This document shows positions 1 to 64,000 of a stretch of DNA of 64,000 nucleotides, piece by piece (position 1 is the first letter of the stretch; every line of letters starts with the position of its first letter). Source of the DNA: Microcoleus sp. AS-A8. GTDB taxonomy: Bacteria; Cyanobacteriota; Cyanobacteriia; Cyanobacteriales; Coleofasciculaceae. The notes under the pieces were generated by a model that was given only the letters and a program-made list of their open reading frames with translations, had not been told where the DNA came from and did no database searches. The stretch covers positions 265,924 through 329,923 of the forward strand of contig JAMPKV010000010.1 of assembly GCA_039962225.1 (NCBI GenBank), in the 5' to 3' direction. A program made the position numbers and the translations under genes.

Positions 1-1436
1 AGCATCGCCCGGTAAAACACAGTTTGTCCCAAAGCACATTGCCTCCTGACTGCCGTGATTTTCTGAGCCTGTATTGGTTACATTGCATGTCGGTGCTGCA
101 CCAGAGTTGTAAAACACTTGTCGCAGCATGGACAGCAGATAGATCGGCGTTAGGATCACGCCTACGGCGGCTAAGAACACCGTCAGCGTGCGGAAGGGCG
201 AACTGTAGATATCGCTAGTTGTCACACCCACAAAGACTGAGAGTTCGCTGATAAAGCCGCTCATTCCAGGAAGTGCCAGTGATGCCATGGCAGCAGCTGT
301 AAACAAAGCAAACACTTTCGGCATCACTTGACCAATACCGCCCATCTCGTCCATCATCAGCGTGTGGGTGCGATCGTAGGTTACGCCGGCTAGGAAGAAC
401 AGCACCGAGGCAATTAAACCATGGGAGATCATTTGCAACAGTGCGCCACTGATACCCACGTCGGTGAAAGATGCAATCCCCAACAAGACAAAGCCCATGT
501 GGGAAACTGACGAATAGGCGAGGCGGCGCTTCATATTGGTCTGACCAAAGGAGGCAAAAGCGCCGTAGATAATGTTAACAATACCTAGAATGGCTAGAAT
601 CGGTGCAAAGTAAACGTGGGCATCGGGGAGAAGCTCTAGATTCAGGCGAATCAATCCATATCCGCCCATCTTCAGCAGCACACCCGCTAGAATCATCGAT
701 ACAGGAGCAGACGCTTCGCCGTGGGCGTCAGGTAACCAGGTGTGCAGAGGGAAAACCGCCAGCTTCACACCAAAGGCAATCAGTAATCCTGCATACAGGG
801 GTAATTCTAGAGCCAATGGATAATCTTTCATGGCGAGTTCGACCATATCGAAGGTGATATTGTCGCCGTAGAACGCCATGCCCAGCGCCGCCACCAGAAT
901 AAATATAGAAGCGGCTGCGGTATAGAGTAAGAATTTTGTAGCGGCGTAGCGACGCTTTTTGCCGCCCCAAATGGAGACGAGGAGGTAGACAGGAACCAGC
1001 TCCAGTTCCCACATAATGAATAGAAGTAGCACGTCTTGTGCGACAAACACCCCTATCTGGGCGGAATACAGCACCAGCATTAGGAAGTAGAACAGGCGAG
1101 GCTTATAATCGACTTGCCACGCCGCAAAAATTGCCAGTGTCGTCACCAATCCGGCTAGAAGCACGAGTGGGACAGACAAACCATCAACCGAGATTGCCCA
1201 GTTTAGACCTAACTGAGGCACCCAAGCATACTTCTCCGCGAGTTGAAAAGTAGCACTGCTCGCATCGTAATGCTTCCAAAAGACGTAGCACATCAAGACA
1301 AAGTCTGCGATACCTACACCCAGGGCATACCATCGCACGCGCTTGCCCTCTTTATCAGGCAGCACAGGGATGGCTAGGGAAGCAACGAGTGGGAGCAGGA
1401 TAATCGCGGTCAGCCAGGGGAATTGATCCGGCATCA
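1..1436 (-). CDS. ndhD: NAD(P)H-quinone oxidoreductase subunit 4 (NdhD). N-terminal ~478 codons lie in the window and the C-terminus lies beyond it.
   Basis: I translated the reverse complement by hand from the ATG at 1434-1436. It reads [54 protein letters not shown]... and continues as a polytopic membrane protein with the typical NdhD/NuoM N-terminus. The frame stays open to position 1, so it is absent from the ORF track because there is no in-window stop. Confidence 0.85.
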
Positions 1437-1790
1437 TGGCAGTAAGCAAAAATACTTAAGCTGTGGATGATGCTATTCTACTAAGCTTTGTAACGCTTTA
1501 TTGATAAGTCTTTAACCTAGATAAATATAGATAAATTCACGAGTTTAAGCTGATTGCCAAAATTTCCTTAATATGGTAATTGAGCCAGATGTTCGCTATT
1601 CACTCTCTGCTCAGCCTCTCAATACCTTGCCGATAATGATTCTGGAACGGGTGGAATCTTGCCTGTAGTCTTTACCCGCTCTTACCCAGGCACTCAAGGA
1701 TGAGAACGTCGATGTTCGCACCACGGCTACTAGTGCTTTAGGGCGCATTTGATCGCATTAGTCTCCCTGTCCATCAGATGCAGGAATTGG

Positions 1791-2372
1791 TTAGGTGCGA
1801 AACTGCCCTGTCCCTATGCAAGAATCGCCCTGTTTCAGTGGGCGATCGTGCCACAGCCTAGCACTTGTCACATCACAGATATTGCAAAATGCGGCTAGTG
1901 GACTCATAGCCCTTTCACGATTACTGTAATGATGCAGTTCGCCCTCAGCAAAGAATATTGCACGCTCTATATATGTGGGCAGTTGGAGTCCGTACTCTCC
2001 AAGCTTCTTTAGCCGAAAAGCATGAGTGTCCTCTTTTGAGCGAAACTCATCGTTTCTGCGCCAAGTTCCCTCGACTTGCGTATACGCCCACGGCTTTTCC
2101 AAATCATGTACAAAGAGTACAACCAGAGCATCTGATAGGGGAAACGGTAGAGGGCGCAGCTTGTTCAAAGTGTTGTAAAAGACAACCGCAATGTTCATCA
2201 CTTCATGCAGATGATCGATGTATCCGCCAGTCCAAGCCTGATGGTTGTTGGATGAGCTTCTCGCTGTCTGAAACAAGTTGCGATGTTCGGCAAAGAGATT
2301 TTGACAGCCGGATTTGTACGGCTCATCCATCCTCTGAAGAAGTTCATCGATTGTCAGATAGCGTGCAGACAT
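1791..2372 (-). CDS. HD-domain metal-dependent phosphohydrolase-like protein
   Basis: 193-aa ORF. Contains H..H (IDHLHEVMNIA) and HD (LFVHDLEKP) motifs spaced as in HD-superfamily hydrolases. The overlapping plus-strand ORF 1958-2374 is treated as a shadow ORF. Confidence 0.55.
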   Translation of the reverse strand: MSARYLTIDELLQRMDEPYKSGCQNLFAEHRNLFQTARSSSNNHQAWTGGYIDHLHEVMNIAVVFYNTLNKLRPLPFPLSDALVVLFVHDLEKPWAYTQVEGTWRRNDEFRSKEDTHAFRLKKLGEYGLQLPTYIERAIFFAEGELHHYSNRERAMSPLAAFCNICDVTSARLWHDRPLKQGDSCIGTGQFRT

Positions 2373-2702
2373 AGCGTAGTTGTCTAGTGTTTAACTATTA
2401 ATTCAACCTACTCTACAGCTTCCTTTAAAACGTTCCAAGTAGAGATAGCACTTTTTTCTTGAGTAATTCCATCAAAGCTGGCTTCATGTACTCATATTCA
2501 TCAGGGAGATCTAGGCAAATGACTCGCTTGTCTTTGATCTACGGCTGAAACATTCGAATTCATGTTTGACCTACCTCTCTAGCGCCTAGATAAGCAAGGG
2601 TCTACTAAACCAGTGCGACAAACAATATTCACCAAATAACAGATGGACGAAAAACAATTCCACGCTAATCTGTCTAAATAAACCCTAAGCAGGTATAGGG
2701 CA

Positions 2703-4634
2703 ATGGTGCGATTAAAACCGTGGCAGTGGGTCGTATTAGCAACCCCGATCGCAATTATCATCACCTTCCTACTAATCTCCGCAGGAAGGCAGATTCACGA
2801 ATGGGGCATTAATTGGATTTGGGCTGTATTCACCCTCTTATTAGTCGGTTGGCGTTGGCTGCTGGTGAAATGGACTCGAACTGAGGTAAACCAGCTAGAA
2901 GCCGCCTTAGCAGAAGTCAATCAAGAACTGGAATCTGCTGCCGACGCCACAACGGTACAGCCAACGGGAACCGACGCCACCAGTAAAGCCGAAATTGCCA
3001 TCCAAGACATCCTAAAAGAGGCACAAAACGATCCACCGATTTGGGAAGACTGGTCAGTTTTTTGGAAGCGATGCCAAGAAATTGTGGTTGCGATCGCCCA
3101 CATCTACCATCCGGAAGTAAAGTATCCCCTGCTTTCCATCTACGTTCCCCAGGCTTACGGATTAATTCGGGGAACAATGGATGACATGGATCGGTGGATG
3201 CAAAAGTTATCCCCTGCCCTCAATCAGGTTACAGTTGGGCAAGCCTACCAAGCCTACGAAGTCTACCGTAAGCTAGAGCCAACCGCCCGTAAATTCAGGC
3301 AAGTTTGGAACTGGGCGCAGTGGGTATTAAATCCGGCGGCAGCAGTCGCAAGAGTTGCCAGTCAAGGTTCCAGTAACCAAGCCACTCAGCAACTTTTGGT
3401 AAATTTAGGTCAGTCGTTACGGGCAGCGGCACTGCGAAACTTATGTCGGCAAGCGATCGCACTTTACGGCGGCACTACCCAGTTACCCTCAGATTTTGCT
3501 GCGACTACAACTACACCCACGCTACCCAAAGCGAAAACCCAAACCCTCCGAGAAATTCTCACTCAAGCCGAATCTACTGAAGCGGTTGAGCAAAAACCCG
3601 TCAATATTTTACTCGTGGGGCGAACGGGTTCTGGAAAAAGTAGCCTGATTAACACGTTGTTTCAAGCCGATCTCGCTGAAGTTGACGTATTGCCCAGTAC
3701 CGATCGCATTCAAAATTACCACTGGCAGTCCCAATCTGGAGAAACCCTGACGCTTTGGGATACTCCCGGGTACGAACAAGTCAACCGTGCCGATTTGCGG
3801 GAACTCGTACTCGACTATGCCAACAATGCCGATTTGCTGCTCCTCGTTACGCCTGCCCTCGATCCAGCTTTGCAAATGGATGTGGATTTTCTCAAAGACA
3901 TGAAGGCGGATATTGCAGACTTACCTGCGATCGCCATTGTCACTCAAGTGGATCGTCTGCGTCCTATTCGCGAGTGGGAACCCCCTTATGATTGGGAATG
4001 GGGCGATCGTCCCAAGGAAAAAGCGATTCGAGAAGCTACCGAGTATCGTGCCCAGTTGCTTGACAACTTCTGTGATTTTGTTCTACCTGTTGTAACGACT
4101 GATAGTAAAACAGGTCGAACGGCTTGGGGGGTGGACGCGCTATCGTTAGCATTGGTGGATGCGATCGACCCTGTTAAGCAACTGCGTCTTGCCCGCTTTT
4201 TGCGGAATTTGGAAGCGCGTACCGTGGCTGCGGCAAAAATTATCGATCACTACACTTTCCAGATGGCGACTACACAGGGACTCACGACGCTGCTGAAAAG
4301 TCCCGTCCTCCAGTTTCTGAGCACGCTGACAACCGGGCAGCCAACCCTGGCGTATCTGCTAGCCGAAAGAATTCCTGTGGAAGAGTTGCCGGTGGTTATT
4401 GGTAAACTCCAGATGGCCTATGACCTATTCTCGCTCTTGAGTTCGGGTGAGACTAACATTCGCAATTTTGACTTGCTATCTCTTTGGCCTTTACTGTTGG
4501 AAAACCCTGCTACATCCGATCGCAACGCTTGGGCATTTGGTCACGCATTGGTGGAATATTGGACTCAAAATCTGACAGTGGAACAACTGCGGGAACGGTT
4601 TGAGTATTACCTAAACACAACAGTGACTAGTTAA
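2703..4634 (+). CDS. Membrane-anchored P-loop GTPase (MMR_HSR1/YfjP-like G domain), N-terminal TM helices and coiled coil
   Basis: 643 aa. Two N-terminal hydrophobic helices (VLATPIAIIITFLLIS, WIWAVFTLLLVGWRWLLV). G1 LLVGRTGSGKSSLINTLF, G3 WDTPG, G4-like TQVD. ATG start at 2703. Confidence 0.7.
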   Translation: MVRLKPWQWVVLATPIAIIITFLLISAGRQIHEWGINWIWAVFTLLLVGWRWLLVKWTRTEVNQLEAALAEVNQELESAADATTVQPTGTDATSKAEIAIQDILKEAQNDPPIWEDWSVFWKRCQEIVVAIAHIYHPEVKYPLLSIYVPQAYGLIRGTMDDMDRWMQKLSPALNQVTVGQAYQAYEVYRKLEPTARKFRQVWNWAQWVLNPAAAVARVASQGSSNQATQQLLVNLGQSLRAAALRNLCRQAIALYGGTTQLPSDFAATTTTPTLPKAKTQTLREILTQAESTEAVEQKPVNILLVGRTGSGKSSLINTLFQADLAEVDVLPSTDRIQNYHWQSQSGETLTLWDTPGYEQVNRADLRELVLDYANNADLLLLVTPALDPALQMDVDFLKDMKADIADLPAIAIVTQVDRLRPIREWEPPYDWEWGDRPKEKAIREATEYRAQLLDNFCDFVLPVVTTDSKTGRTAWGVDALSLALVDAIDPVKQLRLARFLRNLEARTVAAAKIIDHYTFQMATTQGLTTLLKSPVLQFLSTLTTGQPTLAYLLAERIPVEELPVVIGKLQMAYDLFSLLSSGETNIRNFDLLSLWPLLLENPATSDRNAWAFGHALVEYWTQNLTVEQLRERFEYYLNTTVTS

Positions 4635-4636
4635 GT

Positions 4637-4855
4637 GTGATCACTCCAATCTCACGCTTCAAGTGGTGTTTCTTGAGGAGCAAACACAACTTGTCTGCCA
4701 TCGTTACTGCTTCAAGAATTCCAGAGGAATATATTGAAGCACTTGAGCTGTATTGCAAGACAACAGGGGCAACCAAGACAGGAACAGTTAGGATTCTGTT
4801 GCAAATCCTTAAAGATGAGCATTTATTAGCAATTGTGCGGATGTTGTCAATTTAG
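4637..4855 (+). CDS. Putative ribbon-helix-helix (CopG-like) small DNA-binding protein (speculative)
   Basis: 72-aa ORF starting 3 nt after the GTPase stop. The segment LSAIVTASRIPEEYIEALELYCKTTGATKTGTVRILLQIL fits the beta-strand/helix/helix pattern of RHH antitoxin-like proteins. There is no partner toxin gene adjacent. Confidence 0.3.
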   Translation: MITPISRFKWCFLRSKHNLSAIVTASRIPEEYIEALELYCKTTGATKTGTVRILLQILKDEHLLAIVRMLSI

Positions 4856-5037
4856 AACTGGGTTTTTGCCTCTTTAACATAGTCACAGAAAGCGGCGGAA
4901 AGGCCATTTCCTTGGCTGCCGGATCTCATAGGAGGATGGGATGAGCATTCCGTCTGCCGCTTGGTTCATAGTTCATAGTTCATAGAGCACAGAACCATGC
5001 ACCATGAACGTGTTAGCGTAGCGGGACTTGCGTCTAA

Positions 5038-5061
5038 TCCCACGTATAAGAAAGCGTGGGA
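5038..5061. repeat. Short hairpin repeat TCCCACG-N10-CGTGGGA. Member of a dispersed family (see 13390-13412, 13478-13498).
   Basis: tcccacgtataagaaagcgtggga is a 7-bp perfect stem. It is preceded at 4960-4985 by the tandem heptamer GTTCATA x3. Confidence 0.6.
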
Positions 5062-5127
5062 AGAGCTTAACGTATACTTGTTGTCAATTAACTAATATAC
5101 GCAAAAGCCATACCTCAGAGATTAGCT

Positions 5128-5835
5128 ATGTACATATTGATTGGTGGAGCAGGGTTAGTGGGGCTGAACTTAGCCCAAGAGTTAGTGGCATTGGGGCATA
5201 CAATTGCAGTCATTGATATTGACCCCGCAGCCTGCCGATATGCACGGGAGCAGGTGGGGGTGATGGCGTTTGAAGGTAGTGCCGTGAATACCCAATTGCT
5301 GCTAGAAGCGGGAATTCGCAAGGCCGATGCACTTGTTGCTGCCCTCCGGGATGATCCACTAAATCTGGCACTGATTACCCTTGCCAAACACTATGGCGTG
5401 CCTCATATTGTGACGCGGATGCGAAACCGGGATTTTGCCGAACCTTATCGTCTTGCAGGAGCTCATCACGTCATCGGCACGATTGACTTAGCCGTGAATA
5501 CAATGGTGACCGTCCTTGAATATCCTCAAGTGGAATCAATGATGCATTACGAGCAGGGACAGGTCGAAGTTTTCAAGCTGGCCATTCCACCAGATTCCCA
5601 TGTTGCGGGTCGTAGCGTTGCCCTAGTCGCTAAGGATGCCCGTTTTCCCGAAGGTTCTTTGATTATTGGCTATCAATCCCATCCTCATGCCGATCTAGTC
5701 ATTCCTAATGGCAATACTATGCTAGAGACAGGGTCAACCGTTCTAGTGGTGACTAAATCTGAACAGTTGCATCAGGTGGTTGATTATTTGGGTCTGCGTT
5801 CTAGTCATCCTCCAGCTTCAGAAGTTGTTCATTGA
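5128..5835 (+). CDS. TrkA/KtrA-family RCK protein (K+ transport NAD-binding regulatory subunit)
   Basis: MYILIGGAGLVGLNLAQELVALGHTIAVIDID... is a Rossmann GxGxxG RCK_N motif. The C-terminal half resembles RCK_C (TrkA_C). 235 aa. Confidence 0.8.
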   Translation: MYILIGGAGLVGLNLAQELVALGHTIAVIDIDPAACRYAREQVGVMAFEGSAVNTQLLLEAGIRKADALVAALRDDPLNLALITLAKHYGVPHIVTRMRNRDFAEPYRLAGAHHVIGTIDLAVNTMVTVLEYPQVESMMHYEQGQVEVFKLAIPPDSHVAGRSVALVAKDARFPEGSLIIGYQSHPHADLVIPNGNTMLETGSTVLVVTKSEQLHQVVDYLGLRSSHPPASEVVH

Positions 5836-7516
5836 GGGTTTTGATGCGCTCTTCAACCACTTCTTCGGAGAGAATCCGTCGGCGCAGAGCATCCGTGAGT
5901 GCCCCCTTTTCTGCGAGGAGCAATTGCCGACGAATCGCGTCTATCTTGGTGCGATCGCCAAGCGCGTCCGAAAGACTTTCGCTCTTACTGTCGTGCGATC
6001 GCCCTGGACGCTGGTTGTAGATATCCCGCAACGTTCTCTCAGACGCTGCCACCCGCACCTGATAAGCGGCTCGCATCTCTTCGTAGACGGCTTTGGGCAA
6101 AACTCCCGATTTGAACAAATTATCTAATTCATCCTGAGCGGCCTTAGCTGTCATGAGCTGGGCTTGCAATTCCTCAATCTGGTGGTACGATTCCGAGCGG
6201 TGAGCTACCTTTAAACGTCGCACAACCCAAGGCAGACTCAGCCCCTGTCCCACCAAAGACACCAAGACAATGCCCAAGACGATCGCAATCAGTTTCTCTC
6301 GTCCTGGCAACCCAAGCGGTAAGCTCAAAGCCAAGGCCGTTGAGAGCGAGCCTTTAATATTGCCCACAAACAGAACATGCCGCCAGCGCATTGGAATGGG
6401 TCGGTCAAAAAAACGAACCAACGCTAAAAGCGGATATACAGTGATTGCCCTCCCGACTTGATAGGCAATAAAGGCTAAGAAAACGGCTGGCAACGTCTGC
6501 CAGAGGGTAGTGAGATTAATCTCTAGACCAATGAGTAAAAAAATAAAGGTATTGACCCCAAAGCCAGCGTATTCCCAGAAGCTAAACAACGTTACTTGAG
6601 TCGAGGCTGAGGTTACTTGAGAATGCTCGAAGTTGCCAACAATCAATCCCGCTACAACAACAGCAACTACGCCGGATACGTGGAGAAACTGACCCGCTTG
6701 GAAGGCTCCCAAGGCAATGGCAACGGTGAGGAGAATGCTACTCAATGGGTCATCGGATTGGCTCAATAAACCAATACTGAGGTAGCCCAAGGCGGCACCG
6801 ACTAAGGCACCGCCGATGATGACGAACAAAAATTCCTGGACTACATATAAAGGGGATAATGAACCCGTCTTGTAAACCGTCAAAATCAGGCTAAATAAAA
6901 CTAGAGCCACATCATCGTTAACCAGACTTTCACCCTCAACTAGGGTGACCAAGCGGTGAGGCGCGGACACCTCCTTAAACACCGCAATCACTAGGGCTGT
7001 ATCTGTAATGGACAAAATCACACCGACCAATGAGGCGGGTATCCAATCTAAACCGAGTTCTAGTCTCAGTAAAACGGAGGTGATGCCAGCGCAGAGCAGA
7101 ATCCCCGGCCCCGCAAGCAGGGCGATGGGTTTAATCGTACTCCGCAGGCGACTGATATCTGTATTCAGTGCGGCTTCAAACAGCAGAATGGGCAAGAATA
7201 AATTGAAAATTAGGGAAGAGTCCAGGCGAATGCGATTGGTCTCAGGCAAAAGCTCAGTAATGGCTAGCCCTGCCAACACCAAACCCGCAATGTAAGGAAT
7301 ACGAAGTCGTCGCGATACTAGGGCAACCCCTGTGGCGACCAACAACAGGACGATCAAAACAGTTAATACTTCCGCCAGATTGCCCTCGTCGCCTGAGACG
7401 GGGACTGCCAAGAGGATGCGATCGCCAAGCATCCCGATAGGGTTATCGCGATAGCGAAGCGGTAGCGAGTTTACCAGCGTCAGCATCCCGATAGGGTTAT
7501 CGCCGAACCATTGCAT
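5801..7516 (-). CDS. Na+/H+ (cation:proton) antiporter, CPA1/NhaP type, with a long C-terminal cytoplasmic coiled-coil domain
   Basis: 571 aa, about 11 predicted TM helices, then a charged coiled-coil tail. It overlaps the trkA-like gene end by 35 nt (convergent). The N-terminus contains a duplicated RDNPIGML octapeptide arising from a 21-bp direct repeat. The true start may be at the internal M of MLGDRILLAVP. Confidence 0.8.
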   Translation of the reverse strand: MQWFGDNPIGMLTLVNSLPLRYRDNPIGMLGDRILLAVPVSGDEGNLAEVLTVLIVLLLVATGVALVSRRLRIPYIAGLVLAGLAITELLPETNRIRLDSSLIFNLFLPILLFEAALNTDISRLRSTIKPIALLAGPGILLCAGITSVLLRLELGLDWIPASLVGVILSITDTALVIAVFKEVSAPHRLVTLVEGESLVNDDVALVLFSLILTVYKTGSLSPLYVVQEFLFVIIGGALVGAALGYLSIGLLSQSDDPLSSILLTVAIALGAFQAGQFLHVSGVVAVVVAGLIVGNFEHSQVTSASTQVTLFSFWEYAGFGVNTFIFLLIGLEINLTTLWQTLPAVFLAFIAYQVGRAITVYPLLALVRFFDRPIPMRWRHVLFVGNIKGSLSTALALSLPLGLPGREKLIAIVLGIVLVSLVGQGLSLPWVVRRLKVAHRSESYHQIEELQAQLMTAKAAQDELDNLFKSGVLPKAVYEEMRAAYQVRVAASERTLRDIYNQRPGRSHDSKSESLSDALGDRTKIDAIRRQLLLAEKGALTDALRRRILSEEVVEERIKTLNEQLLKLEDD

Positions 7517-7682
7517 AGTGCCTACTCATTTAGATAAAGGACAGACCTAGGGTCAGGTTCTACAAAACTGCCCCTTGTATCTTAAGGGATGCACTCAAAC
7601 TCAACCTAAAGGGTTTTTTTATAGCAACCCTCAGATTTACGGCATTGCACCCACAGCCAATTTTTGCTCAAGCGGTAAACGT

Positions 7683-8057
7683 TTATTGGGTTACACCCGC
7701 ATCTTTCATATAACTCAACAACCAATTGGCGGCTGTAGCCCGACGAGTCTGCCGGGGGCCAAATTCCCCGATTTTGTAACCTTTAAAACCCAACTGATCT
7801 TTTAACAGTTGTTTATTGGCTGGCGGAATCGAGCGAGTCAATTTCACCGTTGCAGGACGGCTATCAATAAAGTTCGGTGGCTCTGGATATTCCTGTTGCC
7901 ATTCAGGAGCAACATGGCTAATATCCCATTGATTCCCGGTTGAATCATAGCGATATCCTAGATAGTGCCAAACCAGTTTGTTGACGGTATCATCTGCAAT
8001 TTCTTCATTCAATATTGCCCAGATGGTATCGGTAGTGAGTGAGGGTAGTTCAGACAT
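7683..8057 (-). CDS. Conserved cyanobacterial/plastid-lineage hypothetical protein (DUF1823-like; family assignment from memory)
   Basis: 124-aa ORF with no alternative competing frame. Sequence: MSELPSLTTDTIWAILNEEIADDTVNKLVWHYLGYRYD... Confidence 0.55.
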   Translation of the reverse strand: MSELPSLTTDTIWAILNEEIADDTVNKLVWHYLGYRYDSTGNQWDISHVAPEWQQEYPEPPNFIDSRPATVKLTRSIPPANKQLLKDQLGFKGYKIGEFGPRQTRRATAANWLLSYMKDAGVTQ

Positions 8058-8110
8058 CAGTCGGTATTATTTGTCAATAGCGATTTTTACGGGAGTGCAA
8101 CACAGTTGTT

Positions 8111-8139
8111 GTAGGGGCACGATAATATCGTGCCCCTAC
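8111..8139. promoter_or_regulatory. Perfect palindrome with 13-bp arms (GTAGGGGCACGAT-AAT-ATCGTGCCCCTAC). Operator or intrinsic terminator.
   Basis: Read directly from the sequence. It lies 54 bp upstream of the DUF1823-like gene start and 92 bp downstream of the histidine kinase stop (both on the minus strand). It is followed on the plus strand by TTTGTCTTCT. Confidence 0.4.
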
Positions 8140-8230
8140 TTTGTCTTCTATGCAACTAAAAAGTTTGCTCAAGTAGAGCGAAAAGTTGATGACTCTCACC
8201 AAAAGGGACATCAGTCGTATTCTCAGGCAA

Positions 8231-10029
8231 TTAATGAGCGGCTTTCGCTCTTACCCGAATCTCCACGATAAACTCTGTCCCTTGCCCTAGGGTAGAAATA
8301 CAACTGATATGACCCTGGTGTTTTTCGACGACAATCTGGTAACTAATGGCTAATCCTAAGCCTGTCCCACTGCCTACAGGCTTGGTGGTAAAAAATGGGT
8401 CAAATATCTGATGCTGCACTTCCTGATTCATGCCAGCACCATTGTCAACAATCCGAATGATCACCGATTGGCTATTGGACATCGGAAATTGGACTTGGGG
8501 AGACGGGGTACACGCTGTCTGAGTTTCCTTATCCCTTGGTCTTTTTGTCTCCTCGTAGGCACCCTTCCGTGTATCCATCCAAATTAGATGAGGCTGCCAA
8601 CTCTCCCATAAGGCTAATCCTTCGGCACCATTTTCAGCTTCTTGTACCTCAAAGCCAATCGGTTCGAGCAATTTAACGAGGAGTAAACGGTTTTCTTTGG
8701 TATCATCAACCACGAGCAGGCGATACACCTCTTGATTTGGCTCTAAACCGATGACTCGCCGGAGGGGTTTGGCTATGAGTTCAATCGAATCTGGTTCATC
8801 AATTTTAATATCAAATTTAAAAATCGCCCCCTCACCTAAAACACTGCTAATCTGAATTTCTCCTCCCATCAGTTGCACAAACTTTCGCGTTATTGCTAAA
8901 CCCAATCCCGTTCCTTCGGCAAATTTTTGACCCGTTTCCGTTTGCACGAAGGCATCAAATAAACCTGCCATTTCCGCTGGTGCAATTCCCGGCCCCGTAT
9001 CTTCTACTTCAAAATGCAGGGTATTAGGAAATAAAAATTGGGAGGAAGACGATGTGCAGACATGGCATCTAGTCTTACCCGTGTATCTCTCTGCGGTGGC
9101 TATTCCTGCATTCACACGCAAATTTACAGTCCCATTTTCCGTAAATTTAATGGCATTAGCCAAGAGATTTATTAAACAAATTCGCAATTTTTTGGGGTCA
9201 GTTTTTATATAGTGAGGAACATTTGATGGAACCTTAAAGATTAGTTGTATTTTTTTTGCTCGGCTTTGATTTGTAGCATTTCCTCCAAAGAATCAAGGAG
9301 ACGATACAAGTCAAAGCTACTTTCATAAAGTGTACTTAGACCCGCCTCGATTTTGGATAAATCCAAAACATCATTGATTAAATCCAGTAAATGCTCCCCA
9401 CTGCGATTGATGATTCTCAAATATTCTCGCTGCTCAGTACTCAATTGCAGATCGCGGCTCATCACTTGAGTAAAACAGAGAATTGCATTGAGAGGAGTGC
9501 GGAGTTCATGACTCATATTTGCCAGAAAGTCACTTTTTGCTTTAGAGGCTGCTTCAGCCGCTTTTTCGGCTTTCAATCGCTCTTGAATTTCCTGTTGTAA
9601 TTGTTGATTTTGCTCTCGGAGTTGATGGGAGAGCCTCTGAATCGTCAGTTGATGCTCAACCCGTGCCAAAACTTCTGCGACTTGAAACGGCTTGGTAATA
9701 TAGTCCACTCCACCAACTGCAAAGGCTTTAATCTTGTCCAATACTTCATCCAGGGCACTAATAAAAATGACTGGAATTTCGCAGGTTTTTGGATCAGCTT
9801 TGAGTTTAGAGCAGACCTCATAGCCATCCATTTCTGGCATTCTAATGTCCAGTAAAATCAGATCGGGTGGAGCCGATCTGGCGGCTCTTAACGCCATTTG
9901 TCCCTTGACGACGCCCCGGACTTTATATCCCCTCTCTGAGAGTGTGGCAGATAAAATTTGCAGATTTTCGGGTGTATCATCAACGATTAAAATGTTTCCT
10001 GAATCTACTTCAATTTGATTACTATTCAT
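8231..10029 (-). pseudogene. Hybrid sensor histidine kinase (REC-coiled coil-HisKA-HATPase-REC) disrupted by a -1 frameshift in a homopolymer, with a chimeric degenerate C-terminus
   Basis: ORF 9241-10029 encodes REC + HisKA ([11 protein letters not shown]) and ends ...[14 protein letters not shown] 8231-9187 continues in another frame with the N-box LINLLANAIKFT, G-boxes, then a receiver domain broken after LIWMD and fused to a second HATPase tail (IRIVDNGAGM...GTGLGLAISYQIV). The frame junction maps to the T8 run at 9250-9257 (A8 on the coding strand). Nine A would give EQKKIQLIF, collinear with the paralogue's QNKNLQLVF. Confidence 0.6.
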
Positions 10030-10133
10030 GAATTAAAATGTCAATTAAAATAATACGTTATCTTAGGAAAAAAGGGAGAACATAAATGGAGATGATAGGC
10101 TTTAATTGTTCATCAGTTATCCTTTATGAGTTC

Positions 10134-13127
10134 CTAGTCCAAAATTTTAGCTTCTTCAATTAAATCCAAAATTTGATCGCAACGGAAATTATTGACTAAA
10201 TCAGCTATAGCTTTGGCTAGTGGGTTATAGACAGCAGGGATTTGCTCGATCAGCTGAAATATTCGCTCATTATCAATGGTGACAGCCGCCTGGTATAGCT
10301 CATGAACCCACTCAGTTGGCATTACGTAGAACGATGAAGGCTCAAGGATGTACGGCACAGCCAAACCTTCAATGTTAGATGAATCCCCTGGTTCGACTTC
10401 GATCTGTTGCCTTCCACCTGCTGACGTGGATGAGGCGGATTCTGCATAAATGTAACGCACCCCTAAGTGTTGAGCCATCTTTTCAAAGATAACCGACTCT
10501 CGAAAGGGCTTACGCACAAAGTCGTCACAGCCTGCTGACAAAACAACGGAACGTTCTTCCTCAAAAGCACTGGCGGTTAAGGCAACAATTGCCGTGGCTT
10601 GACCTTTTAAGTCGGCTTTGATACGTTTAGTGGCTTCATACCCATCCATGACAGGCATCCGCATATCCATCCAGATCAGGTGAGGTTCCCAGCTTGACCA
10701 CAATTCAATGGCTTCTTGCCCATTCACCGCTTCTTGCCCCTCAAAACCGACAGATGCCAGAAGTTTAACTAACAGCACACGACTTTCCAGGCGATCGTCA
10801 ACAACAAGGATGCGATATTGCGGTTGTCCAGATTCTAAACCAATCACCCTAGGACTGGCTTGGGGCGTTACAATTTTAGGCTCTTGGGCTAAATCCACCT
10901 CGATCTCAAATTGAAAAATACTTCCCTTACCTAAGCGACTGCTAACCTTAATATCTCCCCCCATCAGTTACACAAATTGTCGCGATATGGGTAAACCTAA
11001 ACCCGTTCCTTCTAAGGCTTGCCGACCCGTTTGTGTTTGCACAAAAGGTTCAAATAAGGAGTCCATCTCTTCGGGGGCAATACCGAATCCCGTGTCTTCC
11101 ACCTCAAAATAAAGGATTACGGGTTGATGGCTTGAATGTTGTCGGTTTGAAGACTGTTGAGAACCTCCAACATTCAACCTTTTAACTGGCGATTCATTAG
11201 AAGATTCAACCTGCAACTTACTGCCTACTCGCAAGGTAACCCCCCCCTCTGAGGTGAATTTAATGGCGTTTCCCAGGAGGTTAATTAAGACTTGACGCAA
11301 CTTACTTTCGTCAGTTTGCACGTATTGGGGAAGGGTGGGAGTGCGGTCAAACACTAACTGCAAATTCTTATTTTGGACGGGCAACTTGAACATGGCTTCA
11401 AGAGTGTCCAGCAGATGGTACAGATCAAAACTATTCTTATTCAGCGTGACCCGACCCACCTCGATTTTGGACATTTGCAGAACATTATTAATCAGTTCGA
11501 GTAAATGTTCACCGGAGTGCTGAATAATTCCTAGGTACTCCTGTTGTTGTGGATGGGGGGATGAGTCACGAGTGAGTAATTGGGTAAAGCCGATGATGGC
11601 ATTGAGGGGAGTCCGAAGTTCGTGGCTCATATTGGCGAGGAATCTGCTTTTGGCACGATTTGCCGTTTCGGCTACATCTTTCGCCTGTTGCAATGCCGCT
11701 TGTGCCTGCTTGCGATCGCTGATATCTTGACTGACAGAAATAACATGAATTTGTCCATCCAAGTCAATCCTTTCTGCGGATAACAATGCTGTCCTTACTT
11801 CACCAGACTTGGTTCTGAATTTGAATTCATAGTTACGAATGACGCCCTCCTCTTGCAGGAGATGGAACAGTTGGGCACGGTCTTCCCAATTCACCCAAAG
11901 ATTCAGATCGACCGCAGTACGACCCAGGACTTCTTCACGGGTATAACCTATAAATTTGCAGAAACTATCGTTAATTTCGATATGACAGCCATCACTTTGG
12001 CGAGTGATTGTGAAGGCACTCGGACAGGAACGAAACGCTTTGGCAAACTTTTCTTCTGATTGACGCAGTGCTATCTCTGCACGCTTACGAGCCTTGGCGG
12101 CTATTTCGCTAGCCCGAATTTCTTGTTGGAGTTGTCGATTTTTTTCTTCTAATTCCTGAGTGCGATCGGAAACTTTTTGTTCCAAATTTCGGTTATAATC
12201 AGCTAAGACTTTCTCCGTTCGTTTGCGTTCCGTGATATCTTGCAAAGCGTTAATACTATAAGCAATGTTTCCATCAGCATCATAGATAGGCGTTGACCAA
12301 ACTTCGATAGGAATTCTTTGATTACCTTGGTGGACTTCCAAATCGTCAGCAGTTACATTTTCTCCCTTCAGCGATCGCACAATGGGCAACTTTTCGGAGG
12401 GATATAACTGATTCGTACCTGCGATATAGACTTGATAAGCTTCTGAAAGCCTTTCCGATGGTGTGTTTGGATCGACTCCTTTGCCAAAAATTTCCTTGCC
12501 TCTTTGATTCAAAAAGTAAAGTTTGCCGTTAGCATCAAGTACTCCCACCCCAACAGGTACAGCTTCTAAAAATTGAGCCAACTTACGTTCGCTTTCCCGT
12601 ACAGCTTCATCGGCTTGGTCTTTCAATTGATTGACGACTGTATCACCATGTTCAGTCGAAGTTTCTAGCAAAATTTTTAGGTCAAATTTTTCCTGTATTA
12701 AGGCTTCCCGTTCTCGGAAAAAACGTTTATTTTCAGCGTTGAGTCGGCAAAGCTCTATCTGAGTATTGATACGGAAAATCAGTTCCTCTTTGGAGATGGG
12801 TTGAGTTAGATAATCATTTATCCCAATTTCTAAGCGAGTTGCCCAATTAGGGACTTGGTTTTTATCACTTAACTCTAAAATCGGAATTTGATCAGCCTGC
12901 AAAATTTTACGGAGTTTTTGAGTCAATTTATAGGCAGACATATGGGGCATATCCAACAAGATCAGGTCGGGTTTTAGACCTTTTTCTATAATTTCTAATA
13001 CTTCCTCTCCATTGCTGGCTTGAGTAAGGTCATAATTTGATTGGGATAAATATTGGACAAGTACCTGACGATTCTCTATCCGATCGCCCACTATCAAGAT
13101 TTGGTTATTCTTGCATTGCATATTCAA
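10134..13127 (-). pseudogene. Hybrid sensor histidine kinase (pseudo-REC, 2x PAS, HisKA, HATPase, REC, C-terminal domain) interrupted by an in-frame TAA
   Basis: ORF 10968-13127 ends ...[13 protein letters not shown] and ORF 10134-10964 continues in the same frame with [10 protein letters not shown]... The paralogue reads FVQLMGGEI, so the TAA (plus-strand 10968-10970 tta) replaces a CAA Gln codon. Confidence 0.6.
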
Positions 13128-13294
13128 TATAGGTGCAAGTTATTCCGTTTCCGGTAAAAAATTACAAAGAAAGGCACCGGAGCGCTCGGAGCCGAAGGTG
13201 AGGATGAGGAGGCAGGAGACAGATGGCAGAAGGGAAGAAGGGAAAAACAACTCTATTGAGTGCGTGTTATTGCCAACGCCTGAAAGAAAAAAGT

Positions 13295-13329
13295 TTGATT
13301 CAAGAGACGACTATCGTCTCTTGAATCAA
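13295..13329 (-). terminator. Rho-independent terminator candidate (16-bp perfect stem, 3-nt loop), U-tract on the minus strand
   Basis: TTGATTCAAGAGACGA-CTA-TCGTCTCTTGAATCAA. On the minus strand the hairpin is followed immediately by ACTTTTTTCTTTC. It lies between gatC and the downstream histidine kinase gene. Confidence 0.55.
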
Positions 13330-13389
13330 AACATCCTTTTTCAATCCAACTTCAGAAGGCAGAAGATGGAAGGCATGAGGCTTTTATGT

Positions 13390-13412
13390 TCCCACGTTTA
13401 AAAAGCGTGGGA
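13390..13412. repeat. Second copy of the TCCCACG-N9-CGTGGGA hairpin repeat
   Basis: tcccacgtttaaaaagcgtggga. A related inverted copy GCGTGGG-caataaca-CCCACG is at 13478-13498. Confidence 0.6.
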
Positions 13413-13848
13413 TTGAATCTTTGATGTTTGATTCAAGAGGTAATAATTGCCTATGCACACAAACTTTTTTCTTTTTCGCGTGGGCAATAACACCCACGAC
13501 TAAAGTTCTTTTTACCTTTCTTCCCTTTTGCCTTTTGCCCTCTGCCCTCTGCCTTTTTTGTAAAAAAAACGTGGGAGCATAATAGCCCTCCGCCTTCTAT
13601 CTTCTGCTTCTGAATGTAGGGGCACGACATCTCGTACCCCCATTCGATCACACCTAAAGCACAAGAAGTCTCCTCATCTACCTAATGCGGATTGTCAGGA
13701 AAATCAAAATCAAGAATTGGCCCTTTGGGAACGAGACCCTGAGGGTTTACATTTCCTCAGAAAGAGTTTGATTACCAAAAGCTTACCTCTGGAGCTTTTG
13801 TAAGGTGAGATCTAACCCAAACAGTACTTCATCCTTCATACTTGAAAA

Positions 13849-14148
13849 TTATTCTTCCGCTTGTAGAATTTGGGGCACTTTAAAGAAGTCGCCATCCTGT
13901 TCAGGAGCCTCCCCAAGCAGCGCATCTCTGTCAGAGTAAGGCCGCAACTCATCCGGTCGGGTGACATTACTCACATCAATCGCCCTGGTTGTCGGCGCTA
14001 TATCCGATGTGTTTAATTCGCTCAATTGCTCAAAGTATTCCAAAATGCTACTCAGTTGAGCCGTCATTTGCTCCTCTTCCTCCACTGCCATCTCCAAGCG
14101 GGCAAGATTAGCAACTTTCCGAACTTGTTCTCGGTCAATAATGGACAT
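13849..14148 (-). CDS. gatC: Asp-tRNA(Asn)/Glu-tRNA(Gln) amidotransferase subunit C
   Basis: 99 aa. MSIIDREQVRKVANLARLEMAVEEEEQMTAQLSSILEYFEQLSELNTSDIAPTTRA... is the canonical GatC sequence pattern. Confidence 0.85.
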   Translation of the reverse strand: MSIIDREQVRKVANLARLEMAVEEEEQMTAQLSSILEYFEQLSELNTSDIAPTTRAIDVSNVTRPDELRPYSDRDALLGEAPEQDGDFFKVPQILQAEE

Positions 14149-14163
14149 GGTTAGTAATTATAG

Positions 14164-14250
14164 GGTTGAAGGTTGGAGGTTGAAGGTTGAAGGTTGAAGG
14201 TTGGAGGTTGGAGGTTGAAGGTTGAAGGTTGAATGTTGGAGGTTGGAGGT
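14164..14250. repeat. Tandem heptanucleotide array (GGTTGAA/GGTTGGA, about 12 units; minus-strand TTCAACC/TCCAACC). Cyanobacterial STRR-like.
   Basis: Read directly: gggttgaaggttggaggttgaaggttgaaggttgaaggttggaggttggaggttgaaggttgaaggttgaatgttggaggttggagg. It sits in the ycf3-gatC spacer. Confidence 0.85.
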
Positions 14251-14288
14251 TCCACTTGCCAACTTGTCAACTTTCAACCTGTTAACTT

Positions 14289-14810
14289 CTAAAAGTACAC
14301 ATCCAGCTCCGAGCGACCTGTGGTTTTCAGCCAGTTTTGTGCCTCAATATAGTTATTGGGGGCAAGGCGAATCGCACGTTTCCAGTATTCAGCCGCTTCG
14401 TTAAACAAAGCATTAGCCGTATCCGAGTTTCCAGCTTCCTTCGCCTGTTCCCCCTGGTAGTGGTAGATTACGGCAATATTGTTAAGCGCTTGAGGCAGAC
14501 GCGGATTGAGTTCGATCGCGTCATGATAGAGTTCCAACGCTTGCTGATGATCACCGTTGCTGGCATGAATCAGCCCCATGTTGTAAAGGATATAGCTCTT
14601 GTCGTAGGAGTCTTCCTCTAGCGTCAAAGCTTCTTTATAGTTTTCCAAGGCTTCGGCATATTCACCATCCGCTTGAGCTGACATCCCGTCACGGTAGTAG
14701 GCAAACGCTTCTTTGGCTTGCTTGTTGGCTGGCATCAGCTTCAGGATTAGATCTGCCATCACCGTAAAGCTTTTGTCGATGAAGTTATCGTTACGTTGAC
14801 TTCTGGGCAT
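14289..14810 (-). CDS. ycf3: Photosystem I assembly protein Ycf3 (TPR protein)
   Basis: Begins [27 protein letters not shown]..., which is the hallmark Ycf3 N-terminus. 173 aa with three TPR units. Confidence 0.9.
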
Positions 14811-15133
14811 AGATACCTGTATGTTATTGCGCTCAGTTGACTAGAGTAGCGTGGCTACTTGGAGTTTTCGGATACTACATGTAAATTTAACGTCGATTGG
14901 TCACGCCTGAGAGGGTTACCCAGTGCCGGGAGAACGGCTAGTCCGCTTTGGAATATGGTGTGGGTATCCGACCGACAATGGCTTTTCAGCCTTTACGAGG
15001 TCTGATTTTGAGGATGACTTAGAATTAATTGGGTTAGATGGTATGTGCCATTGTTTGACGCTACACAAGGTAACCACAAAACCATTTTTGCTTTTTTTAC
15101 GATGAATGAGTAGCTGATTATCCGAAACTTGAG

Positions 15134-15862
15134 ATGAAACGTTTTCAAAAATTATCTCTGCTGGGAGCCATTGTAGCCCTAAGTACAATAACTGCCTGTG
15201 CATCAGGTTCAAATAATACCGTTGATTCAGGCGTTGGCAGCGATCGCGCTACCATCCCCGCTCCAAGCGAACAATCCACCGCACCATCACCTGCGGCAAC
15301 GCCGAATAATCAGCCCGAAGAAACCCCTGACACAACCCAGGCATCAACAAGACCTAGCACGAAAACTGACACGATTAACATTGAAGGGGAAGAGAGTGAG
15401 GTGACGCTGAAGCTTTACGATGAGCTCAGTCAGGTTTTTACCACCTATTTTCCCAAAGATGATTTTGTTGCCGAATCTGCTAGTTCTGGAGCAGATACAG
15501 GAAGCATATTTTATTACAACGTAGATGGAAATAAAAACAAAGATGTTTACGTCTCCATATCCTTTCCTACCGGGGCAAACAACGCAGAACAGCTGGAAAG
15601 ATTACTAACGGCAAAGGGTGGATTGGTTCAAAGAAATCAGTGGCAAATGGAGGAGCGGACGAAAGATGTCCCGTATTCTTGGGCCAAGGAAAAAATCCTT
15701 TACAAACAACCTGGAAGTGAGGAAAACCTACTCGTTCAACTGTACATTGGCGAAGCAAATGGGAAAGTTTTCTATGTTATTACCCATTATCCAGCGGAAT
15801 ATGGAGATGGGTTTGCACCACGAGCTAACTTCATTCTGGACAATTTGGAAGTTAAAGGTTAA
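15134..15862 (+). CDS. Hypothetical lipoprotein (signal peptide with lipobox, Pro/Thr/Ser-rich linker, globular C-terminal domain)
   Basis: MKRFQKLSLLGAIVALSTITAC-ASGS is a lipobox-like motif, followed by a low-complexity PAPSEQSTAPSPAATP segment. 242 aa. Confidence 0.5.
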   Translation: MKRFQKLSLLGAIVALSTITACASGSNNTVDSGVGSDRATIPAPSEQSTAPSPAATPNNQPEETPDTTQASTRPSTKTDTINIEGEESEVTLKLYDELSQVFTTYFPKDDFVAESASSGADTGSIFYYNVDGNKNKDVYVSISFPTGANNAEQLERLLTAKGGLVQRNQWQMEERTKDVPYSWAKEKILYKQPGSEENLLVQLYIGEANGKVFYVITHYPAEYGDGFAPRANFILDNLEVKG

Positions 15863-15869
15863 CGGTTTC

Positions 15870-16718
15870 TTATTCTTGATACTCGGTTATAGGCTTGCTC
15901 CGATTCAGCCACTTGCTCAAGAATTTCCAGTGACGGAAGGGGTAAACTAATTGAGCCATAAAGTTTTCCGTGATTGTCTCGCCATAGAGTCCAAAATTCT
16001 TGGGTTGGCGACCACCAGGCATGTAAAACGTGCCAAAGATCACATCATAAATGGGGAAAAGTCCTGCAAAGTTCTTGCCCCATCCTTCTTCATCCATTGT
16101 ATGGTGCCAACGGTGAAAGGCAGGACTCGCTAGGACATAGCGAAAAGGCCCATAAGTCCAGCAAATATTGGCATGGATCAGAGCCACGTAGCTGGATAAG
16201 AACGGGACATAAAATTCAACCGCGATCGGAGAGATGCCCAGAATCAGCAAGGGAGAGGCTTGCATCACTCGCGAGATGATGTCATTGACCGGATGCAGAC
16301 GAACCGCCGTCAGCCAGTCCACTATCTCTGCACTATGGTGGACAGCGTGATAATCCCAGAGTTGGCGGGTATGGTGCCAGCGATGAGTCCAGTAGCCAAT
16401 GAAATCGCCCATTACAATCGCGATCGCACCTTGTACCCAAAGGGGTAACTGTGAGATTGGGCCGTACCCTGCCAGAACGCTGTCCCATTGTAGCGATCGC
16501 CCCAGCAGCAGGTAAAGCGGCAGAACGACTAACGCGATGGAGATCATGCTCAGGATCTGAATCACCATGGGGGTGAAAAACCAATAGAACGAGTCTAACC
16601 ACACACCCCGCCGCCATTTGGGTTGATTGGGAATGCTCGGATAGAAGCGTTCGAGGATACCAAACAGAACTGTGAGCAGAATATATAAAACTAGCGCCCT
16701 AACTAACCGTCCTTTCAT
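15870..16718 (-). CDS. Fatty acid hydroxylase superfamily / sterol desaturase family membrane protein (CrtR-like di-iron hydroxylase)
   Basis: Histidine boxes HRWHH, HAVHH and FHRWHH, with 4 TM helices. 282 aa. Confidence 0.7.
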   Translation of the reverse strand: MKGRLVRALVLYILLTVLFGILERFYPSIPNQPKWRRGVWLDSFYWFFTPMVIQILSMISIALVVLPLYLLLGRSLQWDSVLAGYGPISQLPLWVQGAIAIVMGDFIGYWTHRWHHTRQLWDYHAVHHSAEIVDWLTAVRLHPVNDIISRVMQASPLLILGISPIAVEFYVPFLSSYVALIHANICWTYGPFRYVLASPAFHRWHHTMDEEGWGKNFAGLFPIYDVIFGTFYMPGGRQPKNFGLYGETITENFMAQLVYPFRHWKFLSKWLNRSKPITEYQE

Positions 16719-16971
16719 GAATTAAATGTTTGATCGAAGTTTTCTTATAACTTTTACCCTGATAACCTTTAAAAGACAACTGCGCCATAAAACTAATCTA
16801 TTGAATAGCGACAGAGCAATCGCCGGGATACGGCTCACAAGGCATGACCAACATATCCTCTATTGAATCTGTTGGCATTAAAATACTAGATTTTTTTAAC
16901 GCAGACGACGCAAAGGGTGACCCACAGGGGCGCAGAGTTTTTGTACCCCAATTTCAGTTAATGCCGGTGCC

Positions 16972-18327
16972 TTACGAGGAGCTGGATGAGGTTTTGATTC
17001 CCTTAAACCGTTCTTGGGCTACTTTAAACGCATCTTGCATCACCAACTGAATTTTCTTGGGATCGGGTTTCTTACCCCCCATTAAATCCCCGAAGTAAAC
17101 GCAGGCTCCTTCCCCCAGTGCCCAGGTGTAGGCCGCAGCCCAAGAGGCGGCAATCACACTGCCAAAACCAGGGATAAATTTGACTAATTCTCGTCCCACT
17201 GCCCTGGCGAGGAAGCCACTGGCGATCGCACTCACCACTCCTCCGGCCTGTGATGGGGTGAGTGTCTGCCCATACAATCGCCCCAACAGACCCACCATTG
17301 AGACTTGTAATGCTGTCAGCACGGGCATACTGGCAAAGGGGACGGGTACAGCCTCCAGGGCGGCTGCCATGATGGCAAAGGCCAACATGTAACGCCGTCC
17401 CACATCTCGGTAGAGGTTGCCCAGTTGTTTGCCAACTTCGTCCCGCTCCAATAACTGATAAATCGCACGGGCTTCCGCTTCTGGGAGAAGGTCGGCGAGG
17501 GAAGTCGAGAGTGCTTCTAAGCCATAAAATACAGGATGGTAGCCGTCTTCTTCTAAGGTGAAGTCAATTAAGACGGCGCGATCGCAAATTCCGGTAAAGG
17601 CGTCCTGAATAGCGGTGAAGGCTCGGTTAACCTCCTCATAATCGGGCGGATAGACCGGATGATCAGCAGTACCGGGCGGATAAACCTCATGCAAGCACGT
17701 CACCACGAGTAGACAGGGAATATCTGGATACTGCTGACGCAGTTGAGCCGCAATGTGTCGCAGTGTATCGGTGGCAAAATCATTGATTTTAACGGTTAGA
17801 ATCAGGACTCTGGCGCGGCGTGTTTCCTGTTGCAGATCGCCCACCAATTCCTGAATAATGACCTGAGTCTCTTGGTTCACATCTCCCAGTCCCACCGTAT
17901 CGGTAAAAATCAGCAACGGCAGGTCATTGGAGGGATAGGCATAACGTTCGGTGTGTTGCGTATGGGGACGATATCCCTGACCCACAATCTCCGCAGAAAC
18001 CCCCGTCAGCCCCCGCACAATCGAGCTTTTTCCAGCTTGGGGCTTCCCAATCAGCAGGGCTTCTGTGGTGGGCAGTTCGGCGCGAACCGTCTCCAAAATC
18101 TCTGCAACCTGTTCTTCGCTGACGCTAAACCACTGACTCACGGTTTGAGCGAGTTGGTCTACGGGTAAGAGTTGCACCAAACGTGTTGTTGTGTTGTTCC
18201 AGATACCCGAAATGCGGTTTTTCCAGGAATCGTCAACCGACTCAGTCGTCATACCCTCAGTTGGTTCACTCAACGGCTGAGAATTATCTGACGGCGAGTC
18301 AGTTTCATGTGGCTCAGTCATTGGCAT
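16972..18327 (-). CDS. P-loop GTPase with C-terminal DUF697/YcjF-like membrane domain
   Basis: G1 LIGKPQAGKSSIVRGLTG, G3 DTVGLGD, then a C-terminal hydrophobic region (LAFAIMAAALEAVPVPF...VSAIASGFLARAVG). 451 aa. Confidence 0.7.
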   Translation of the reverse strand: MPMTEPHETDSPSDNSQPLSEPTEGMTTESVDDSWKNRISGIWNNTTTRLVQLLPVDQLAQTVSQWFSVSEEQVAEILETVRAELPTTEALLIGKPQAGKSSIVRGLTGVSAEIVGQGYRPHTQHTERYAYPSNDLPLLIFTDTVGLGDVNQETQVIIQELVGDLQQETRRARVLILTVKINDFATDTLRHIAAQLRQQYPDIPCLLVVTCLHEVYPPGTADHPVYPPDYEEVNRAFTAIQDAFTGICDRAVLIDFTLEEDGYHPVFYGLEALSTSLADLLPEAEARAIYQLLERDEVGKQLGNLYRDVGRRYMLAFAIMAAALEAVPVPFASMPVLTALQVSMVGLLGRLYGQTLTPSQAGGVVSAIASGFLARAVGRELVKFIPGFGSVIAASWAAAYTWALGEGACVYFGDLMGGKKPDPKKIQLVMQDAFKVAQERFKGIKTSSSSS

Positions 18328-18565
18328 AATAACGGTTCATAGATTTCAGTCAGATCTTATCTATCTAACATGAGTGCGGGATAAGGAGGGGTGGGGCAGA
18401 TAAAGTTGAAAGTGCCGAATTTTCGACTTACCTGACCCCCCATGCCTAAATATTACCTTCAACTTTGCTTGCGATCGCTTTTACCCAACAACAGACTTTA
18501 CCACTACTAAAATACGACCTTCTGTATATTGACTTATCCAGTGTTTTATGTAACTAAGGTAGTTA

Positions 18566-18766
18566 ATGTACGAACTTCCCTATATTGACTTATCAAATAT
18601 TTTGTGTGTTTTTAGCAATATCTACAAAAACAAAGAATTGTCAATCCACCTATTTAAAGAGTATAAGAAGTCACCGCTGATTCTTTTAAAGATTCATAAA
18701 GATAGGCTTGTGAGCAAATTGACAAATGTACGAACTTTTATATATCGACATTGTCGATTTGATTGA
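18566..18766 (+). CDS. Conserved 66-codon Lys-rich ORF inside the duplicated leader (coding status uncertain)
   Basis: MYELPYIDLSNILCVFSNIYKNKELSIHLFKEYKKSPLILLKIHKDRLVSKLTNVRTFIYRHCRFD. It is duplicated at 24417-24608 with one substitution. AT-rich composition could produce it by chance. Confidence 0.15.
   Translation: MYELPYIDLSNILCVFSNIYKNKELSIHLFKEYKKSPLILLKIHKDRLVSKLTNVRTFIYRHCRFD
18719..18746 (+). promoter_or_regulatory. Putative sigma70-type promoter (TTGACA-16 nt-TATATC) inside the leader
   Basis: ttgacaaatgtacgaacttttatatatc. It would give a ~370-nt 5' UTR for the giant gene. The copy 2 equivalent at 24567-24594 has TTGCCA. Confidence 0.3.
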
Positions 18767-19119
18767 ACATACTGAGAAGACGAAATAACGTTCAAGGTTG
18801 TTTCAGCCAATCACTCTAAGGGAATTCACTGTTGAAAATACTCTGTTGTTTCAAAGGCATAGCTTCACTCCCTGAGACGATAAGGGTTTGTCGGTAATTA
18901 TTTGGGGATTGGGCAGGGTTGCCCTTACACAAACTAAGAATTTTGCACCCATTAGGTTGGTGTAAATCTACGTCATCTCAATTATCCGAGATTTTATCTC
19001 TTGGCGTTGGCATGAGGCTAAGTGTTCATTGCGTTCTCCTCGAAGTGAGGTTGGCGTTCATTTCTGCTGTTTTTTTTGCCTGTACTAACTAACCAAACTC
19101 AACATATTCGGGAATTTTT

Positions 19120-22100
19120 ATGGCAACTTTTAAATGGATCGGTAGCGGCGCAACTAATAACTGGACTGAGGCAGCGAATTGGAGCCTTGTTAGTGGCACA
19201 GGATCAGATCCAGACGGTATTCCTGATGCAGATGATGTGGCGCTTTTTGATGGGACATCGACCAAAAATGCCACTATTAATACCAACTTCAGCATCCAAA
19301 ACCTTCAGGTGGCTGCTGCTTATACAGGAAGCATTAGCCTGGGTTCAAATACACTGGCGGTTGCAGGGGGATTTGCGATCGCAAATGCCAGCAGTTTTGA
19401 CTCAGGGACAGGGACAGTACGCTTTACTGGAAATCAGACTGTAGATACTACAGCAGCACTGTACAACCTGGAAGTTGCGATCGCTAGCGGTAATCTAACT
19501 CTAGTGAAAGATTTGGTGGTCAGCAACGACCTTACCATCACCGATGTCAATCAAATTTTCGGCAGTGGTGGCTCATTCAATATCAAGGTCAGTGGGGATG
19601 TCATCACCAACGATGCCAACTTTAACAACAGCAACTCTGCCATTCAACTGGTAGGCAGCACCGACCAAAGTATCAGTGGCACTGGGGTACTGTGGAATCT
19701 CGATGTTGCCAAAACGGGGGGCGATGTCCTGCTCACCGATGACCTGCGATTACGTGGTGGCACTCTGTCTGGTTCAGGTCTGCTCAAAAATGCTGGCGGT
19801 AAGGTGGTCTTTGGAGAGCCGAGTATCTTTAACGAAGGCTATGTCAGTAACTTCAGTGGTTCTATTGATGATGTTGAGCTGAAGTTTCAGTCTCAGTCCA
19901 ACTTTTTGCTCAGTAAAGACTTGGTTGTTAACAATGACCTAATCATCACTGAGGTGCAGACGATTGCAGGCAATGGTGGCTCATTCAATATCAAGGTCAG
20001 TGGGGATGTCATCACCAACGATGCCAACTTTCGCAACAGCAACTCTGCCATTCAACTGGTAGGCAGCACCGACCAAAGTATCAGTGGCACTGGGGTACTG
20101 TGGAATCTCGATGTTGCCAAAACGGGGGGTAATGTCTTGCTCACCGATGACCTGCGATTGCGCGGCGGCACTCTGTCTGGTTCAGGTCTGCTCAAAAATG
20201 CTGGCGGTAAGGTGGTCTTTGGAGAGCCGAGTATCTTTAACGAAGGCTATGCCAGTAACTTCAGTGGTTCTATTGATGATGTTGAGCTGAAGTTCGGTTT
20301 TGCAGGCAACTTGACGCTCAACAAGGATTTAATCGTTAACAATGACCTGATTATTACCGATGTCAATCAAATTGCAAGCAGTGGCTTCAGTATTAAAGTT
20401 GCTGGAGATGTGATTTCTAGTGATACCAACGGGATCTCTGGAACGGGTGCCATTACTTTAGTAGGCAGTGCGACAAACACTTACACAGGCTTGGGCAGTG
20501 GAACACAGGGGAACCTGGTAATCGATAAAGTGACCTCAACAGACAAAGCATTGTTAGGTTCCAGCGAGACTTTCTCGTCGATTGTTGTTAATGAAGGTAT
20601 TTTCGATGTCAATGGTAAAACTGCGACTGCTGGCACGACCATCAACAACGGTGGAACCCTCGGCGGATCGGGCAAAGTAATTGGCAATGTCACAGTTAAC
20701 AGTGGTGGTGTGCTAGCTCCTGGTAGTGGCATTGGTATTCTCAACACAGGTTCTGTTAACTTTACCAACGGCTCACTGTTCAACGTAGAGTTAGGCGGTA
20801 CATCGGCAGGCAATGGGGTTGGATTCTACGATCAGCTAAATGTAACGGGTACAGTGACGATTGGCACCAGCGCTGTACTGAATACATCACTGTTTGGCGG
20901 ATTTACGCCAGGTGGTGGTAACACATTTATCATTGTCAACAATGATGGTGTTGATGCTATCACTGGAAGATTTAATGGCTTAGCTCAAGGAGCGACAGTC
21001 AATCTGGGTTCTGGAATAAATGCCACTATCTCGTATACGGCAGGGGATGGTAATGATATTGGACTATCGCTCCTCAACCAGGCACCTAATCTTACAGGCA
21101 ATGCAACATTAGCTGCTGTTGCGGAAGATACCACCAACCCTAACGGTCAAACAATTTCCACCGTCTTCAATGGACTGTTTAGCGACCCGGATGCAGGCGC
21201 AAGTCTTGGCGGTGTTGCAGTCGTTGGGAATACTTCAAATGCAACTACACAAGGGACGTGGCAATACTCTACAGATGGTACAAACTGGTTTGCTGTAGGC
21301 ACGGTTGCGGATGGTGCAACAGCTCTGGCACTCTCTGCCAGCACGGTAGTCCGGTTTGTTCCCGTTGCCAATTACAACGGTGCTCCCCCGGATTTAACTG
21401 TTCGGGCGATCGATAACACCTACAGTAGTGGATTTACCAGTGGGGGTACTCGTATCAATGTGAACACTGGTACGAATGGGGGAACGACCGCAATTTCTGG
21501 TACCACCAACACCATTAACACCAGCATCACGGCGGTTAACGATGCACCAATAGGCTCACCGATCGCAACTCTAGCAACTGGAACCGAAGACATCCCCTAC
21601 ACCATCAGCAAAGCCGACTTGCTAGCAGGCTTTAGTGATGTTGATGGCGATTCCTTGTCACTCAGCAATGTCACAGTCAATGGCACGGTTCTGACGGCGG
21701 ATAGCAGTGGGAACTACATCTTCACACCTGCTGCCAACTTCAAAGGCACTGTCAACGTTTCTTACAACGTAGTGGATGGTAAGGGTGGCTCACTAGCAGC
21801 AACTCAGTCCTTTGCGATCGCTCCTGTTAACGATGCACCTGTACTAGCAACCAATACCCTAAGCATTACTGAAGGTGGCACAGTTACCCTAAGCAGCAGC
21901 AACCTCAACACCAGTGACTCGGATAATACTCCAGCTCAACTGCTCTACACCATTAGCAACATCAGCGGTGGCAGCTTCGGTGGTACAGGCGTCACCACTA
22001 ATGGCAACGGTACTGTCAGCTTTACCCAAGAGGCGATTAACAACGGAGTAGTACAGTTCACCCACGATGGAGGTGAAAACCCACCTAGCTATGCCGTTAG

Positions 22101-24012
22101 CGTCAGCGATGGTGCGTTGAATACAAACCCAGCAACTGTGACTATCCCATCGGGCGGCTTCACTCCCGTCAACGATGCACCTACGGGCACACCGACAGCA
22201 ACATTAGCAGCGGGAACTGAAGACACGGTTTATACAATCAGCCAAACCGCTCTGTTACAAGGTTTCACCGATGTAGAGGGCAATACTCTCTCTGTTGCTG
22301 ACCTAACTGCCAGCAACGGCACCTTGGTCAACAACAACAACGGCACCTACACCTTCACACCTGCTGCCAACTTCAACGGCACCGTCAACCTTTCCTATAA
22401 CGTGGTGGATGGCAATGGCGGTTCAGTGGTAGCCACTCAGTCCTTTGCGATCGCTCCTGTTAACGATGCACCTGTACTAGCAACCAATACCCTAAGCATT
22501 ACTGAAGGCGCTACAGTCATCCTCTCTCCTACTAACCTCAACACGACTGACTCTGATACACCTGCAACCGGACTGACTTACACCGTTAGCAACGTCACAG
22601 GGGGCCAGTTCGAGACTGTTGCTAATCCTGGAACAGCAATTACCAGCTTTACCCAGGACAACATCAACAATGGAGCAGTACAGTTTGTCCACAACGGCGG
22701 TGACGCGGCTCCTTCTTACTCAGTCAGCGTCAGCGATGGTGCTCTCAGCACCCCTGCAACTCCGGTTAGCATTGGTAATTTTACCTCTGTTAATGACGCT
22801 CCCACTCTAGCAACCAATACCCTAAGCATCACTGAAGGCGGCACGGTTACCTTAAGCAGCAGCAACCTCAACACCAGTGACTCGGATAATACACCCGCTC
22901 AACTGCTCTACACCATCAGCAACATCAGTGGTGGCAGCTTTAGCGGTACAGGCGTCACCACCAATAGCAACGGCACTGTCAGCTTTACCCAAGAGGCGAT
23001 TAACAACGCAGTAGTACAGTTCACCCATGATGGCGGTGAAAACCCACCCAGCTATGCCGTCAGTGTCAGCGATGGTGCGTTGAATACAAACCCAGCCACT
23101 GTCACTATCCCAGCAGGTAGCTTCATTCCTGTTAATGATGCACCCATTGTGGTCGGGCAAGGCATTGAGGATCAAATCATCTCAATTAATCAAGCCTTCT
23201 CCTTAAATGTCAGCAACAATTTTAGTGACGTTGACCCAGGGAATATTCTTACCTACACGGCTACAGGCTTACCCAGTGGTTTCAGCCTCAATGCCAACAC
23301 GGGTATCGTATCCGGCACAATTTCCACTCCTGGCATTTTTAATGTGAATGTCACAGCCAATGATGGAGATGGTGGCACAGTGAGTGATGCCTTTGAACTG
23401 ATTGTTGCTAATAATAATGCCACTCCTTTTGATGACATCATCTACATGAGCCAACTCTCTGGCATCCACAAAGATAAAATCAATGCCAAAGAAGGGCGCG
23501 ATCGCGTGATTGGCACCAGTGCTAATGAGTTTATTGGCGGTGCAGAAGGCGATGATTACTTGGATGGTCAGGGCGGTAACGACAAACTTCTCGGTGGTGA
23601 TGGTAACGACACGCTCATTGGTGGACTTGGCAGTGACGACCTCCAAGGCGGTGACGGGAACGACACCTTGACCGGTTGGGGCAGTGGTACAGGGAGTGCC
23701 AATCAAATCGACGAACTCAAAGGTGGCAGCGGAGCTGACCTCTATATTCTGGGAAATAGTACCTCCGTCTTTTACAACTTGGGTGGCTACAATGACTACG
23801 TCAAGATTGTTGGCTTTGAAGCTGAGGATCGCATTCAGCTAAAGGGAACAGCTAGCAACTACTCTTTGGGTTCACTTCCATCATCTGTGTCTACAGATAA
23901 TGCCTCTATCGGCCTGTTTACCAATTCCGGCACAGAATTGATTGCCGTCCTCAAAAACGAAGGTTTAACCTCCACTAGCCTGACAACAGATGCTCGCTTT
24001 ACTTTCGTTTAA
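19120..24012 (+). CDS. Giant secreted repeat protein (1630 aa). Beta-strand repeat N-terminal region, cadherin-like VNDAP modules, C-terminal RTX (GGxGxD) calcium-binding nonapeptides. Likely type I secretion substrate/adhesin (oscillin/SwmA-like class).
   Basis: No N-terminal signal peptide. At least 6 modules begin (P)VNDAP... e.g. PVNDAPVLATNTLSITEGGTVTLSSSNLNTSDSDNTPAQLLYTISNISGGSF...VQFTHDGGENPPSYAVSVSDGALNT. The C-terminus reads GGAEGDDYLDGQGGNDKLLGGDGNDTLIGGLGSDDLQGGDGNDTLTGW. Composition is Thr/Asn/Gly/Ser-rich. Confidence 0.85.
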   Translation: MATFKWIGSGATNNWTEAANWSLVSGTGSDPDGIPDADDVALFDGTSTKNATINTNFSIQNLQVAAAYTGSISLGSNTLAVAGGFAIANASSFDSGTGTVRFTGNQTVDTTAALYNLEVAIASGNLTLVKDLVVSNDLTITDVNQIFGSGGSFNIKVSGDVITNDANFNNSNSAIQLVGSTDQSISGTGVLWNLDVAKTGGDVLLTDDLRLRGGTLSGSGLLKNAGGKVVFGEPSIFNEGYVSNFSGSIDDVELKFQSQSNFLLSKDLVVNNDLIITEVQTIAGNGGSFNIKVSGDVITNDANFRNSNSAIQLVGSTDQSISGTGVLWNLDVAKTGGNVLLTDDLRLRGGTLSGSGLLKNAGGKVVFGEPSIFNEGYASNFSGSIDDVELKFGFAGNLTLNKDLIVNNDLIITDVNQIASSGFSIKVAGDVISSDTNGISGTGAITLVGSATNTYTGLGSGTQGNLVIDKVTSTDKALLGSSETFSSIVVNEGIFDVNGKTATAGTTINNGGTLGGSGKVIGNVTVNSGGVLAPGSGIGILNTGSVNFTNGSLFNVELGGTSAGNGVGFYDQLNVTGTVTIGTSAVLNTSLFGGFTPGGGNTFIIVNNDGVDAITGRFNGLAQGATVNLGSGINATISYTAGDGNDIGLSLLNQAPNLTGNATLAAVAEDTTNPNGQTISTVFNGLFSDPDAGASLGGVAVVGNTSNATTQGTWQYSTDGTNWFAVGTVADGATALALSASTVVRFVPVANYNGAPPDLTVRAIDNTYSSGFTSGGTRINVNTGTNGGTTAISGTTNTINTSITAVNDAPIGSPIATLATGTEDIPYTISKADLLAGFSDVDGDSLSLSNVTVNGTVLTADSSGNYIFTPAANFKGTVNVSYNVVDGKGGSLAATQSFAIAPVNDAPVLATNTLSITEGGTVTLSSSNLNTSDSDNTPAQLLYTISNISGGSFGGTGVTTNGNGTVSFTQEAINNGVVQFTHDGGENPPSYAVSVSDGALNTNPATVTIPSGGFTPVNDAPTGTPTATLAAGTEDTVYTISQTALLQGFTDVEGNTLSVADLTASNGTLVNNNNGTYTFTPAANFNGTVNLSYNVVDGNGGSVVATQSFAIAPVNDAPVLATNTLSITEGATVILSPTNLNTTDSDTPATGLTYTVSNVTGGQFETVANPGTAITSFTQDNINNGAVQFVHNGGDAAPSYSVSVSDGALSTPATPVSIGNFTSVNDAPTLATNTLSITEGGTVTLSSSNLNTSDSDNTPAQLLYTISNISGGSFSGTGVTTNSNGTVSFTQEAINNAVVQFTHDGGENPPSYAVSVSDGALNTNPATVTIPAGSFIPVNDAPIVVGQGIEDQIISINQAFSLNVSNNFSDVDPGNILTYTATGLPSGFSLNANTGIVSGTISTPGIFNVNVTANDGDGGTVSDAFELIVANNNATPFDDIIYMSQLSGIHKDKINAKEGRDRVIGTSANEFIGGAEGDDYLDGQGGNDKLLGGDGNDTLIGGLGSDDLQGGDGNDTLTGWGSGTGSANQIDELKGGSGADLYILGNSTSVFYNLGGYNDYVKIVGFEAEDRIQLKGTASNYSLGSLPSSVSTDNASIGLFTNSGTELIAVLKNEGLTSTSLTTDARFTFV
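19470..20420 (+). repeat. Recent in-gene tandem duplication, unit 408 bp (136 aa), 2 full + 1 partial copies
   Basis: ggctcattcaatatcaaggtcagtggggatgtcatcaccaacgatgccaacttt occurs at 19570 and 19978 (offset 408). The shadow ORFs 19676-19882 and 20084-20290 are 408 nt apart and near-identical. Confidence 0.75.
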
Positions 24013-24317
24013 TCGCGTCTTGTTGAGGTAAAAGAGTGAAGATTTGATTGGAATTGAGAGGGTTGCCCCAAAGGAACAACCCTCTTCACTCCGGTAACAC
24101 TAATCCTGTTGAGTGCGATCGCTATCCCCAGCCTGTTCACAACTCAAGTTCCGCGTTGAGTATATTTCAGGATATTTGGTGGGCGATCGCTCTTTTTTTT
24201 TGCCAACTGCTGAGGATACAGAAGACCCAGAGGGAGAAAAAGCGATCGCTTAACCTACAGTCTTGATTGATGGCGATTGCACTAGAGACGAGTCTTCATC
24301 AACTCTTCATCCATTTG

Positions 24318-24986
24318 GTTTGCGATCGCTTTTACCCAACAACAGACTTTACCACTACTAAAATACGACCTTCTGTATATTGACTTATCCAGTGTTTTAT
24401 GTAACTAAGGTAGTTAATGTACGAACTTCCCTATATTGACTTATCAAATATTTTGTGTGTTTTTAGCAATATCTACAAAAACAAAGAATTGTCAATCCAC
24501 CTATTTAAAGAGTATAAGAAGTCACCGCTGATTCTTTTAAAGATTCATAAAGATAGGCTTGTGAGCAAATTGCCAAATGTACGAACTTTTATATATCGAC
24601 ATTGTTGAACTGATTGAAGATACTGGGAAAACTCAATAAAGTTAAAGGTTCACACAAATCATCACTCTCAGGAAATTCACTGTTGAAAATATCCTGTTGT
24701 TCCAAAGGTATAGATTCACTCCCTAAAACAATAAGGGTTTGTAGGTAATTGTTTTGGGATGGGGCATGGTTGCCCTGACACCCACTGAGAATTTTGCACC
24801 AATCAGGTTGGTGTAAATAAAAGTAATCTCAACTTGTCTGAGATTTCATCTCTTGGCGTTGGCATGACGCTAAGTGTTCATTGCGTTCTCCTCGAAGTGA
24901 GGTTGGCGTTCATTTCTGCTGTTTTTTTTGCCTGTACTAACTAACCAAACTCAAGAAAACACAAGAACTAGAGGCATTTATCAATT
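24318..24986. repeat. Copy 2 of the duplicated leader, preceding the second giant gene
   Basis: See 18472-19119. It includes small-ORF copy 24417-24608 and a T8 tract before the start codon. Confidence 0.85.
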
Positions 24987-27900
24987 ATGGAATTTTTCAC
25001 GACAATTCAGAATGACAATTCACAGGATGGAATGAGCTGGGAAATAGGTACGGCACTTCGCTCTCGCAGAAACGATGAAATCGCTATCTCTGATTCGGGT
25101 TGCAGAGTCGCTTCACACAAGCAGAATGTTGATGAAGTTCGGCAAGTTTTGAGTGGAATTGCCTTTATTGATTCGGGATTAGACGATTACCAAAGTTTGG
25201 TTGCGGGAGTGGCATCAGGAATTGAGGTGGTTGTCCTCGACTCCACACAGGATGGGGTGGAGCAAATTAGTCGGGCACTGGCGCAACGGCAGAGAATTGG
25301 CAGTATCCATATTGTCTCTCATGGCGCTCCCGGTGCAATTTATATCGGTAATCGCGAACTGAGTCTAGAAACGCTGAATCAGTATGGAAGCGAACTTTTA
25401 AGCTGGGCAGATTGGCTAGCTTCCGATGCTGAAGTGTTGATTTACGGTTGTGAGGTAGCAAAAGGCGATCGCGGACAAGCCTTTATCCACCGCTTGAGTG
25501 AGCTAACTGGAGCAGCGATCGCGGCTTCAGCAACGCTGACAGGTTCCTCTGAACGAGGTGGCAACTGGGAGCTAGAGTTTAATACTGGAAGTAGTGAGGC
25601 TTCAGAAGTTTTTCAACCCTGGACACAGACGGCTTACAGCCATGTGTTGGCGACTTTTAGCGTCACGAATACCAACGATAGTGGTGCCGGTTCATTGCGG
25701 CAGGCGATCTTAGATGCAAACGCAGCGGCAGGAGCAGACACAATCGAGTTTTCAGGTTCCATCTTCACCGATGCAACTCCCGACACCATAAACCTGACTT
25801 CTGGAACGCTCAATATTACAGGCGACACCACAATTACGGGAACCGGAGCCAGCAATTTGAGCATTGCCAGAAGCTCCAGTGCATCTAACTTTGGCATCTT
25901 CAATATCACAGGTGCAAACGTTAACTTGAGCAGCTTGACGGTTACAAATGGTGTTAGCAATTTGGCCGGTGGTATTTTTTATCAAGGTGCTGGAACGCTG
26001 AATCTCACTAACACTGTTGTCTCCGGTAATAGAGGAAGCAATGGAGCTGGGCTGTGGGTTAATGGTACTGGTGCTGCAAATGTAGTCAACAGCACTTTTG
26101 CAAATAATACTGCTCCCGGAGGACTCGGTGGTGGTATTTTGCTTAACACTGCCACCACAATTAACATCATCGATAGTCAGATAACGGGAAACTCTGCCGC
26201 AAGTGGTGGTGGTATTAACAATAATGCTCAAGGTGGCATCATTAATGTTACCAATAGCACAGTTTCTGACAATACGGCTACTGATTTGGGTGGTGGTATT
26301 TCAAACCGCTACCATCAAGTAAATGTTATCAATAGCACCATCTTTAACAACACGGCGGGTAATAGCGGTGGTGGAATTTACCATCAATCGGGCACTTTTA
26401 CAGTAAGTAACTCCACTGTTTCGGGTAACCGCTCCAATAATAACGGTGGTGGTATCTACAACGATTTGTCCGGTGCAGTGATGAATTTGTTGAACAGCAC
26501 CATTACTAACAATATTGCTGACAACGACAATAACGGTTCGGGTAACGGTGGCGGAGTTGCCAGAAATACTGGAACTGTTAACGTTAAAAACACCATCATT
26601 GCTGGAAATTTCGATAGTCCCAATGCTAATACAGCAACTGAAAATCCCGATGTCTCTGGAATTTTTAATAACCAAGGCAATAACCTGATTGGCATCAATA
26701 CTGGCAGTAACTTTGTTGCTGGAGGTTTAATTGGCTCTGCTGCAAATCCAGTCGATGCCTTACTAGCTCCCCTGGCTAACAATGGGGGTTCAACTCTGAC
26801 CCATGCTCTACTTTCTGGCAGCCTTGCTATTAATGCAGGTAGTAATACCAGTATCCCTGCTGATACTGCCGATTTAGATGGAGATGGAAATAAAACTGAG
26901 TCTATCCCGTTTGATCAGAGAGACTCAGGTTTTACAAGGCTTTACGGTAGCTCTGTCGATATCGGGGCTTTTGAAGTCCAACCTCCCTCCAATACTCCAC
27001 CAACCCTTAGTGCTCCAGTGACGGTATCTGCAACTGAAGATGACGCTCCTTTGAGCGTTAATCTGCTGGCTAATGCGTCTGACCCTAATGCTGGTGACAC
27101 TCTCAACGCGACCAACCTCACCCTTACGAGTGGCAATGCGGCGGGTGTAACAATTAACGGCAACAGTCTGAGCGTCGATCCCAGCGCGTACAATAGTCTG
27201 TCTGCTGGGGAGAATGAGGTCATTACTTACAGCTACAACATCATTGATGGCAATGGTGGTAGTGTTTCCCAAACGGCGACTCTCACTATTAATGGTGTCA
27301 ACGATGCACCTGTACTCACAACCAACACCCTAAGCATCACAGAAGGTGGCACGGTTACCCTAAGCAGCACCAACCTCAACACCAACGACCCGGATAATAC
27401 TCCAGCGCAACTGCTCTACACCATCAGCAACATCAGTGGCGGCAGCTTTAGCGGTACTGGCGTCACTAACAATAGCAACGGTAGTGTCAGCTTTAGCCAA
27501 GAGGCGATTAATAATGGACTGGTGCAGTTCACCCATGATGGAGGTGAAAACCCGCCCAGCTATGCCGTCAGTGTCAGTGATGGTGCATTGAACACCACCC
27601 CAGCAACTGTGACTATCCCCGCAGGCAGCTTCACTCCCGTCAACGATGCCCCTGTACTAGCAACCAACACTCTTACCATCACTGAAGGTGGCACAGTTAC
27701 CCTAAGCAGCACCAACCTGAACACCAGCGATTCAGATAATACACCAGCTCAACTGCTATACACCATTAGCAACATCAGCAGTGGCAGCTTTAGCGGTACT
27801 GGCGTCACAACTAATAGCAACGGTACTGTCAGCTTTAGCCAAGACGCGATTAATAACGGACTGGTGCAGTTCACCCATGATGGAGGCGAAAACCCACCTA

Positions 27901-28760
27901 GCTATGCCGTCAGTGTCAGCGATGGTGCGTTGAATACCACCCCAGCCACTGTGAGTATCCCCGCAGGCAGCTTTATACCTGTCAATGATGCCCCAGTAGC
28001 GACGGGTGACACGACAACCACCAGTCAAAACACAGCCGTGAATATCAGTGTGCTGGCAAACGACAGCGATATCGAGGGTAACTCTCTCAGCTTGAGCCTT
28101 GGCACCAATCCCAGCAACGGCACTGTCCAAATCAATAACAACGGCACTGCCTCAATTCTGTCCGATGACTTCCTCACTTACACTCCTAACAATAGCTTCA
28201 GTGGCACTGATAGCTTTAACTACACCATCAATGACGGCAATGGTGGAACTGCCACGGCTACTGTCACAGTAGCTGTAGGTAAAACCTTAGATGGCACCAA
28301 CAAAGACGATTTGCTCGACGGTACCTCAGGCAACGATATTTTCAGGGGCGGTAATGGTCAGGATACCCTGAACGGATTTGCAGGTGACGACCTACTGGAC
28401 GGCGGCAACGGGAAAGATACTCTTAATGGCGGTGTCGGTAACGATACCCTACTCGGTGGCAATGGCGAAGATGTTCTTGTCGGTGGCGATGGCAATGACT
28501 TGCTAATTGGCGGTAATAGTCCTGACACTTTAACGGGAGGCACTGGCAGCGATATCTTTGCGATCGCTAAAAATGGAGCCAATGATACGATTACCGACTT
28601 CAGTTTAGGTCAAGGCGATCGCATTGGTCTATCTGAAGGTCTGACGTTTGGCGAACTGACCTTCCAAGCCAACAACATTCTCAGAGGCACTGAAGTTTTA
28701 GCGACTCTGACTGGGTTTGATACCACAACTCTTACTCAGGCTAACTTCATAGCTGTTTAA
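24987..28760 (+). CDS. Giant secreted repeat protein (1257 aa). DUF4347-like N-terminal domain, right-handed beta-helix (choice-of-anchor-Q/PbH1-like NxTxxxNxAxxGGGI repeats), cadherin-like VNDAP modules, C-terminal RTX nonapeptides.
   Basis: N-terminus ...IHIVSHGAPGAIYIGNRELSLETLNQYGSELLSWADWLASDAEVLIYGCEVAKGDRGQAFIHRLSELTGAAIAAS matches the DUF4347 pattern. Beta-helix turns read VTNSTVSDNTATDLGGGI / INSTIFNNTAGNSGGGIY / VSNSTVSGNRSNNNGGGIYN, ending DIGAFEVQ. RTX: GGNGQDTLNGFAGDDLLDGGNGKDTLNGGVGNDTLLGGNGEDVLVGGDGNDLLIGG. Confidence 0.85.
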   Translation: MEFFTTIQNDNSQDGMSWEIGTALRSRRNDEIAISDSGCRVASHKQNVDEVRQVLSGIAFIDSGLDDYQSLVAGVASGIEVVVLDSTQDGVEQISRALAQRQRIGSIHIVSHGAPGAIYIGNRELSLETLNQYGSELLSWADWLASDAEVLIYGCEVAKGDRGQAFIHRLSELTGAAIAASATLTGSSERGGNWELEFNTGSSEASEVFQPWTQTAYSHVLATFSVTNTNDSGAGSLRQAILDANAAAGADTIEFSGSIFTDATPDTINLTSGTLNITGDTTITGTGASNLSIARSSSASNFGIFNITGANVNLSSLTVTNGVSNLAGGIFYQGAGTLNLTNTVVSGNRGSNGAGLWVNGTGAANVVNSTFANNTAPGGLGGGILLNTATTINIIDSQITGNSAASGGGINNNAQGGIINVTNSTVSDNTATDLGGGISNRYHQVNVINSTIFNNTAGNSGGGIYHQSGTFTVSNSTVSGNRSNNNGGGIYNDLSGAVMNLLNSTITNNIADNDNNGSGNGGGVARNTGTVNVKNTIIAGNFDSPNANTATENPDVSGIFNNQGNNLIGINTGSNFVAGGLIGSAANPVDALLAPLANNGGSTLTHALLSGSLAINAGSNTSIPADTADLDGDGNKTESIPFDQRDSGFTRLYGSSVDIGAFEVQPPSNTPPTLSAPVTVSATEDDAPLSVNLLANASDPNAGDTLNATNLTLTSGNAAGVTINGNSLSVDPSAYNSLSAGENEVITYSYNIIDGNGGSVSQTATLTINGVNDAPVLTTNTLSITEGGTVTLSSTNLNTNDPDNTPAQLLYTISNISGGSFSGTGVTNNSNGSVSFSQEAINNGLVQFTHDGGENPPSYAVSVSDGALNTTPATVTIPAGSFTPVNDAPVLATNTLTITEGGTVTLSSTNLNTSDSDNTPAQLLYTISNISSGSFSGTGVTTNSNGTVSFSQDAINNGLVQFTHDGGENPPSYAVSVSDGALNTTPATVSIPAGSFIPVNDAPVATGDTTTTSQNTAVNISVLANDSDIEGNSLSLSLGTNPSNGTVQINNNGTASILSDDFLTYTPNNSFSGTDSFNYTINDGNGGTATATVTVAVGKTLDGTNKDDLLDGTSGNDIFRGGNGQDTLNGFAGDDLLDGGNGKDTLNGGVGNDTLLGGNGEDVLVGGDGNDLLIGGNSPDTLTGGTGSDIFAIAKNGANDTITDFSLGQGDRIGLSEGLTFGELTFQANNILRGTEVLATLTGFDTTTLTQANFIAV

Positions 28761-28840
28761 TCTCGATCGCCCAACCGCTTGGTACTCTGTAACACCAATC
28801 CTGTTGGGTGCGATCGCTATCGCCATCATAGTCTCCGACC

Positions 28841-28865
28841 CAGCATGAGTTCTTTGCTCATGCTG
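28841..28865 (+). terminator. Intrinsic terminator candidate downstream of the second giant gene
   Basis: CAGCATGAG-TTCTTTG-CTCATGCTG (9-bp stem) followed by GATTATTGCTTTTCC. Confidence 0.5.
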
Positions 28866-29074
28866 GATTATTGCTTTTCCCTTACTTTTTCTTTACTTTT
28901 TCTCTGTTTACTATTGGAATTATTCCCTGTTAAATATAGAATACCAAAATAAAAAATCAAATTTATATTTTTAGGCTTCTTATGAAGAAATAAAAAATAA
29001 TTTGATTTTTGGTTAAATTAGGTTTTGAATTTTAACCTTGCTTGGAGTAGTTCGTTGGAGCTACCAATCTTGAA

Positions 29075-30436
29075 ATGTATATTTCTAGTTCAATAGCCAT
29101 GAAAGAGAGCCATGACGGCTTAGATTTTATCGAAAAATTAATTTATGTAAAAACAGGGAAATCTCTCAATAATATTCAAAAAGCTGTATTACAGCAATTT
29201 TGGCAAGATTCCAGAAAAACCTATGAAGAATTTGCTAAAGAATTAGAATATTCTGCTAGTTATATCCAGCAAACAGTTGCTCCTCAGCTCTGGCGTCTCT
29301 TGTCAGAGATATTAGGCGAAAAAGTCAGTAAAATTAATTTTCGTTCTATCGTAGAAAGGCAGTGGTTAAACCAAGTTTTGAGTAAAAGTGATAACCTGAT
29401 TGAGCCACCAATGCTAGAATTGATGGACTTAGAATTTCCAGAGGGACGAGTTTCTCTAAGTTCCCCATTTTACATAGAGCGAGTTCCCCACGAAAGCAGG
29501 TGCTATGCAGAAATTGTTAAACCAGGAGCCTTTATCCATATCCAAGCACCCAAGCAAATGGGCAAAACTTCTTTGTTGGGAAGGATTCTTGCTTATGCAA
29601 CAAGGCTAGGCTATCAAACAGCCAGCTTGAACTTGCACAGAGCAGATCAATCGATTCTCACAAACCTAGATAAGTTGTTGCGGTGGTTTGCCTGGGAAGT
29701 CAGTCATAAACTAAAACTAAATCCCAAATTGGATGACTATTGGTATGAAGATTTGGGCAGTAAGGCGAGCTGCACAAACTATTTTCAAGACTATCTATTA
29801 GAACAAATCAATTGCCCCTTTTTCTTAGCAATGGATGAGGTGAATGAAATTTTTCAAAATCCGCAAATTGCCCAAGATTTTTTATCACTTTTGCGTTCTT
29901 GGCATGAAGAATCAAAAGACAACAAAATTTGGCAAAAACTCCGCTTGGTAGTTGTTAATTGCACAGAAGCTTATGTGTCTCTAAATATTAATAAATCTCC
30001 ATTTAAGGTAGGGATACAAATTCAGTTGGACTCATTTACCTGGGAGCAGGTACAGGATGTAGCCCAGCGTCATCGACTCGATCTATCAATCGATGATTTA
30101 GCTCAGCTTATGTGGTTAGTAGCCGGTCATCCTTATCTCTTGCGTTTGGCTTTATACCATCTGGCTCAAGAGAGTTTGACGTTGGAGGAACTGCTACAAA
30201 CGGCTGCTTCAGATACTGGGATTTACAGCGAACACCTGCACCAAAAATCGTGGTATTTACAACAGAATTCGGAACTAGCGGCAGCGTTTGAGAAGGTTTT
30301 AAAGGCAAAAGCTCCCATTGAGTTGGAGCAGGTACAGGCGTTCAAGTTGCACAGTATTGGGCTGGTGAAAATGGAAGACAAGCTAGCAATGACTAGCTGT
30401 AATTTGTATCAGCAGTATTTTGGCGATCGCTCTTAA
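29075..30436 (+). CDS. AAA-like (AAA_35-type) P-loop NTPase with N-terminal HTH-like module
   Basis: Walker A QAPKQMGKTSLLGRIL, Walker B FFLAMDEVNEIF. N-terminus LNNIQKAVLQQFWQDSRKTYEEFAKELEYSASYIQQTVAPQLWRLL. The gene and its flanks (28860-30440) are visibly lower in GC than their surroundings. Confidence 0.7.
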   Translation: MYISSSIAMKESHDGLDFIEKLIYVKTGKSLNNIQKAVLQQFWQDSRKTYEEFAKELEYSASYIQQTVAPQLWRLLSEILGEKVSKINFRSIVERQWLNQVLSKSDNLIEPPMLELMDLEFPEGRVSLSSPFYIERVPHESRCYAEIVKPGAFIHIQAPKQMGKTSLLGRILAYATRLGYQTASLNLHRADQSILTNLDKLLRWFAWEVSHKLKLNPKLDDYWYEDLGSKASCTNYFQDYLLEQINCPFFLAMDEVNEIFQNPQIAQDFLSLLRSWHEESKDNKIWQKLRLVVVNCTEAYVSLNINKSPFKVGIQIQLDSFTWEQVQDVAQRHRLDLSIDDLAQLMWLVAGHPYLLRLALYHLAQESLTLEELLQTAASDTGIYSEHLHQKSWYLQQNSELAAAFEKVLKAKAPIELEQVQAFKLHSIGLVKMEDKLAMTSCNLYQQYFGDRS

Positions 30437-30474
30437 ATAGGCTGCCACGTACCTTACACGTAAAAACCTAGCTT

Positions 30475-31170
30475 TCAACTACCTTCTAAAGCCATCTCTC
30501 CCCTGTTGACTCGTTCGGAGTCAGTTTCTGGCAAAGACGGACGCAGGCAGAGATAGACGAGTGGGCCAAACAGAGGTACCAGCGCCACAGCCCAAAAGAT
30601 ACGAGCATCTATGAGACCTCGCCTTGCCATGTCATCATCAAACAATGAGGTTAAGGGAAATATCAGACACATTAAACAAAAATCCAGACTGATCAGGTGA
30701 ACAAAGTGCCTTGTTTGGAATAGCTGTATATAATCTCCCCAATCTCCAGCCAGGATAGCGTAGGCGAATAGACCAATGGTAATCAGTAGGAGAAAAACAC
30801 CAGTTGAGCGCCTATCTAAAATTCGCAACCACTTATCCTTTTTTCCGGAGAATTCTTGATTCGGTTTCCGTAAAATTAAATAGGGCAGCAGACAAAGTAC
30901 TCCGGTTCCATTTGACCCAATAAAATAAGGCCAAACCCGGAAGTTTTGCATTCTGCCATCAGCGAACATCAGGCAAGCATAGATCATAGGCCAGACACCC
31001 ATTAGCCAGAAAATAGCAAAGAGGATAGCGTTAACGTCTCGCCACTGAAGCGTTAATAGCTTTTTGACCAGAGGCCAGGTATCGGGTTGATCAAGGGGCG
31101 CTAGCCCTATAGTGTAGGTGACAAACCCTACCCATATTAAAAACAAGACAATTTTTCTAACCATCATCAT
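30475..31170 (-). CDS. Hypothetical integral membrane protein (about 6 TM)
   Basis: 231-aa ORF with hydrophobic segments throughout. No recognisable catalytic motif. Confidence 0.5.
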   Translation of the reverse strand: MMMVRKIVLFLIWVGFVTYTIGLAPLDQPDTWPLVKKLLTLQWRDVNAILFAIFWLMGVWPMIYACLMFADGRMQNFRVWPYFIGSNGTGVLCLLPYLILRKPNQEFSGKKDKWLRILDRRSTGVFLLLITIGLFAYAILAGDWGDYIQLFQTRHFVHLISLDFCLMCLIFPLTSLFDDDMARRGLIDARIFWAVALVPLFGPLVYLCLRPSLPETDSERVNRGEMALEGS

Positions 31171-31438
31171 AATTTAAATTCATTCTTTCAAACGCTAAGA
31201 ATTGACTCAAAATTCTAAAGCTCTTACTAAAAATGGGATGAACGTCTTAACCATGTGCTTTTTATTTCATTCACTCTAAGGCTGAGGCGGAATAAAATAC
31301 GTCTGTCTTTAGTCAAGTTTTAGTTTGTCGATTCTGAAGCGTATCTCTTGCCTTTGCTAGTTGCGAGCGCTGAAATATGCCTTCATTTCTATATTTTTAG
31401 CACCTGTGTATTCACCGTGAGACTTATCTTTTTGACCG

Positions 31439-32044
31439 TTGAATGTAACCCTAAAAAATATTTCTGTAGTTAGATCCATCCCTGACTTTAGAAAATATTA
31501 TTTGGCAACGCACGATCGCGAACATCTATTCAGAGAATTAGGTGAGCGCGGAATTTTTGACGAAGCCGCATTTAGGCGAGCCAAGTTAGCCGCTGTCTTA
31601 TTAATGACGGCAATGGGGGTGCCAATGCTCTGGATGGGAGAAGAATTCGGTGAGCATAAGCGCAAAAGTGAAAAGGTGACTCAACCGAATAAAATTGCAT
31701 GGCCGTTGTTGGGAAGAGACTTGAATCGAGATTTATTCGAGTATTACAAAAAACTCATTGCCCTACGCAAACAACATCCAGCGCTTCAAGGGAACTATAT
31801 TGAGTTTTGCCACGAAAATCCAGAGGCTAAAGTGTTAGCTTACGTTCGTGGAAGTGATGCAAGTTCTCGTGTTGTTGTGATTACGAATTTCTCTGATAAT
31901 GTTCTGAATCAGTACCATGTCCCTAATTTTCCAGACGCTGGGACTTGGCATGAGTGGATGGGCAACTATGACGTAGCCGCACGGGAAGAGGGCATCCGGA
32001 TTGATATCGGAGGCTACGAAGCAAAAGTTTTCGTCTGTCAGTGA
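31439..32044 (+). pseudogene. Remnant of a glycoside hydrolase family 13 (alpha-amylase superfamily) gene, C-terminal ~200 codons only
   Basis: ...AAVLLMTAMGVPMLWMGEEFGEHKRK... matches the conserved GH13 region (G-P-M-L-x-M-G-E-E-x-G) plus the C-terminal beta-sandwich. The catalytic domain is absent. Only 268 bp separate it from the upstream divergent gene. Confidence 0.5.
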
Positions 32045-32173
32045 GCTTCCCCAATCCCAAAAACCAATCCCCATCCCTTGCCATGAGCGATTACCCATGA
32101 CCCATGACCCATTTCTCAACTTCAGGCTCATGCATCGTGATATCCTGATGGTTGCGACCGGCTCCCCAGCGTC

Positions 32174-32815
32174 TTGTTACAACGGAGGTTGGCGCTTTTC
32201 CCATCCCTTTCGAGCCTATATAGCAGCCTATCTGCCATGTTCTCATCTGAATTTCCCCAAGAGAATGGGTCATCCGGTAATACGAGTGTTACGCTGACGG
32301 ATGAAGCTGGACGATCGCTCAATTGTTATATTGAGCATTCCCTTGAAGTAGACGGTAGTGAATACCTTTTGCTCCTACCGGTAGACGCACCCGTCGAGAT
32401 TGTTGCGTGGGATGAAAGCGATGAAGAAGAAGAAGCCGATGCCACTCTCATTGAAGATGACGCTGAAATTGACCTCATCTTCTCGGATGCTCAAGCGGTT
32501 CTGGCTGAACAAAATCTGACGCTCAAGCGCACAGCCTATACTCTCACGGTGGAAGGTGAACTGCCTGCTGTGGATGAGGAGGAGATTCTCACCATTGAAA
32601 TTGAAGAAGACGAGGTCGAATTAGAGCCAGAGCAATTCCAATATCTGGCAAGCTTCTATCATGAGGAACAGGAGTATGGAATTTACACTCCCCTCGATCC
32701 CCTGCTATTTTTTGCACAACGGGACAAAACAGGTCAACCTGTGTTGCTTTCCCCGGAGGAGTTCAAAAAAGTGCAGCCCTTGCTAGAAGAATTGCTCTTT
32801 GATGATCTCGAATAG
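32174..32815 (+). CDS. Conserved cyanobacterial acidic protein of unknown function (DUF3727-like; assignment uncertain). Probable true start at ATG 32237.
   Basis: Highly acidic (WDESDEEEEADATLIEDDAEIDLIF...EIEEDEVELEPEQF). The N-terminal 21 codons of the ORF are probably an ORF-caller extension. Confidence 0.55.
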   Translation: MLQRRLALFPSLSSLYSSLSAMFSSEFPQENGSSGNTSVTLTDEAGRSLNCYIEHSLEVDGSEYLLLLPVDAPVEIVAWDESDEEEEADATLIEDDAEIDLIFSDAQAVLAEQNLTLKRTAYTLTVEGELPAVDEEEILTIEIEEDEVELEPEQFQYLASFYHEEQEYGIYTPLDPLLFFAQRDKTGQPVLLSPEEFKKVQPLLEELLFDDLE

Positions 32816-32879
32816 AGCAAAGCTTCTCCCAGGACGGTAAAACCTCTCAGGGGAAAGTGATTATTTACGGCACCAGGTT

Positions 32880-33968
32880 ATGAAAGCGGTCAGTAGCATA
32901 TCCAAATGGTTATTTTATCTGGCTCTCCTGCCAGCAGTACTCTTCATGGGTGCATGGCAGGGGTGGGAGTGGTGGAGCTGGGCGCAGTCACCTGTGATCA
33001 GTCCATCCTCAAAGGCCGGGGAGGATAAAGCCGTACAAATTCAGATTCCCCCAGGAACAGCAGCTCAGAAGATTGGCAAAGATCTGGAGGCGGCTGGTGT
33101 AATTCGTTCTTACCAAGCTTGGAAACTGTGGACGTATTGGCTGCGGTTTCAGGATAAGCAGGGTGGCTTTAAAGCGGGGACTTACAAACTATCACCCGCA
33201 CAACCTCTAACTGCGATCGCCGACAAAATTTGGGCGGGTGAGGTGATGGAAGTCTCGTTCACCATTCCCGAAGGTTGGTCGCTCCAGCAGATGGCCACTT
33301 ACTTTGAATCCCTAGGATATTTCAAAGCGCAAGACTTTCTCAATGCCGCAAGCCAAATTCCCAAGGATAAGTACCCCTGGTTACCCGATAACTTGCCCCA
33401 TCTGGAAGGGTTTTTGTACCCAGACACCTATCAGTTGCCGAGCGATCGCATGTCTGCCTCACAAGTGGTCCAACAAATGCTCAGCCGCTTTGAGCAGGTG
33501 GCGCTACCCTTGTATGAACAGGGACGAAATCAAACTAAACTTACCCTTTTCCAGTGGGTTACCTTAGCCAGCATTGTGGAAAAAGAGGCGGTAATTGCTA
33601 CCGAACGCCCACGCATTGCTGGTGTTTTTACCGGCCGTTTACAAAAAGGGATGAAACTCGAAACCGATCCAACGGTTGAGTATGGGTTAGGCATTCGACA
33701 AACCATGGAGCAACCCCTAACCTTTGCCCAGGTGAAAACCCCTTCTCCCTACAACACCTATCTCAACCCTGGACTCCCCCCGACACCCATTGCGAGTCCG
33801 GGTGTAGCCAGCTTAAAAGCCGCTCTCTATCCCGAAAAGACCGATTATGTTTTCTTCGTTGCCCGGTATGATGGCTCTCACGTTTTTAGTAAAACCCTAG
33901 CCGAACACCAAGCCGCTACAGCTGCCATTCGCCAACAAATTAACTCCCAGCAAAAACCCGCCTCTTAA
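32880..33968 (+). CDS. mltG: Endolytic murein transglycosylase MltG (YceG family)
   Basis: N-terminal TM helix, then an YceG-like domain (…FTIPEGWSLQQMATYFESLGYF…GLPPTPIASPG). 362 aa. Confidence 0.8.
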   Translation: MKAVSSISKWLFYLALLPAVLFMGAWQGWEWWSWAQSPVISPSSKAGEDKAVQIQIPPGTAAQKIGKDLEAAGVIRSYQAWKLWTYWLRFQDKQGGFKAGTYKLSPAQPLTAIADKIWAGEVMEVSFTIPEGWSLQQMATYFESLGYFKAQDFLNAASQIPKDKYPWLPDNLPHLEGFLYPDTYQLPSDRMSASQVVQQMLSRFEQVALPLYEQGRNQTKLTLFQWVTLASIVEKEAVIATERPRIAGVFTGRLQKGMKLETDPTVEYGLGIRQTMEQPLTFAQVKTPSPYNTYLNPGLPPTPIASPGVASLKAALYPEKTDYVFFVARYDGSHVFSKTLAEHQAATAAIRQQINSQQKPAS

Positions 33969-34094
33969 TCGTTCCTCACGAACGCTGATTGAGTGGGGCA
34001 TTTCCTCTGCTTGTGAGCCAGGGCGCACACCGCTAGAACTCTAGTGCAGCGCGGCGGAAATAACTATCCAGTTGACAAAGGCAATAAGGCTTAC

Positions 34095-34145
34095 TGTACA
34101 AGCAATGTTGCTTCTGCCTTCTGCCTCCTGCCTTCTGCCTTTTTG
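34095..34145. repeat. CTGCCTTCTGCC-type short tandem/dispersed repeat (related copy at 13537-13575)
   Basis: gcttctgccttctgcctcctgccttctgcctttttg here, versus ccttttgccttttgccctctgccctctgccttttttg at 13537. The flanking CACTAGTGCAG motif occurs 3 times within 34035-34275. Confidence 0.6.
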
Positions 34146-34554
34146 CACTAGTGCAGACTGGCAGAAATAATCCACCAGTTTTTTTGTAGGTGTTTCTCCC
34201 ATCCTCACGTTTAGTTCCAGTCCCAATCTCCCACTCCCCCACTCCTTCCACCTAGCTGGTGGGGAACTTTCGCCGCCTTGCACTAGGGCGGGCTTTCCGG
34301 CTCACCCCATAAAAACACCAACCATGGGGAAACCCCAAAATCTTACTTCCTCCAGATTGGGCATTGCCAGAGCAAGTGAGTAAGATGCGTTTAGGTTATA
34401 CCATTTTGGATGCGAGAATTTGAGATTTTAGATTTTAACAGCCTTGCCATTAGGGGTTTCAGAAATTTAAATTAGACAAGTTCATCCCCCAACTGGGATT
34501 AAACGTTTCAAATCTCTCAATTTTTTCCAAATCTTAAGCATTTAATCAATCCTC

Positions 34555-35118
34555 ATGTCTTGGCTATCTTACTTACAACCCGATTTAATTCTTGGTGGCC
34601 CTATCCTAGGTCTCACCCCAGAAATCTTACAGAAATATCAGATTAGAGGTTTAGTTCTGGATGTTGATGAAACTTTAGTCCCTCTACGCTCTCAAGAGGC
34701 GTCTGCGGAACTCAGAGAGTGGGTAGAGCAAATTCGACAAGTGGTGTCCCTGTGGCTAGTCAGTAACAATCTCAGCGAGAGTCGGATTCGCAGTATTGCT
34801 AATTCCCTCAATTTGCCTTACATCTTGGCGGCTAGCAAACCCTCGCGGCGAAAGTTAAAACAAGCCGCAACAGCGATGAATCTCCCCGTAGAGCAGGTCG
34901 CCATGGTCGGCGATCGCTTGTTCACGGACGTGCTGGCCGGAAATCGTCTGGGGATGTTCACCATCCTTGTCGAACCAATGGTAGACCCCAGCGTCACTGA
35001 GCCTTCATATCCAACTCATGACTTTGAAGTTTGGCTGACGCAAGCCTTAGGTGTCTCAATCCCAGCTCAGAAACAAAACTTCAAAAAACATGACGAATCA
35101 AGAAAATCAGAAACATAA
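34555..35118 (+). CDS. YqeG-family HAD-IIIA phosphatase
   Basis: DVDETLVP motif I, VSNN, GDRLFTDVLAGNRLGMFTILVEP. 187 aa. Confidence 0.75.
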   Translation: MSWLSYLQPDLILGGPILGLTPEILQKYQIRGLVLDVDETLVPLRSQEASAELREWVEQIRQVVSLWLVSNNLSESRIRSIANSLNLPYILAASKPSRRKLKQAATAMNLPVEQVAMVGDRLFTDVLAGNRLGMFTILVEPMVDPSVTEPSYPTHDFEVWLTQALGVSIPAQKQNFKKHDESRKSET

Positions 35119-35485
35119 AGAAAACATTACGATAGTGTAAACGCTGAGAAAGTCATGAGATATTTACATTAGTTCAAATGGGGTCAGCCCATATAAAGAC
35201 CCTAAACATATTAAAACCCTAATAAATCTCTAGAGTGTCCAGCTTAAAACCGATATGAGCTGGGCGCTCTAGAGTTTTGTCTGTTTAAAAAAATTTTAAC
35301 CTATACCCTTGTAGGTGTTAATTTTACAAGCATTCCCAGTCGAGAATTGTAGATCATCAAATGTAACAAATCTTTTCTCCAGAGGGTAATCGGGAGTTGT
35401 CCGTTAGCAAGTTGCACCTGAGCAAGTTATAAAGTTATTTGTCTAACCTTCTCACATTCCAATCTTCAACCTTCAACATCGCCTC

Positions 35486-36598
35486 ATGTCCCAAACGATT
35501 GTTGTTAAAGTTGGTACCTCCAGCCTTACCCAACCACAAACCGGTCAGCTAGCACTCTCAACCATTGCCAAGCTCGTTGAAACTCTCACGCATCTACGCT
35601 CCTCAGGTCATGGCATCGTTCTAGTGACCTCTGGGGCTGTGGGTGTTGGTTGTGCGCGGTTGGGGTTAAAGTCCCGACCTCAGACAATGGCTCTCAAACA
35701 AGCCGTGGCAGCAGTCGGACAGGGACGCTTGATGCGAATTTACGACGATTTCTTTACCAGCTTGCAACAACCAATCGCACAAATCCTCCTCAGCCGCCGT
35801 GACTTCATTCAGCGGAGTTGCTATGTCAATGCCTACGGGACATTTCGAGAACTGCTCCAATTAGGGGTGATCCCGATTGTGAATGAAAATGACACCGTTG
35901 CTGTTGAGGAACTCAAGTTCGGAGATAACGATACTCTCAGCGCTTTAGTCGCTAGCCTAATTCAAGCCGACTGGCTGTTTTTGCTCACGGATGTAGACCG
36001 GCTGTACTCCGCCGATCCACGCCAGGTACCCGATGCTCAGCCCATTACCCTGGTAAACAGCATGGAGCACTTAGCCGAACTTCAGATCCAAACCGGAGAA
36101 TCCGGCTCCCAGTGGGGGACGGGTGGCATGGTGACCAAAATTTCAGCGGCGCGGATTGCCACCAATGCCGGTGTGAGGACTGTAATCACAGAAGGACGAT
36201 ACCCTGAATCGATCGAAAAAATTTTACAGGGAGAACCCCTCGGTACCCAGTTTGAACCCCAACCTCGGACTGAAAATGCCCGTAAGCGTTGGATTGCTCA
36301 CAGTTTAGTGCCTGTGGGTAAACTGTATCTTGATTATGGAGCTGTAGCGGCAATTTGTCAGGCGGGGAAATCTCTATTAGCGGCTGGGATTACAGGCATT
36401 GAGGGGGAGTTTCACGCTTCCGAGGCGGTACAGTTATGCGACGGCAGTGGCGTAGAAATTGCTAGAGGATTGGTTAACTACAGCAGCAGCGAACTTCAGA
36501 AGATTCGAGGGCGCAAATCCGAGGATATTCCCACGATTTTGGGCTATGGGGGTGCTGAAACGGTGGTGCATCGCGATAACCTGGTGTTGAGTAATTAG
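35486..36598 (+). CDS. proB: Glutamate 5-kinase (with PUA domain)
   Basis: [15 protein letters not shown]...[12 protein letters not shown]. Length 370 aa with a C-terminal PUA domain. Confidence 0.9.
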
Positions 36599-36766
36599 CC
36601 TTGAGTTGGCGGCTGGGTAGGTGTTTTTTGGGGATGATCTAATGTTGAGGCTGTATAGCTGAGCATACAAAAGTTGGGTGCGATCGCGCCAGTTTTGAGC
36701 AGAATTCTGCCAAGAGTTAAAAACTCCTGACTAACAGCAAAAGTCCTCTTGCATAGGACTAAAACG

Positions 36767-38458
36767 TTATTCCTGAGAGGGCTGCCGTATGGGAAGGGTG
36801 ACAGTAAACGTTGTGCCTTGACCCACTTCACTTTCTACAAGAATCTCGCCCCCGTGTAAGTCCACACATTCCTTGACAATTACTAATCCTAAACCAACTC
36901 CAGGGGTAACACCAATATTACTGCCGCGAAAGAAGGGATTAAATAACCAAGGTTTTTCGGTCGGGAGAATACCAATTCCTTGGTCTGATAGGTGCAAAAT
37001 CACTTGGCTGGGTTCGCAAGTTAACTCCAACCGAATTGGGTTGTGATCCGGAGAAAACTTAATCGCATTGGAAAGCAAGTTTCTCAGGATTAATTGTACG
37101 AGCTTTTCATCTAGAAAGACATGGGTACAGCTTCCTTGGCACTCAAAAAGAATGGGGTGTAGATTTGCGGCATTCACCTGATATTCGTTGACCATTTCAC
37201 GAGCAATCTGTTCGACATTCACAAGAGTCGGACTAAACTCTAGATTTCCCGTTTCCGCTTGGTTGACAATCAGCATATCTTCAACCAACTTGGTCAAGTA
37301 TTTAATAGAGGATTGAATGCGTTGAAAATGTTTCTTTTTTTTATCGAGTGTCAATCGCGAGTCGTAATTTTCTAGTAGATCTGCTGAGGACAAAATGGTC
37401 GTCAGGGGAGTACGGTACTCGTGTGAAACCGTCGCGATGATGCGAGATTTTAAGTCATTAAGTTCTCGCTCTTTTTCGAGAGCCAATCGCAATTCCTGTT
37501 CTAAACGCTGGCGTCGAGCAATTTCTTGCCTAAGTTGCTCATTCGTTTCTCTTAATTGATTCATACCCTCTGCCACTCTAAGTTCTAGTTCTTCATTAGT
37601 CTTTTCTAATAAAGATTGAAATTGCTGTTTTTCAGTCATGTCATGAAAAACTAATACAGCCCCAAGAATGTTACCTTCTTCATTTTTGATCGGTGCTGCA
37701 CTATCATCAATTGGAATTTCGCTACCATCTTTGGTAATCAGGAGGGTGTGGTTTTCTAAACCCACCGTAATTCCCTCTTGAAGAACCAAGTTGATCGGAT
37801 TCTCAATAATCTCTCGCGTTTTTTCGTTGATGGCGTGAAAAAATTGGCTCAAAGCATTCCCTAGAACCTCTTCGGAGTTCCAACGAGTAAGGGCTTCGGC
37901 AACCGGATTCATAAACGTGACTACACCCTGTGAATCGGTTGTAATCACGGCGTCTCCAATACTTTTAAGTGTCGTTGCCAACCACTGTTCTCTCTGTCGA
38001 AGCTGCTGCTCTATCTGATGTTTGTAGAGAGCTATTTCAATAGTTGTATTTAAATCTCTCGCTTCAAAAGGCTTCAGAATATAACCGTAGGGTTCTGTGC
38101 GTTTGGCACGATTGAGTGTTTCCTCATCGGTGTAAGCCGTTAAATAGACGACAGGAATTTGGAATTCGGTACGTATTCGTTCGGCAGCTTGGATACCATC
38201 GATCATGCCTTTGAGTTTAATATCCATTAAGACTAAGTCGGGGTGAGTTTGTTCTACCTTTTGCAGGGCAACTTCTCCCGAAGAACTCACAGCGGTTACA
38301 ATATATCCAAGTCTTTCCAATCGATTTTGAATATTAAAAGCAACAATATTTTCGTCTTCAACTATTAAAATTTTAGCTTTCACGATTTTGGGTGCAATTC
38401 CTTCAAGGGTCATTTTATAAAAAGTATTTGAAATCGGGTTTATCAGCCACAGTCTCAT
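36767..38458 (-). CDS. Hybrid two-component sensor: N-terminal receiver, PAS, HisKA, HATPase_c
   Basis: REC (ILIVEDENIV...DLVLMDIKLKGMIDG), PAS, HisKA (SHEYRTPLTTI), HATPase (GVGLGLVIVKECVDLHGGEI). Confidence 0.8.
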   Translation of the reverse strand: MRLWLINPISNTFYKMTLEGIAPKIVKAKILIVEDENIVAFNIQNRLERLGYIVTAVSSSGEVALQKVEQTHPDLVLMDIKLKGMIDGIQAAERIRTEFQIPVVYLTAYTDEETLNRAKRTEPYGYILKPFEARDLNTTIEIALYKHQIEQQLRQREQWLATTLKSIGDAVITTDSQGVVTFMNPVAEALTRWNSEEVLGNALSQFFHAINEKTREIIENPINLVLQEGITVGLENHTLLITKDGSEIPIDDSAAPIKNEEGNILGAVLVFHDMTEKQQFQSLLEKTNEELELRVAEGMNQLRETNEQLRQEIARRQRLEQELRLALEKERELNDLKSRIIATVSHEYRTPLTTILSSADLLENYDSRLTLDKKKKHFQRIQSSIKYLTKLVEDMLIVNQAETGNLEFSPTLVNVEQIAREMVNEYQVNAANLHPILFECQGSCTHVFLDEKLVQLILRNLLSNAIKFSPDHNPIRLELTCEPSQVILHLSDQGIGILPTEKPWLFNPFFRGSNIGVTPGVGLGLVIVKECVDLHGGEILVESEVGQGTTFTVTLPIRQPSQE

Positions 38459-38855
38459 TCAGCATTCGCTCATCGGCCAGTGATTTTTCTCTCGGTAATG
38501 AATTACTTGGAGGAAAACTCTCCTAAAAAATTTTAAAATTCTGAGCCTAATGTTTCCATTTGTCAAGTTTGCGTGTGCCAGAGCCTCTTGTGTACATTAC
38601 AACATGTAACGGAATTGCGTAGGCAAGAATATAGCCGTTCTCCCATGAGTTAAACCCAGCCGTCTGTCAGGACAAAGCCTTCCTTGTCTCTACCCTGTGG
38701 TATATACAACTGAGACCCGATATAAACTTTTATCACAGATTGAGCCGGTGTCTGGAACCGGCTTCCGGCTGACTGTGGTACTCTTGTAAGTCCCTGCGGG
38801 ACTGATGAATTTCATAGGCTACACACCCTAATACTTCCTCCTTTAGGAGGGAATA

Positions 38856-41222
38856 ATGAAAAATCCCCACACTTTTTTACGCTCGGTTTTGTTAATGCAT
38901 CTGCGGCAATTGCCCTACACGCAAGCCGCCCAATCGTTTCAGAAATCTATCACCTTCAAGCATCCTCTGCTGAAGCAAATAGCGGCCTCCGCCTTGGCAA
39001 CGGTGGCATTCGCTTCAGTCGGAACGACTTTAAAACCTACCCTAACTCAAGTCAGTTCTGCGACTCTGCCTTTGACTGCAACAGCAAGGGTTAACACCAA
39101 CCTCAATCCTCAATCGGCAAAGATTGCGGCCTCTGCGCGGCTCAATTCTACTCCATCAACTCTTGCCCAACTGCAAACCCGTAACAGTCGCTATCAAGCG
39201 ATGCAGTTGTTTGACCTGGGAGGACTCATCCCCATTATGGTTGTGGGGGGTCTGATTATCGCTGTGCCGCTGTTGTTCGGCGGACTGGTGGTGATTAGTG
39301 AACGGGAAGTCGGCATTGTGGTTAAGAAATTTGCCCTTTCCGGTCGCGGACTTCCACCCGGTCGTTTGATTGCCTTGGAGGGCGAAGCGGGATATCAAGC
39401 GGATACTCTCGCCCCCGGTTGGCATTGGGGTTATTGGCCTTGGCAATATAACGTTCGCAAAGAATCGCTGAGTATTGTCCCCCAAGGGGAAATTGCCCTC
39501 GTGGTAGCTGCCGATGGTGCTTCCATCCCGGCGCAACGCATTCTGGGGAAAGTCCTCGCCTGCGATAATTTCCAAGATGCCCGGAAGTTTCTCAAAGGGG
39601 GTGGCGAAAAAGGTCGTCAGTTGGGTATCCTCACCGCTGGAACCTACCGGATTAATACGGCTTTATTCACCGTGATTACCGCCGCCAACGCCAACCATCA
39701 TGGCATGAAACCGGAGCAGTTGCGGCTGTATAGTATTTCTCCGGACAAAGTGGGCATTGTCACCACCTTTGACGGTATCTCGATCGAAGAAGGGGAAATT
39801 GCAGGCCCGATTATCCCCCATCACGATAATTTCCAGAATGCTCAAAAATTCATCGATGGCGGTGGGCGACGCGGTTTACAGGAGCAAGTTCTGCTATCGG
39901 GTTCTTGGAACCTAAACCCTTGGTTCGTGGGCGTTGAGCAAGTCGCGATGACCGAAATTCCCATCGGCTATGTCGGTGTGGTGATTTCCTATGTCGGCAA
40001 AGCGCAAGAAGATGTCAGTGGGGCAGCATTCACCCACGGCAATTTAGTGGAACCAGGGCATAAGGGCGTGTGGGTAACACCGCTTTATCCAGGGAAACAT
40101 CCCCTCAATACCCGCATTCTGAAAGTTGAACTGGTGCCAACCACGAATATCGTGCTGAATTGGTCAGGCAGAACGGAACGGCACAGCTACGACTCGAAAC
40201 TCTCCTCTCTCACGGTGCGTTCTCAGGATGGCTTCGCCTTTGATTTGGAAGTGGCTCAAATTATCCATGTCGGGGCGTTAGATGCACCCAAGGTGATTTC
40301 TCGCGTCGGTGCGATGCAAAATCTGGTAGACCATGTGTTGCAGCCCACGGTGGGAAATTACTTCCGAAATTCCGCTCAAGCCTATACGGTACTCGACTTT
40401 CTCACAGCACGTTCCGAACGGCAAGTGGAAGCGGCTGAGTATATTAAAATCGCACTTCGCGCCTATGATGTACAGGCGATCGATACCCTGATTGGGGATA
40501 TCTTGCCGCCAGCAACGCTGATGACGACGCAAACCGATCGCAAAATTGCGGAAGAACAACGCAAGACGTATGAAGTGCAGCAAATGGCACAAACTCAGCG
40601 GCAACAGTTGGTGAGAGAAACCGCGATCGCAGATATTCAGCAAGACTTGGTGAAGTCGGAACAAGGGGTTAAAATTGCGGAACTCAAGGCCAATGCCAGA
40701 GTGAAGGAATCCACTGGGGAAGCAGAAGCGATTCGAGTCACGGGTAACGCCAAAGCCGAAGCATACAAAGCCGGTGTCGATGCTTTGGGAGGACAGGGTT
40801 ATACTGCATTGCAACTCATGCAGATTATCGGCGATCGCAACGTGCGCGTTGTCCCCGATGTTGCCGTTAGCGGAAACGGCAGCGGTGGTGGCTTAGTGGA
40901 TGGCTTGTTGGGGATGATGATTCGTTCTCAGACAAGTAAATCCAATGGGAATGGGAAGTCGCCCTCCAAGCCTCCTGTGCCACCGATCACGGAAACGATG
41001 ACCGCCGAGTTGGAAACCGAACCAATAATTGCGATCGCCCAAGAGGCGGTGGCAAAGCCAATCGCCCAAACTCAGTCTCCGCGTTTAGAAAGCACACCGT
41101 CAACCCATGCCACTCAAACTCCCAAATCTCAGGGAACAAAGGCACCCCCACTACCTCCCCATAAAATAGCGATCGATTCATTCTTCGACCAATTGTCGCA
41201 GGATGCTCCATCAATCGACTAG
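38856..41222 (+). CDS. Flotillin-like SPFH/band-7 family membrane protein (start uncertain; alternative ATG at 39201)
   Basis: TM segment LIPIMVVGGLIIAVPLLFGGLVV, followed by an SPFH-like region and a flotillin-type coiled-coil with an Ala/Glu-rich segment (EAEAIRVTGNAKAEAYKAGVDALGGQGYTALQLMQIIGD). The first 115 codons are low-complexity. Confidence 0.75.
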   Translation: MKNPHTFLRSVLLMHLRQLPYTQAAQSFQKSITFKHPLLKQIAASALATVAFASVGTTLKPTLTQVSSATLPLTATARVNTNLNPQSAKIAASARLNSTPSTLAQLQTRNSRYQAMQLFDLGGLIPIMVVGGLIIAVPLLFGGLVVISEREVGIVVKKFALSGRGLPPGRLIALEGEAGYQADTLAPGWHWGYWPWQYNVRKESLSIVPQGEIALVVAADGASIPAQRILGKVLACDNFQDARKFLKGGGEKGRQLGILTAGTYRINTALFTVITAANANHHGMKPEQLRLYSISPDKVGIVTTFDGISIEEGEIAGPIIPHHDNFQNAQKFIDGGGRRGLQEQVLLSGSWNLNPWFVGVEQVAMTEIPIGYVGVVISYVGKAQEDVSGAAFTHGNLVEPGHKGVWVTPLYPGKHPLNTRILKVELVPTTNIVLNWSGRTERHSYDSKLSSLTVRSQDGFAFDLEVAQIIHVGALDAPKVISRVGAMQNLVDHVLQPTVGNYFRNSAQAYTVLDFLTARSERQVEAAEYIKIALRAYDVQAIDTLIGDILPPATLMTTQTDRKIAEEQRKTYEVQQMAQTQRQQLVRETAIADIQQDLVKSEQGVKIAELKANARVKESTGEAEAIRVTGNAKAEAYKAGVDALGGQGYTALQLMQIIGDRNVRVVPDVAVSGNGSGGGLVDGLLGMMIRSQTSKSNGNGKSPSKPPVPPITETMTAELETEPIIAIAQEAVAKPIAQTQSPRLESTPSTHATQTPKSQGTKAPPLPPHKIAIDSFFDQLSQDAPSID

Positions 41223-41411
41223 GGAATCTGGGCAAAAATGTTTGACCACTTCCCAGACTAGATGGGAGAAGGAGAGATTCTAATCGGTCAAATCGTTCTC
41301 AATAGCAATAGGAATTCACAGGAATTTGGCTCCAAAAACTCTGCGTTCCTCTGCCTTAAAAAATAGTATGGCGATACGAACAGATTCAATCTCAATTATC
41401 CTTCATCCTTT

Positions 41412-43322
41412 TTGATGAGCTACTGTGTAAACCCTGATTGTCCAAAGCCGCGAAACCCTGAAACCCAAAAATGTTGTCAGGGATGCGGCTTTAATTTATG
41501 GGTGCAACAGCGTTACCGGGCTATTGAGTTAATCGGTGAAGGTGGATTTAGCAGAACCTTTCTAGCTGTGGATGAAAGTGAATCGGCTTGCGTACTTAAG
41601 CAGTTGTGGACAAAGAACCTCACCCCTGAAGCGGCAAAAAAAGCGATGCCGAAGGCGGTTCGCGAAGCGACCATCGCTCTTTTTCAACAAGAAGCACGAC
41701 GACTGGAGGAATTAGGCCAGCATCCCCAAATCCCTACGTTATTGGCACATTTTGAGGAAAATTACTACCTCTACTTAGTGCAAGAGTTGATTGATGGCCT
41801 AAACTTGGCGAAGGTCGTAGAGGAAGAAGGGACATTCAGCGAGGCTCAGATTTGGCAACTTCTCGATGATTTATTGCCAGTCCTCAAGTTTATTCACGAC
41901 CATCACATCATTCACCGCGATATTAAGCCAGAAAATATCATTCGCCGTACCTCTTTGCCTACAGTTTTCTCCCTTAATCAGGCCGGAACTCATACGAGGA
42001 GGTTCGGAGAGGTTGAGAAGAGTCAGTTGGTACTCGTTGACTTTGGTGCTGCCAAATTAATCACAGGAATTAACTCCCTGAACGCAGGAACCTGCATCGG
42101 CAGTCCGGAATATGTAGCACCCGAACAAGCGAGAGGAAAAGCGGTTTTTGCCAGTGACCTTTACAGCTTAGGGGTAAGCTGTATTAACCTGCTGACAGGC
42201 ATTCCTCCCTTTGATTTATTTGATGTTGTTAATGATGGCTGGGCGTGGCGAGATTATTTAACGCAAGATGTGAGCGAATGCCTGGGTCAAATTTTAGATA
42301 AACTGCTGCAAAATGCGCTAACTCGCCGCTTTCAATCAGTTGATCAAGTGATGCAAGCGATCGCTGATACTAGGGAAAAATCAGGTTTATCTCAATTCCG
42401 GCACAAAGATTACGCAGGGACGCACAGCCCTCCTCCAATCTTATGGCAATGCCAACAGACTCTGAGCGGTAATTCAGCGGTCAATTCACTAGCCATTAGC
42501 CCGGATGGTCAGTTCTTGGCAAGTGGCTATGAGGATAACACCATTCGCTTATGGAATTTAGCAACTGGAGAGTTACTCTCTACCCTCATGGGACATGGAC
42601 AAGCTGTAACATCGGTTGCTTTTAGTCCTGATGGGAGAATGCTGGCGACAGGGAGTGATGACCAAACAATCAAATTGTGGGACTGGAAAAATGGTCAGGA
42701 AATTTACACCTTGTGTGGGCATTCCCACGCCGTAAAGTCGGTTGTGTTTAGCCCTGATGCTCAGGTGTTAGCGAGCGCTAGTTGGGATAAGACCATTAAA
42801 CTGTGGAATGTTCAGACTGGTGTGTCAGAAAAGACGCTGACGGGTCATAGATTGCAGGTTAGTGCTGTGGCGTTCAGTCCGACGGGTAATATTCTGGGCA
42901 GTGCCAGTTGCGATCGCACTTGGCGTTTGTGGGACTTGACATCGGGTTCATCTACCCCTCTTTACGGTCACGCTTGGGCTGTTGTTGCGATCGCTTTTAG
43001 TCCGGATGGTCAAACCCTGGCAACAGGCAGTGATGATAACACGAGCATCTTGTGGGACTGGAAAACTGGGAAAATACTTTACACGCTTTCTGGTCACTCG
43101 TGGTCAGTGGTCGCTCTTACCTTTAGTGCGAATGGAGAGACTTTGGTAAGTGGCAGTCGGGATCAGACGATTCAGCTTTGGCAAGTGAGTACAGGGAAGA
43201 AGATCGCCACCCTCACAGGGCATTTAGACTCTGTCTCTAGCGTCGCCATGAGTTCGACGGGGGCGATGATTGCCAGTGGCAGTCAGGACAAAACGATTAA
43301 GCTGTGGCATCGGCTTGGATAA
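41412..43322 (+). CDS. Ser/Thr protein kinase with N-terminal zinc ribbon and 7 C-terminal WD40 repeats
   Basis: CVNPDCPKPRNPETQKCCQGCG, kinase motifs HRDIKPENI and DFG, and repeated GH...WD units (IRLWNL, IKLWDW, IKLWNV...). Confidence 0.85.
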   Translation: MMSYCVNPDCPKPRNPETQKCCQGCGFNLWVQQRYRAIELIGEGGFSRTFLAVDESESACVLKQLWTKNLTPEAAKKAMPKAVREATIALFQQEARRLEELGQHPQIPTLLAHFEENYYLYLVQELIDGLNLAKVVEEEGTFSEAQIWQLLDDLLPVLKFIHDHHIIHRDIKPENIIRRTSLPTVFSLNQAGTHTRRFGEVEKSQLVLVDFGAAKLITGINSLNAGTCIGSPEYVAPEQARGKAVFASDLYSLGVSCINLLTGIPPFDLFDVVNDGWAWRDYLTQDVSECLGQILDKLLQNALTRRFQSVDQVMQAIADTREKSGLSQFRHKDYAGTHSPPPILWQCQQTLSGNSAVNSLAISPDGQFLASGYEDNTIRLWNLATGELLSTLMGHGQAVTSVAFSPDGRMLATGSDDQTIKLWDWKNGQEIYTLCGHSHAVKSVVFSPDAQVLASASWDKTIKLWNVQTGVSEKTLTGHRLQVSAVAFSPTGNILGSASCDRTWRLWDLTSGSSTPLYGHAWAVVAIAFSPDGQTLATGSDDNTSILWDWKTGKILYTLSGHSWSVVALTFSANGETLVSGSRDQTIQLWQVSTGKKIATLTGHLDSVSSVAMSSTGAMIASGSQDKTIKLWHRLG

Positions 43323-43429
43323 CTTTGAGCATGAGCATTCTCTGAGGCACTGCCAAAAGATAAATTCTCCAATACCTAAATTAACAAGTAAGGTGCGTGA
43401 TTTAACGCACCCTACTACCTTTTTCAGCC

Positions 43430-44743
<1,314 letters not shown>

Positions 44744-45020
44744 TTAGATTGCCGACTTTGATTATGGCTCAATAGAGTGAGTTTTAACTCCCCAGATTCA
44801 TTGATGGGGTTCTACTCCAAAATCTAAAATCGGATGACTCCAGCGATTAGCATACGCCTTCTTGTGAGCGTCAAACTACAACTTTAAGGATGTCTACCGA
44901 TCCCTACCGTGTTACTACGTACTCTGGGGTAGGGATTTCTCTTCATCGCGTGAGCGCTTTTAGACCGTCACTGTTTTTAAAATGAACTCATAGAGGAATC
45001 CGCTTAAGGAGAAAAAGCCC

Positions 45021-45452
45021 ATGCGAATGCTACACACAATGCTGCGGGTCGGCAATCTTGAGGAATCTCTCAAGTTTTACTGCGACGTTTTGGGGATGAA
45101 GCTACTGCGCCAAAAAGATTATCCCAGCGGCGAATTTACCTTGGCTTTCGTGGGTTATGGCGATGAATCTGACCACACTGTCATTGAACTGACCCACAAC
45201 TGGGGTACAGAGCAATACGACTTGGGTAATGCTTATGGTCACATTGCCCTTGGTGTGGATAATATTTACGAAACTTGTGCCCAAATCAGAATTAAAGGTG
45301 GTAAAGTCGTCCGCGAACCAGGGCCGATGAAGCATGGTTCAACGGTCATTGCTTTTGTGGAAGACCCGAATGGATATAAGATTGAGCTGATTCAGTTGGG
45401 CACTCAAAATTCTGTTAACCAGCAAGAAACCGCCAAAGCTGCAACCAGCTAG
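45021..45452 (+). CDS. gloA: Lactoylglutathione lyase (glyoxalase I)
   Basis: [47 protein letters not shown]...IELTHNWG. Confidence 0.85.
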
Positions 45453-45708
45453 TACAGGCTGATCAAAAACTGATTTTCTCTTGAATTGTTCCCTTGGTTA
45501 ATTTCTTCCTCTCCCCTTAGCCACTCCTTTGAGGCATAAAGGAGTTGCCGAAATGGATTGGGTCAGAATCGTCTCAAAGACCTTAGGAAAAGGAAAAAGA
45601 GCCACTTGTGTGACTCTTTTGATTATCAGGGTGCATCTACTAAGCACAATATAACACCTTAGGGGTGGGGGGTGTCACCCCTTATTTAAAAATTCTGCCT
45701 GGAAACGA

Positions 45709-47142
45709 ATGAAGACAACCCATAAACCTCTAACTCGTAGAGCTTGGGCAAATGCGATCGCCCAACCCGCCCAAGAATTTCCCCCCACACCCCTGCCCAT
45801 CCTCTCCGGTAAAATTCCAGAGGGTTTACGGGGTTCACTCTACCGCAACGGCCCCGGACGCCTAGAGCGCGGTGGTATACGAGTGGGACATTGGTTTGAT
45901 GGGGATGGAGCGATCTTAGGGGTGCATTTTACCGATGCGGGTGCGACAGGACTCTATCGCTACGTGCAAACCGCTGGCTACCAAGACGAAAGCGAAAAAG
46001 AGCAATTTCTTTACCCCAACTATGGCATGACAGCACCGGGCAGAATTTGGCAGCGTTGGGGTAAGCCAGTGAAGAATGCTGCCAATACCTCAGTGTTGCC
46101 GTTGTCCGATAAACTCTTAGCTCTGTGGGAAGGCGGAAATCCCCATGCTCTCGATCTTCAGACGCTGGAAACCATAGGAATCGATGATTTAACTCAGTTA
46201 GGTGAGGGAGCGCCATTTTCGGCTCATCCCAAATGTGACCCCAAGACGGGGGAGATTTTTAACTTTGGTGTGACTATTGGCCTGAATATCACATTAAAGG
46301 TTTATAAAAGTGATTCTACGGGCAAGATTATCCAACAGGGTTCTGTACCCCTAGACGGTTTGTCCCTAGTGCATGATTTTGTGCTCGCAGGGCAGTACTT
46401 AATCTTTTTTGTGCCACCAGTGCGGGTAAATTTGTTAAGCGCTGGGTTGGGATTGAGCAGTTATAGTGACGCGATGGAATGGCAACCTGAACGCCCGACT
46501 CAGATTATTGTCCTTGATCGCGAAACCCTTAGTTTGGTCAGCCGCACTGAAGCTGAGCCTTGGTTTCAGTGGCACTTTAGCAATGGTTATGTGGATACGG
46601 ATGGCACGATCGCGATCGATCTGGTGCGCTATCCGGACTTCCAGACGAATCGGTATTTAAAAGAACTGGCAACCGGTCAAACCCAGACACAAGTTAAAGG
46701 AACGCTGTGGCAGGTGCGTTTAAATCCCCAGACGGGGAAAGTTATACAACTCGTGGAATTGTTAGACAGAGGCTGTGAGTTCCCTGTTGTACCGCCGCAA
46801 CTTGTGGGACAAGCCTCGCCGGATATCTATTTAGCCGTACATCGGGATGGGGTGGATATTAGTCAAGAGTTTTTTGGTGCGATCGCTCGATTCAACACCA
46901 AAACGGATCGTTTAGCGATCGCGGATATGGGAGACAATCGCTATCCCTCTGAACCCCTATATGCCGCCGATGCCTTGAATCAGCAGCAGGGTTGGGTACT
47001 AACGGTTGTGTATGACGGGAATTCTGACACGAGTGAGGTATGGATATTTGATAGCGACACTCTAGATGATGAGCCCGTCTGTCGCCTAGGATTACCCAGC
47101 GTGATTCCCCATAGTTTTCATGGCAAGTGGAAACCCGCATAA
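45709..47142 (+). CDS. Carotenoid cleavage oxygenase (apocarotenoid-15,15'-oxygenase / RPE65 family)
   Basis: GSLYRNGPGRLE...WFDGDGAILGVHF...LALWEGGNPHALD...FHGKWKPA. Collinear with cyanobacterial ACO-type enzymes. Confidence 0.85.
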   Translation: MKTTHKPLTRRAWANAIAQPAQEFPPTPLPILSGKIPEGLRGSLYRNGPGRLERGGIRVGHWFDGDGAILGVHFTDAGATGLYRYVQTAGYQDESEKEQFLYPNYGMTAPGRIWQRWGKPVKNAANTSVLPLSDKLLALWEGGNPHALDLQTLETIGIDDLTQLGEGAPFSAHPKCDPKTGEIFNFGVTIGLNITLKVYKSDSTGKIIQQGSVPLDGLSLVHDFVLAGQYLIFFVPPVRVNLLSAGLGLSSYSDAMEWQPERPTQIIVLDRETLSLVSRTEAEPWFQWHFSNGYVDTDGTIAIDLVRYPDFQTNRYLKELATGQTQTQVKGTLWQVRLNPQTGKVIQLVELLDRGCEFPVVPPQLVGQASPDIYLAVHRDGVDISQEFFGAIARFNTKTDRLAIADMGDNRYPSEPLYAADALNQQQGWVLTVVYDGNSDTSEVWIFDSDTLDDEPVCRLGLPSVIPHSFHGKWKPA

Positions 47143-47435
47143 GCTGTTCGTTATCTAGTTTTACAGGGTAATCTCAGGCAGCAAACGATTTCAGGCACTA
47201 AATTATCAAATTTAGATGCCCCTCAGCTTAACAACCGAGAAGTTAATACGAGTTGCGTTTAACGATAGTAGAGCGGTTGGATGGGGAGATGGGGAGAAAG
47301 AAAAATTCTTGATCAGTCCTACTAAAATTTCAGCCATTTCACTGAAGGAATTGAGCCATTTTGCTGAGGCTTCCTTAGCGAACTCAACTGTAATATTAGA
47401 GAGGATTGAGAGAGGAGAGCGAATCAGCGCTCGAA

Positions 47436-47660
47436 TTAGCTGTTTTTAGTCATCTCTTTATCTCTCCGCCCACAGCCGGGAGGAGGGCTTTGTCCACTAT
47501 CAGGACAAACCTTCTGTGTGCCTGACGCCTTTGTTGTTAATAACTGTACGCCAAAATCCGATGGCTGCGGCCTTGCAGCTCGAGAGCCGAACTGTGGAGA
47601 ATTAGCAGCTAGGCCAGTGAATAACAGACTTGCTAACAGGATCGAGCTGTAGGTTTGCAT
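47436..47660 (-). CDS. Possible small secreted protein (speculative)
   Basis: 74-aa ORF with a signal-peptide-like N-terminus MQTYSSILLASLLFTGLAA and a weak AAGGA upstream. It lies in an otherwise gene-free 1.1-kb low-GC gap. Confidence 0.2.
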   Translation of the reverse strand: MQTYSSILLASLLFTGLAANSPQFGSRAARPQPSDFGVQLLTTKASGTQKVCPDSGQSPPPGCGRRDKEMTKNS

Positions 47661-48249
47661 TTCGGGATGTCCTTGTCGGAGTATCTAATTCCTTATTCGG
47701 ACCTCCAAAGACGGTTTCAGTAAAAAAAGCAATGAGAGAAACACTTTTGTAAGTGTTCTCTATCTACTTCATTAAAAACATGTAATTAGATGACTGGGTT
47801 TAAGGAAAGGTTAACCCTGACAGTAAAAAAACTGGCCTGCATTTCTGTGACAATTGTCTCTTCTTATGTATATTCTATTAAGTAAAGTAATATCTTTCTT
47901 AAGAAGGATGCACAGCTCAAAAAACTTAATCGGTGTTAGCGCAGCCCTTCCGCAGTAGAGCCAGACTAGCGAATCAGTCCCGACCTGAGAAGCGTCAGCG
48001 GGATGTATTGATTCTAAAGCGTAAATCCTGTAGAAAATCGCCTGATAATTTTCCCCTCAAGAATAGACAATTAATGCCATTGGAGCCGTGTTAAGAAACT
48101 GGGCGTAGTTGTTTACAAATGCTTTAATTTTTGATGGTTTAATGATAAAAGATTTATGAAAAACACAGTCTTCCAGTCTGCGGTGAGCTAGTGAAGGCTT
48201 TCATCTGCGAGTTTTTTGTGCATCTTGATAAGCGACGGAGACAGCAATC

Positions 48250-49227
48250 ATGAAAAGCCTTGAGGGCAGAGTGACATTGGTCACAGGTGCGACGCGGGGT
48301 CTGGGTAAGGGAATTGCCATTGGACTCGGTGAAGCCGGTGCAACGGTATACATCACAGGTCGCCGTCTTAATAGCTCTAATACCGAAAATGGCATACCAG
48401 GGAGTCTCAATGATACTCAATTAGCGGTGGAACAAGCCGGTGGTGTATGCATTCCCGTCTGTGTCGATCACAGTGACGACGAGCAAGTGCGTCTGCTGTT
48501 TGAGCGTATCCAAGACGAGCAGGGACAACTTGATTTGCTGGTGAATAATGCATACTCAGGAGTACAGGCATTAGGGGACGCGAATGGGAAGCCCTTCTGG
48601 GAGAGTGAACCGAGTTTTTGGGATGCTTGCAACAATGTGGGGCTTCGTAGCCATTATGTAGCGAGTGTTTTTGCGGCTCGAATGATGACCCAGCATCAGC
48701 AAGGACTGATTTGCACCATCTCCTCATGGGGGGGGATGTCTTACATTTTTGGTGTTCCCTATGGTGCAGGCAAAGCCGCCTGCGATCGCTTAGCGGCGGA
48801 GATGGCGGTTGAACTCAAGCAGCATAACGTTGCTTCACTCTCAATTTGGCCCGGTATTGTTGGTACTGAGTTCATTACCCGCTTTGCGGCTGAAATGGAT
48901 GACAGTAGGGAGGTTGATTCACAAAGCTCAGCCATCAAGGAGGGTTACAACTGGGAAACTCCCTTACTTACAGGACGGGCAATTGCGGCATTGGCGGCAG
49001 ACTCAACGGTAATGCGTCGCACCGGTCGGGTGCAGATTGTGGCTGAACTCGCTCAGCACTATGGACTGGTAGACAAAGACGGTAATCGCCCCGTATCATT
49101 TCGTTCTCTGCGTTTTCTCCTCCCCTTTGGCTTACCCACCCTGAGACAGTACCCATGGCTCGTACCCGATATTAAGGTACCGTGGTCGTTGCTACTCCTG
49201 AGGATGCTCAGTTCCCCTAAAATTTAA
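48250..49227 (+). CDS. SDR-family oxidoreductase
   Basis: TGATRGLGKGIA Rossmann motif. 325 aa. Confidence 0.8.
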   Translation: MKSLEGRVTLVTGATRGLGKGIAIGLGEAGATVYITGRRLNSSNTENGIPGSLNDTQLAVEQAGGVCIPVCVDHSDDEQVRLLFERIQDEQGQLDLLVNNAYSGVQALGDANGKPFWESEPSFWDACNNVGLRSHYVASVFAARMMTQHQQGLICTISSWGGMSYIFGVPYGAGKAACDRLAAEMAVELKQHNVASLSIWPGIVGTEFITRFAAEMDDSREVDSQSSAIKEGYNWETPLLTGRAIAALAADSTVMRRTGRVQIVAELAQHYGLVDKDGNRPVSFRSLRFLLPFGLPTLRQYPWLVPDIKVPWSLLLLRMLSSPKI

Positions 49228-49254
49228 CCCAAGCGCTAAGAGGGAACTTGCGAT

Positions 49255-50082
49255 ATGACCCAGCTACGCGAAGCAGTGGTGTTAATTACGGGTGCAACCG
49301 GTGGCTTCGGACAGGAACTCACGCGACAGTTATTGAGGGCGGGTAGCCGATTAATCCTCACAGATCTGGATAAAGTCGTTCTATATCAACGGGCTGAGTC
49401 CATTTGGGGGGAAGTTGCAACGGGTGAGGTACTCGCTTGCCTAACTGCCGATTTGGCTTCCCGTGAAGGTTGTGAATCGCTTTATCACCAAGTCAAAGCC
49501 CTGGGCATTCCTGTGGATGTTTTAATTAACAATGCTGGGATCGCCGTGGTGGGTCATGTCAACGAAGTTCCGTTAGAGCCATGGGAACAACTGATGCAGG
49601 TGAACTTAATGGCACCCATGCGATTAAGCGCCTTATTTGTGGTTGATATGATTGCTCGTCAAAAGGGGCATATTGTTAATATTTCATCGATCGCAGGCTG
49701 GGCGGCACCGCCTGGGCTAACTCATTACGCCGCCAGCAAATTTGGGTTACGGGGATTTAGCGAAGGACTTTTCGATGAAGTTAAGGATTACAACGTTAAG
49801 GTGACAGCCGTTTATCCGTTTTTTAGCCGCACCCCGATTCTACAATCGAAGCGGTATGGAACACTGGCCCAGAGGAGCCAGGATTTACCAGAAAACTGGA
49901 TAACCGAGCCAGCAAACGTTATGCGGGAAACGATTCAAGGAATTATTCGCGATCAATTGCACGTATTTCCCGATTCAGTCGCTAAAAATATCCACTTTTT
50001 CAAACGATATGCTCCCGGATTTTTGGACTGGATTAGCAACGAGTTCACTAGGAGACTAAAAAGTGGTACAGGTCGTCACTAA
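49255..50082 (+). CDS. SDR-family oxidoreductase
   Basis: ITGATGGFGQELTRQLL, NNAG, and YAASK catalytic Tyr-x3-Lys. Confidence 0.8.
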   Translation: MTQLREAVVLITGATGGFGQELTRQLLRAGSRLILTDLDKVVLYQRAESIWGEVATGEVLACLTADLASREGCESLYHQVKALGIPVDVLINNAGIAVVGHVNEVPLEPWEQLMQVNLMAPMRLSALFVVDMIARQKGHIVNISSIAGWAAPPGLTHYAASKFGLRGFSEGLFDEVKDYNVKVTAVYPFFSRTPILQSKRYGTLAQRSQDLPENWITEPANVMRETIQGIIRDQLHVFPDSVAKNIHFFKRYAPGFLDWISNEFTRRLKSGTGRH

Positions 50083-51412
50083 CTCTCTTCAAGCTCCACA
50101 GAGGCTTGATACGACTCAAAAACATTTAATTATTGGCGCGGGTTTTGTCGGCTTAGGCATGGCTCAAGCCCTGAAAGCGGCTGGTATTCCATACGACCAA
50201 GTTGATGCCAGTGATGATATCGGCGGTAATTGGTATCACGGTGTCTACGAAACCGCGCATATTATTTCATCGCGCAAGATTACCCAATTTACTCATTTCC
50301 CCATGCCGGAGGATTATCCCGACTTTCCCAGCGCTCAAAACATGCGGGATTATCTGAATGCTTTTGCTGATCATTTTGAATTACGTGAGCCTATCGAACT
50401 TAATCGTACAGTTAGTGATGTGCGACCCATTGAAAATAACCTCTGGGAAGTCACTTTTGCTGATGGGGAACAACGAATCTATAAAGGGGTATTAGTCTGC
50501 AACGGGCATCACTGGTGCAAACGTTTTCCCAAATTTGAGGGAGAATTTAGCGGAGAGATTATCCATTCCAAAGATTACAAACGACCCGAACAGTTGCGTG
50601 GTAAACGAGTTTTGGTGATTGGTGGCGGGAACTCAGCCTGTGATATCGCAGCAGAAGCGGCACGGGTAGGAGCCAAGTGTGTTTTGAGTATGCGCGAATC
50701 GGTATGGTTCATCCCTAAAACCTTTGCCGGGGTTCCGGTTGCCGATTTGGGTAAATCATGGATGCCACCGCTGCCAGCATGGTTCGGTCGCTTAATGGTG
50801 TATTGGGTGATACGCCTGACATTTGGTCAGCACTCCGACTATGGTTTACCCAAACCCAACCATCGAATTTTCGAGAAACACCCAACTCTCAACAGTGAGG
50901 TACCGTACTACATCAAACATGGTCGTATTATTCCCAAGCCTGCTGTGCGTCAGCTTAATGGTTGGAACGTTGAGTTTGTCGATGGTAGTTGTGAGGAATT
51001 TGACTTAATTGTTTGTGCAACGGGCTTTTACGTTGCCTACCCCTTCTTAGCTCAAGAACTTCAGCGGGTTGAAGGAGCGGTCGTTAAATGTTATGGGGGT
51101 TCGTTTCTTGACGACTACAAGGGACTTTATTACATCGGTTGGGAACAAATTCGGGGAGGGGTTGGCTCGCTCGTTGCAGCTTATGGTCCACTGTTCGCCC
51201 GTTATCTCAAACTCCAGGATGAAATCAATGTGCCGCTTGGTTTAGTTTTCAAAGAAATGGGGCAACAGCTACCGACAACCCATCTCGCCGATCCACAAAA
51301 GATTTTTAGACAATTCCAGGCTGCTAACGCCTCCTTTAACAAGATTGTCAAAAAAGCCCATCAAGTTGATGCCCAATATCCCAACTTTAGTAACCGCCCA
51401 CTCCAAAAGTAA
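50063..51412 (+). CDS. Flavin-containing monooxygenase-like FAD/NAD(P)-binding oxidoreductase
   Basis: Two dinucleotide-binding motifs, IIGAGFVGLG and VIGGGNSACD. It overlaps the preceding SDR by 20 nt (operon-like). Confidence 0.75.
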   Translation: MVQVVTNSLQAPQRLDTTQKHLIIGAGFVGLGMAQALKAAGIPYDQVDASDDIGGNWYHGVYETAHIISSRKITQFTHFPMPEDYPDFPSAQNMRDYLNAFADHFELREPIELNRTVSDVRPIENNLWEVTFADGEQRIYKGVLVCNGHHWCKRFPKFEGEFSGEIIHSKDYKRPEQLRGKRVLVIGGGNSACDIAAEAARVGAKCVLSMRESVWFIPKTFAGVPVADLGKSWMPPLPAWFGRLMVYWVIRLTFGQHSDYGLPKPNHRIFEKHPTLNSEVPYYIKHGRIIPKPAVRQLNGWNVEFVDGSCEEFDLIVCATGFYVAYPFLAQELQRVEGAVVKCYGGSFLDDYKGLYYIGWEQIRGGVGSLVAAYGPLFARYLKLQDEINVPLGLVFKEMGQQLPTTHLADPQKIFRQFQAANASFNKIVKKAHQVDAQYPNFSNRPLQK

Positions 51413-51417
51413 AAAAA

Positions 51418-51450
51418 CCTGGCTTCCAGAGCCAGGTTATGGTTCGATTC
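51418..51450 (+). terminator. Terminator candidate after the FMO gene
   Basis: CCTGGC-TTCCAGA-GCCAGG followed by TTATGGTTCGATTCT. Confidence 0.4.
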
Positions 51451-51861
51451 TCGCTTCCAATTTCTCAATCTCCTCACAAACCAGCGGCTTTTAACCGCTC
51501 TTCGTGGTATTTCCATCTAACGTCCACTGCCCCGATTGTCATCCTCGTCCTCATACCCACCAGTAAGAGTGCTGAGTAACGGGTTATATACAACAAGGGT
51601 AGGGTTTTCACGCCAAACCCCTGAACGGGATTGTACTGGAAACCCGGTCACGTAGTTGCACATTAGGAAATCTCCTATCTGAATTTCTAAAGCTTTTTTC
51701 AGATCAAGGGTGATGAATCAGGATAATCGCCAAAGCGCGCAATATTTCGTAATACATTCAACGGCTTCGTGAATTCAGTGGAGAATCCCCGCCTTTATGC
51801 GTGGGTGAGTGTCAATATAGATACAGTTCTGATCATTCCGACTCATTAGTTGTAGCCGTCC

Positions 51862-53205
51862 ATGAGCACTTCTCGCCGTCGCTATCACATCACCACCTTC
51901 GGCTGCCAGATGAACAAAGCCGACTCGGAGCGCATGGCTGGCATCCTAGAAGATATGGGCTTCGAGTGGTCTCAAGACCCCAACGACGCTAACTTAGTTC
52001 TTTACAACACCTGTACAATTCGGGATAACGCCGAGCAAAAGGTTTATTCTTACCTAGGAAGGCAGGCAAAGCGCAAGCACGAACAAGCTGATTTAACTCT
52101 TGTGGTGGCTGGATGTGTTGCCCAGCAAGAAGGAGAAGCCTTGCTGCGTCGAGTCCCAGAACTCGATTTGGTGATGGGACCGCAACATGCCAATCGTCTC
52201 CAGGATTTGCTGGAACAAGTATTCGATGGCAACCAAGTTGTTGCCACAGAACCGATTCAGATTGTGGAAGACATCACCAAACCTCGCCGCGATAGTACGG
52301 TTACGGCTTGGGTGAATGTGATTTACGGTTGCAATGAGCGCTGCACATACTGTGTGGTTCCCAACGTTCGGGGGGTTGAGCAATCCCGCACTCCAGAGGC
52401 GATTCGTGCAGACATGGAGGAACTAGGGCGACAGGGTTACAAGGAAATCACCCTACTCGGTCAAAATATCGATGCTTACGGACGCGATCTCCCCGGCGTC
52501 ACCGAGTCTGGACGACACCAACACACCTTAACCGAGCTCTTGTATTACGTTCACGATGTGCCAGGAATTGAGCGCATCCGTTTTGCTACCAGCCATCCTC
52601 GCTACTTTACTGAACGCTTGATTCGCGCTTGTGCCGAGTTGCCCAAGGTGTGTGAACATTTTCACATTCCCTTTCAGTCGGGGGATAACGATATCCTGAA
52701 AGCCATGGCACGGGGTTACACTCAGGAAAAATATCGCCGGATTATTGATAAGATTCGCGAGTACATGCCGGATGCATCGATTAGTGCCGATGCGATTGTG
52801 GGTTTTCCTGGGGAAACGGAAGCACAGTTTGAGAATACCCTCAAGCTCGTGGACGATATCGGTTTTGATTTGCTCAATACGGCGGCTTATTCTCCCCGTC
52901 CCGGTACTCCCGCTGCACTGTGGGAGAATCAACTGAGTGAAGAGGTCAAAAGCGATCGCCTCCAGCGGCTCAATCACCTGGTTTCTACAAAAGCCGCTCA
53001 AGCGTCGCAACGTTACTTCGGACGGATTGAAGAGGTTCTCGTGGAAGACCAAAATCTCAAAGATCCCACCCAAGTCATGGGACGCACGAGCGGTAATCGC
53101 CTCACCTTCTTTACAGGCGATATTAAAGAACTTAAAGGTCAACTGGTGAAGGTCGAAATTACTGAAATTCGAGCCTTCAGTTTAACGGGTAGGCGGTTGC
53201 ATTAA
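51862..53205 (+). CDS. miaB: tRNA-2-methylthio-N6-dimethylallyladenosine synthase
   Basis: [29 protein letters not shown]..., radical-SAM CxxxCxxC ([11 protein letters not shown]), and a TRAM C-terminus. Confidence 0.9.
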
Positions 53206-53412
53206 AGACGAGTTAATACTCAATTAACCGAATAATTACATCAGTCAGAAGGCATACATTTATGTACCTTCTCTTTTTGAGTAACTTCAGAACCAGGGAT
53301 TCCCTGTACTCTTCTGCGGCAATATTTCTCTGACAACAAAAAAATAAGTTGATTATAATCAGACTAAATTAAAGTTAAATTTCGGTTAAAGTCTGGCTAA
53401 GGAGGAGAGATA

Positions 53413-54084
53413 TTGAACATGAGTGCAAAACTGCATACTCAACTGAAGAGTCTCTTGCCAATACTTCTTGGGCTGTATACACCAATGCTAATTCTAGTGG
53501 CAATGATTGTATTGGTTGGTCTTCAGCTCAGCATCCCCATGGCTGATTTGACACGCGATCCCTCGGCGACGACAGGAGACAGTCCCTTTATTGGAGCACT
53601 TTCCAATTTTGGGGTCTTATTTTGGTGTGCTTCTGTAGCGATCTGTTTTTTCACTTTTGCACTGCTACAAACAACAGGAAGCCTAGGGAGATTTTCATCT
53701 TTTTTTCTGTTTGGTGGTTTGATTTCTTTCATTCTATTGCTGGATGATTTATTTCTTTTTCATGAAACCGTATTTCCGCTTTATTTGAATATACCTGAAA
53801 AACTTGTTTTTCTGAGTTATGGATTAATGATAATAGGGTATGTAGTCCGATTTAGAAAGTTAATTTTACAGACAGATTTTATTTTCCTGATTTTGGCTTT
53901 TGGTCTATTTGGATTATCAATAGTTATCGATCTTTTAGAATTAAAAATATCCATCCTGTTTGAAGATGGCTCTAAGTTATTTGGCATTGTCAGTTGGTTC
54001 GGTTATTTCGCTATAACCTGCTTTCGGGTGGTGAAACAGATTACACTTCAACCTGCTGAAAAAAAGGAACAACGCTTCTCTTAA
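53413..54084 (+). CDS. Hypothetical integral membrane protein (low-GC gene)
   Basis: 223 aa, about 6 TM, no motifs recognised. Confidence 0.5.
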   Translation: MNMSAKLHTQLKSLLPILLGLYTPMLILVAMIVLVGLQLSIPMADLTRDPSATTGDSPFIGALSNFGVLFWCASVAICFFTFALLQTTGSLGRFSSFFLFGGLISFILLLDDLFLFHETVFPLYLNIPEKLVFLSYGLMIIGYVVRFRKLILQTDFIFLILAFGLFGLSIVIDLLELKISILFEDGSKLFGIVSWFGYFAITCFRVVKQITLQPAEKKEQRFS

Positions 54085-54609
54085 ACAAAAAGGCAATATT
54101 GGCCTAAGCTGTGGTGCATTTAATTGGTGAGTTCGGTTTCAGCCTTTCTCTTTTGGGATGGGAAGGATAGCCCGTCCAAACGATGCAATGTTTTATGCCG
54201 ATTAGCTGACTCAAGAACTGGTGCTATCTAATATATCCCTTAGAAGGCTTCAACCACTCCATTGAGTGAGAAGATCTGTGCATGGCGGCATAAGACAGAC
54301 GTTTTTTACTAGTTTTTTGGATACTCCTAAAAACTTTCTCCCATCCTCTACTCTCATCTCTGCCCCCACTCCCCCCCGCTGCATGGCGGCGTGCAGCTAG
54401 GAGATTTGAGTCAATAGCACCTTACTGTCGCTCTCGAAGTACAATGACGGCAACCCTCCTAAGCCAGAACCTCTGGGGACACACCGCAGGTTGGAATCGG
54501 AGAAATTTGCTGGAATTGACATATAGAGTGCTAAAACCTGGAAATATAGACAAAACGAGCCATGAAATGCTAACCAGGTTCTTTGGGGGCTAATAGAGGT
54601 TAAACGCAA

Positions 54610-56316
54610 ATGGGGCAACTGAACAAACAATCGGATGATAGGGGAGCAAGCGATTCGCAGGCAGCAGAAGATCTTTTAAGAGCCATGACTCAAGATATTG
54701 AGCACCTGCGGCAAAATCTCCTGAGTCAGTTAGCTCAAGATGTTGAGCGGCTCCAGAGAGAAAAATCTCAGTTGATTGAGGACATTGAACAGCTAAAGGC
54801 TCAGCGTCAGCAGCAGCTTTTCCAACAACAGATTGATCGTGTCCCCAGTGCGGGGTTCTCGCCAAACGTAATAGCCGAAGTTCACAATGAGAATATAGAG
54901 CAATTGATTGCCTCTTTGGATTCAACCCTGAGAGCAACCTTTAGAAGCCTACAACAAGACCTTAAGAGCTATCAAAGTTCCCTCTCCCAGCAGTTGGGTG
55001 AGATGTACAGTCTAGAGAAGCAAGGCGAAGCCATCTTAGAGACGCTGGTTAATCGTCTGAGGAAAGAAGTTTCATCCCAATCTTCTGCTACAAAGAACTC
55101 TTCACTGTCTTCACCGCCAGCACACCCCAATGTTTCTTTACCCCGCCGCGACATACCTGGGTATCTGGAGGAAGATCATCATTACAACAGCTTTAACGTC
55201 TCATATCCTTCTGAGCAATCCATCCCAGCCGTACCATCAATTCCAGCACCAGAGTCGCTGACGACTGCCCCCCAGCCTCAAGCCTCCTCTAAGCCTAAGC
55301 GGGGGTTGGTGGGTGGGTTAGTCATGGGGTTTGTTCTGGTTCTGTTGTCCTTCCTGCTGCAAGCGTTCCAGAACATTGTTATTAGTGTAATTTTCAATAA
55401 GTCCCCTATTTTGGGGCTATTTGAATTCGGAGGATTGTTAGTTCCCAGCGCGGGCAATTCGCTGCTGATTTTGTGGTTGCGAATGCTTGTGGTAGTACCT
55501 TTGATGGCGATTTTAGCGATGGTTCGCTATCCATCGGTGTGGCGAGAAATTGGCCAATTTGCGCGCTCAAAAGACTGGCTGTTATTTTTCAATGTTTTGG
55601 CAAGTGGCTTTTTTCTGTTTTTATCTCAGGCGCTACTGTATTTGGCTTTGGGGCCTATTGCTCCAGGGGTTGCCCTGACAATTTTCTTTATCTATCCGAT
55701 CTTTACTCTGTTATTAGCGTGGGTGCTGTATGGTAGGCGACCGACGCTCATTAGTAACCTCGTTATTTTCAGTGTTTTGGTCGGGTTTGTGCTGATTACC
55801 CTTCCCGGTACTAGAACAACGGAACTTTCCAGTTTAGGTATTAGTGCGGCGGCGGGTGCGGGTGTCGCCTTTGCTTTTCATCTCATCCTGACGCGAATTC
55901 CTGCTAAGAAGATTAACCCCGTCCCTTTGATGTGGATTAATTATGTCCTCCTCCTTACTTTTGCTGGTTTGTGTTTAGCCGGACCCTTTCCGCAATCCTG
56001 GTGGCGTTTCGATGTCGCTCCCACGATGTGGCCTAGTCTAATCATCAGCAGTTTAGTATTAGGGGGTATTACGTTCTTGATCAATCTGCTAAGTAACATG
56101 GGGCTGAGACGGATCGATCCACGTCGAGCCTTAATTCTGGAAGCAACAGTTCCTGCTTTAACAGGGCTCTTAGCTCTGGGGATCGTGCAAAGCACCATGC
56201 AGGGGTCGCAAATCTTTGGAATGGTGATTGTTACCTTGGGAGTTGTTGCTCTGAATTTTGAGCAGCGACGTCGCCATGCCCAAGCCGCTCAATCGGCCTC
56301 GCGATCGCAAAAATAA
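54610..56316 (+). CDS. DMT-superfamily (EamA-like) transporter with a ~230-aa N-terminal coiled-coil/low-complexity extension
   Basis: N-terminal coiled-coil (LSQLAQDVERLQREKSQLIEDIEQLKAQRQQQ), then about 10 TM helices with EamA-like organisation. Confidence 0.6.
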   Translation: MGQLNKQSDDRGASDSQAAEDLLRAMTQDIEHLRQNLLSQLAQDVERLQREKSQLIEDIEQLKAQRQQQLFQQQIDRVPSAGFSPNVIAEVHNENIEQLIASLDSTLRATFRSLQQDLKSYQSSLSQQLGEMYSLEKQGEAILETLVNRLRKEVSSQSSATKNSSLSSPPAHPNVSLPRRDIPGYLEEDHHYNSFNVSYPSEQSIPAVPSIPAPESLTTAPQPQASSKPKRGLVGGLVMGFVLVLLSFLLQAFQNIVISVIFNKSPILGLFEFGGLLVPSAGNSLLILWLRMLVVVPLMAILAMVRYPSVWREIGQFARSKDWLLFFNVLASGFFLFLSQALLYLALGPIAPGVALTIFFIYPIFTLLLAWVLYGRRPTLISNLVIFSVLVGFVLITLPGTRTTELSSLGISAAAGAGVAFAFHLILTRIPAKKINPVPLMWINYVLLLTFAGLCLAGPFPQSWWRFDVAPTMWPSLIISSLVLGGITFLINLLSNMGLRRIDPRRALILEATVPALTGLLALGIVQSTMQGSQIFGMVIVTLGVVALNFEQRRRHAQAAQSASRSQK

Positions 56317-56423
56317 AGGTGCGATCGCTGGCTATCATGCGAATCTTATCGACTAGGAAGTACTGTGCCATCAGATGTCCTAGTCAAATATTCTATGGTT
56401 TGGCTATTAGCCACGATAAGGAA

Positions 56424-56510
56424 CGGAGAGAGAGGGATTCGAACCCTCGTTAGAGTCACCCCTAAACAGCATTTCCAGTGCTGCGCCTTCAACCGCTCGG
56501 CCATCTCTCC
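56424..56510 (-). tRNA. tRNA-Ser (anticodon GGA)
   Basis: Minus-strand read: GGAGAGATGGCCGAGCGGTTGAAGGCGCAGCACTGGAAATGCTG...GGGTTCGAATCCCTCTCTCTCCG. Acceptor stem GGAGAGA/TCTCTCC, D-arm GCC..GGC, anticodon loop CTGGAAA, long variable arm, T-loop GGTTCGAATCC. Confidence 0.85.
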
Positions 56511-56566
56511 AGGGGAGTTATTCATTGCAGGTTTTGAATTAAGCTAATTCAGCACCCGGTTTCTAA

Positions 56567-56950
56567 TTGTACACTAAAGTGATGACTAAATCCTATAAAG
56601 TTCAAATTCATCATCGCCAAGCTGGTACTCATCATATAGTACAAGTGCCAGATGACCGATATATCTTGCAAGCGGCAGAGAATCAGGGCGTGAAACTGCC
56701 GTTTGCGTGTCGCAATGGAGCTTGCACCACCTGTGCCGTCCGGGTTCTGCGTGGTGAAGTTTACCAGCCAGAAGCCATGGGACTTTCTCCAAATCTGCGC
56801 GACCAAGGCTATGCTCTGTTGTGTGTGAGTTATCCTCGCTCCGACCTGGAGGTGGAGACGCAGGATGAAGACGAAGTCTATGAACTTCAGTTTGGTCGCT
56901 ATTTTGCCAAAGGCAAGGTGCAGTTTGGACTGCCACTGGATGAGGATTAA
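56567..56950 (+). CDS. Plant-type 2Fe-2S ferredoxin-like protein (likely start ATG 56582)
   Basis: Cys pattern CRNGACTTCAVRVL...LLC matching the CxxxxCxxC...C 2Fe-2S ligands. Confidence 0.8.
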   Translation: MYTKVMTKSYKVQIHHRQAGTHHIVQVPDDRYILQAAENQGVKLPFACRNGACTTCAVRVLRGEVYQPEAMGLSPNLRDQGYALLCVSYPRSDLEVETQDEDEVYELQFGRYFAKGKVQFGLPLDED

Positions 56951-57152
56951 GGTGGACAACAGAGGAGGACTCATACAATTGGGCATGAAACTTGCCCGAT
57001 TCGATTGTCTGCAACTCCCGACTGGTGAGGTTTCCCAAATCCAAGATCTACAACTTTCGCCTTCTAAGGAGTGTAAGGAGAGTCATCTCTCCCTCCAGGG
57101 CCTCCACTCTCTCCTGTGTCCCCACAGTCTTCACGCTCTGCGGAAGGAGTGT

Positions 57153-57704
57153 TTGCTTTTGCTGAGGCTATTGAGCCTGTTATGCTGCTGTCTCTTTTTA
57201 TTAGTGGGTTGCCAATCCTCCCCTGTGCCCACGGGAAGAACCGTAACCGTTCAGGTGCAGCGAGTTGTCAGTGGACAAACGCTAGATGTATTGAACCCAA
57301 CCCAGCAAACCGCCTTGATAGAGCGGGTACGATTGATTGGGATTGAGGCACCCGATTTAAAGCAAGAGCCTTGGGGATCAGCAGCCAAAAATCGCTTTGA
57401 GCAAATGATTAGCAAAACGGCTAATCAGCCGCTTGTCTTACAACCTGTTTCCTTGGAACCGGATGTCCAAGAGAAAGACAGCACAGGTCGCTGGCTCGCC
57501 TATGTCTGGTACGATGGCGTCTTAATCAATGAGCAATTGGTAAAAGAAGGGTATGTGTTAGCCGCACCGCGATTGCCTAACCAAAAATACGATGATCGCC
57601 TTGCTCGTGCCCAGGAATATGCCAGACTCATGGGATATGGCATCTGGAATTTAGACCAACCCATGCGTTTGACCCCAGCCGAATTTCGTCGCCAAAATCC
57701 TTAA
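57153..57704 (+). CDS. Staphylococcal-nuclease (SNase/thermonuclease)-like lipoprotein, probable TTG start
   Basis: The TTG at 57153 is in frame and gives MLLLRLLSLLCCCLFLLVGC-QSS (signal peptide + lipobox). The SNase-like core is VQRVVSGQTLDV...VRLIGIEAPDLKQEPWGSAAKNRFEQMI...RWLAYVWYDGVLINEQLVKEGY. The long ORF from 56865 overlaps the ferredoxin gene and is probably an ORF-caller extension. Confidence 0.6.
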   Translation: MLLLRLLSLLCCCLFLLVGCQSSPVPTGRTVTVQVQRVVSGQTLDVLNPTQQTALIERVRLIGIEAPDLKQEPWGSAAKNRFEQMISKTANQPLVLQPVSLEPDVQEKDSTGRWLAYVWYDGVLINEQLVKEGYVLAAPRLPNQKYDDRLARAQEYARLMGYGIWNLDQPMRLTPAEFRRQNP

Positions 57705-57965
57705 CGTTGCGCTGACGATGGGATTAGTGTTTAGCCCGCTTGGCGGGTAGACGACAAAAACGAAGAGAATTTTGGCTTAGGGTTCATCTCAATCACTTTT
57801 GTCTGTTCTGATGAGATTTGAGCCTTCCAAGATCCATTCAAAAGCTTCCGTGTAATGCCTCTTGGGAGGATAATGAGTGGGTGAGTGATAACCCTACTCT
57901 CCACTAATCCCTAATCATTCCACTCGCAGCGTTATTCCTGAATTGGTGTTCTAAGCTATTTAAAG

Positions 57966-58790
57966 ATGAGCCAACATACACCCCAACAACTGCAAATCTT
58001 CCTGGACATTGCCACCGAAGCCGCTATGGCAGCAGGGGCTATCTTGAAAGACTACTGGGGTAAGTTAGACGAAATAGAGGAAAAAGGACGTCCCGGAGAC
58101 TTAGTGACGGTTGCCGATAAAGACGCTGAAGTAGCCATTCTCAAAGTGTTACAGCGTCATGTTCCCCATCACTCTATCCTAGCCGAGGAATCCGGTCAGC
58201 TAGGGGATAACCAGAATGAATATTTGTGGGCGATCGATCCCCTGGATGGGACTACCAATTACGCTCATCAGTACCCCGTTGCGGCTGTCTCTGTCGGACT
58301 CCTGATTTCCGGAATACCTGAGGTTGGAGCGATTTATAATCCCTTTCGTGATGAGCTATTTCGTGCGGCCACGGGTTTAGGAGCGACTCGCAATCGACGC
58401 CCAATTCAAGTGTCTCAAACATCCGACCTGAGTAAAAGCCTACTCGTCACCGGCTTTGCCTACGATCGACGCGAGACTTCTGATAACAACTATGCTGAAT
58501 TCTGTCACCTCACCCACCTCACCCAAGGCGTCCGCCGTAGCGGTGCCGCCTCCATCGATCTAGCCGATGTGGCCTGCGGAAGACTGGATGGGTACTGGGA
58601 ACGGGGACTTTCTCCCTGGGATATCGTTGCTGGGGTCGTGTTGGTAGAAGAAGCTGGTGGGAAAGTGACCGCTTACGACGGCAGCCCCTTAAAGATTGAT
58701 TCGGGTCGGATTCTAGCCACCAATGTGCATCTGCACGAACAGATGAGTACTGAGCTGTTACAGGTGCCCCCTCTTTCTGGGTGGAAATAA
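57966..58790 (+). CDS. Inositol monophosphatase family protein
   Basis: WAIDPLDGTTNYAHQYP and GAASIDLADVACGRLDGYWE motifs. Confidence 0.85.
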   Translation: MSQHTPQQLQIFLDIATEAAMAAGAILKDYWGKLDEIEEKGRPGDLVTVADKDAEVAILKVLQRHVPHHSILAEESGQLGDNQNEYLWAIDPLDGTTNYAHQYPVAAVSVGLLISGIPEVGAIYNPFRDELFRAATGLGATRNRRPIQVSQTSDLSKSLLVTGFAYDRRETSDNNYAEFCHLTHLTQGVRRSGAASIDLADVACGRLDGYWERGLSPWDIVAGVVLVEEAGGKVTAYDGSPLKIDSGRILATNVHLHEQMSTELLQVPPLSGWK

Positions 58791-59025
58791 TTTTGATAGG
58801 TATTTCACGCAGATGGGAATAATCTAATTAGTAACCCATGAACTTTCAGAACGCCGCTAACTATGAAAAGCTATTTCCCATAGTAGCCAAACAATGTTCT
58901 GATAAAAATGACATAGCTTTATGGTGCCTTGATAAACCAAGACAAGGTGATAAAGTTAGCGATTATAGCAGAAATTAAGACATACTAGAAACAATTATTT
59001 TGGCACGGAGCTTGGACAAACCCCT

Positions 59026-60039
59026 ATGTCTTTTCAAATTGAGCGCGGACTCTTCAAGTTTGATTTCAACGACCATCACGCCGTTATCGGTGTTCCGGTT
59101 GATGCGGATGTTAAAGAAGTCCGCAAGCGATATCTCAAGATTGCTAGAAAACTACATCCTGACAGCTGCAAAGCGGCAAGCGATAGCGAAAAGAAGTTAG
59201 CCAATCAACTGTTATCCAAACTCGTGAATCCAGCCTACGAACAGCTGTCTCAGGGGAATAATCGGGATTACTTGGTGAGTCTAGGCCACATGGGGAGACG
59301 TTTAGCGGCAGAAGGGGCTAAAATTCCCCTTGCGAGCGCCTCAGCCAAACAATTATTCCAGTCAGGTGCCAATTTAGACAACGCTTACAAAAGCGTATTA
59401 CAAAAGCTAGCCACAACACAATACGATTCCCTTGACCAAGTCTTAGATAAAATTGCTGAAATCAGTGAACTGAATATGGTTTACCTAATGCTGAGCAAGG
59501 GTGAACTCCAAAAACCCACCGATAGAAGACCGGGGGCTCCAATGGGTCCGGGAGCCGGCCCAAAAGGCGGTCAGCCAGCTACTCCAGGCCGGAACCCAGG
59601 TCCTAACGCTCCGACACCACCTGGAACACCGGCACGCCCTATTAGTCCGCTACCTGATTCGGGAGTCACGAGATCGGCTGAGTATGTTCGGCGAGCAGAA
59701 GGCTACATGGCAAAGAACAATTTTGCCGCCGCTGTTCTGGAGTTGCGTGAGGCACTCAAGCTAGATCCAAACAATAGTCGCTGCCATAGCTTACTAGGAG
59801 CCTCTTTTTTGAAGCAAAATCAGGCGACAATGGCAAAAGTTCACCTTAATAAAGCCTTGCAACTGAATCCCAACGATGAGTTGGCTTTGAAGGGCAAAAA
59901 GCATCTCGATGCCCTTCAGAACACCAACGGGGGTCAAAAACCGACTCCTCAACCAACTCCGGGCACACAGTCCGATCAATCGGGGAAATCGCGTGGCGGT
60001 GGCTTATTTGGTGGTTTATTTGGCGGTAAGAAAAAGTAG
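59026..60039 (+). CDS. J-domain (DnaJ-like) protein with C-terminal TPR repeats
   Basis: KRYLKIARKLHPD contains the HPD tripeptide. A Pro/Gly-rich linker follows, and then TPR units (AAAVLELREALKLDPNNSRCHSLLGASFLKQNQATMAKVHLNKALQLNPND). Confidence 0.75.
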   Translation: MSFQIERGLFKFDFNDHHAVIGVPVDADVKEVRKRYLKIARKLHPDSCKAASDSEKKLANQLLSKLVNPAYEQLSQGNNRDYLVSLGHMGRRLAAEGAKIPLASASAKQLFQSGANLDNAYKSVLQKLATTQYDSLDQVLDKIAEISELNMVYLMLSKGELQKPTDRRPGAPMGPGAGPKGGQPATPGRNPGPNAPTPPGTPARPISPLPDSGVTRSAEYVRRAEGYMAKNNFAAAVLELREALKLDPNNSRCHSLLGASFLKQNQATMAKVHLNKALQLNPNDELALKGKKHLDALQNTNGGQKPTPQPTPGTQSDQSGKSRGGGLFGGLFGGKKK

Positions 60040-60047
60040 AAAAATTA

Positions 60048-61283
60048 ATGGTTCATCAACCACCGGCGGGTGCACGAGATTTGTTGCCCCTTGAAGTGAC
60101 ACAAAAACGTTGGATTGCCGAGCGCTTACAGCAGGTATTTCACCGCTGGGGATATCACCAGATTATTACATCGACCTTGGAGTGGTTAGATACTCTGATG
60201 GCAGGCGGGGCAATTCAGCGTTCAACTGTCATTCAGTTACAGGATGCTGAGGCGGGGACATTGGGACTGCGCCCGGAACTCACAGCTTCAATTGCACGGG
60301 CTTTTGCCACACGAATCGCAGGGAGTACTACTGAGGCAACCCTATCCTTACCACAACGACTCTACTACAATGCTAATGTGTTCCGCCAACCGCCCATGGG
60401 TCACCACGGACGTCAACTGGAATTCTACCAGTCAGGGGTTGAACTTCTGGGAGCTGGCGGACTATTGGCAGATGCAGAAATTCTGCTGTTGCTTGCGGAT
60501 TCGCTGAATCAGCTCGGTTTGCAACAGTGGCACTTGATTTTAGGGGAAGCGGGGTTAACGCGATCGCTCTTTTCTCCCTTCCCCGCGTCAGTGCAAGACA
60601 AAGTGCGAAAAGCGATCGCTCATCTGGATCGTGTCTCTCTAGAAACTCTACCCCTTTCCCCGGAATTACGAGAACGGGCGCTGTTTCTGTTTGATCTGCG
60701 GGGACGCCCTACGGATGTTTTACAAAAAGTGGCTAGTCTGGATTTAGACGCATCAGAACGCCAAATTGTGGAGCAGCTCAAAGCCCTGATTGAACTTTTA
60801 GAGCAATCTTCTCCCACTCCCTTGCCACTCATGCTCGACCTCAGCTTAGTTCAAACCTTTGAGTATTACACGGGTATTGTGTTTGAGGTGGTGAGTGACA
60901 GCAATACTAGTCAGCGAGTTTTGGGTCAAGGGGGTCGTTATGACCAACTCCTGGGGCTGTATCATCCTCAGAAAGAAACCTACCCAGGAATTGGTTTTTG
61001 CCTCAATATTGAAGACCTTCACTATGTTTTACTTTCAGGGAGTCAGCTACCCAGACAAACACCCGCTAGTGACTGGTTAGTGGTTCCGGAGACGCCCCAG
61101 TCTGAGGCTGCTGCTTTTGCTTATGCCCAAAAGCTTAGAGAATCTGAGCATTTAGTGCGCGTGGAGATTGATTTAGGACAACGCTCACCTACAGATATTC
61201 GGGAGTACGCCCGTCGCCACCGGATTACTTATTTGGCATGGATTCAAGCAGATGGCAGACCGATGATTGAGACGTTAAGTTAG
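60048..61283 (+). CDS. hisZ: ATP phosphoribosyltransferase regulatory subunit (HisRS paralogue)
   Basis: PAGARDLLPLEVTQKRWIAERLQQVFHRWGYHQIITSTLEWLDTL fits the HisZ N-terminal consensus. Class-II aaRS-like core without an anticodon-binding domain. 411 aa. Confidence 0.8.
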   Translation: MVHQPPAGARDLLPLEVTQKRWIAERLQQVFHRWGYHQIITSTLEWLDTLMAGGAIQRSTVIQLQDAEAGTLGLRPELTASIARAFATRIAGSTTEATLSLPQRLYYNANVFRQPPMGHHGRQLEFYQSGVELLGAGGLLADAEILLLLADSLNQLGLQQWHLILGEAGLTRSLFSPFPASVQDKVRKAIAHLDRVSLETLPLSPELRERALFLFDLRGRPTDVLQKVASLDLDASERQIVEQLKALIELLEQSSPTPLPLMLDLSLVQTFEYYTGIVFEVVSDSNTSQRVLGQGGRYDQLLGLYHPQKETYPGIGFCLNIEDLHYVLLSGSQLPRQTPASDWLVVPETPQSEAAAFAYAQKLRESEHLVRVEIDLGQRSPTDIREYARRHRITYLAWIQADGRPMIETLS

Positions 61284-61367
61284 GGAGGGACAACGCTAGC
61301 CAGATATCCACCAAATCTATAGTTTTAGGTTAATCTTGGTAGCGTCGAAACAGTAGACTAAATTTAC

Positions 61368-61625
61368 TTGTTTGATCCGATTGATAAGAGAGAAAACACT
61401 GTGCCACACACGATAGTTACTAATACTTGTGAAGGTATAGCCGATTGCGTTGATGCTTGCCCCGTTGCTTGTATCCACGAAGGGCCCGGAAAAAATGTCA
61501 AGGGTACAAACTGGTACTGGATTGACTTTGCCACCTGTATTGACTGCGGCATCTGCATCCAAGTCTGCCCGGTAGAAGGCGCGATCGTGCCGGAAGAACG
61601 CCCAGATCTGCAAGAGACTCCTTAA
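61368..61625 (+). CDS. 2[4Fe-4S] ferredoxin
   Basis: CEGIADCVDACPVACIH and CIDCGICIQVCP are two CxxCxxCxxxCP motifs. The ORF-track start is TTG. A GTG at 61401 is an alternative start. Confidence 0.7.
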   Translation: MFDPIDKRENTVPHTIVTNTCEGIADCVDACPVACIHEGPGKNVKGTNWYWIDFATCIDCGICIQVCPVEGAIVPEERPDLQETP

Positions 61626-62368
61626 AGAACATTACAAATGCTTGCTGCCACAGAGGTGATGGTGACAGTGCTTGTGGCAGCGTTACCGTTGGTATTCCCC
61701 AATAGGGCTTCTAACTGGATAGTTTACATACCTTCTACCAAACTCATTTACCATAGCTAGTCAGTCGTGTGCAATATATTGTATTCACCCTGTTGCTCGT
61801 AAGACTTCAATAGGAATAAAACTGTTTTAACCTGCTCCAGAAGTGCTGTAACCAACGCCAAAACGGGGAGTAATTCTTAAATCTGCCCCTCTTTGATTGG
61901 TGAGGGTGTATCAGTTTCAGCAGAGAGTGTCTGTGCGATAGCTGGGAATGCTAAGCTAAAAGCAAAGAGCAGACTAGTACAGAGTCGATGCACTACTTTG
62001 TTCATGGGCGTATTTATCCCGATAGATAACTTTGATGGCTCATATCGTAGCCTTGCTGTTTGCTTGGTGTGTCAAAAATGATTGTTAACACACCGCTCAA
62101 ATGATCAAGGATGGATCAAAAGGAGAAAGCGATCGCCTTGCTGAACATGCAGAACGCATTAATAGGGTCTGACTATAGGGATGCCTGGGGTAAAGATCGC
62201 GAACCTCCCGTGGTCGGCGCTTCACTCACGCTTGGATGACTTCAGAACTGGATTTGTTGAACAAGCCAAAAGTTAGAGAATTGACTTGTCAGCCAATATT
62301 CTGCATTAAGGCGACGTTAGACAATAGAAGAGGGCAAAATAAATACTAAGCTTGCATCTTCCTTCACT

Positions 62369-63805
62369 ATGAGCTACTGCCTCAACCTCGACTGTCCCAA
62401 GCCCCAAAATCCTGATGATGCAAAGTTTTGCTTAACTTGTGGCACTAAATTACTTTTGAAAGACCGCTACCGGGCGACCAAACCTCTGGGTCGAGGTGGA
62501 TATAGTAGAACTTTTGCTGCACTCGATCAAGACCGCCTCAACCATCCTTGTGTGATTAAGCTCTTTATGATGCCACCCGATCAAGATCGGAAGGCAACAG
62601 AATTGTTTAATCAAGAAGCTGTGCGGCTATATGAACTAGGTAAACACGCTCAAATTCCCGAATTTTATGCCCATTTTGAACAAAATAATCGTCTGTATTT
62701 GGTACAAGAATTTATTGACGGGCAGACCTTATTCGATGAATTAGAAGATAGAGTTACAGCTGAAGGCACCCTATATCAAGAGAGCGAAATTCAGGATATT
62801 TTAAACGATCTGCTCCCTGTTCTCCACTTTATTCATCAGCAAGGAGTAATTCACAGGGATATCAAGCCAGCCAATATTATACGCCGTCGCCGTGACAGCA
62901 GACTGATATTGATTGATTTTGGAGTGGCTAAACAAGCAACAGTCAAAGCGTTTGTTGAACAAGGAACAATGATTGGCACTCTTGGATATGCACCAGCGGA
63001 ACAACTTCAGTTTGGCGAAGCCTATCCTGCCAGCGATTTATATGCACTAGGGGCAACTTGCATTCATTTGTTAACAGGAATACAGCCTTTTAACCTTTAC
63101 AATTCTTTTGCTGGCTGTTGGTCATGGCGAAAAAATATGCCATCTGCTACAACAATTAGCCCTAAGCTAGAAGATATTTTAAATAAGCTGCTCCAAGTTT
63201 TGGTGAAAGACCGCTATCAAACGGTTCATGAGGTGTTAAAAGATTTGAATCCTTTTTATGCGACTTCGGATTCTTGTACGTTCACTTTCCCAAGTCAGCT
63301 TGATATAACCTTAGAATCAGAAAAAGGTATTGATTACAGGAGATTGCAAGATTTACTCGCCGAACATAATTGGAAAGAAGCTGATCAAGAAACTCGTGAA
63401 AAGATGCTAGAAGTTATGGGGCAAAAGCAGCGAGGTTATCTGGATAATGAAGATATTGAAAAGTTTCCCTGTAAAGATTTCCGCACGATTGATCGGCTGT
63501 GGTTACATTATAGTAATAAGCACTTTGGTTTCAGTGTGCAAAAGCAAATTTGGCTTGAGGAAGGTGGCAAGCCCGGAGTCTATAACTTAATAGCTTATGA
63601 AAAGTTTGGAGAGCGCGTTGGCTGGCGAGTAAGTCATAACTGGAAATTATATTCAGAACTGACTTTTCATTCAAATATGCTTGCTGGACATCTTCCCTTA
63701 GGGCTAAGTATAGGATGGGGTGATGGAGCCATTGAATTAGTAGGGGTAGAGGGTGCTGTTGAGGTTGATTGTCTTTTCTCGCGTGTGGATAGTTGTGAAT
63801 TATAA
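62369..63805 (+). CDS. Ser/Thr protein kinase with N-terminal zinc ribbon and C-terminal GUN4-like domain
   Basis: CLNLDCPKPQNPDDAKFCLTCG, HRDIKPANI, DFG. The C-terminal ~170 aa (…DRLWLHYSNKHFGFSVQKQIW…GHLPLGLSIGWGDG) resembles the GUN4 N-terminal-like domain often fused to cyanobacterial kinases. Confidence 0.8.
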   Translation: MSYCLNLDCPKPQNPDDAKFCLTCGTKLLLKDRYRATKPLGRGGYSRTFAALDQDRLNHPCVIKLFMMPPDQDRKATELFNQEAVRLYELGKHAQIPEFYAHFEQNNRLYLVQEFIDGQTLFDELEDRVTAEGTLYQESEIQDILNDLLPVLHFIHQQGVIHRDIKPANIIRRRRDSRLILIDFGVAKQATVKAFVEQGTMIGTLGYAPAEQLQFGEAYPASDLYALGATCIHLLTGIQPFNLYNSFAGCWSWRKNMPSATTISPKLEDILNKLLQVLVKDRYQTVHEVLKDLNPFYATSDSCTFTFPSQLDITLESEKGIDYRRLQDLLAEHNWKEADQETREKMLEVMGQKQRGYLDNEDIEKFPCKDFRTIDRLWLHYSNKHFGFSVQKQIWLEEGGKPGVYNLIAYEKFGERVGWRVSHNWKLYSELTFHSNMLAGHLPLGLSIGWGDGAIELVGVEGAVEVDCLFSRVDSCEL

Positions 63806-63844
63806 GTTTTAGAAACTCCTAGTTTGCTACAGCCAGGGTAAATC

Positions 63845-63886
63845 TAACCAAACAAAAGCCTCTTGCTCGATGTGGAGAAAGAGGCT
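63845..63886 (-). terminator. Intrinsic terminator downstream of the 5S rRNA (minus strand)
   Basis: Minus-strand read: AGCCTCTT-(14-nt loop)-AAGAGGCT followed by TTTTGTTTGGTT. Confidence 0.5.
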
Positions 63887-63900
63887 GTTGTGTGATGAAT

Positions 63901-64000
63901 GACCTGGCATCGAGCTATTGTCCCGTGGGGTGACCCCCAAAGTATCTTGGCCGCTGCAACGTTTCACCTCCGAGTTCGGGATGGAGTCGGTGTGGTTCCA
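63901..64000 (-). rRNA. rrf: 5S ribosomal RNA, 3' ~100 nt (5' end beyond window). End of an rrn operon transcribed on the minus strand.
   Basis: The minus strand reads ...GGAACCACACCGACTCCATCCCGAACTCGGAGGTGAAACGTTGCAGCGGCCAAGATACTTTGGGGGTCACCCCACGGGACAATAGCTCGATGCCAGGTC. This matches the bacterial 5S consensus (CCCATCCCGAACTC...GTGAAAC...AATAGCTCGA.GCCAGG). Confidence 0.85.

Follow-up and report, generated by a model that had tools for sequence, protein, structure and literature searches.

Two paralogous giant RTX/cadherin-like genes at a probably fast-evolving cyanobacterial locus of the Allocoleopsis type

Two giant genes stand in direct orientation in the 64-kb window (the whole stretch of DNA that was analyzed), each behind its own copy of a conserved leader, which raises the question of whether they form a new kind of cassette system or belong to a known gene family. 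Gene 1 (19120 to 24012, 1630 aa) and gene 2 (24987 to 28760, 1257 aa) lie on the same strand (all features are on the plus strand unless stated otherwise), and both have the leader on their 5′ side and a shared 33-nt motif and a hairpin on their 3′ side; the coordinates predicted for these two units held with small corrections. We compared the locus with those of Allocoleopsis PCC 7113 and of metagenome relatives. The explanation that we favor, and that we regard as likely when taken as a whole, is a fast-evolving, chromosomal Allocoleopsis-type locus of two paralogous RTX/cadherin-like genes that carry the leader of their family, were changed by deletion and gene conversion and code for proteins that would be exported. 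The locus is an ordinary though fast-changing surface-protein locus and no new kind of system. The original prediction of an undescribed system was overstated, since both proteins were already annotated in NCBI (Microcoleus sp. FACHB-53) and DUF4347-headed giant proteins are abundant (14,438 cluster representatives). The apparent new cassette system turns out to be two paralogues from a very common, uncharacterized class of DUF4347/RTX/cadherin-like giants.

The RTX/cadherin-like make-up first proposed for both products was borne out by Pfam and NCBIfam matches. The gene 1 product, called "cadherin-like domain-containing protein" in NCBI (MBD2013331.1), matched Cadherin_5 (1e-64), Cadherin_3 (3e-53), Big_9, He_PIG and HemolysinCabind. 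That of gene 2, a "DUF4347 domain-containing protein" whose NCBI start is Met16, matched DUF4347 (3e-61), Big_9, Cadherin_5, Cadherin_3 and HemolysinCabind; the DUF4347 and choice-of-anchor Q regions predicted for it scored 206.3 bits (cut-off, 24.6) and 64.8 bits (choice_anch_Q; cut-off, 25). Gene 1 opens with a head of beta-strand repeats related to PATR, whose 136-aa units are 87.5% alike. VNDAP-delimited Cadherin_5/Big_9 and Cadherin_3 modules fill residues 806 to 1337 and are followed by He_PIG, and the C-terminal part has six RTX nonapeptides (residues 1474 to 1543) and a tail. In gene 2, DUF4347 (residues 58 to 221) is followed by a beta-helix region of the CSLREA/choice-of-anchor Q type that ends near residue 665, then by cadherin-like modules (671 to 1098), six RTX nonapeptides (1121 to 1192) and a tail. 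The nonapeptides are of the GGxGxD type in both (PF00353, E = 7e-7 for gene 1 and 5.5e-13 for gene 2), and the tails after them, of about 65 to 90 aa, end in FTFV and FIAV. Both proteins contain an Ig-like extender array (Cadherin_5, Big_9, Cadherin_4 and Cadherin_3, with three to five stretches per family per protein), and they scored 169.8 and 111.5 bits against the tandem-95 repeat model NF012211 (cut-off, 90). They are rich in Gly, Thr, Asn and Ser, with no cysteine in gene 1 and two in gene 2, and inspection of the N termini (MATFKWIGSGATNNW... and MEFFTTIQNDNSQDG...) by eye revealed no hydrophobic core. We infer from the domain make-up that the products function as large, Cys-poor, Ca2+-binding RTX/cadherin-like secreted surface proteins.

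As predicted, type I secretion system (T1SS) genes are absent from the window: no ABC, MFP or TolC genes were found among all its open reading frames (ORFs) of at least 150 aa. The products would be exported C terminus first by a T1SS encoded outside the window, would fold with Ca2+ outside the cell and would have a surface or matrix (adhesin-like) role. Like the RTX adhesins LapA, MpIBP and FrhA, they are large and combine tandem Ig/cadherin-like extenders with a C-terminal GGxGxD beta-roll; as in canonical RTX adhesins, their module number varies between strains, and they have little or no cysteine (10.1101/2025.09.30.679566). Unlike in canonical RTX adhesins, adjacent T1SS, LapG and LapD genes are absent, and neither protein gave a Pfam or NCBIfam match to an N-terminal retention module of the LapA/MpIBP type. 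The heads differ as well, with DUF4347 and a beta-helix in gene 2 and PATR-like beta-strand repeats in gene 1. A resemblance to the motility proteins oscillin, SwmA and SwmB, as first proposed, is a tentative lead. Gene 2 has the same head (40 to 46% identity), beta-helix and RTX end as the cyanobacterial DUF4347/CSLREA-choice-of-anchor Q-RTX giants of Nostoc (P0005 to P0101), and more than 100 such proteins were retrieved. However, it has cadherin-like/tandem-95 modules between head and RTX region that most Nostoc members lack, and the conserved leader, the 3′ motif and an AAA_35 neighbor are found in the Allocoleopsis-like lineage only, not with the Nostoc-type giants.

A variable locus had also been proposed, and the relatives agree with this, as the syntenic site displays four architectures in four related genomes. 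Its left flank is conserved: the same divergent GTPase gene (MMR_HSR1 and weak DUF697 matches; 16972 to 18327, minus strand) borders the locus on this side in PCC 7113 (L033), L001 and L034 with 92 to 94% DNA identity, which does not imply a functional link to the locus. The flanks are 92 to 94% identical to the relatives, versus 80 to 88% for the leader and the genes. The architectures differ by deletions, an IS, a MITE-like insert and module numbers. In PCC 7113, an IS accompanies what is left of the leader and fragments of gene 1. In L034, DUF4347 precedes a four-repeat head resembling that of gene 1, and in L001 it precedes a beta-helix, He_PIG and further repeats. In L035, a gene 1-type C terminus stands directly before AAA_35. 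By these comparisons, the ancestral unit consisted of the leader, a DUF4347 head, a variable beta-helix or beta-repeat region, cadherin-like modules, RTX repeats and the 3′ motif with hairpin, and gene 2 retains it complete. Recombination between direct repeats (leaders, 3′ motifs and modules), together with deletions and insertions of mobile elements, makes the locus differ in every relative.

How, then, did two genes with different heads come to share the same surroundings? Their common Cadherin_3-type modules are 89 to 94% identical in protein and 87 to 91% in DNA, and judging from the sequences the two genes are paralogues, old duplicates of one gene family. The original prediction had taken them for a head-swapped pair, an interpretation that gave way to loss of a domain from gene 1, in which a Pfam search found no DUF4347 match. 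In P0124 (Trichocoleus) and P0122, the sequence ...ETYSGIF-MATFKW... follows DUF4347 in frame, and in L034 DNA the domain is likewise fused in frame to the MATFKW... body. In the window, the deletion junction (19097 to 19119) joins the leader end ...AAACTCAA (19102) to CATATTCGGGAATTTTT, directly before the ATG, and CATATTCGGGAATTTTT still carries the codons for (T)YSGIF, a relic of the linker in the ancestor. The same junction, ACTCAA joined to CATATTC, is present in PCC 7113. The in-frame fusions in P0124, P0122 and L034, the retained TYSGIF codons and the junction shared with PCC 7113 thus identify gene 1 as a descendant of a DUF4347-headed gene from which a deletion of approximately 0.7 kb removed that domain. 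The deletion joined the leader end to a site lying 17 nt before what had been an internal Met codon and is now the gene 1 start. Because the domain missing from gene 1 is kept in every relative and the PCC 7113 counterpart of gene 1 has decayed, gene 1 may be heading for loss rather than functional. The pair nevertheless offers a natural within-genome comparison, gene 2 with DUF4347 and gene 1 without it.

The leader copies (copy 1, approximately 632 nt, 18471 to 19102; copy 2, 24322 to 24954) are about 95% identical overall. Five distinct copies were available (W1 and W2 of the window, L001, L002 and L034); a sixth, L021, is a near-duplicate of L002. The original prediction had seen in the leader a shared regulatory cassette, but it occurs solely upstream of the DUF4347-headed gene family (L001, L002/L021, L034 and the window) and runs on into DUF4347 coding sequence in four of the five distinct copies (L001, L002/L021, L034 and copy 2). 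Its identity is uneven. The two window copies are 100% identical over 18471 to 18749, the 5′ 280 nt or so, and 76 to 84% identical over 18750 to 18970, where copy 1 is 83 to 96% identical to the leader at the same genomic position in L001. This contrast indicates that the leaders are old duplicates in which gene conversion recently erased all differences from the 5′ 280 nt. By these comparisons the leader is the inherited 5′ region of the DUF4347-headed family, partly homogenized by gene conversion, and its conservation is accounted for by common descent and that process. An ancestral leader extension (24195 to 24321) is retained upstream of leader 2 and of the L034 leader and was lost from copy 1.

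Each leader contains three copies of a 21-nt box, TACGAACTTnnnTATATYGAC, with six in the window versus none expected from shuffles; no box was found elsewhere in the window or in unrelated loci. In copy 1, they are box 1 (ATACGACCTTCTGTATATTGAC, 18512 to 18533), the core of which, TATATTGAC, does not vary among the five distinct leader copies, box 2 (GTACGAACTTCCCTATATTGAC, 18568 to 18589), which matches the box motif, and box 3 (GTACGAACTTTTATATATCGAC, 18728 to 18749), whose 3′ end gives a −35-like TCGACA. Those of copy 2 are at 24363 to 24384, 24419 to 24440 and 24579 to 24600. A 27-mer between boxes 2 and 3 (AAGTCACCGCTGATTCTTTTAAAGATT, 18668 to 18694) is strongly conserved, being shared unchanged by W1, W2, L001 and L002, with a single substitution in L034. 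The boxes and the 27-mer would serve as protein-binding sites.

Conservation of the leader might instead reflect a structured regulatory RNA, either a riboswitch- or attenuator-like 5′ untranslated region (UTR) or a small RNA. The final 120 nt or so are 92 to 100% conserved across copies and are kept even in the decayed PCC 7113 locus, and local hairpins and a U-run are conserved, one hairpin showing a G-C to A-U change in L001. However, an Rfam search of the leader gave no match even at E ≤ 1, and the two copies did not fold more stably than shuffled sequences (z = +0.61 and −0.56). The RNAalifold covariation term was −0.25 kcal/mol, with a double change in 1 of 54 predicted pairs; the nearest stem is 12 nt from the U-run, and L002/L021 tolerate an insertion of about 180 bp in the middle of the leader. 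We therefore consider a structured RNA unlikely.

If proteins bind the boxes, the neighboring NTPase is a candidate. Its predicted link to the pair was supported: this gene (29075 to 30436; "AAA-like domain-containing protein" in NCBI, with Met9 as start) follows such a DUF4347/RTX-type gene in three different downstream contexts, and the order gene 2-AAA_35 is also found in L002. It encodes a VMAP-M9-type helix-turn-helix (HTH) and an AAA_35 NTPase, the latter with a STAND/NB-ARC-like P-loop core with Walker A followed by helical and winged-helix modules. The DUF4347-headed genes in Nostoc C117 and L032 have no AAA_35 neighbor, and in Nostocales the gene preceding the nearest AAA_35 orthologues is another one, of PEP-CTERM-like type, so that the link is lineage specific. 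Its nearest known counterparts are DNA-binding STAND NTPases (MalT), the NB-ARC cores of CED-4 and NLRs, and the archaeal ATPases PAB2304/SSO1545; unlike these, the window NTPase has neither sensor repeats (TPR, WD40 or LRR) nor an effector domain. VMAP-M9-type HTHs are known from vWA-MoxR conflict systems (PMC7159879). The window contains no vWA or MoxR genes, only that type of HTH, as given by precomputed Pfam annotation, being common to both, and PADLOC returned no match for the NTPase. The HTH-STAND NTPase would be a conserved partner and possibly a regulator acting through the boxes; together they provide a concrete candidate for the regulation of such genes in filamentous cyanobacteria.

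The DUF4347 domain of gene 2 (25158 to 25649) covers the full PF14252 model (1 to 164 of 164). Its predicted structural model has a caspase-like alpha/beta fold in which a His precedes a Cys, each at the end of a beta-strand; this pair is invariant in DUF4347 and corresponds to His112 (codon 25320 to 25322) and Cys155 (25449 to 25451) in gene 2. We infer from the model that the domain is cysteine protease-like, of clan CD type. The structure closest to the model is Tce1 (PA0256; PDB 9qpe chain G), a type VI secretion system (T6SS) effector of Pseudomonas aeruginosa, a DUF4347 protein for which cysteine protease function has been proposed (PMC13323088). Tce1, a cargo effector of 310 aa, is loaded into Hcp3 rings, whereas the gene 2 domain forms the N terminus of an RTX protein of 1257 aa outside any T6SS context, and their sequence similarity is marginal (E = 0.08). 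Tce1 was inactive in published assays, and Cys-dependent toxicity in yeast was seen only with its non-DUF4347 paralogue Tce2 (PMC13323088). Most plausibly, DUF4347 of gene 2 would process or release its own protein. Its constant N-terminal position in these cyanobacterial RTX proteins, the invariant His/Cys pair on a caspase-like fold and the more than 14,000 clusters suggest that N-terminal self-processing would be a general property of a large class of bacterial surface proteins.

These proposals can be combined further, into a regulated and diversifying surface-protein module in multicellular cyanobacteria. An active DUF4347 autoprotease of clan CD would set surface retention versus release of an RTX protein exported by a T1SS, as a cis-acting counterpart of the LapG/LapA switch, the HTH-STAND NTPase would switch transcription through the boxes, and recombination between repeats would yield strain-specific surface variants serving filament-filament recognition or defense. 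As a conjunction of all these parts, this picture is doubtful, slightly more so than a structured RNA. Less probable again is that the proteins are MARTX-like autoprocessing toxins in which DUF4347 is the cysteine protease domain that frees cargo in the target cell. In MARTX and large clostridial toxins, the cysteine protease domain (C80, clan CD) is internal, whereas DUF4347 is at the extreme N terminus in 116 of 116 relatives rather than between effector domains. MARTX A/B/C repeats and effector domains are absent from the window proteins, the NCBIfam RTX_toxin model matched over the nonapeptides only (65 bits; cut-off, 1000), and the bodies consist of adhesin-typical cadherin-/Ig-like modules, He_PIG and a beta-helix.

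In our preferred explanation, the leader was inherited together with its genes. It is very improbable that it is a mobile or portable promoter cassette, MITE- or integron-like, inserted independently before two unrelated genes. The sharp 5′ ends at HIP1, the identity of the first 280 nt and the end of the gene 1 leader about 17 nt before the start codon would fit such an element. The leader had indeed been described as HIP1 bounded, and both copies do begin at a HIP1 site; this carries little weight, as the window has 50 HIP1 sites in its 64 kb, about 1 per 1.3 kb, and the site at the L034 leader is degenerate. The leader has neither terminal inverted repeats nor target duplications, no copies were found in plasmids, and a scan of 185,579 species genomes returned only chance single matches and L021. 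Restriction to one gene family and similarity extending into DUF4347 coding sequence also argue against insertion, and the deletion that shows in comparison with L034 and P0124 accounts for the abrupt leader end at gene 1.

There is still less reason to regard the tandem pair as a short-read assembly artifact with misjoined repeats, a duplication artifact having been raised from the start as a possible refutation. Repeats such as the 280 nt that the two leaders share unchanged and the 300-nt modules (87 to 91% identity) are prone to breaks and misjoining in such assemblies, and related metagenome contigs do end inside these genes. However, the two genes are different along most of their sequence, and every kind of junction is matched independently in other assemblies: L034 and the finished genome of PCC 7113 also have the order GTPase-leader-gene 1, and L002 has the order gene 2-AAA_35. 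The leader extension is matched in L034, so that outside support is missing only for 24127 to 24194. Finally, tandem small leader peptides encoded by the boxes (MYELPYIDLS..., MYELLYIDIV...) and controlling translation or transcription are hardly credible, because, although ATG opens boxes 2 and 3 of the window, which give similar peptides, with several differences between boxes that look conservative or synonymous, the box 2 ATG is lost in L001 and L002 (ATC or ATA), the L002 frame meets a stop directly behind this box, box 1 lacks a start codon and no ORF of at least 35 aa is common to the five leader copies.

A promoter-like TCGACA-N17-CATACT matching the consensus overlaps the end of box 3 (18745 to 18773 in copy 1 and 24596 to 24624 in copy 2) and is present in all five distinct leader copies, in a scan that as a whole stayed at shuffle level (18 sites versus 16.2 expected). 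It is a putative promoter, which would leave a 5′ UTR of about 340 nt. At the other end, a 10-bp hairpin (24056 to 24086) just past the gene 1 stop is of the same type as that after the gene 1-type C terminus in L035. It is followed by the first copy of the 33-nt motif GTAACACYAATCCTGTTGRGTGCGATCGCTATC (24094 to 24126); the second (28789 to 28821) forms the 3′ arm of a HIP1-containing hairpin (28764 to 28816). These are the only two occurrences in the window, with none expected, and the motif is also found 3′ of the L002 homologue. Since hairpins lie 3′ of both genes and the promoter-like site is conserved, each gene would be its own transcription unit, with a promoter-like site at box 3 and its own terminator-like hairpin. 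Downstream of gene 2, an 11-bp terminator-like hairpin followed by a U-rich stretch (28840 to 28866) had a z score of −5.5 and shows a compensatory change in L002, from an A-U to a C-G pair.

The locus carries two giant genes on the same strand, gene 1 (19120-24012, 1630 aa) and gene 2 (24987-28760, 1257 aa). The original prediction placed each behind its own copy of a leader, with a shared 3′ motif and hairpin, and both the coordinates and the repeats bore this out. The leader is ~632 nt long, and its copies W1 (18471-19102, before gene 1) and W2 (24322-24954, before gene 2) are ~95% identical overall. A 33-nt motif, GTAACACYAATCCTGTTGRGTGCGATCGCTATC, follows each stop codon and occurs exactly twice in the window. 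Hairpins lie near this motif, each gene being served by a leader and a 3′ hairpin of its own; in the hairpin of gene 2 (z = -5.5), the soil-metagenome contig L002 has C-G where the window has A-U, so that pairing is kept.

Pfam and NCBIfam searches confirmed the cadherin-like and RTX content predicted for both products, which have matches to the Cadherin_5, Cadherin_3, Big_9, tandem-95 repeat and HemolysinCabind models in common. He_PIG was a further match of gene 1, and the DUF4347 (206 bits) and choice-of-anchor Q domains expected in gene 2 were found there. Each protein has six RTX nonapeptides and is rich in Gly, Thr, Asn and Ser, with no cysteine in the gene 1 product and two in the gene 2 product; four Cadherin_3-type modules are common to both (89-94% protein identity). 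The gene 1 product is MBD2013331.1, a "cadherin-like domain-containing protein" of Microcoleus sp. FACHB-53, and that of gene 2 is 100% identical to a "DUF4347 domain-containing protein" of the same strain. Neither was matched by PADLOC. They belong to an abundant, annotated but uncharacterised class of cyanobacterial DUF4347/CSLREA/cadherin-like RTX proteins. RTX repeats and Ig-like extender domains are present in both; unlike canonical RTX adhesins, they have no retention module, and they differ from MARTX toxins in repeats and effectors. As first noted, the window ORFs of at least 150 aa include none for an ABC exporter, a membrane fusion protein or TolC. Both proteins would be exported by a type I secretion system (T1SS) encoded elsewhere in the genome and would fold with Ca2+ outside the cell, serving there as surface or matrix (adhesin-like) proteins.

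That this is a variable surface-protein locus was supported by comparison with relatives. Synteny with Allocoleopsis franciscana PCC 7113 extends over the flanks (88-92% DNA identity), and no two of the genomes seen have the same architecture between the GTPase gene on the left and a 231-aa gene. Identity to relatives is 92-94% in the flanking GTPase region, compared with only 80-88% for the leader and genes. In the window, the tandem pair is followed by the gene of an AAA_35 NTPase. In PCC 7113 (L033), all that remains of the leader is its final ~115 nt; two pieces of gene 1 (373 and 449 aa) and then an IS transposase follow, and gene 2 and the AAA_35 gene are missing. The soil-metagenome contig L034 has the leader, DUF4347 and a gene 1-like head in which the head repeat occurs four times, not three, and L001, another such contig, has the leader, DUF4347, a beta-helix and He_PIG followed by an unrelated repeat tail. 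In L035 (1-800), a gene 1-type RTX C-terminus and hairpin are followed by a 3′ motif and terminator of the gene 2 type and by AAA_35; this is a one-gene version of the locus, as expected from recombination between direct repeats. The variability arises by repeat-mediated recombination, deletion and mobile-element insertion.

The DDE_Tnp_1 transposase gene of PCC 7113 (L033 12517-13428) replaces leader 2, gene 2 and AAA_35, and adjoins what is left of the truncated gene 1. At 31439-32044, an alpha-amylase gene has been reduced to its C-terminal 181 codons. Since that gene is intact in PCC 7113 (556 aa; L033 14556-16226), the window strain has a ~1.18-kb deletion just right of the variable locus.

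The two genes had been described as a head-swapped pair, and this description did not hold. The gene 1 head (residues 1-650) has no Pfam match, and comparison with PDB sequences gave nothing meaningful. Fragments from PCC 7113, L034 and Trichocoleus sp. DQ-A3 match it at 85-91% identity, and its more distant kin are PATR (autotransporter-associated beta-strand repeat) proteins, some with DUF4347 and RTX repeats. In L034 and the Trichocoleus protein P0124, DUF4347 precedes the gene 1-type body in frame (...YGCEVAKGDRGQAF...ETYSGIF-MATFKW...). In the window, the leader end ...AAACTCAA (19102) abuts CATATTCGGGAATTTTT-ATG, and (T)YSGIF is still encoded before the start codon; the junction is identical in PCC 7113. 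Because of the in-frame fusions, the relic (T)YSGIF and the shared junction, gene 1 is a deletion derivative of a gene whose relatives keep DUF4347 before the same body. Through a ~0.7-kb deletion it lost the end of its 5′ UTR, the ancestral start codon and DUF4347 in full, linker included, and the ORF now starts at a formerly internal Met. ACTnAA microhomology is found at both ends of the deletion.

Over 18471-18749, W1 and W2 are 100% identical, and only 60-74% identical to L001/L002 outside conserved islands. Over 18750-18970, W1 is 76-84% identical to W2 and 83-96% identical to L001, whose leader occupies the same position as W1, beside the GTPase gene. This pattern of an identical 5′ half and a diverged stretch in which W1 is nearer L001 shows that the duplication predates the split from these relatives, and that the 5′ half of the leader has recently been made uniform, with gene conversion as the simplest explanation. 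The 3′ motif and the modules common to both genes are consistent with a whole-gene duplication followed by exchange between the copies. What had been taken for a cassette is explained instead by paralogy, deletion and gene conversion.

The same leader was found 5′ of genes with a DUF4347 head in four further sequences, namely L001, L002, L034 and L021, a MAG contig nearly identical to L002, giving five distinct copies (W1, W2, L001, L002 and L034). They match the leaders of the window at 80-91% DNA identity, and in these four sequences and window copy 2 the similarity extends past the leader and into the codons for MEFFTTIQND.... A 21-nt box, TACGAACTTnnnTATATYGAC, occurs three times in each leader of the window, with six matches in the window versus none in 100 shuffles. 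The boxes were seen neither elsewhere in the window nor in the unrelated loci fetched. A scan of 185,579 species, one genome each, with the box pattern returned 23 single chance matches in unrelated phyla and one true leader, that of L021. A metagenome scan with a leader 20-mer gave only three chance matches in a collection that evidently lacks the sample carrying L001, L002 and L034, and leader 2 had no match among plasmids. Together with the continuity into the DUF4347 coding sequence, these results identify the leader as a lineage-specific 5′ region of one gene family rather than a portable element, and we rejected it as a mobile element. It had been called HIP1-bounded, and a HIP1 octamer does stand at the start of each copy; this position means little, since HIP1 occurs 50 times in the window (one per ~1.3 kb on average). 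Four of these octamers are clustered inside 215 nt (24115-24329), in the stretch from the 3′ motif of gene 1 to leader 2.

Aligned copies showed that conservation of the leader is patchy. It covers the three boxes, TTGTCAATC, a 27-mer (AAGTCACCGCTGATTCTTTTAAAGATT) whose five copies agree except for one substitution in L034, a promoter-like TCGACA-N17-(C/G)ATACT overlapping box 3, and the final ~120 nt. A ~180-bp MITE-like insertion with inverted, G/A-rich ends lies mid-leader in L002 (~9380-9560) and likewise in L021, separating the promoter-like part from the conserved 3′ part.

The small leader ORFs or peptides with which the boxes seem to begin in the window were rejected: in relatives their ATG is lost or stops are gained, and for this reason the boxes are nucleic-acid signals rather than peptides. 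A structured leader RNA found no support either. Rfam gave no match at E <= 1 over 18000-29500, folding energies of the 3′ parts of both leaders were at shuffle level, and RNAalifold on four copies found covariation to be essentially absent (a double change in only 1 of 54 predicted pairs); the mid-leader insertion in L002/L021 also counts against it. The cyanobacterial operator consensus sequences of NtcA (GTA-N8-TAC), LexA, CRP and HLR1 did not fit the box. Boxes 1 to 3 and the 27-mer would be putative protein-binding sites, and transcription would start directly downstream of box 3.

The DUF4347 domain was modelled from 17 homologues (pLDDT 78.7, above 88 across most of the core). Next among the matches of the model came the caspase-fold peptidases CHAT (7.9, 7.8), gingipain K (7.2) and caspase-9 (6.6), and further ones were C11, legumain, separase and the cysteine protease domains of TcdA and MARTX (6.0, 5.8). 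A profile search aligned IHIVSH112G and LIYGC155 with His186 and Cys240 of Tce1, a Pseudomonas aeruginosa type VI secretion effector with DUF4347, and these two residues have been proposed as a catalytic dyad resembling that of the TcdB cysteine protease domain (PMC13323088). Apart from gaps, neither residue varies in the 116 domains retrieved, proteobacterial ones included: the His is present in 109 and the Cys in 112. The domain always starts within the first 80 residues of these proteins. The family is very large: at E <= 1e-10 it has 14,438 cluster representatives, and the proteins reach 6,529 aa. T1SS substrates are exported C-terminus first, the N-terminus being the last part to leave the cell. 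From this position, we infer a putative self-processing or release role for DUF4347. This protease hypothesis and the pairing of the boxes with the NTPase are the parts worth experiment.

The NTPase gene (29075-30436) encodes 453 aa with an AAA_35 match at 482 bits, and its product is 82% identical to that of the gene downstream of the L002 homologue, annotated HTH_VMAP-M9 + AAA_35. On these two grounds, it consists of a STAND-type core and an N-terminal HTH-like domain, without sensor repeats. The NCBI start is Met9 of the window ORF, so that the ORF from the first ATG has no exact record. PADLOC did not match the NTPase. In three different downstream contexts, namely the window, L002/L036 and L035, its gene comes directly after an RTX gene and the 3′ UTR of the latter. 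The intergenic DNA of L035 is 80% identical to that of the window over 337 nt, and that of L036 is more weakly similar (76-80% over 46-83 nt). Outside the lineage, AAA_35 was not found beside DUF4347 genes in Nostoc C117 and L032. One may hypothesise that the NTPase has a regulatory role via the boxes. The closest Nostocales orthologues (~60% identity; L037 8768-9805, L038, L039 and L040) lie ~195 nt downstream of the gene of a 345-aa Thr-rich protein with a signal peptide and a PEP-CTERM-like tail. This neighbour hints at a more general association of the NTPase family with genes for surface proteins.

Several other genes of the window were noted. The 451-aa GTPase flanking the locus had only a weak PADLOC LeoBC match (2e-6), and a 643-aa dynamin-like GTPase (2703-4634) matched LeoA (E = 5e-15) and LeoBC (2e-14). 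A two-component gene run on the minus strand (8231-13127) looks fragmented. Its 719-aa hybrid kinase stops within HATPase_c (profile positions 1-83 of 111), and a 318-aa ORF two ORFs downstream, beyond 10134-10964 and 9241-10029, begins with HATPase_c; similar small two-component pieces are present in L001 and L034. Two Ser/Thr protein kinase fusions lie at 41412-43322 and 62369-63805, one with seven WD40 repeats and the other with a GUN4 domain.

Follow-up and report, generated by a model that had tools for sequence, protein, structure and literature searches.

In the 64-kb stretch of DNA analysed here (the window), two genes encoding giant secreted-adhesin-type proteins lie in tandem, and each is preceded by a copy of the same leader, with near-identical ends and a diverged middle. 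The question raised by this arrangement is what keeps the ends alike. A first-pass annotation read the pattern as a long structured 5' UTR in which function constrains the ends, and took a T8 run close to the start codon for an attenuator, a terminator or a slippage-prone tract. Our analysis points to a different explanation: the 630-bp repeat is probably the upstream control region of a giant secreted adhesin gene family, shuffled by recombination, with boxes and a promoter that would act at the level of DNA. The window has two leader copies because it has two such adhesin genes in tandem.

Two leader copies and the genes that follow them

Alignment of 18440-19140 with 24286-25010 delimited a repeat of ~630 nt in two copies, leader A and leader B (Table 1), and no third copy was found in the window. 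The 5' modules of the two copies differ at 1 of 283 positions (18722, A/C; 99.6% identity) and the 3' modules at 1 of 107 (19016, G/C), whereas the middles carry 46 differences in 241 alignment columns, including one 1-nt indel, and are 81% identical. The identical ends and diverged middle described by the first-pass annotation are thus borne out, and the conserved 3' stretch that it wrote out stands, except that its ambiguity code R should be S (position 19016). Under the divergence of the middle, the binomial probability of 282 identities in 283 positions is 6e-25 and that of 106 in 107 is 4e-9, so the mosaic is not a product of chance. G+C content rises along the leader, from 31.6% in the 5' module through 40% in the middle to 42.5% in the 3' module. 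Homology between the copies stops at 19102/24954, leaving 17 nt to the ATG of gene 1 and 32 nt to that of gene 2.

Table 1. Features of the leader-adhesin locus (window coordinates)
Feature	Position	Strand	Remarks
GTPase gene	16972-18327		divergently transcribed, upstream of leader A
Leader A	18472-19102	+	
Leader A, 5' module	18472-18754	+	low-G+C upstream regulatory DNA (putative); 5' start at HIP1 site GCGATCGC (18471-18478)
Box 1, TACGACCTTCTGTATATTGAC	18513-18533	+	in all 8 full copies
Box 2, TACGAACTTCCCTATATTGAC	18569-18589	+	56 nt after box 1 in 7/8 copies, 55 nt in L056
Conserved island, AAGTCACCGCTGATTCTTTTAAAGATT	18667-18693	+	nearly invariant in 8/8 copies, within the variable 5' module
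Box 3, TACGAACTTTTATATATCGAC	18729-18749	+	one variable position across 8 copies; overlaps the promoter first proposed
Sigma-70-like site, TCGACA-17 nt-CATACT	18745-18773	+	candidate core promoter; predicted start near 18780
Leader A, diverged middle	18755-18995	+	
Palindrome GGGCA-nnnn-TGCCC, GGGCA(G/T)GGTTGCCC	18911-18924	+	stem essentially invariant, loop varies
Leader A, 3' module	18996-19102	+	
T8 tract, leader A	19070-19077	+	43 nt from last T to the A of the gene 1 ATG (19120)
Copy-A-specific 17 nt before ATG	19103-19119	+	remnant of the coding linker (TYSGIF) that joined DUF4347 to gene 1 in a fusion
Gene 1	19120-24012	+	1630 aa; cadherin-like/Big_9/He_PIG/RTX repeats, without DUF4347 (Pfam)
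Hairpin past gene 1 stop codon	24056-24086	+	-22.9 kcal/mol, z -3.7
Upstream extension of leader B	24195-24322	+	absent from copy A; homologous to leader-upstream sequence in L048, L056, L001 and L017
Leader B	24323-24954	+	
Leader B, 5' module	24323-24605	+	
Leader B, boxes	24364, 24420, 24580	+	
Leader B, sigma-70-like site	24596-24624	+	
Leader B, middle	24606-24847	+	
Leader B, 3' module	24848-24954	+	
T8 tract, leader B	24922-24929	+	58 nt before the ATG at 24987
Proximal leader, 32 nt	24955-24986	+	DUF4347-type copies only; nearly invariant in B, L001, L017, L048, L054, L055 and L056
Gene 2	24987-28760	+	1257 aa; DUF4347 + cadherin-like + RTX repeats (Pfam)
HTH-AAA_35 protein gene	29075-30436		candidate regulator

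The two adhesin genes also have 300-nt repeat units in common, which are 87-94% identical. The N-terminus of gene 1 corresponds to the portion that follows DUF4347 in protein P0002 of Trichocoleus sp. DQ-A3 and in the adhesin of contig L048. Positions 19102-19149 of the window translate as TYSGIF-MATFKW, the sequence of the in-frame fusion in L048 and P0002, and Allocoleopsis franciscana PCC 7113 shows the same junction. The copy-A-specific 17 nt are what remains of the former fusion linker, which marks gene 1 as a 'beheaded' derivative; its deletion junction, AAACTCAA^CATATTC, is common to the window and PCC 7113. An exact-sequence look-up of both window adhesins and of P0002 found no record. 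The strong hairpin past the gene 1 stop codon suggests that gene 2 would need a promoter of its own.

Leader homologues and the recombination signal

The first-pass annotation called for a search for additional copies, and that search was successful. Starting from proteins homologous to the adhesin N-termini and to the neighbouring GTPase, we found seven further leader copies in related Coleofasciculaceae-like contigs, each immediately upstream of a gene of the same DUF4347/cadherin/RTX adhesin family. The full copies are A and B, L001 (a JGI metagenome contig), L017 (a MAG labelled 'Ca. Sericytochromatia'), L048 and L055 (JGI contigs), L054 (Microcoleus sp. ZQ-A2; 681 nt) and L056 (an ENA contig), eight in all; the partial copy, L047, lies on the chromosome of A. 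franciscana PCC 7113 and retains only the 3' module. Several of these comparison contigs are metagenomic, and frameshifts in L048 suggest sequencing errors. HIP1 sites and synteny mark the window as cyanobacterial; ZQ-A2 is its closest relative in this set, and PCC 7113 is more distant.

Leader homology detectable by nhmmer was absent at 28 other DUF4347 loci (Nostoc, Microcoleus, Oscillatoria, Symploca and others) and at five more distant homologue loci, so the leader family appears confined to a narrow clade. A scan of a genome contig collection with the 21-mer CCTCGAAGTGAGGTTGGCGTT gave 0 matches, a weak negative because PCC 7113 contains the exact 21-mer and the collection evidently does not contain PCC 7113. 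A metagenome scan with an 18-mer returned 15 loci, all of them chance matches of 19-29 nt, and blastn of a plasmid collection gave no leader match. The literature searched on the regulation of DUF4347 genes and on transcription start sites in PCC 7113 yielded nothing of use.

Comparison between genomes gives a conservation profile very different from that within the window. The 5' module, in which A and B are most alike, evolves fastest when genomes are compared: identity is 70-83% for every pair, with a mean of 76.2%, as against 79.3% at 4-fold synonymous sites in the DUF4347 coding sequence next to it. Because identity between genomes is at about the level of 4-fold sites, the A-B identity of this module reflects concerted evolution and not constraint. 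Even L001 and L048, whose DUF4347 coding sequences are 98.6% identical, are only 79.5% identical here. In the 3' module, pairs of genomes agree at 86-98% of positions (mean 91%). An interim reading of this module as exceptionally conserved (95-98%) was weakened by three more copies at 86-93%, and it is constrained no more than the middle: both lie at 86-91%, above 4-fold sites (79%) and similar to first codon positions (89.7%). The leader from ~18745 to the start codon is therefore moderately constrained. This constraint (~90% identity of middle and 3' module) leaves room for a modest role at the RNA level. More generally, identical ends around a diverged middle within one genome are no proof of functional constraint unless copies from outside that genome are compared.

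The middle records how the copies came to differ. Over 18755-18860, copy A clusters with all six of the foreign copies (89-92%), and copy B, with about 22 unique changes, is 74-77% identical to everything; in 18861-18995, A and B are mixed in ancestry. Accordingly, most of the early ones among the 46 A/B differences are unique to B and many of the late ones are unique to A. Adjacent segments with different genealogies are a signature of recombination. These discordant genealogies occur together with tracts whose identity is incompatible with the divergence next to them, and the 5' module is 99.6% identical within the genome against 70-83% between genomes, as expected of concerted evolution or gene conversion between paralogous sequences. 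The claim that function constrains the ends does not survive these comparisons, with the 5' module the least conserved segment between genomes and the 3' module no better conserved than the middle. As judged from the aligned copies, the near-identity of the leader ends is a signal of recombination within the genome and not of functional constraint.

Gene conversion is a known cause of concerted evolution between bacterial duplicates such as tufA/tufB or rRNA operons. The leader resembles these cases in that copies resemble each other far more within one genome than between genomes and in that identity comes in tracts with abrupt ends. It differs from them in that the homogenised tracts are non-coding regulatory DNA, as we interpret it, of two non-identical genes, and in that an unhomogenised segment lies between two homogenised ones. 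The 5' and 3' modules of A and B would have been homogenised within the genome either by gene conversion or by a recent co-duplication followed by the import of patches, and the eight copies fit either route; the middle would be made up of segments of different ancestry. The T8 tract is one more sign of homogenisation, since it is common to A and B alone: in the other seven copies it is interrupted or shorter (TTTATTTT, TTTCTATT, CTTGTTTT, TTTTTTT (T7), TCTTTTT and ATTTTTT).

RNA structure and other readings of the leader

The constraint on the middle and 3' module could be explained if the region from ~18750 to the ATG were a long structured 5' UTR, riboswitch-like or targeted by an sRNA or a protein, whose fold or binding sites are conserved. 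The identity of both segments relative to 4-fold sites agrees with this, and five short local hairpins can be drawn in which variable columns are somewhat rarer in stems (12/82 versus 20/68, p=0.04), a test that is biased because the structure was derived from the same sequences. Some one-sided changes also retain G-U pairs on the + strand only. We nevertheless consider a structured UTR unlikely, as the expected signals of RNA structure did not appear. At the gathering score, Rfam models matched only tRNA and 5S rRNA in the whole window; for 18400-19200, even a threshold of E<=10 gave no relevant match, the two matches recovered being on the minus strand at 19-22 bits against gathering scores of 50-81. 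Folding energy was not below that of shuffled sequences, the 3' module giving z values of +0.54 and +0.63 and the putative 347/363-nt UTR values of +0.30 and -0.44, and the RNAalifold covariation terms were unfavourable (+0.75 and +2.28). Compensatory changes, which the first-pass annotation had proposed to look for, were found in 0 of 41 candidate pairs in the five local hairpins across the 8 copies; 12 cells had a one-sided change, 22 were broken, and shuffles scored equally, in a comparison of eight similar copies with limited variation.

The hairpin at 19000-19022 is broken in copy A, L055 and L056, and L017 tolerates a 178-nt palindromic insertion in the middle. The GGGCA-nnnn-TGCCC palindrome shows one G-C to G-U change in one copy and no compensatory changes, and no T run follows it. 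Cis-regulatory RNAs of the kind collected in Rfam (riboswitches, thermometers, leaders) resemble the leader in their position upstream of a start codon and in sequence conservation; the leader differs from them in having no model match, no covariation and no excess stability.

The T8 tract is present in leader A at the distance first reported, 43 nt upstream of the gene 1 start codon. Its identity in both window copies and its conserved surroundings might suggest a functional element, either the U-tract of an attenuator or a slippage-prone tract for phase variation, but this is very doubtful. No terminator-like site was found at the T8 in either copy, and the tract is separated by 12 nt from the nearest stable hairpin (19031-19057), which lies upstream and does not abut it. 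At 24852-24874, copy B has a single terminator-like site, whose tail is weak and whose stem is disrupted in copy A. The tract itself is not maintained in any copy outside the window, and slippage would not shift a reading frame because the T8 is non-coding, 43 or 58 nt from the ATG.

Two further readings concern the origin of the near-identical tracts and are each highly improbable. The low-G+C 5' module could be a MITE-like mobile element inserted independently upstream of both genes, as its base composition, its sharp 5' boundary at the HIP1 site and its near-identical copies might suggest, but it has no terminal inverted repeats. No further copies were found in the window, the 56 fetched loci or the plasmid collection, and in 8/8 full copies the module occupies one and the same place, directly joined to the remainder of the leader. 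Alternatively, since consensus polishing can homogenise repeats of this size, the perfect tracts could be an artefact of assembly or polishing that conceals copies differing throughout. Against this, the tract boundaries coincide with breakpoints also seen against other genomes, and the copies appear to have been separated correctly, given the single mismatch that each tract contains and a diverged middle that is well resolved.

An upstream ORF or leader peptide in the 3' module (ATG at 19012, MxLSVHCVLLEVRLAFISAVFFACTN), although its frame is open in both window copies, can be set aside as scarcely credible: the ATG is ATA in L048, L054 and L056, the stop codon is lost through a 4-nt indel in L001 and L048, most of the observed substitutions are non-synonymous, and no Shine-Dalgarno-like sequence was seen by eye upstream of the ATG.

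RTX operons offer a known case of a long leader. The hlyCABD operon has a long 5' leader with an ops/JUMPStart element bound by RfaH, and the likeness to our locus is that a leader of several hundred nt may precede very long type-I-secreted RTX genes. The sole ops-like match in our leader, GGCGTTGGCATG, has 2 mismatches, and such matches are at chance level (44 in the window versus 38.7 expected). Of the original interpretation as a whole, a homologous leader region and conservation above neutral from ~18745 hold, and the constraint at the ends, the RNA fold and the T8 as attenuator or slippage tract are not supported.

Boxes, candidate promoter and allele switching at the locus

Conserved elements of another kind are present in the leader. 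Three ~21-nt direct boxes have the core TACGAACTTnnnTATATYGAC, which has 6 matches in the window versus 0.01 expected. The distance between boxes 2 and 3 is 160 nt, with 150 in L017 and 159 in L054. The spacers between boxes are almost saturated with substitutions, yet their lengths are kept, the sole sizeable change being a 10-nt deletion in L017. Substitutions are tolerated and length changes are not, which argues for an architecture of protein-binding sites and a promoter at the level of DNA.

The promoter originally proposed combined TTGACA at 18720-18725 with TATATC after 16 nt. Its TTGACA hexamer varies between copies (TTGCCA, TTGGCA, GTCGCA), but a conserved promoter-like site lies nearby: a sigma-70-like site with a 9/12 match to the consensus, found in copies A and B by consensus scan, whose hexamers and 17-nt spacer are invariant in 8/8 copies save for GATACT in B. 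Promoter-like sites found by consensus scan are no more numerous than in shuffled sequence. The suggestion of a long 5' UTR is therefore kept in part, as a 5' UTR of about 340-370 nt is possible.

These observations are consistent with the recombination-shuffled control region that we favour, which would consist of regulatory DNA, a promoter and probably a long untranslated leader. The three boxes (56 and 160 nt apart) and the other islands would be protein-binding sites that feed the candidate promoter, from which a leader of about 340 nt and moderately constrained sequence would be transcribed. With identical boxes and promoter in A and B, the two adhesin genes would be co-regulated. The near-identical 283-bp and 107-bp direct repeats may also make gene 1 prone to loss by recombination. 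A promoter-leader that has been duplicated along with its gene family and shuffled by recombination, with homogenised ends, is of an ordinary kind and does not found a new class of elements; the case is undescribed and well resolved. The control region appears hypervariable yet architecturally rigid, ahead of the RTX/cadherin adhesin genes of filamentous cyanobacteria, and it offers a useful entry to the diversification of surface adhesin repertoires and their regulation.

Variation at the locus is also sharply delimited. Between the window and ZQ-A2, five flanking genes have 91-97% identity at 4-fold sites and the flanking genes are 97-99% identical at the nucleotide level, the first 513 nt of gene 2 are 99.0% identical, and the leaders are only 75-92% identical. 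Mismatch density increases abruptly at ~18480, and no leader mismatch is found beyond 24953. The locus is flanked by the GTPase gene at one end and the DUF4347 gene at the other in L054, L055 and L056 as in the window; ZQ-A2, L055 and L056 have one leader there, in whose place the window carries two leaders, A and B, with gene 1 and a spacer between them. Such 'switched' intergenic regions, or horizontal regulatory switching in bacteria, were defined for the Piggy pipeline (PMC5890482), a paper that cites earlier E. coli work on noncoding DNA transfer as its ref. 17. They are divergent alleles (<90%) at the same locus, between the same flanks, in near-identical genomes and with sharp boundaries. 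The leader has the same flanking genes and an intergenic identity below ~90% between near-identical flanks, and by sequence comparison with ZQ-A2 it is a sharply bounded, divergent 'switched' intergenic island. It differs from the regions described in that work (PMC5890482) in that the switched block in one strain includes an additional, complete adhesin gene with a leader copy on either side, and in that the leader alleles stay alignable with conserved boxes at fixed spacing. At the population level, strains whose flanking genes are 96-99% identical carry leader alleles that differ by 10-30%.

A more speculative extension, to which we give a low probability, is that adhesin variation arises through a cassette-exchange system in which the leader is the handle. 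The conserved edges of the leader would be the HIP1 end at 18471 and, at the gene start, the 3' module together with the proximal 32 nt. Strains, or the chromosome copies within one polyploid cell, would swap regulatory alleles by homologous recombination, and the same recombination would insert, delete or behead adhesin genes. The three phased boxes and a dedicated regulator would keep all variants under one circuit, with the neighbouring HTH-AAA_35 protein as the candidate regulator.

Four arrangements occur at this one locus among close relatives. In L048 and P0002, DUF4347 is fused in frame to the body of gene 1; PCC 7113 has a decayed gene 1 remnant and the 3' module only; ZQ-A2 and L055 have a single DUF4347 gene; and the window has the tandem adhesin pair.

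Loss of the DUF4347 head from gene 1

Gene 1 (the cadherin-like/RTX adhesin gene at 19120-24012) is a "beheaded" form of a DUF4347-fusion adhesin. At its start (window 19102-19149), the 17 nt preceding the ATG are still in frame for TYSGIF, which is likewise found in the fused genes of the JGI contig L048 (9360-10070) and of Trichocoleus sp. DQ-A3 (protein P0002). The deletion junction of gene 1 is common to the window and Allocoleopsis franciscana PCC 7113. Single bases are missing at two points of the L048 DUF4347 coding sequence (9360-9880), and gene calls across this contig are often fragmentary, features that would reflect either an error-prone assembly or a pseudogene.

An exact 21-mer scan of the genome contig collection returned no matches, yet the 21-mer is present in the PCC 7113 chromosome (CP003630.1); negatives from this collection are unreliable for this clade.

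Repeats and local divergence

The N-terminal part of gene 1 contains repeats with a 408-nt period, and 300-nt cadherin-type units that are 87-94% identical are common to gene 1 and gene 2, the DUF4347 adhesin gene. With these repeats, gene 1 and gene 2 would have additional sequence over which to recombine with each other.

Features of the adhesin locus
Feature	Window coordinates	Position
AAA_35 protein gene	29075-30436	directly downstream of gene 2
Adhesin gene repeats	19491-20384, 21709-23086, 27295-27936	

Diversity seems to rise in the direction of the adhesin locus when 4-fold identity is compared along the flanking genes. The adjoining GTPase gene (16972-18327) has 84-88% 4-fold identity to L048, L055 (a second JGI contig) and L056 (an ENA contig), while the two genes beyond it (15134-16718) reach 96-98% against L048 and L056. 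These same two genes are not closer in L055, where 4-fold identity is 83-87%.

Neighboring genes and putative mobile elements

The orthologue of the AAA_35 protein in Microcoleus sp. ZQ-A2 (98% nucleotide identity) has an HTH_VMAP-M9 domain in precomputed Pfam matches, and the protein is a candidate DNA-binding regulator adjoining the adhesin genes. Its gene is absent at the PCC 7113 locus. In PCC 7113, a small divergent 52-aa ORF (9721-9879 of locus L047) adjoins the 3' module that ends the leader; L048 has a decayed counterpart (8327-8505), and the window and ZQ-A2 are without the stretch that holds this ORF.

The homologous leader on the MAG contig L017 carries a 178-nt palindromic MITE-like insertion at 5508-5685 (DNA fold z -3.5). 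The ends of this insertion match the window at 34108-34144 and 13526-13560 with 83-86% identity, which suggests a family of related small mobile elements.

Other repeats in the window include an intergenic tandem array of ~16 heptamers (GGTTGAA/GGTTGGA) at 14150-14261. The ORF at 41412-43322 contains a pair of 112-nt direct repeats (42613-43099) that lie 375 nt apart and share 73% identity.
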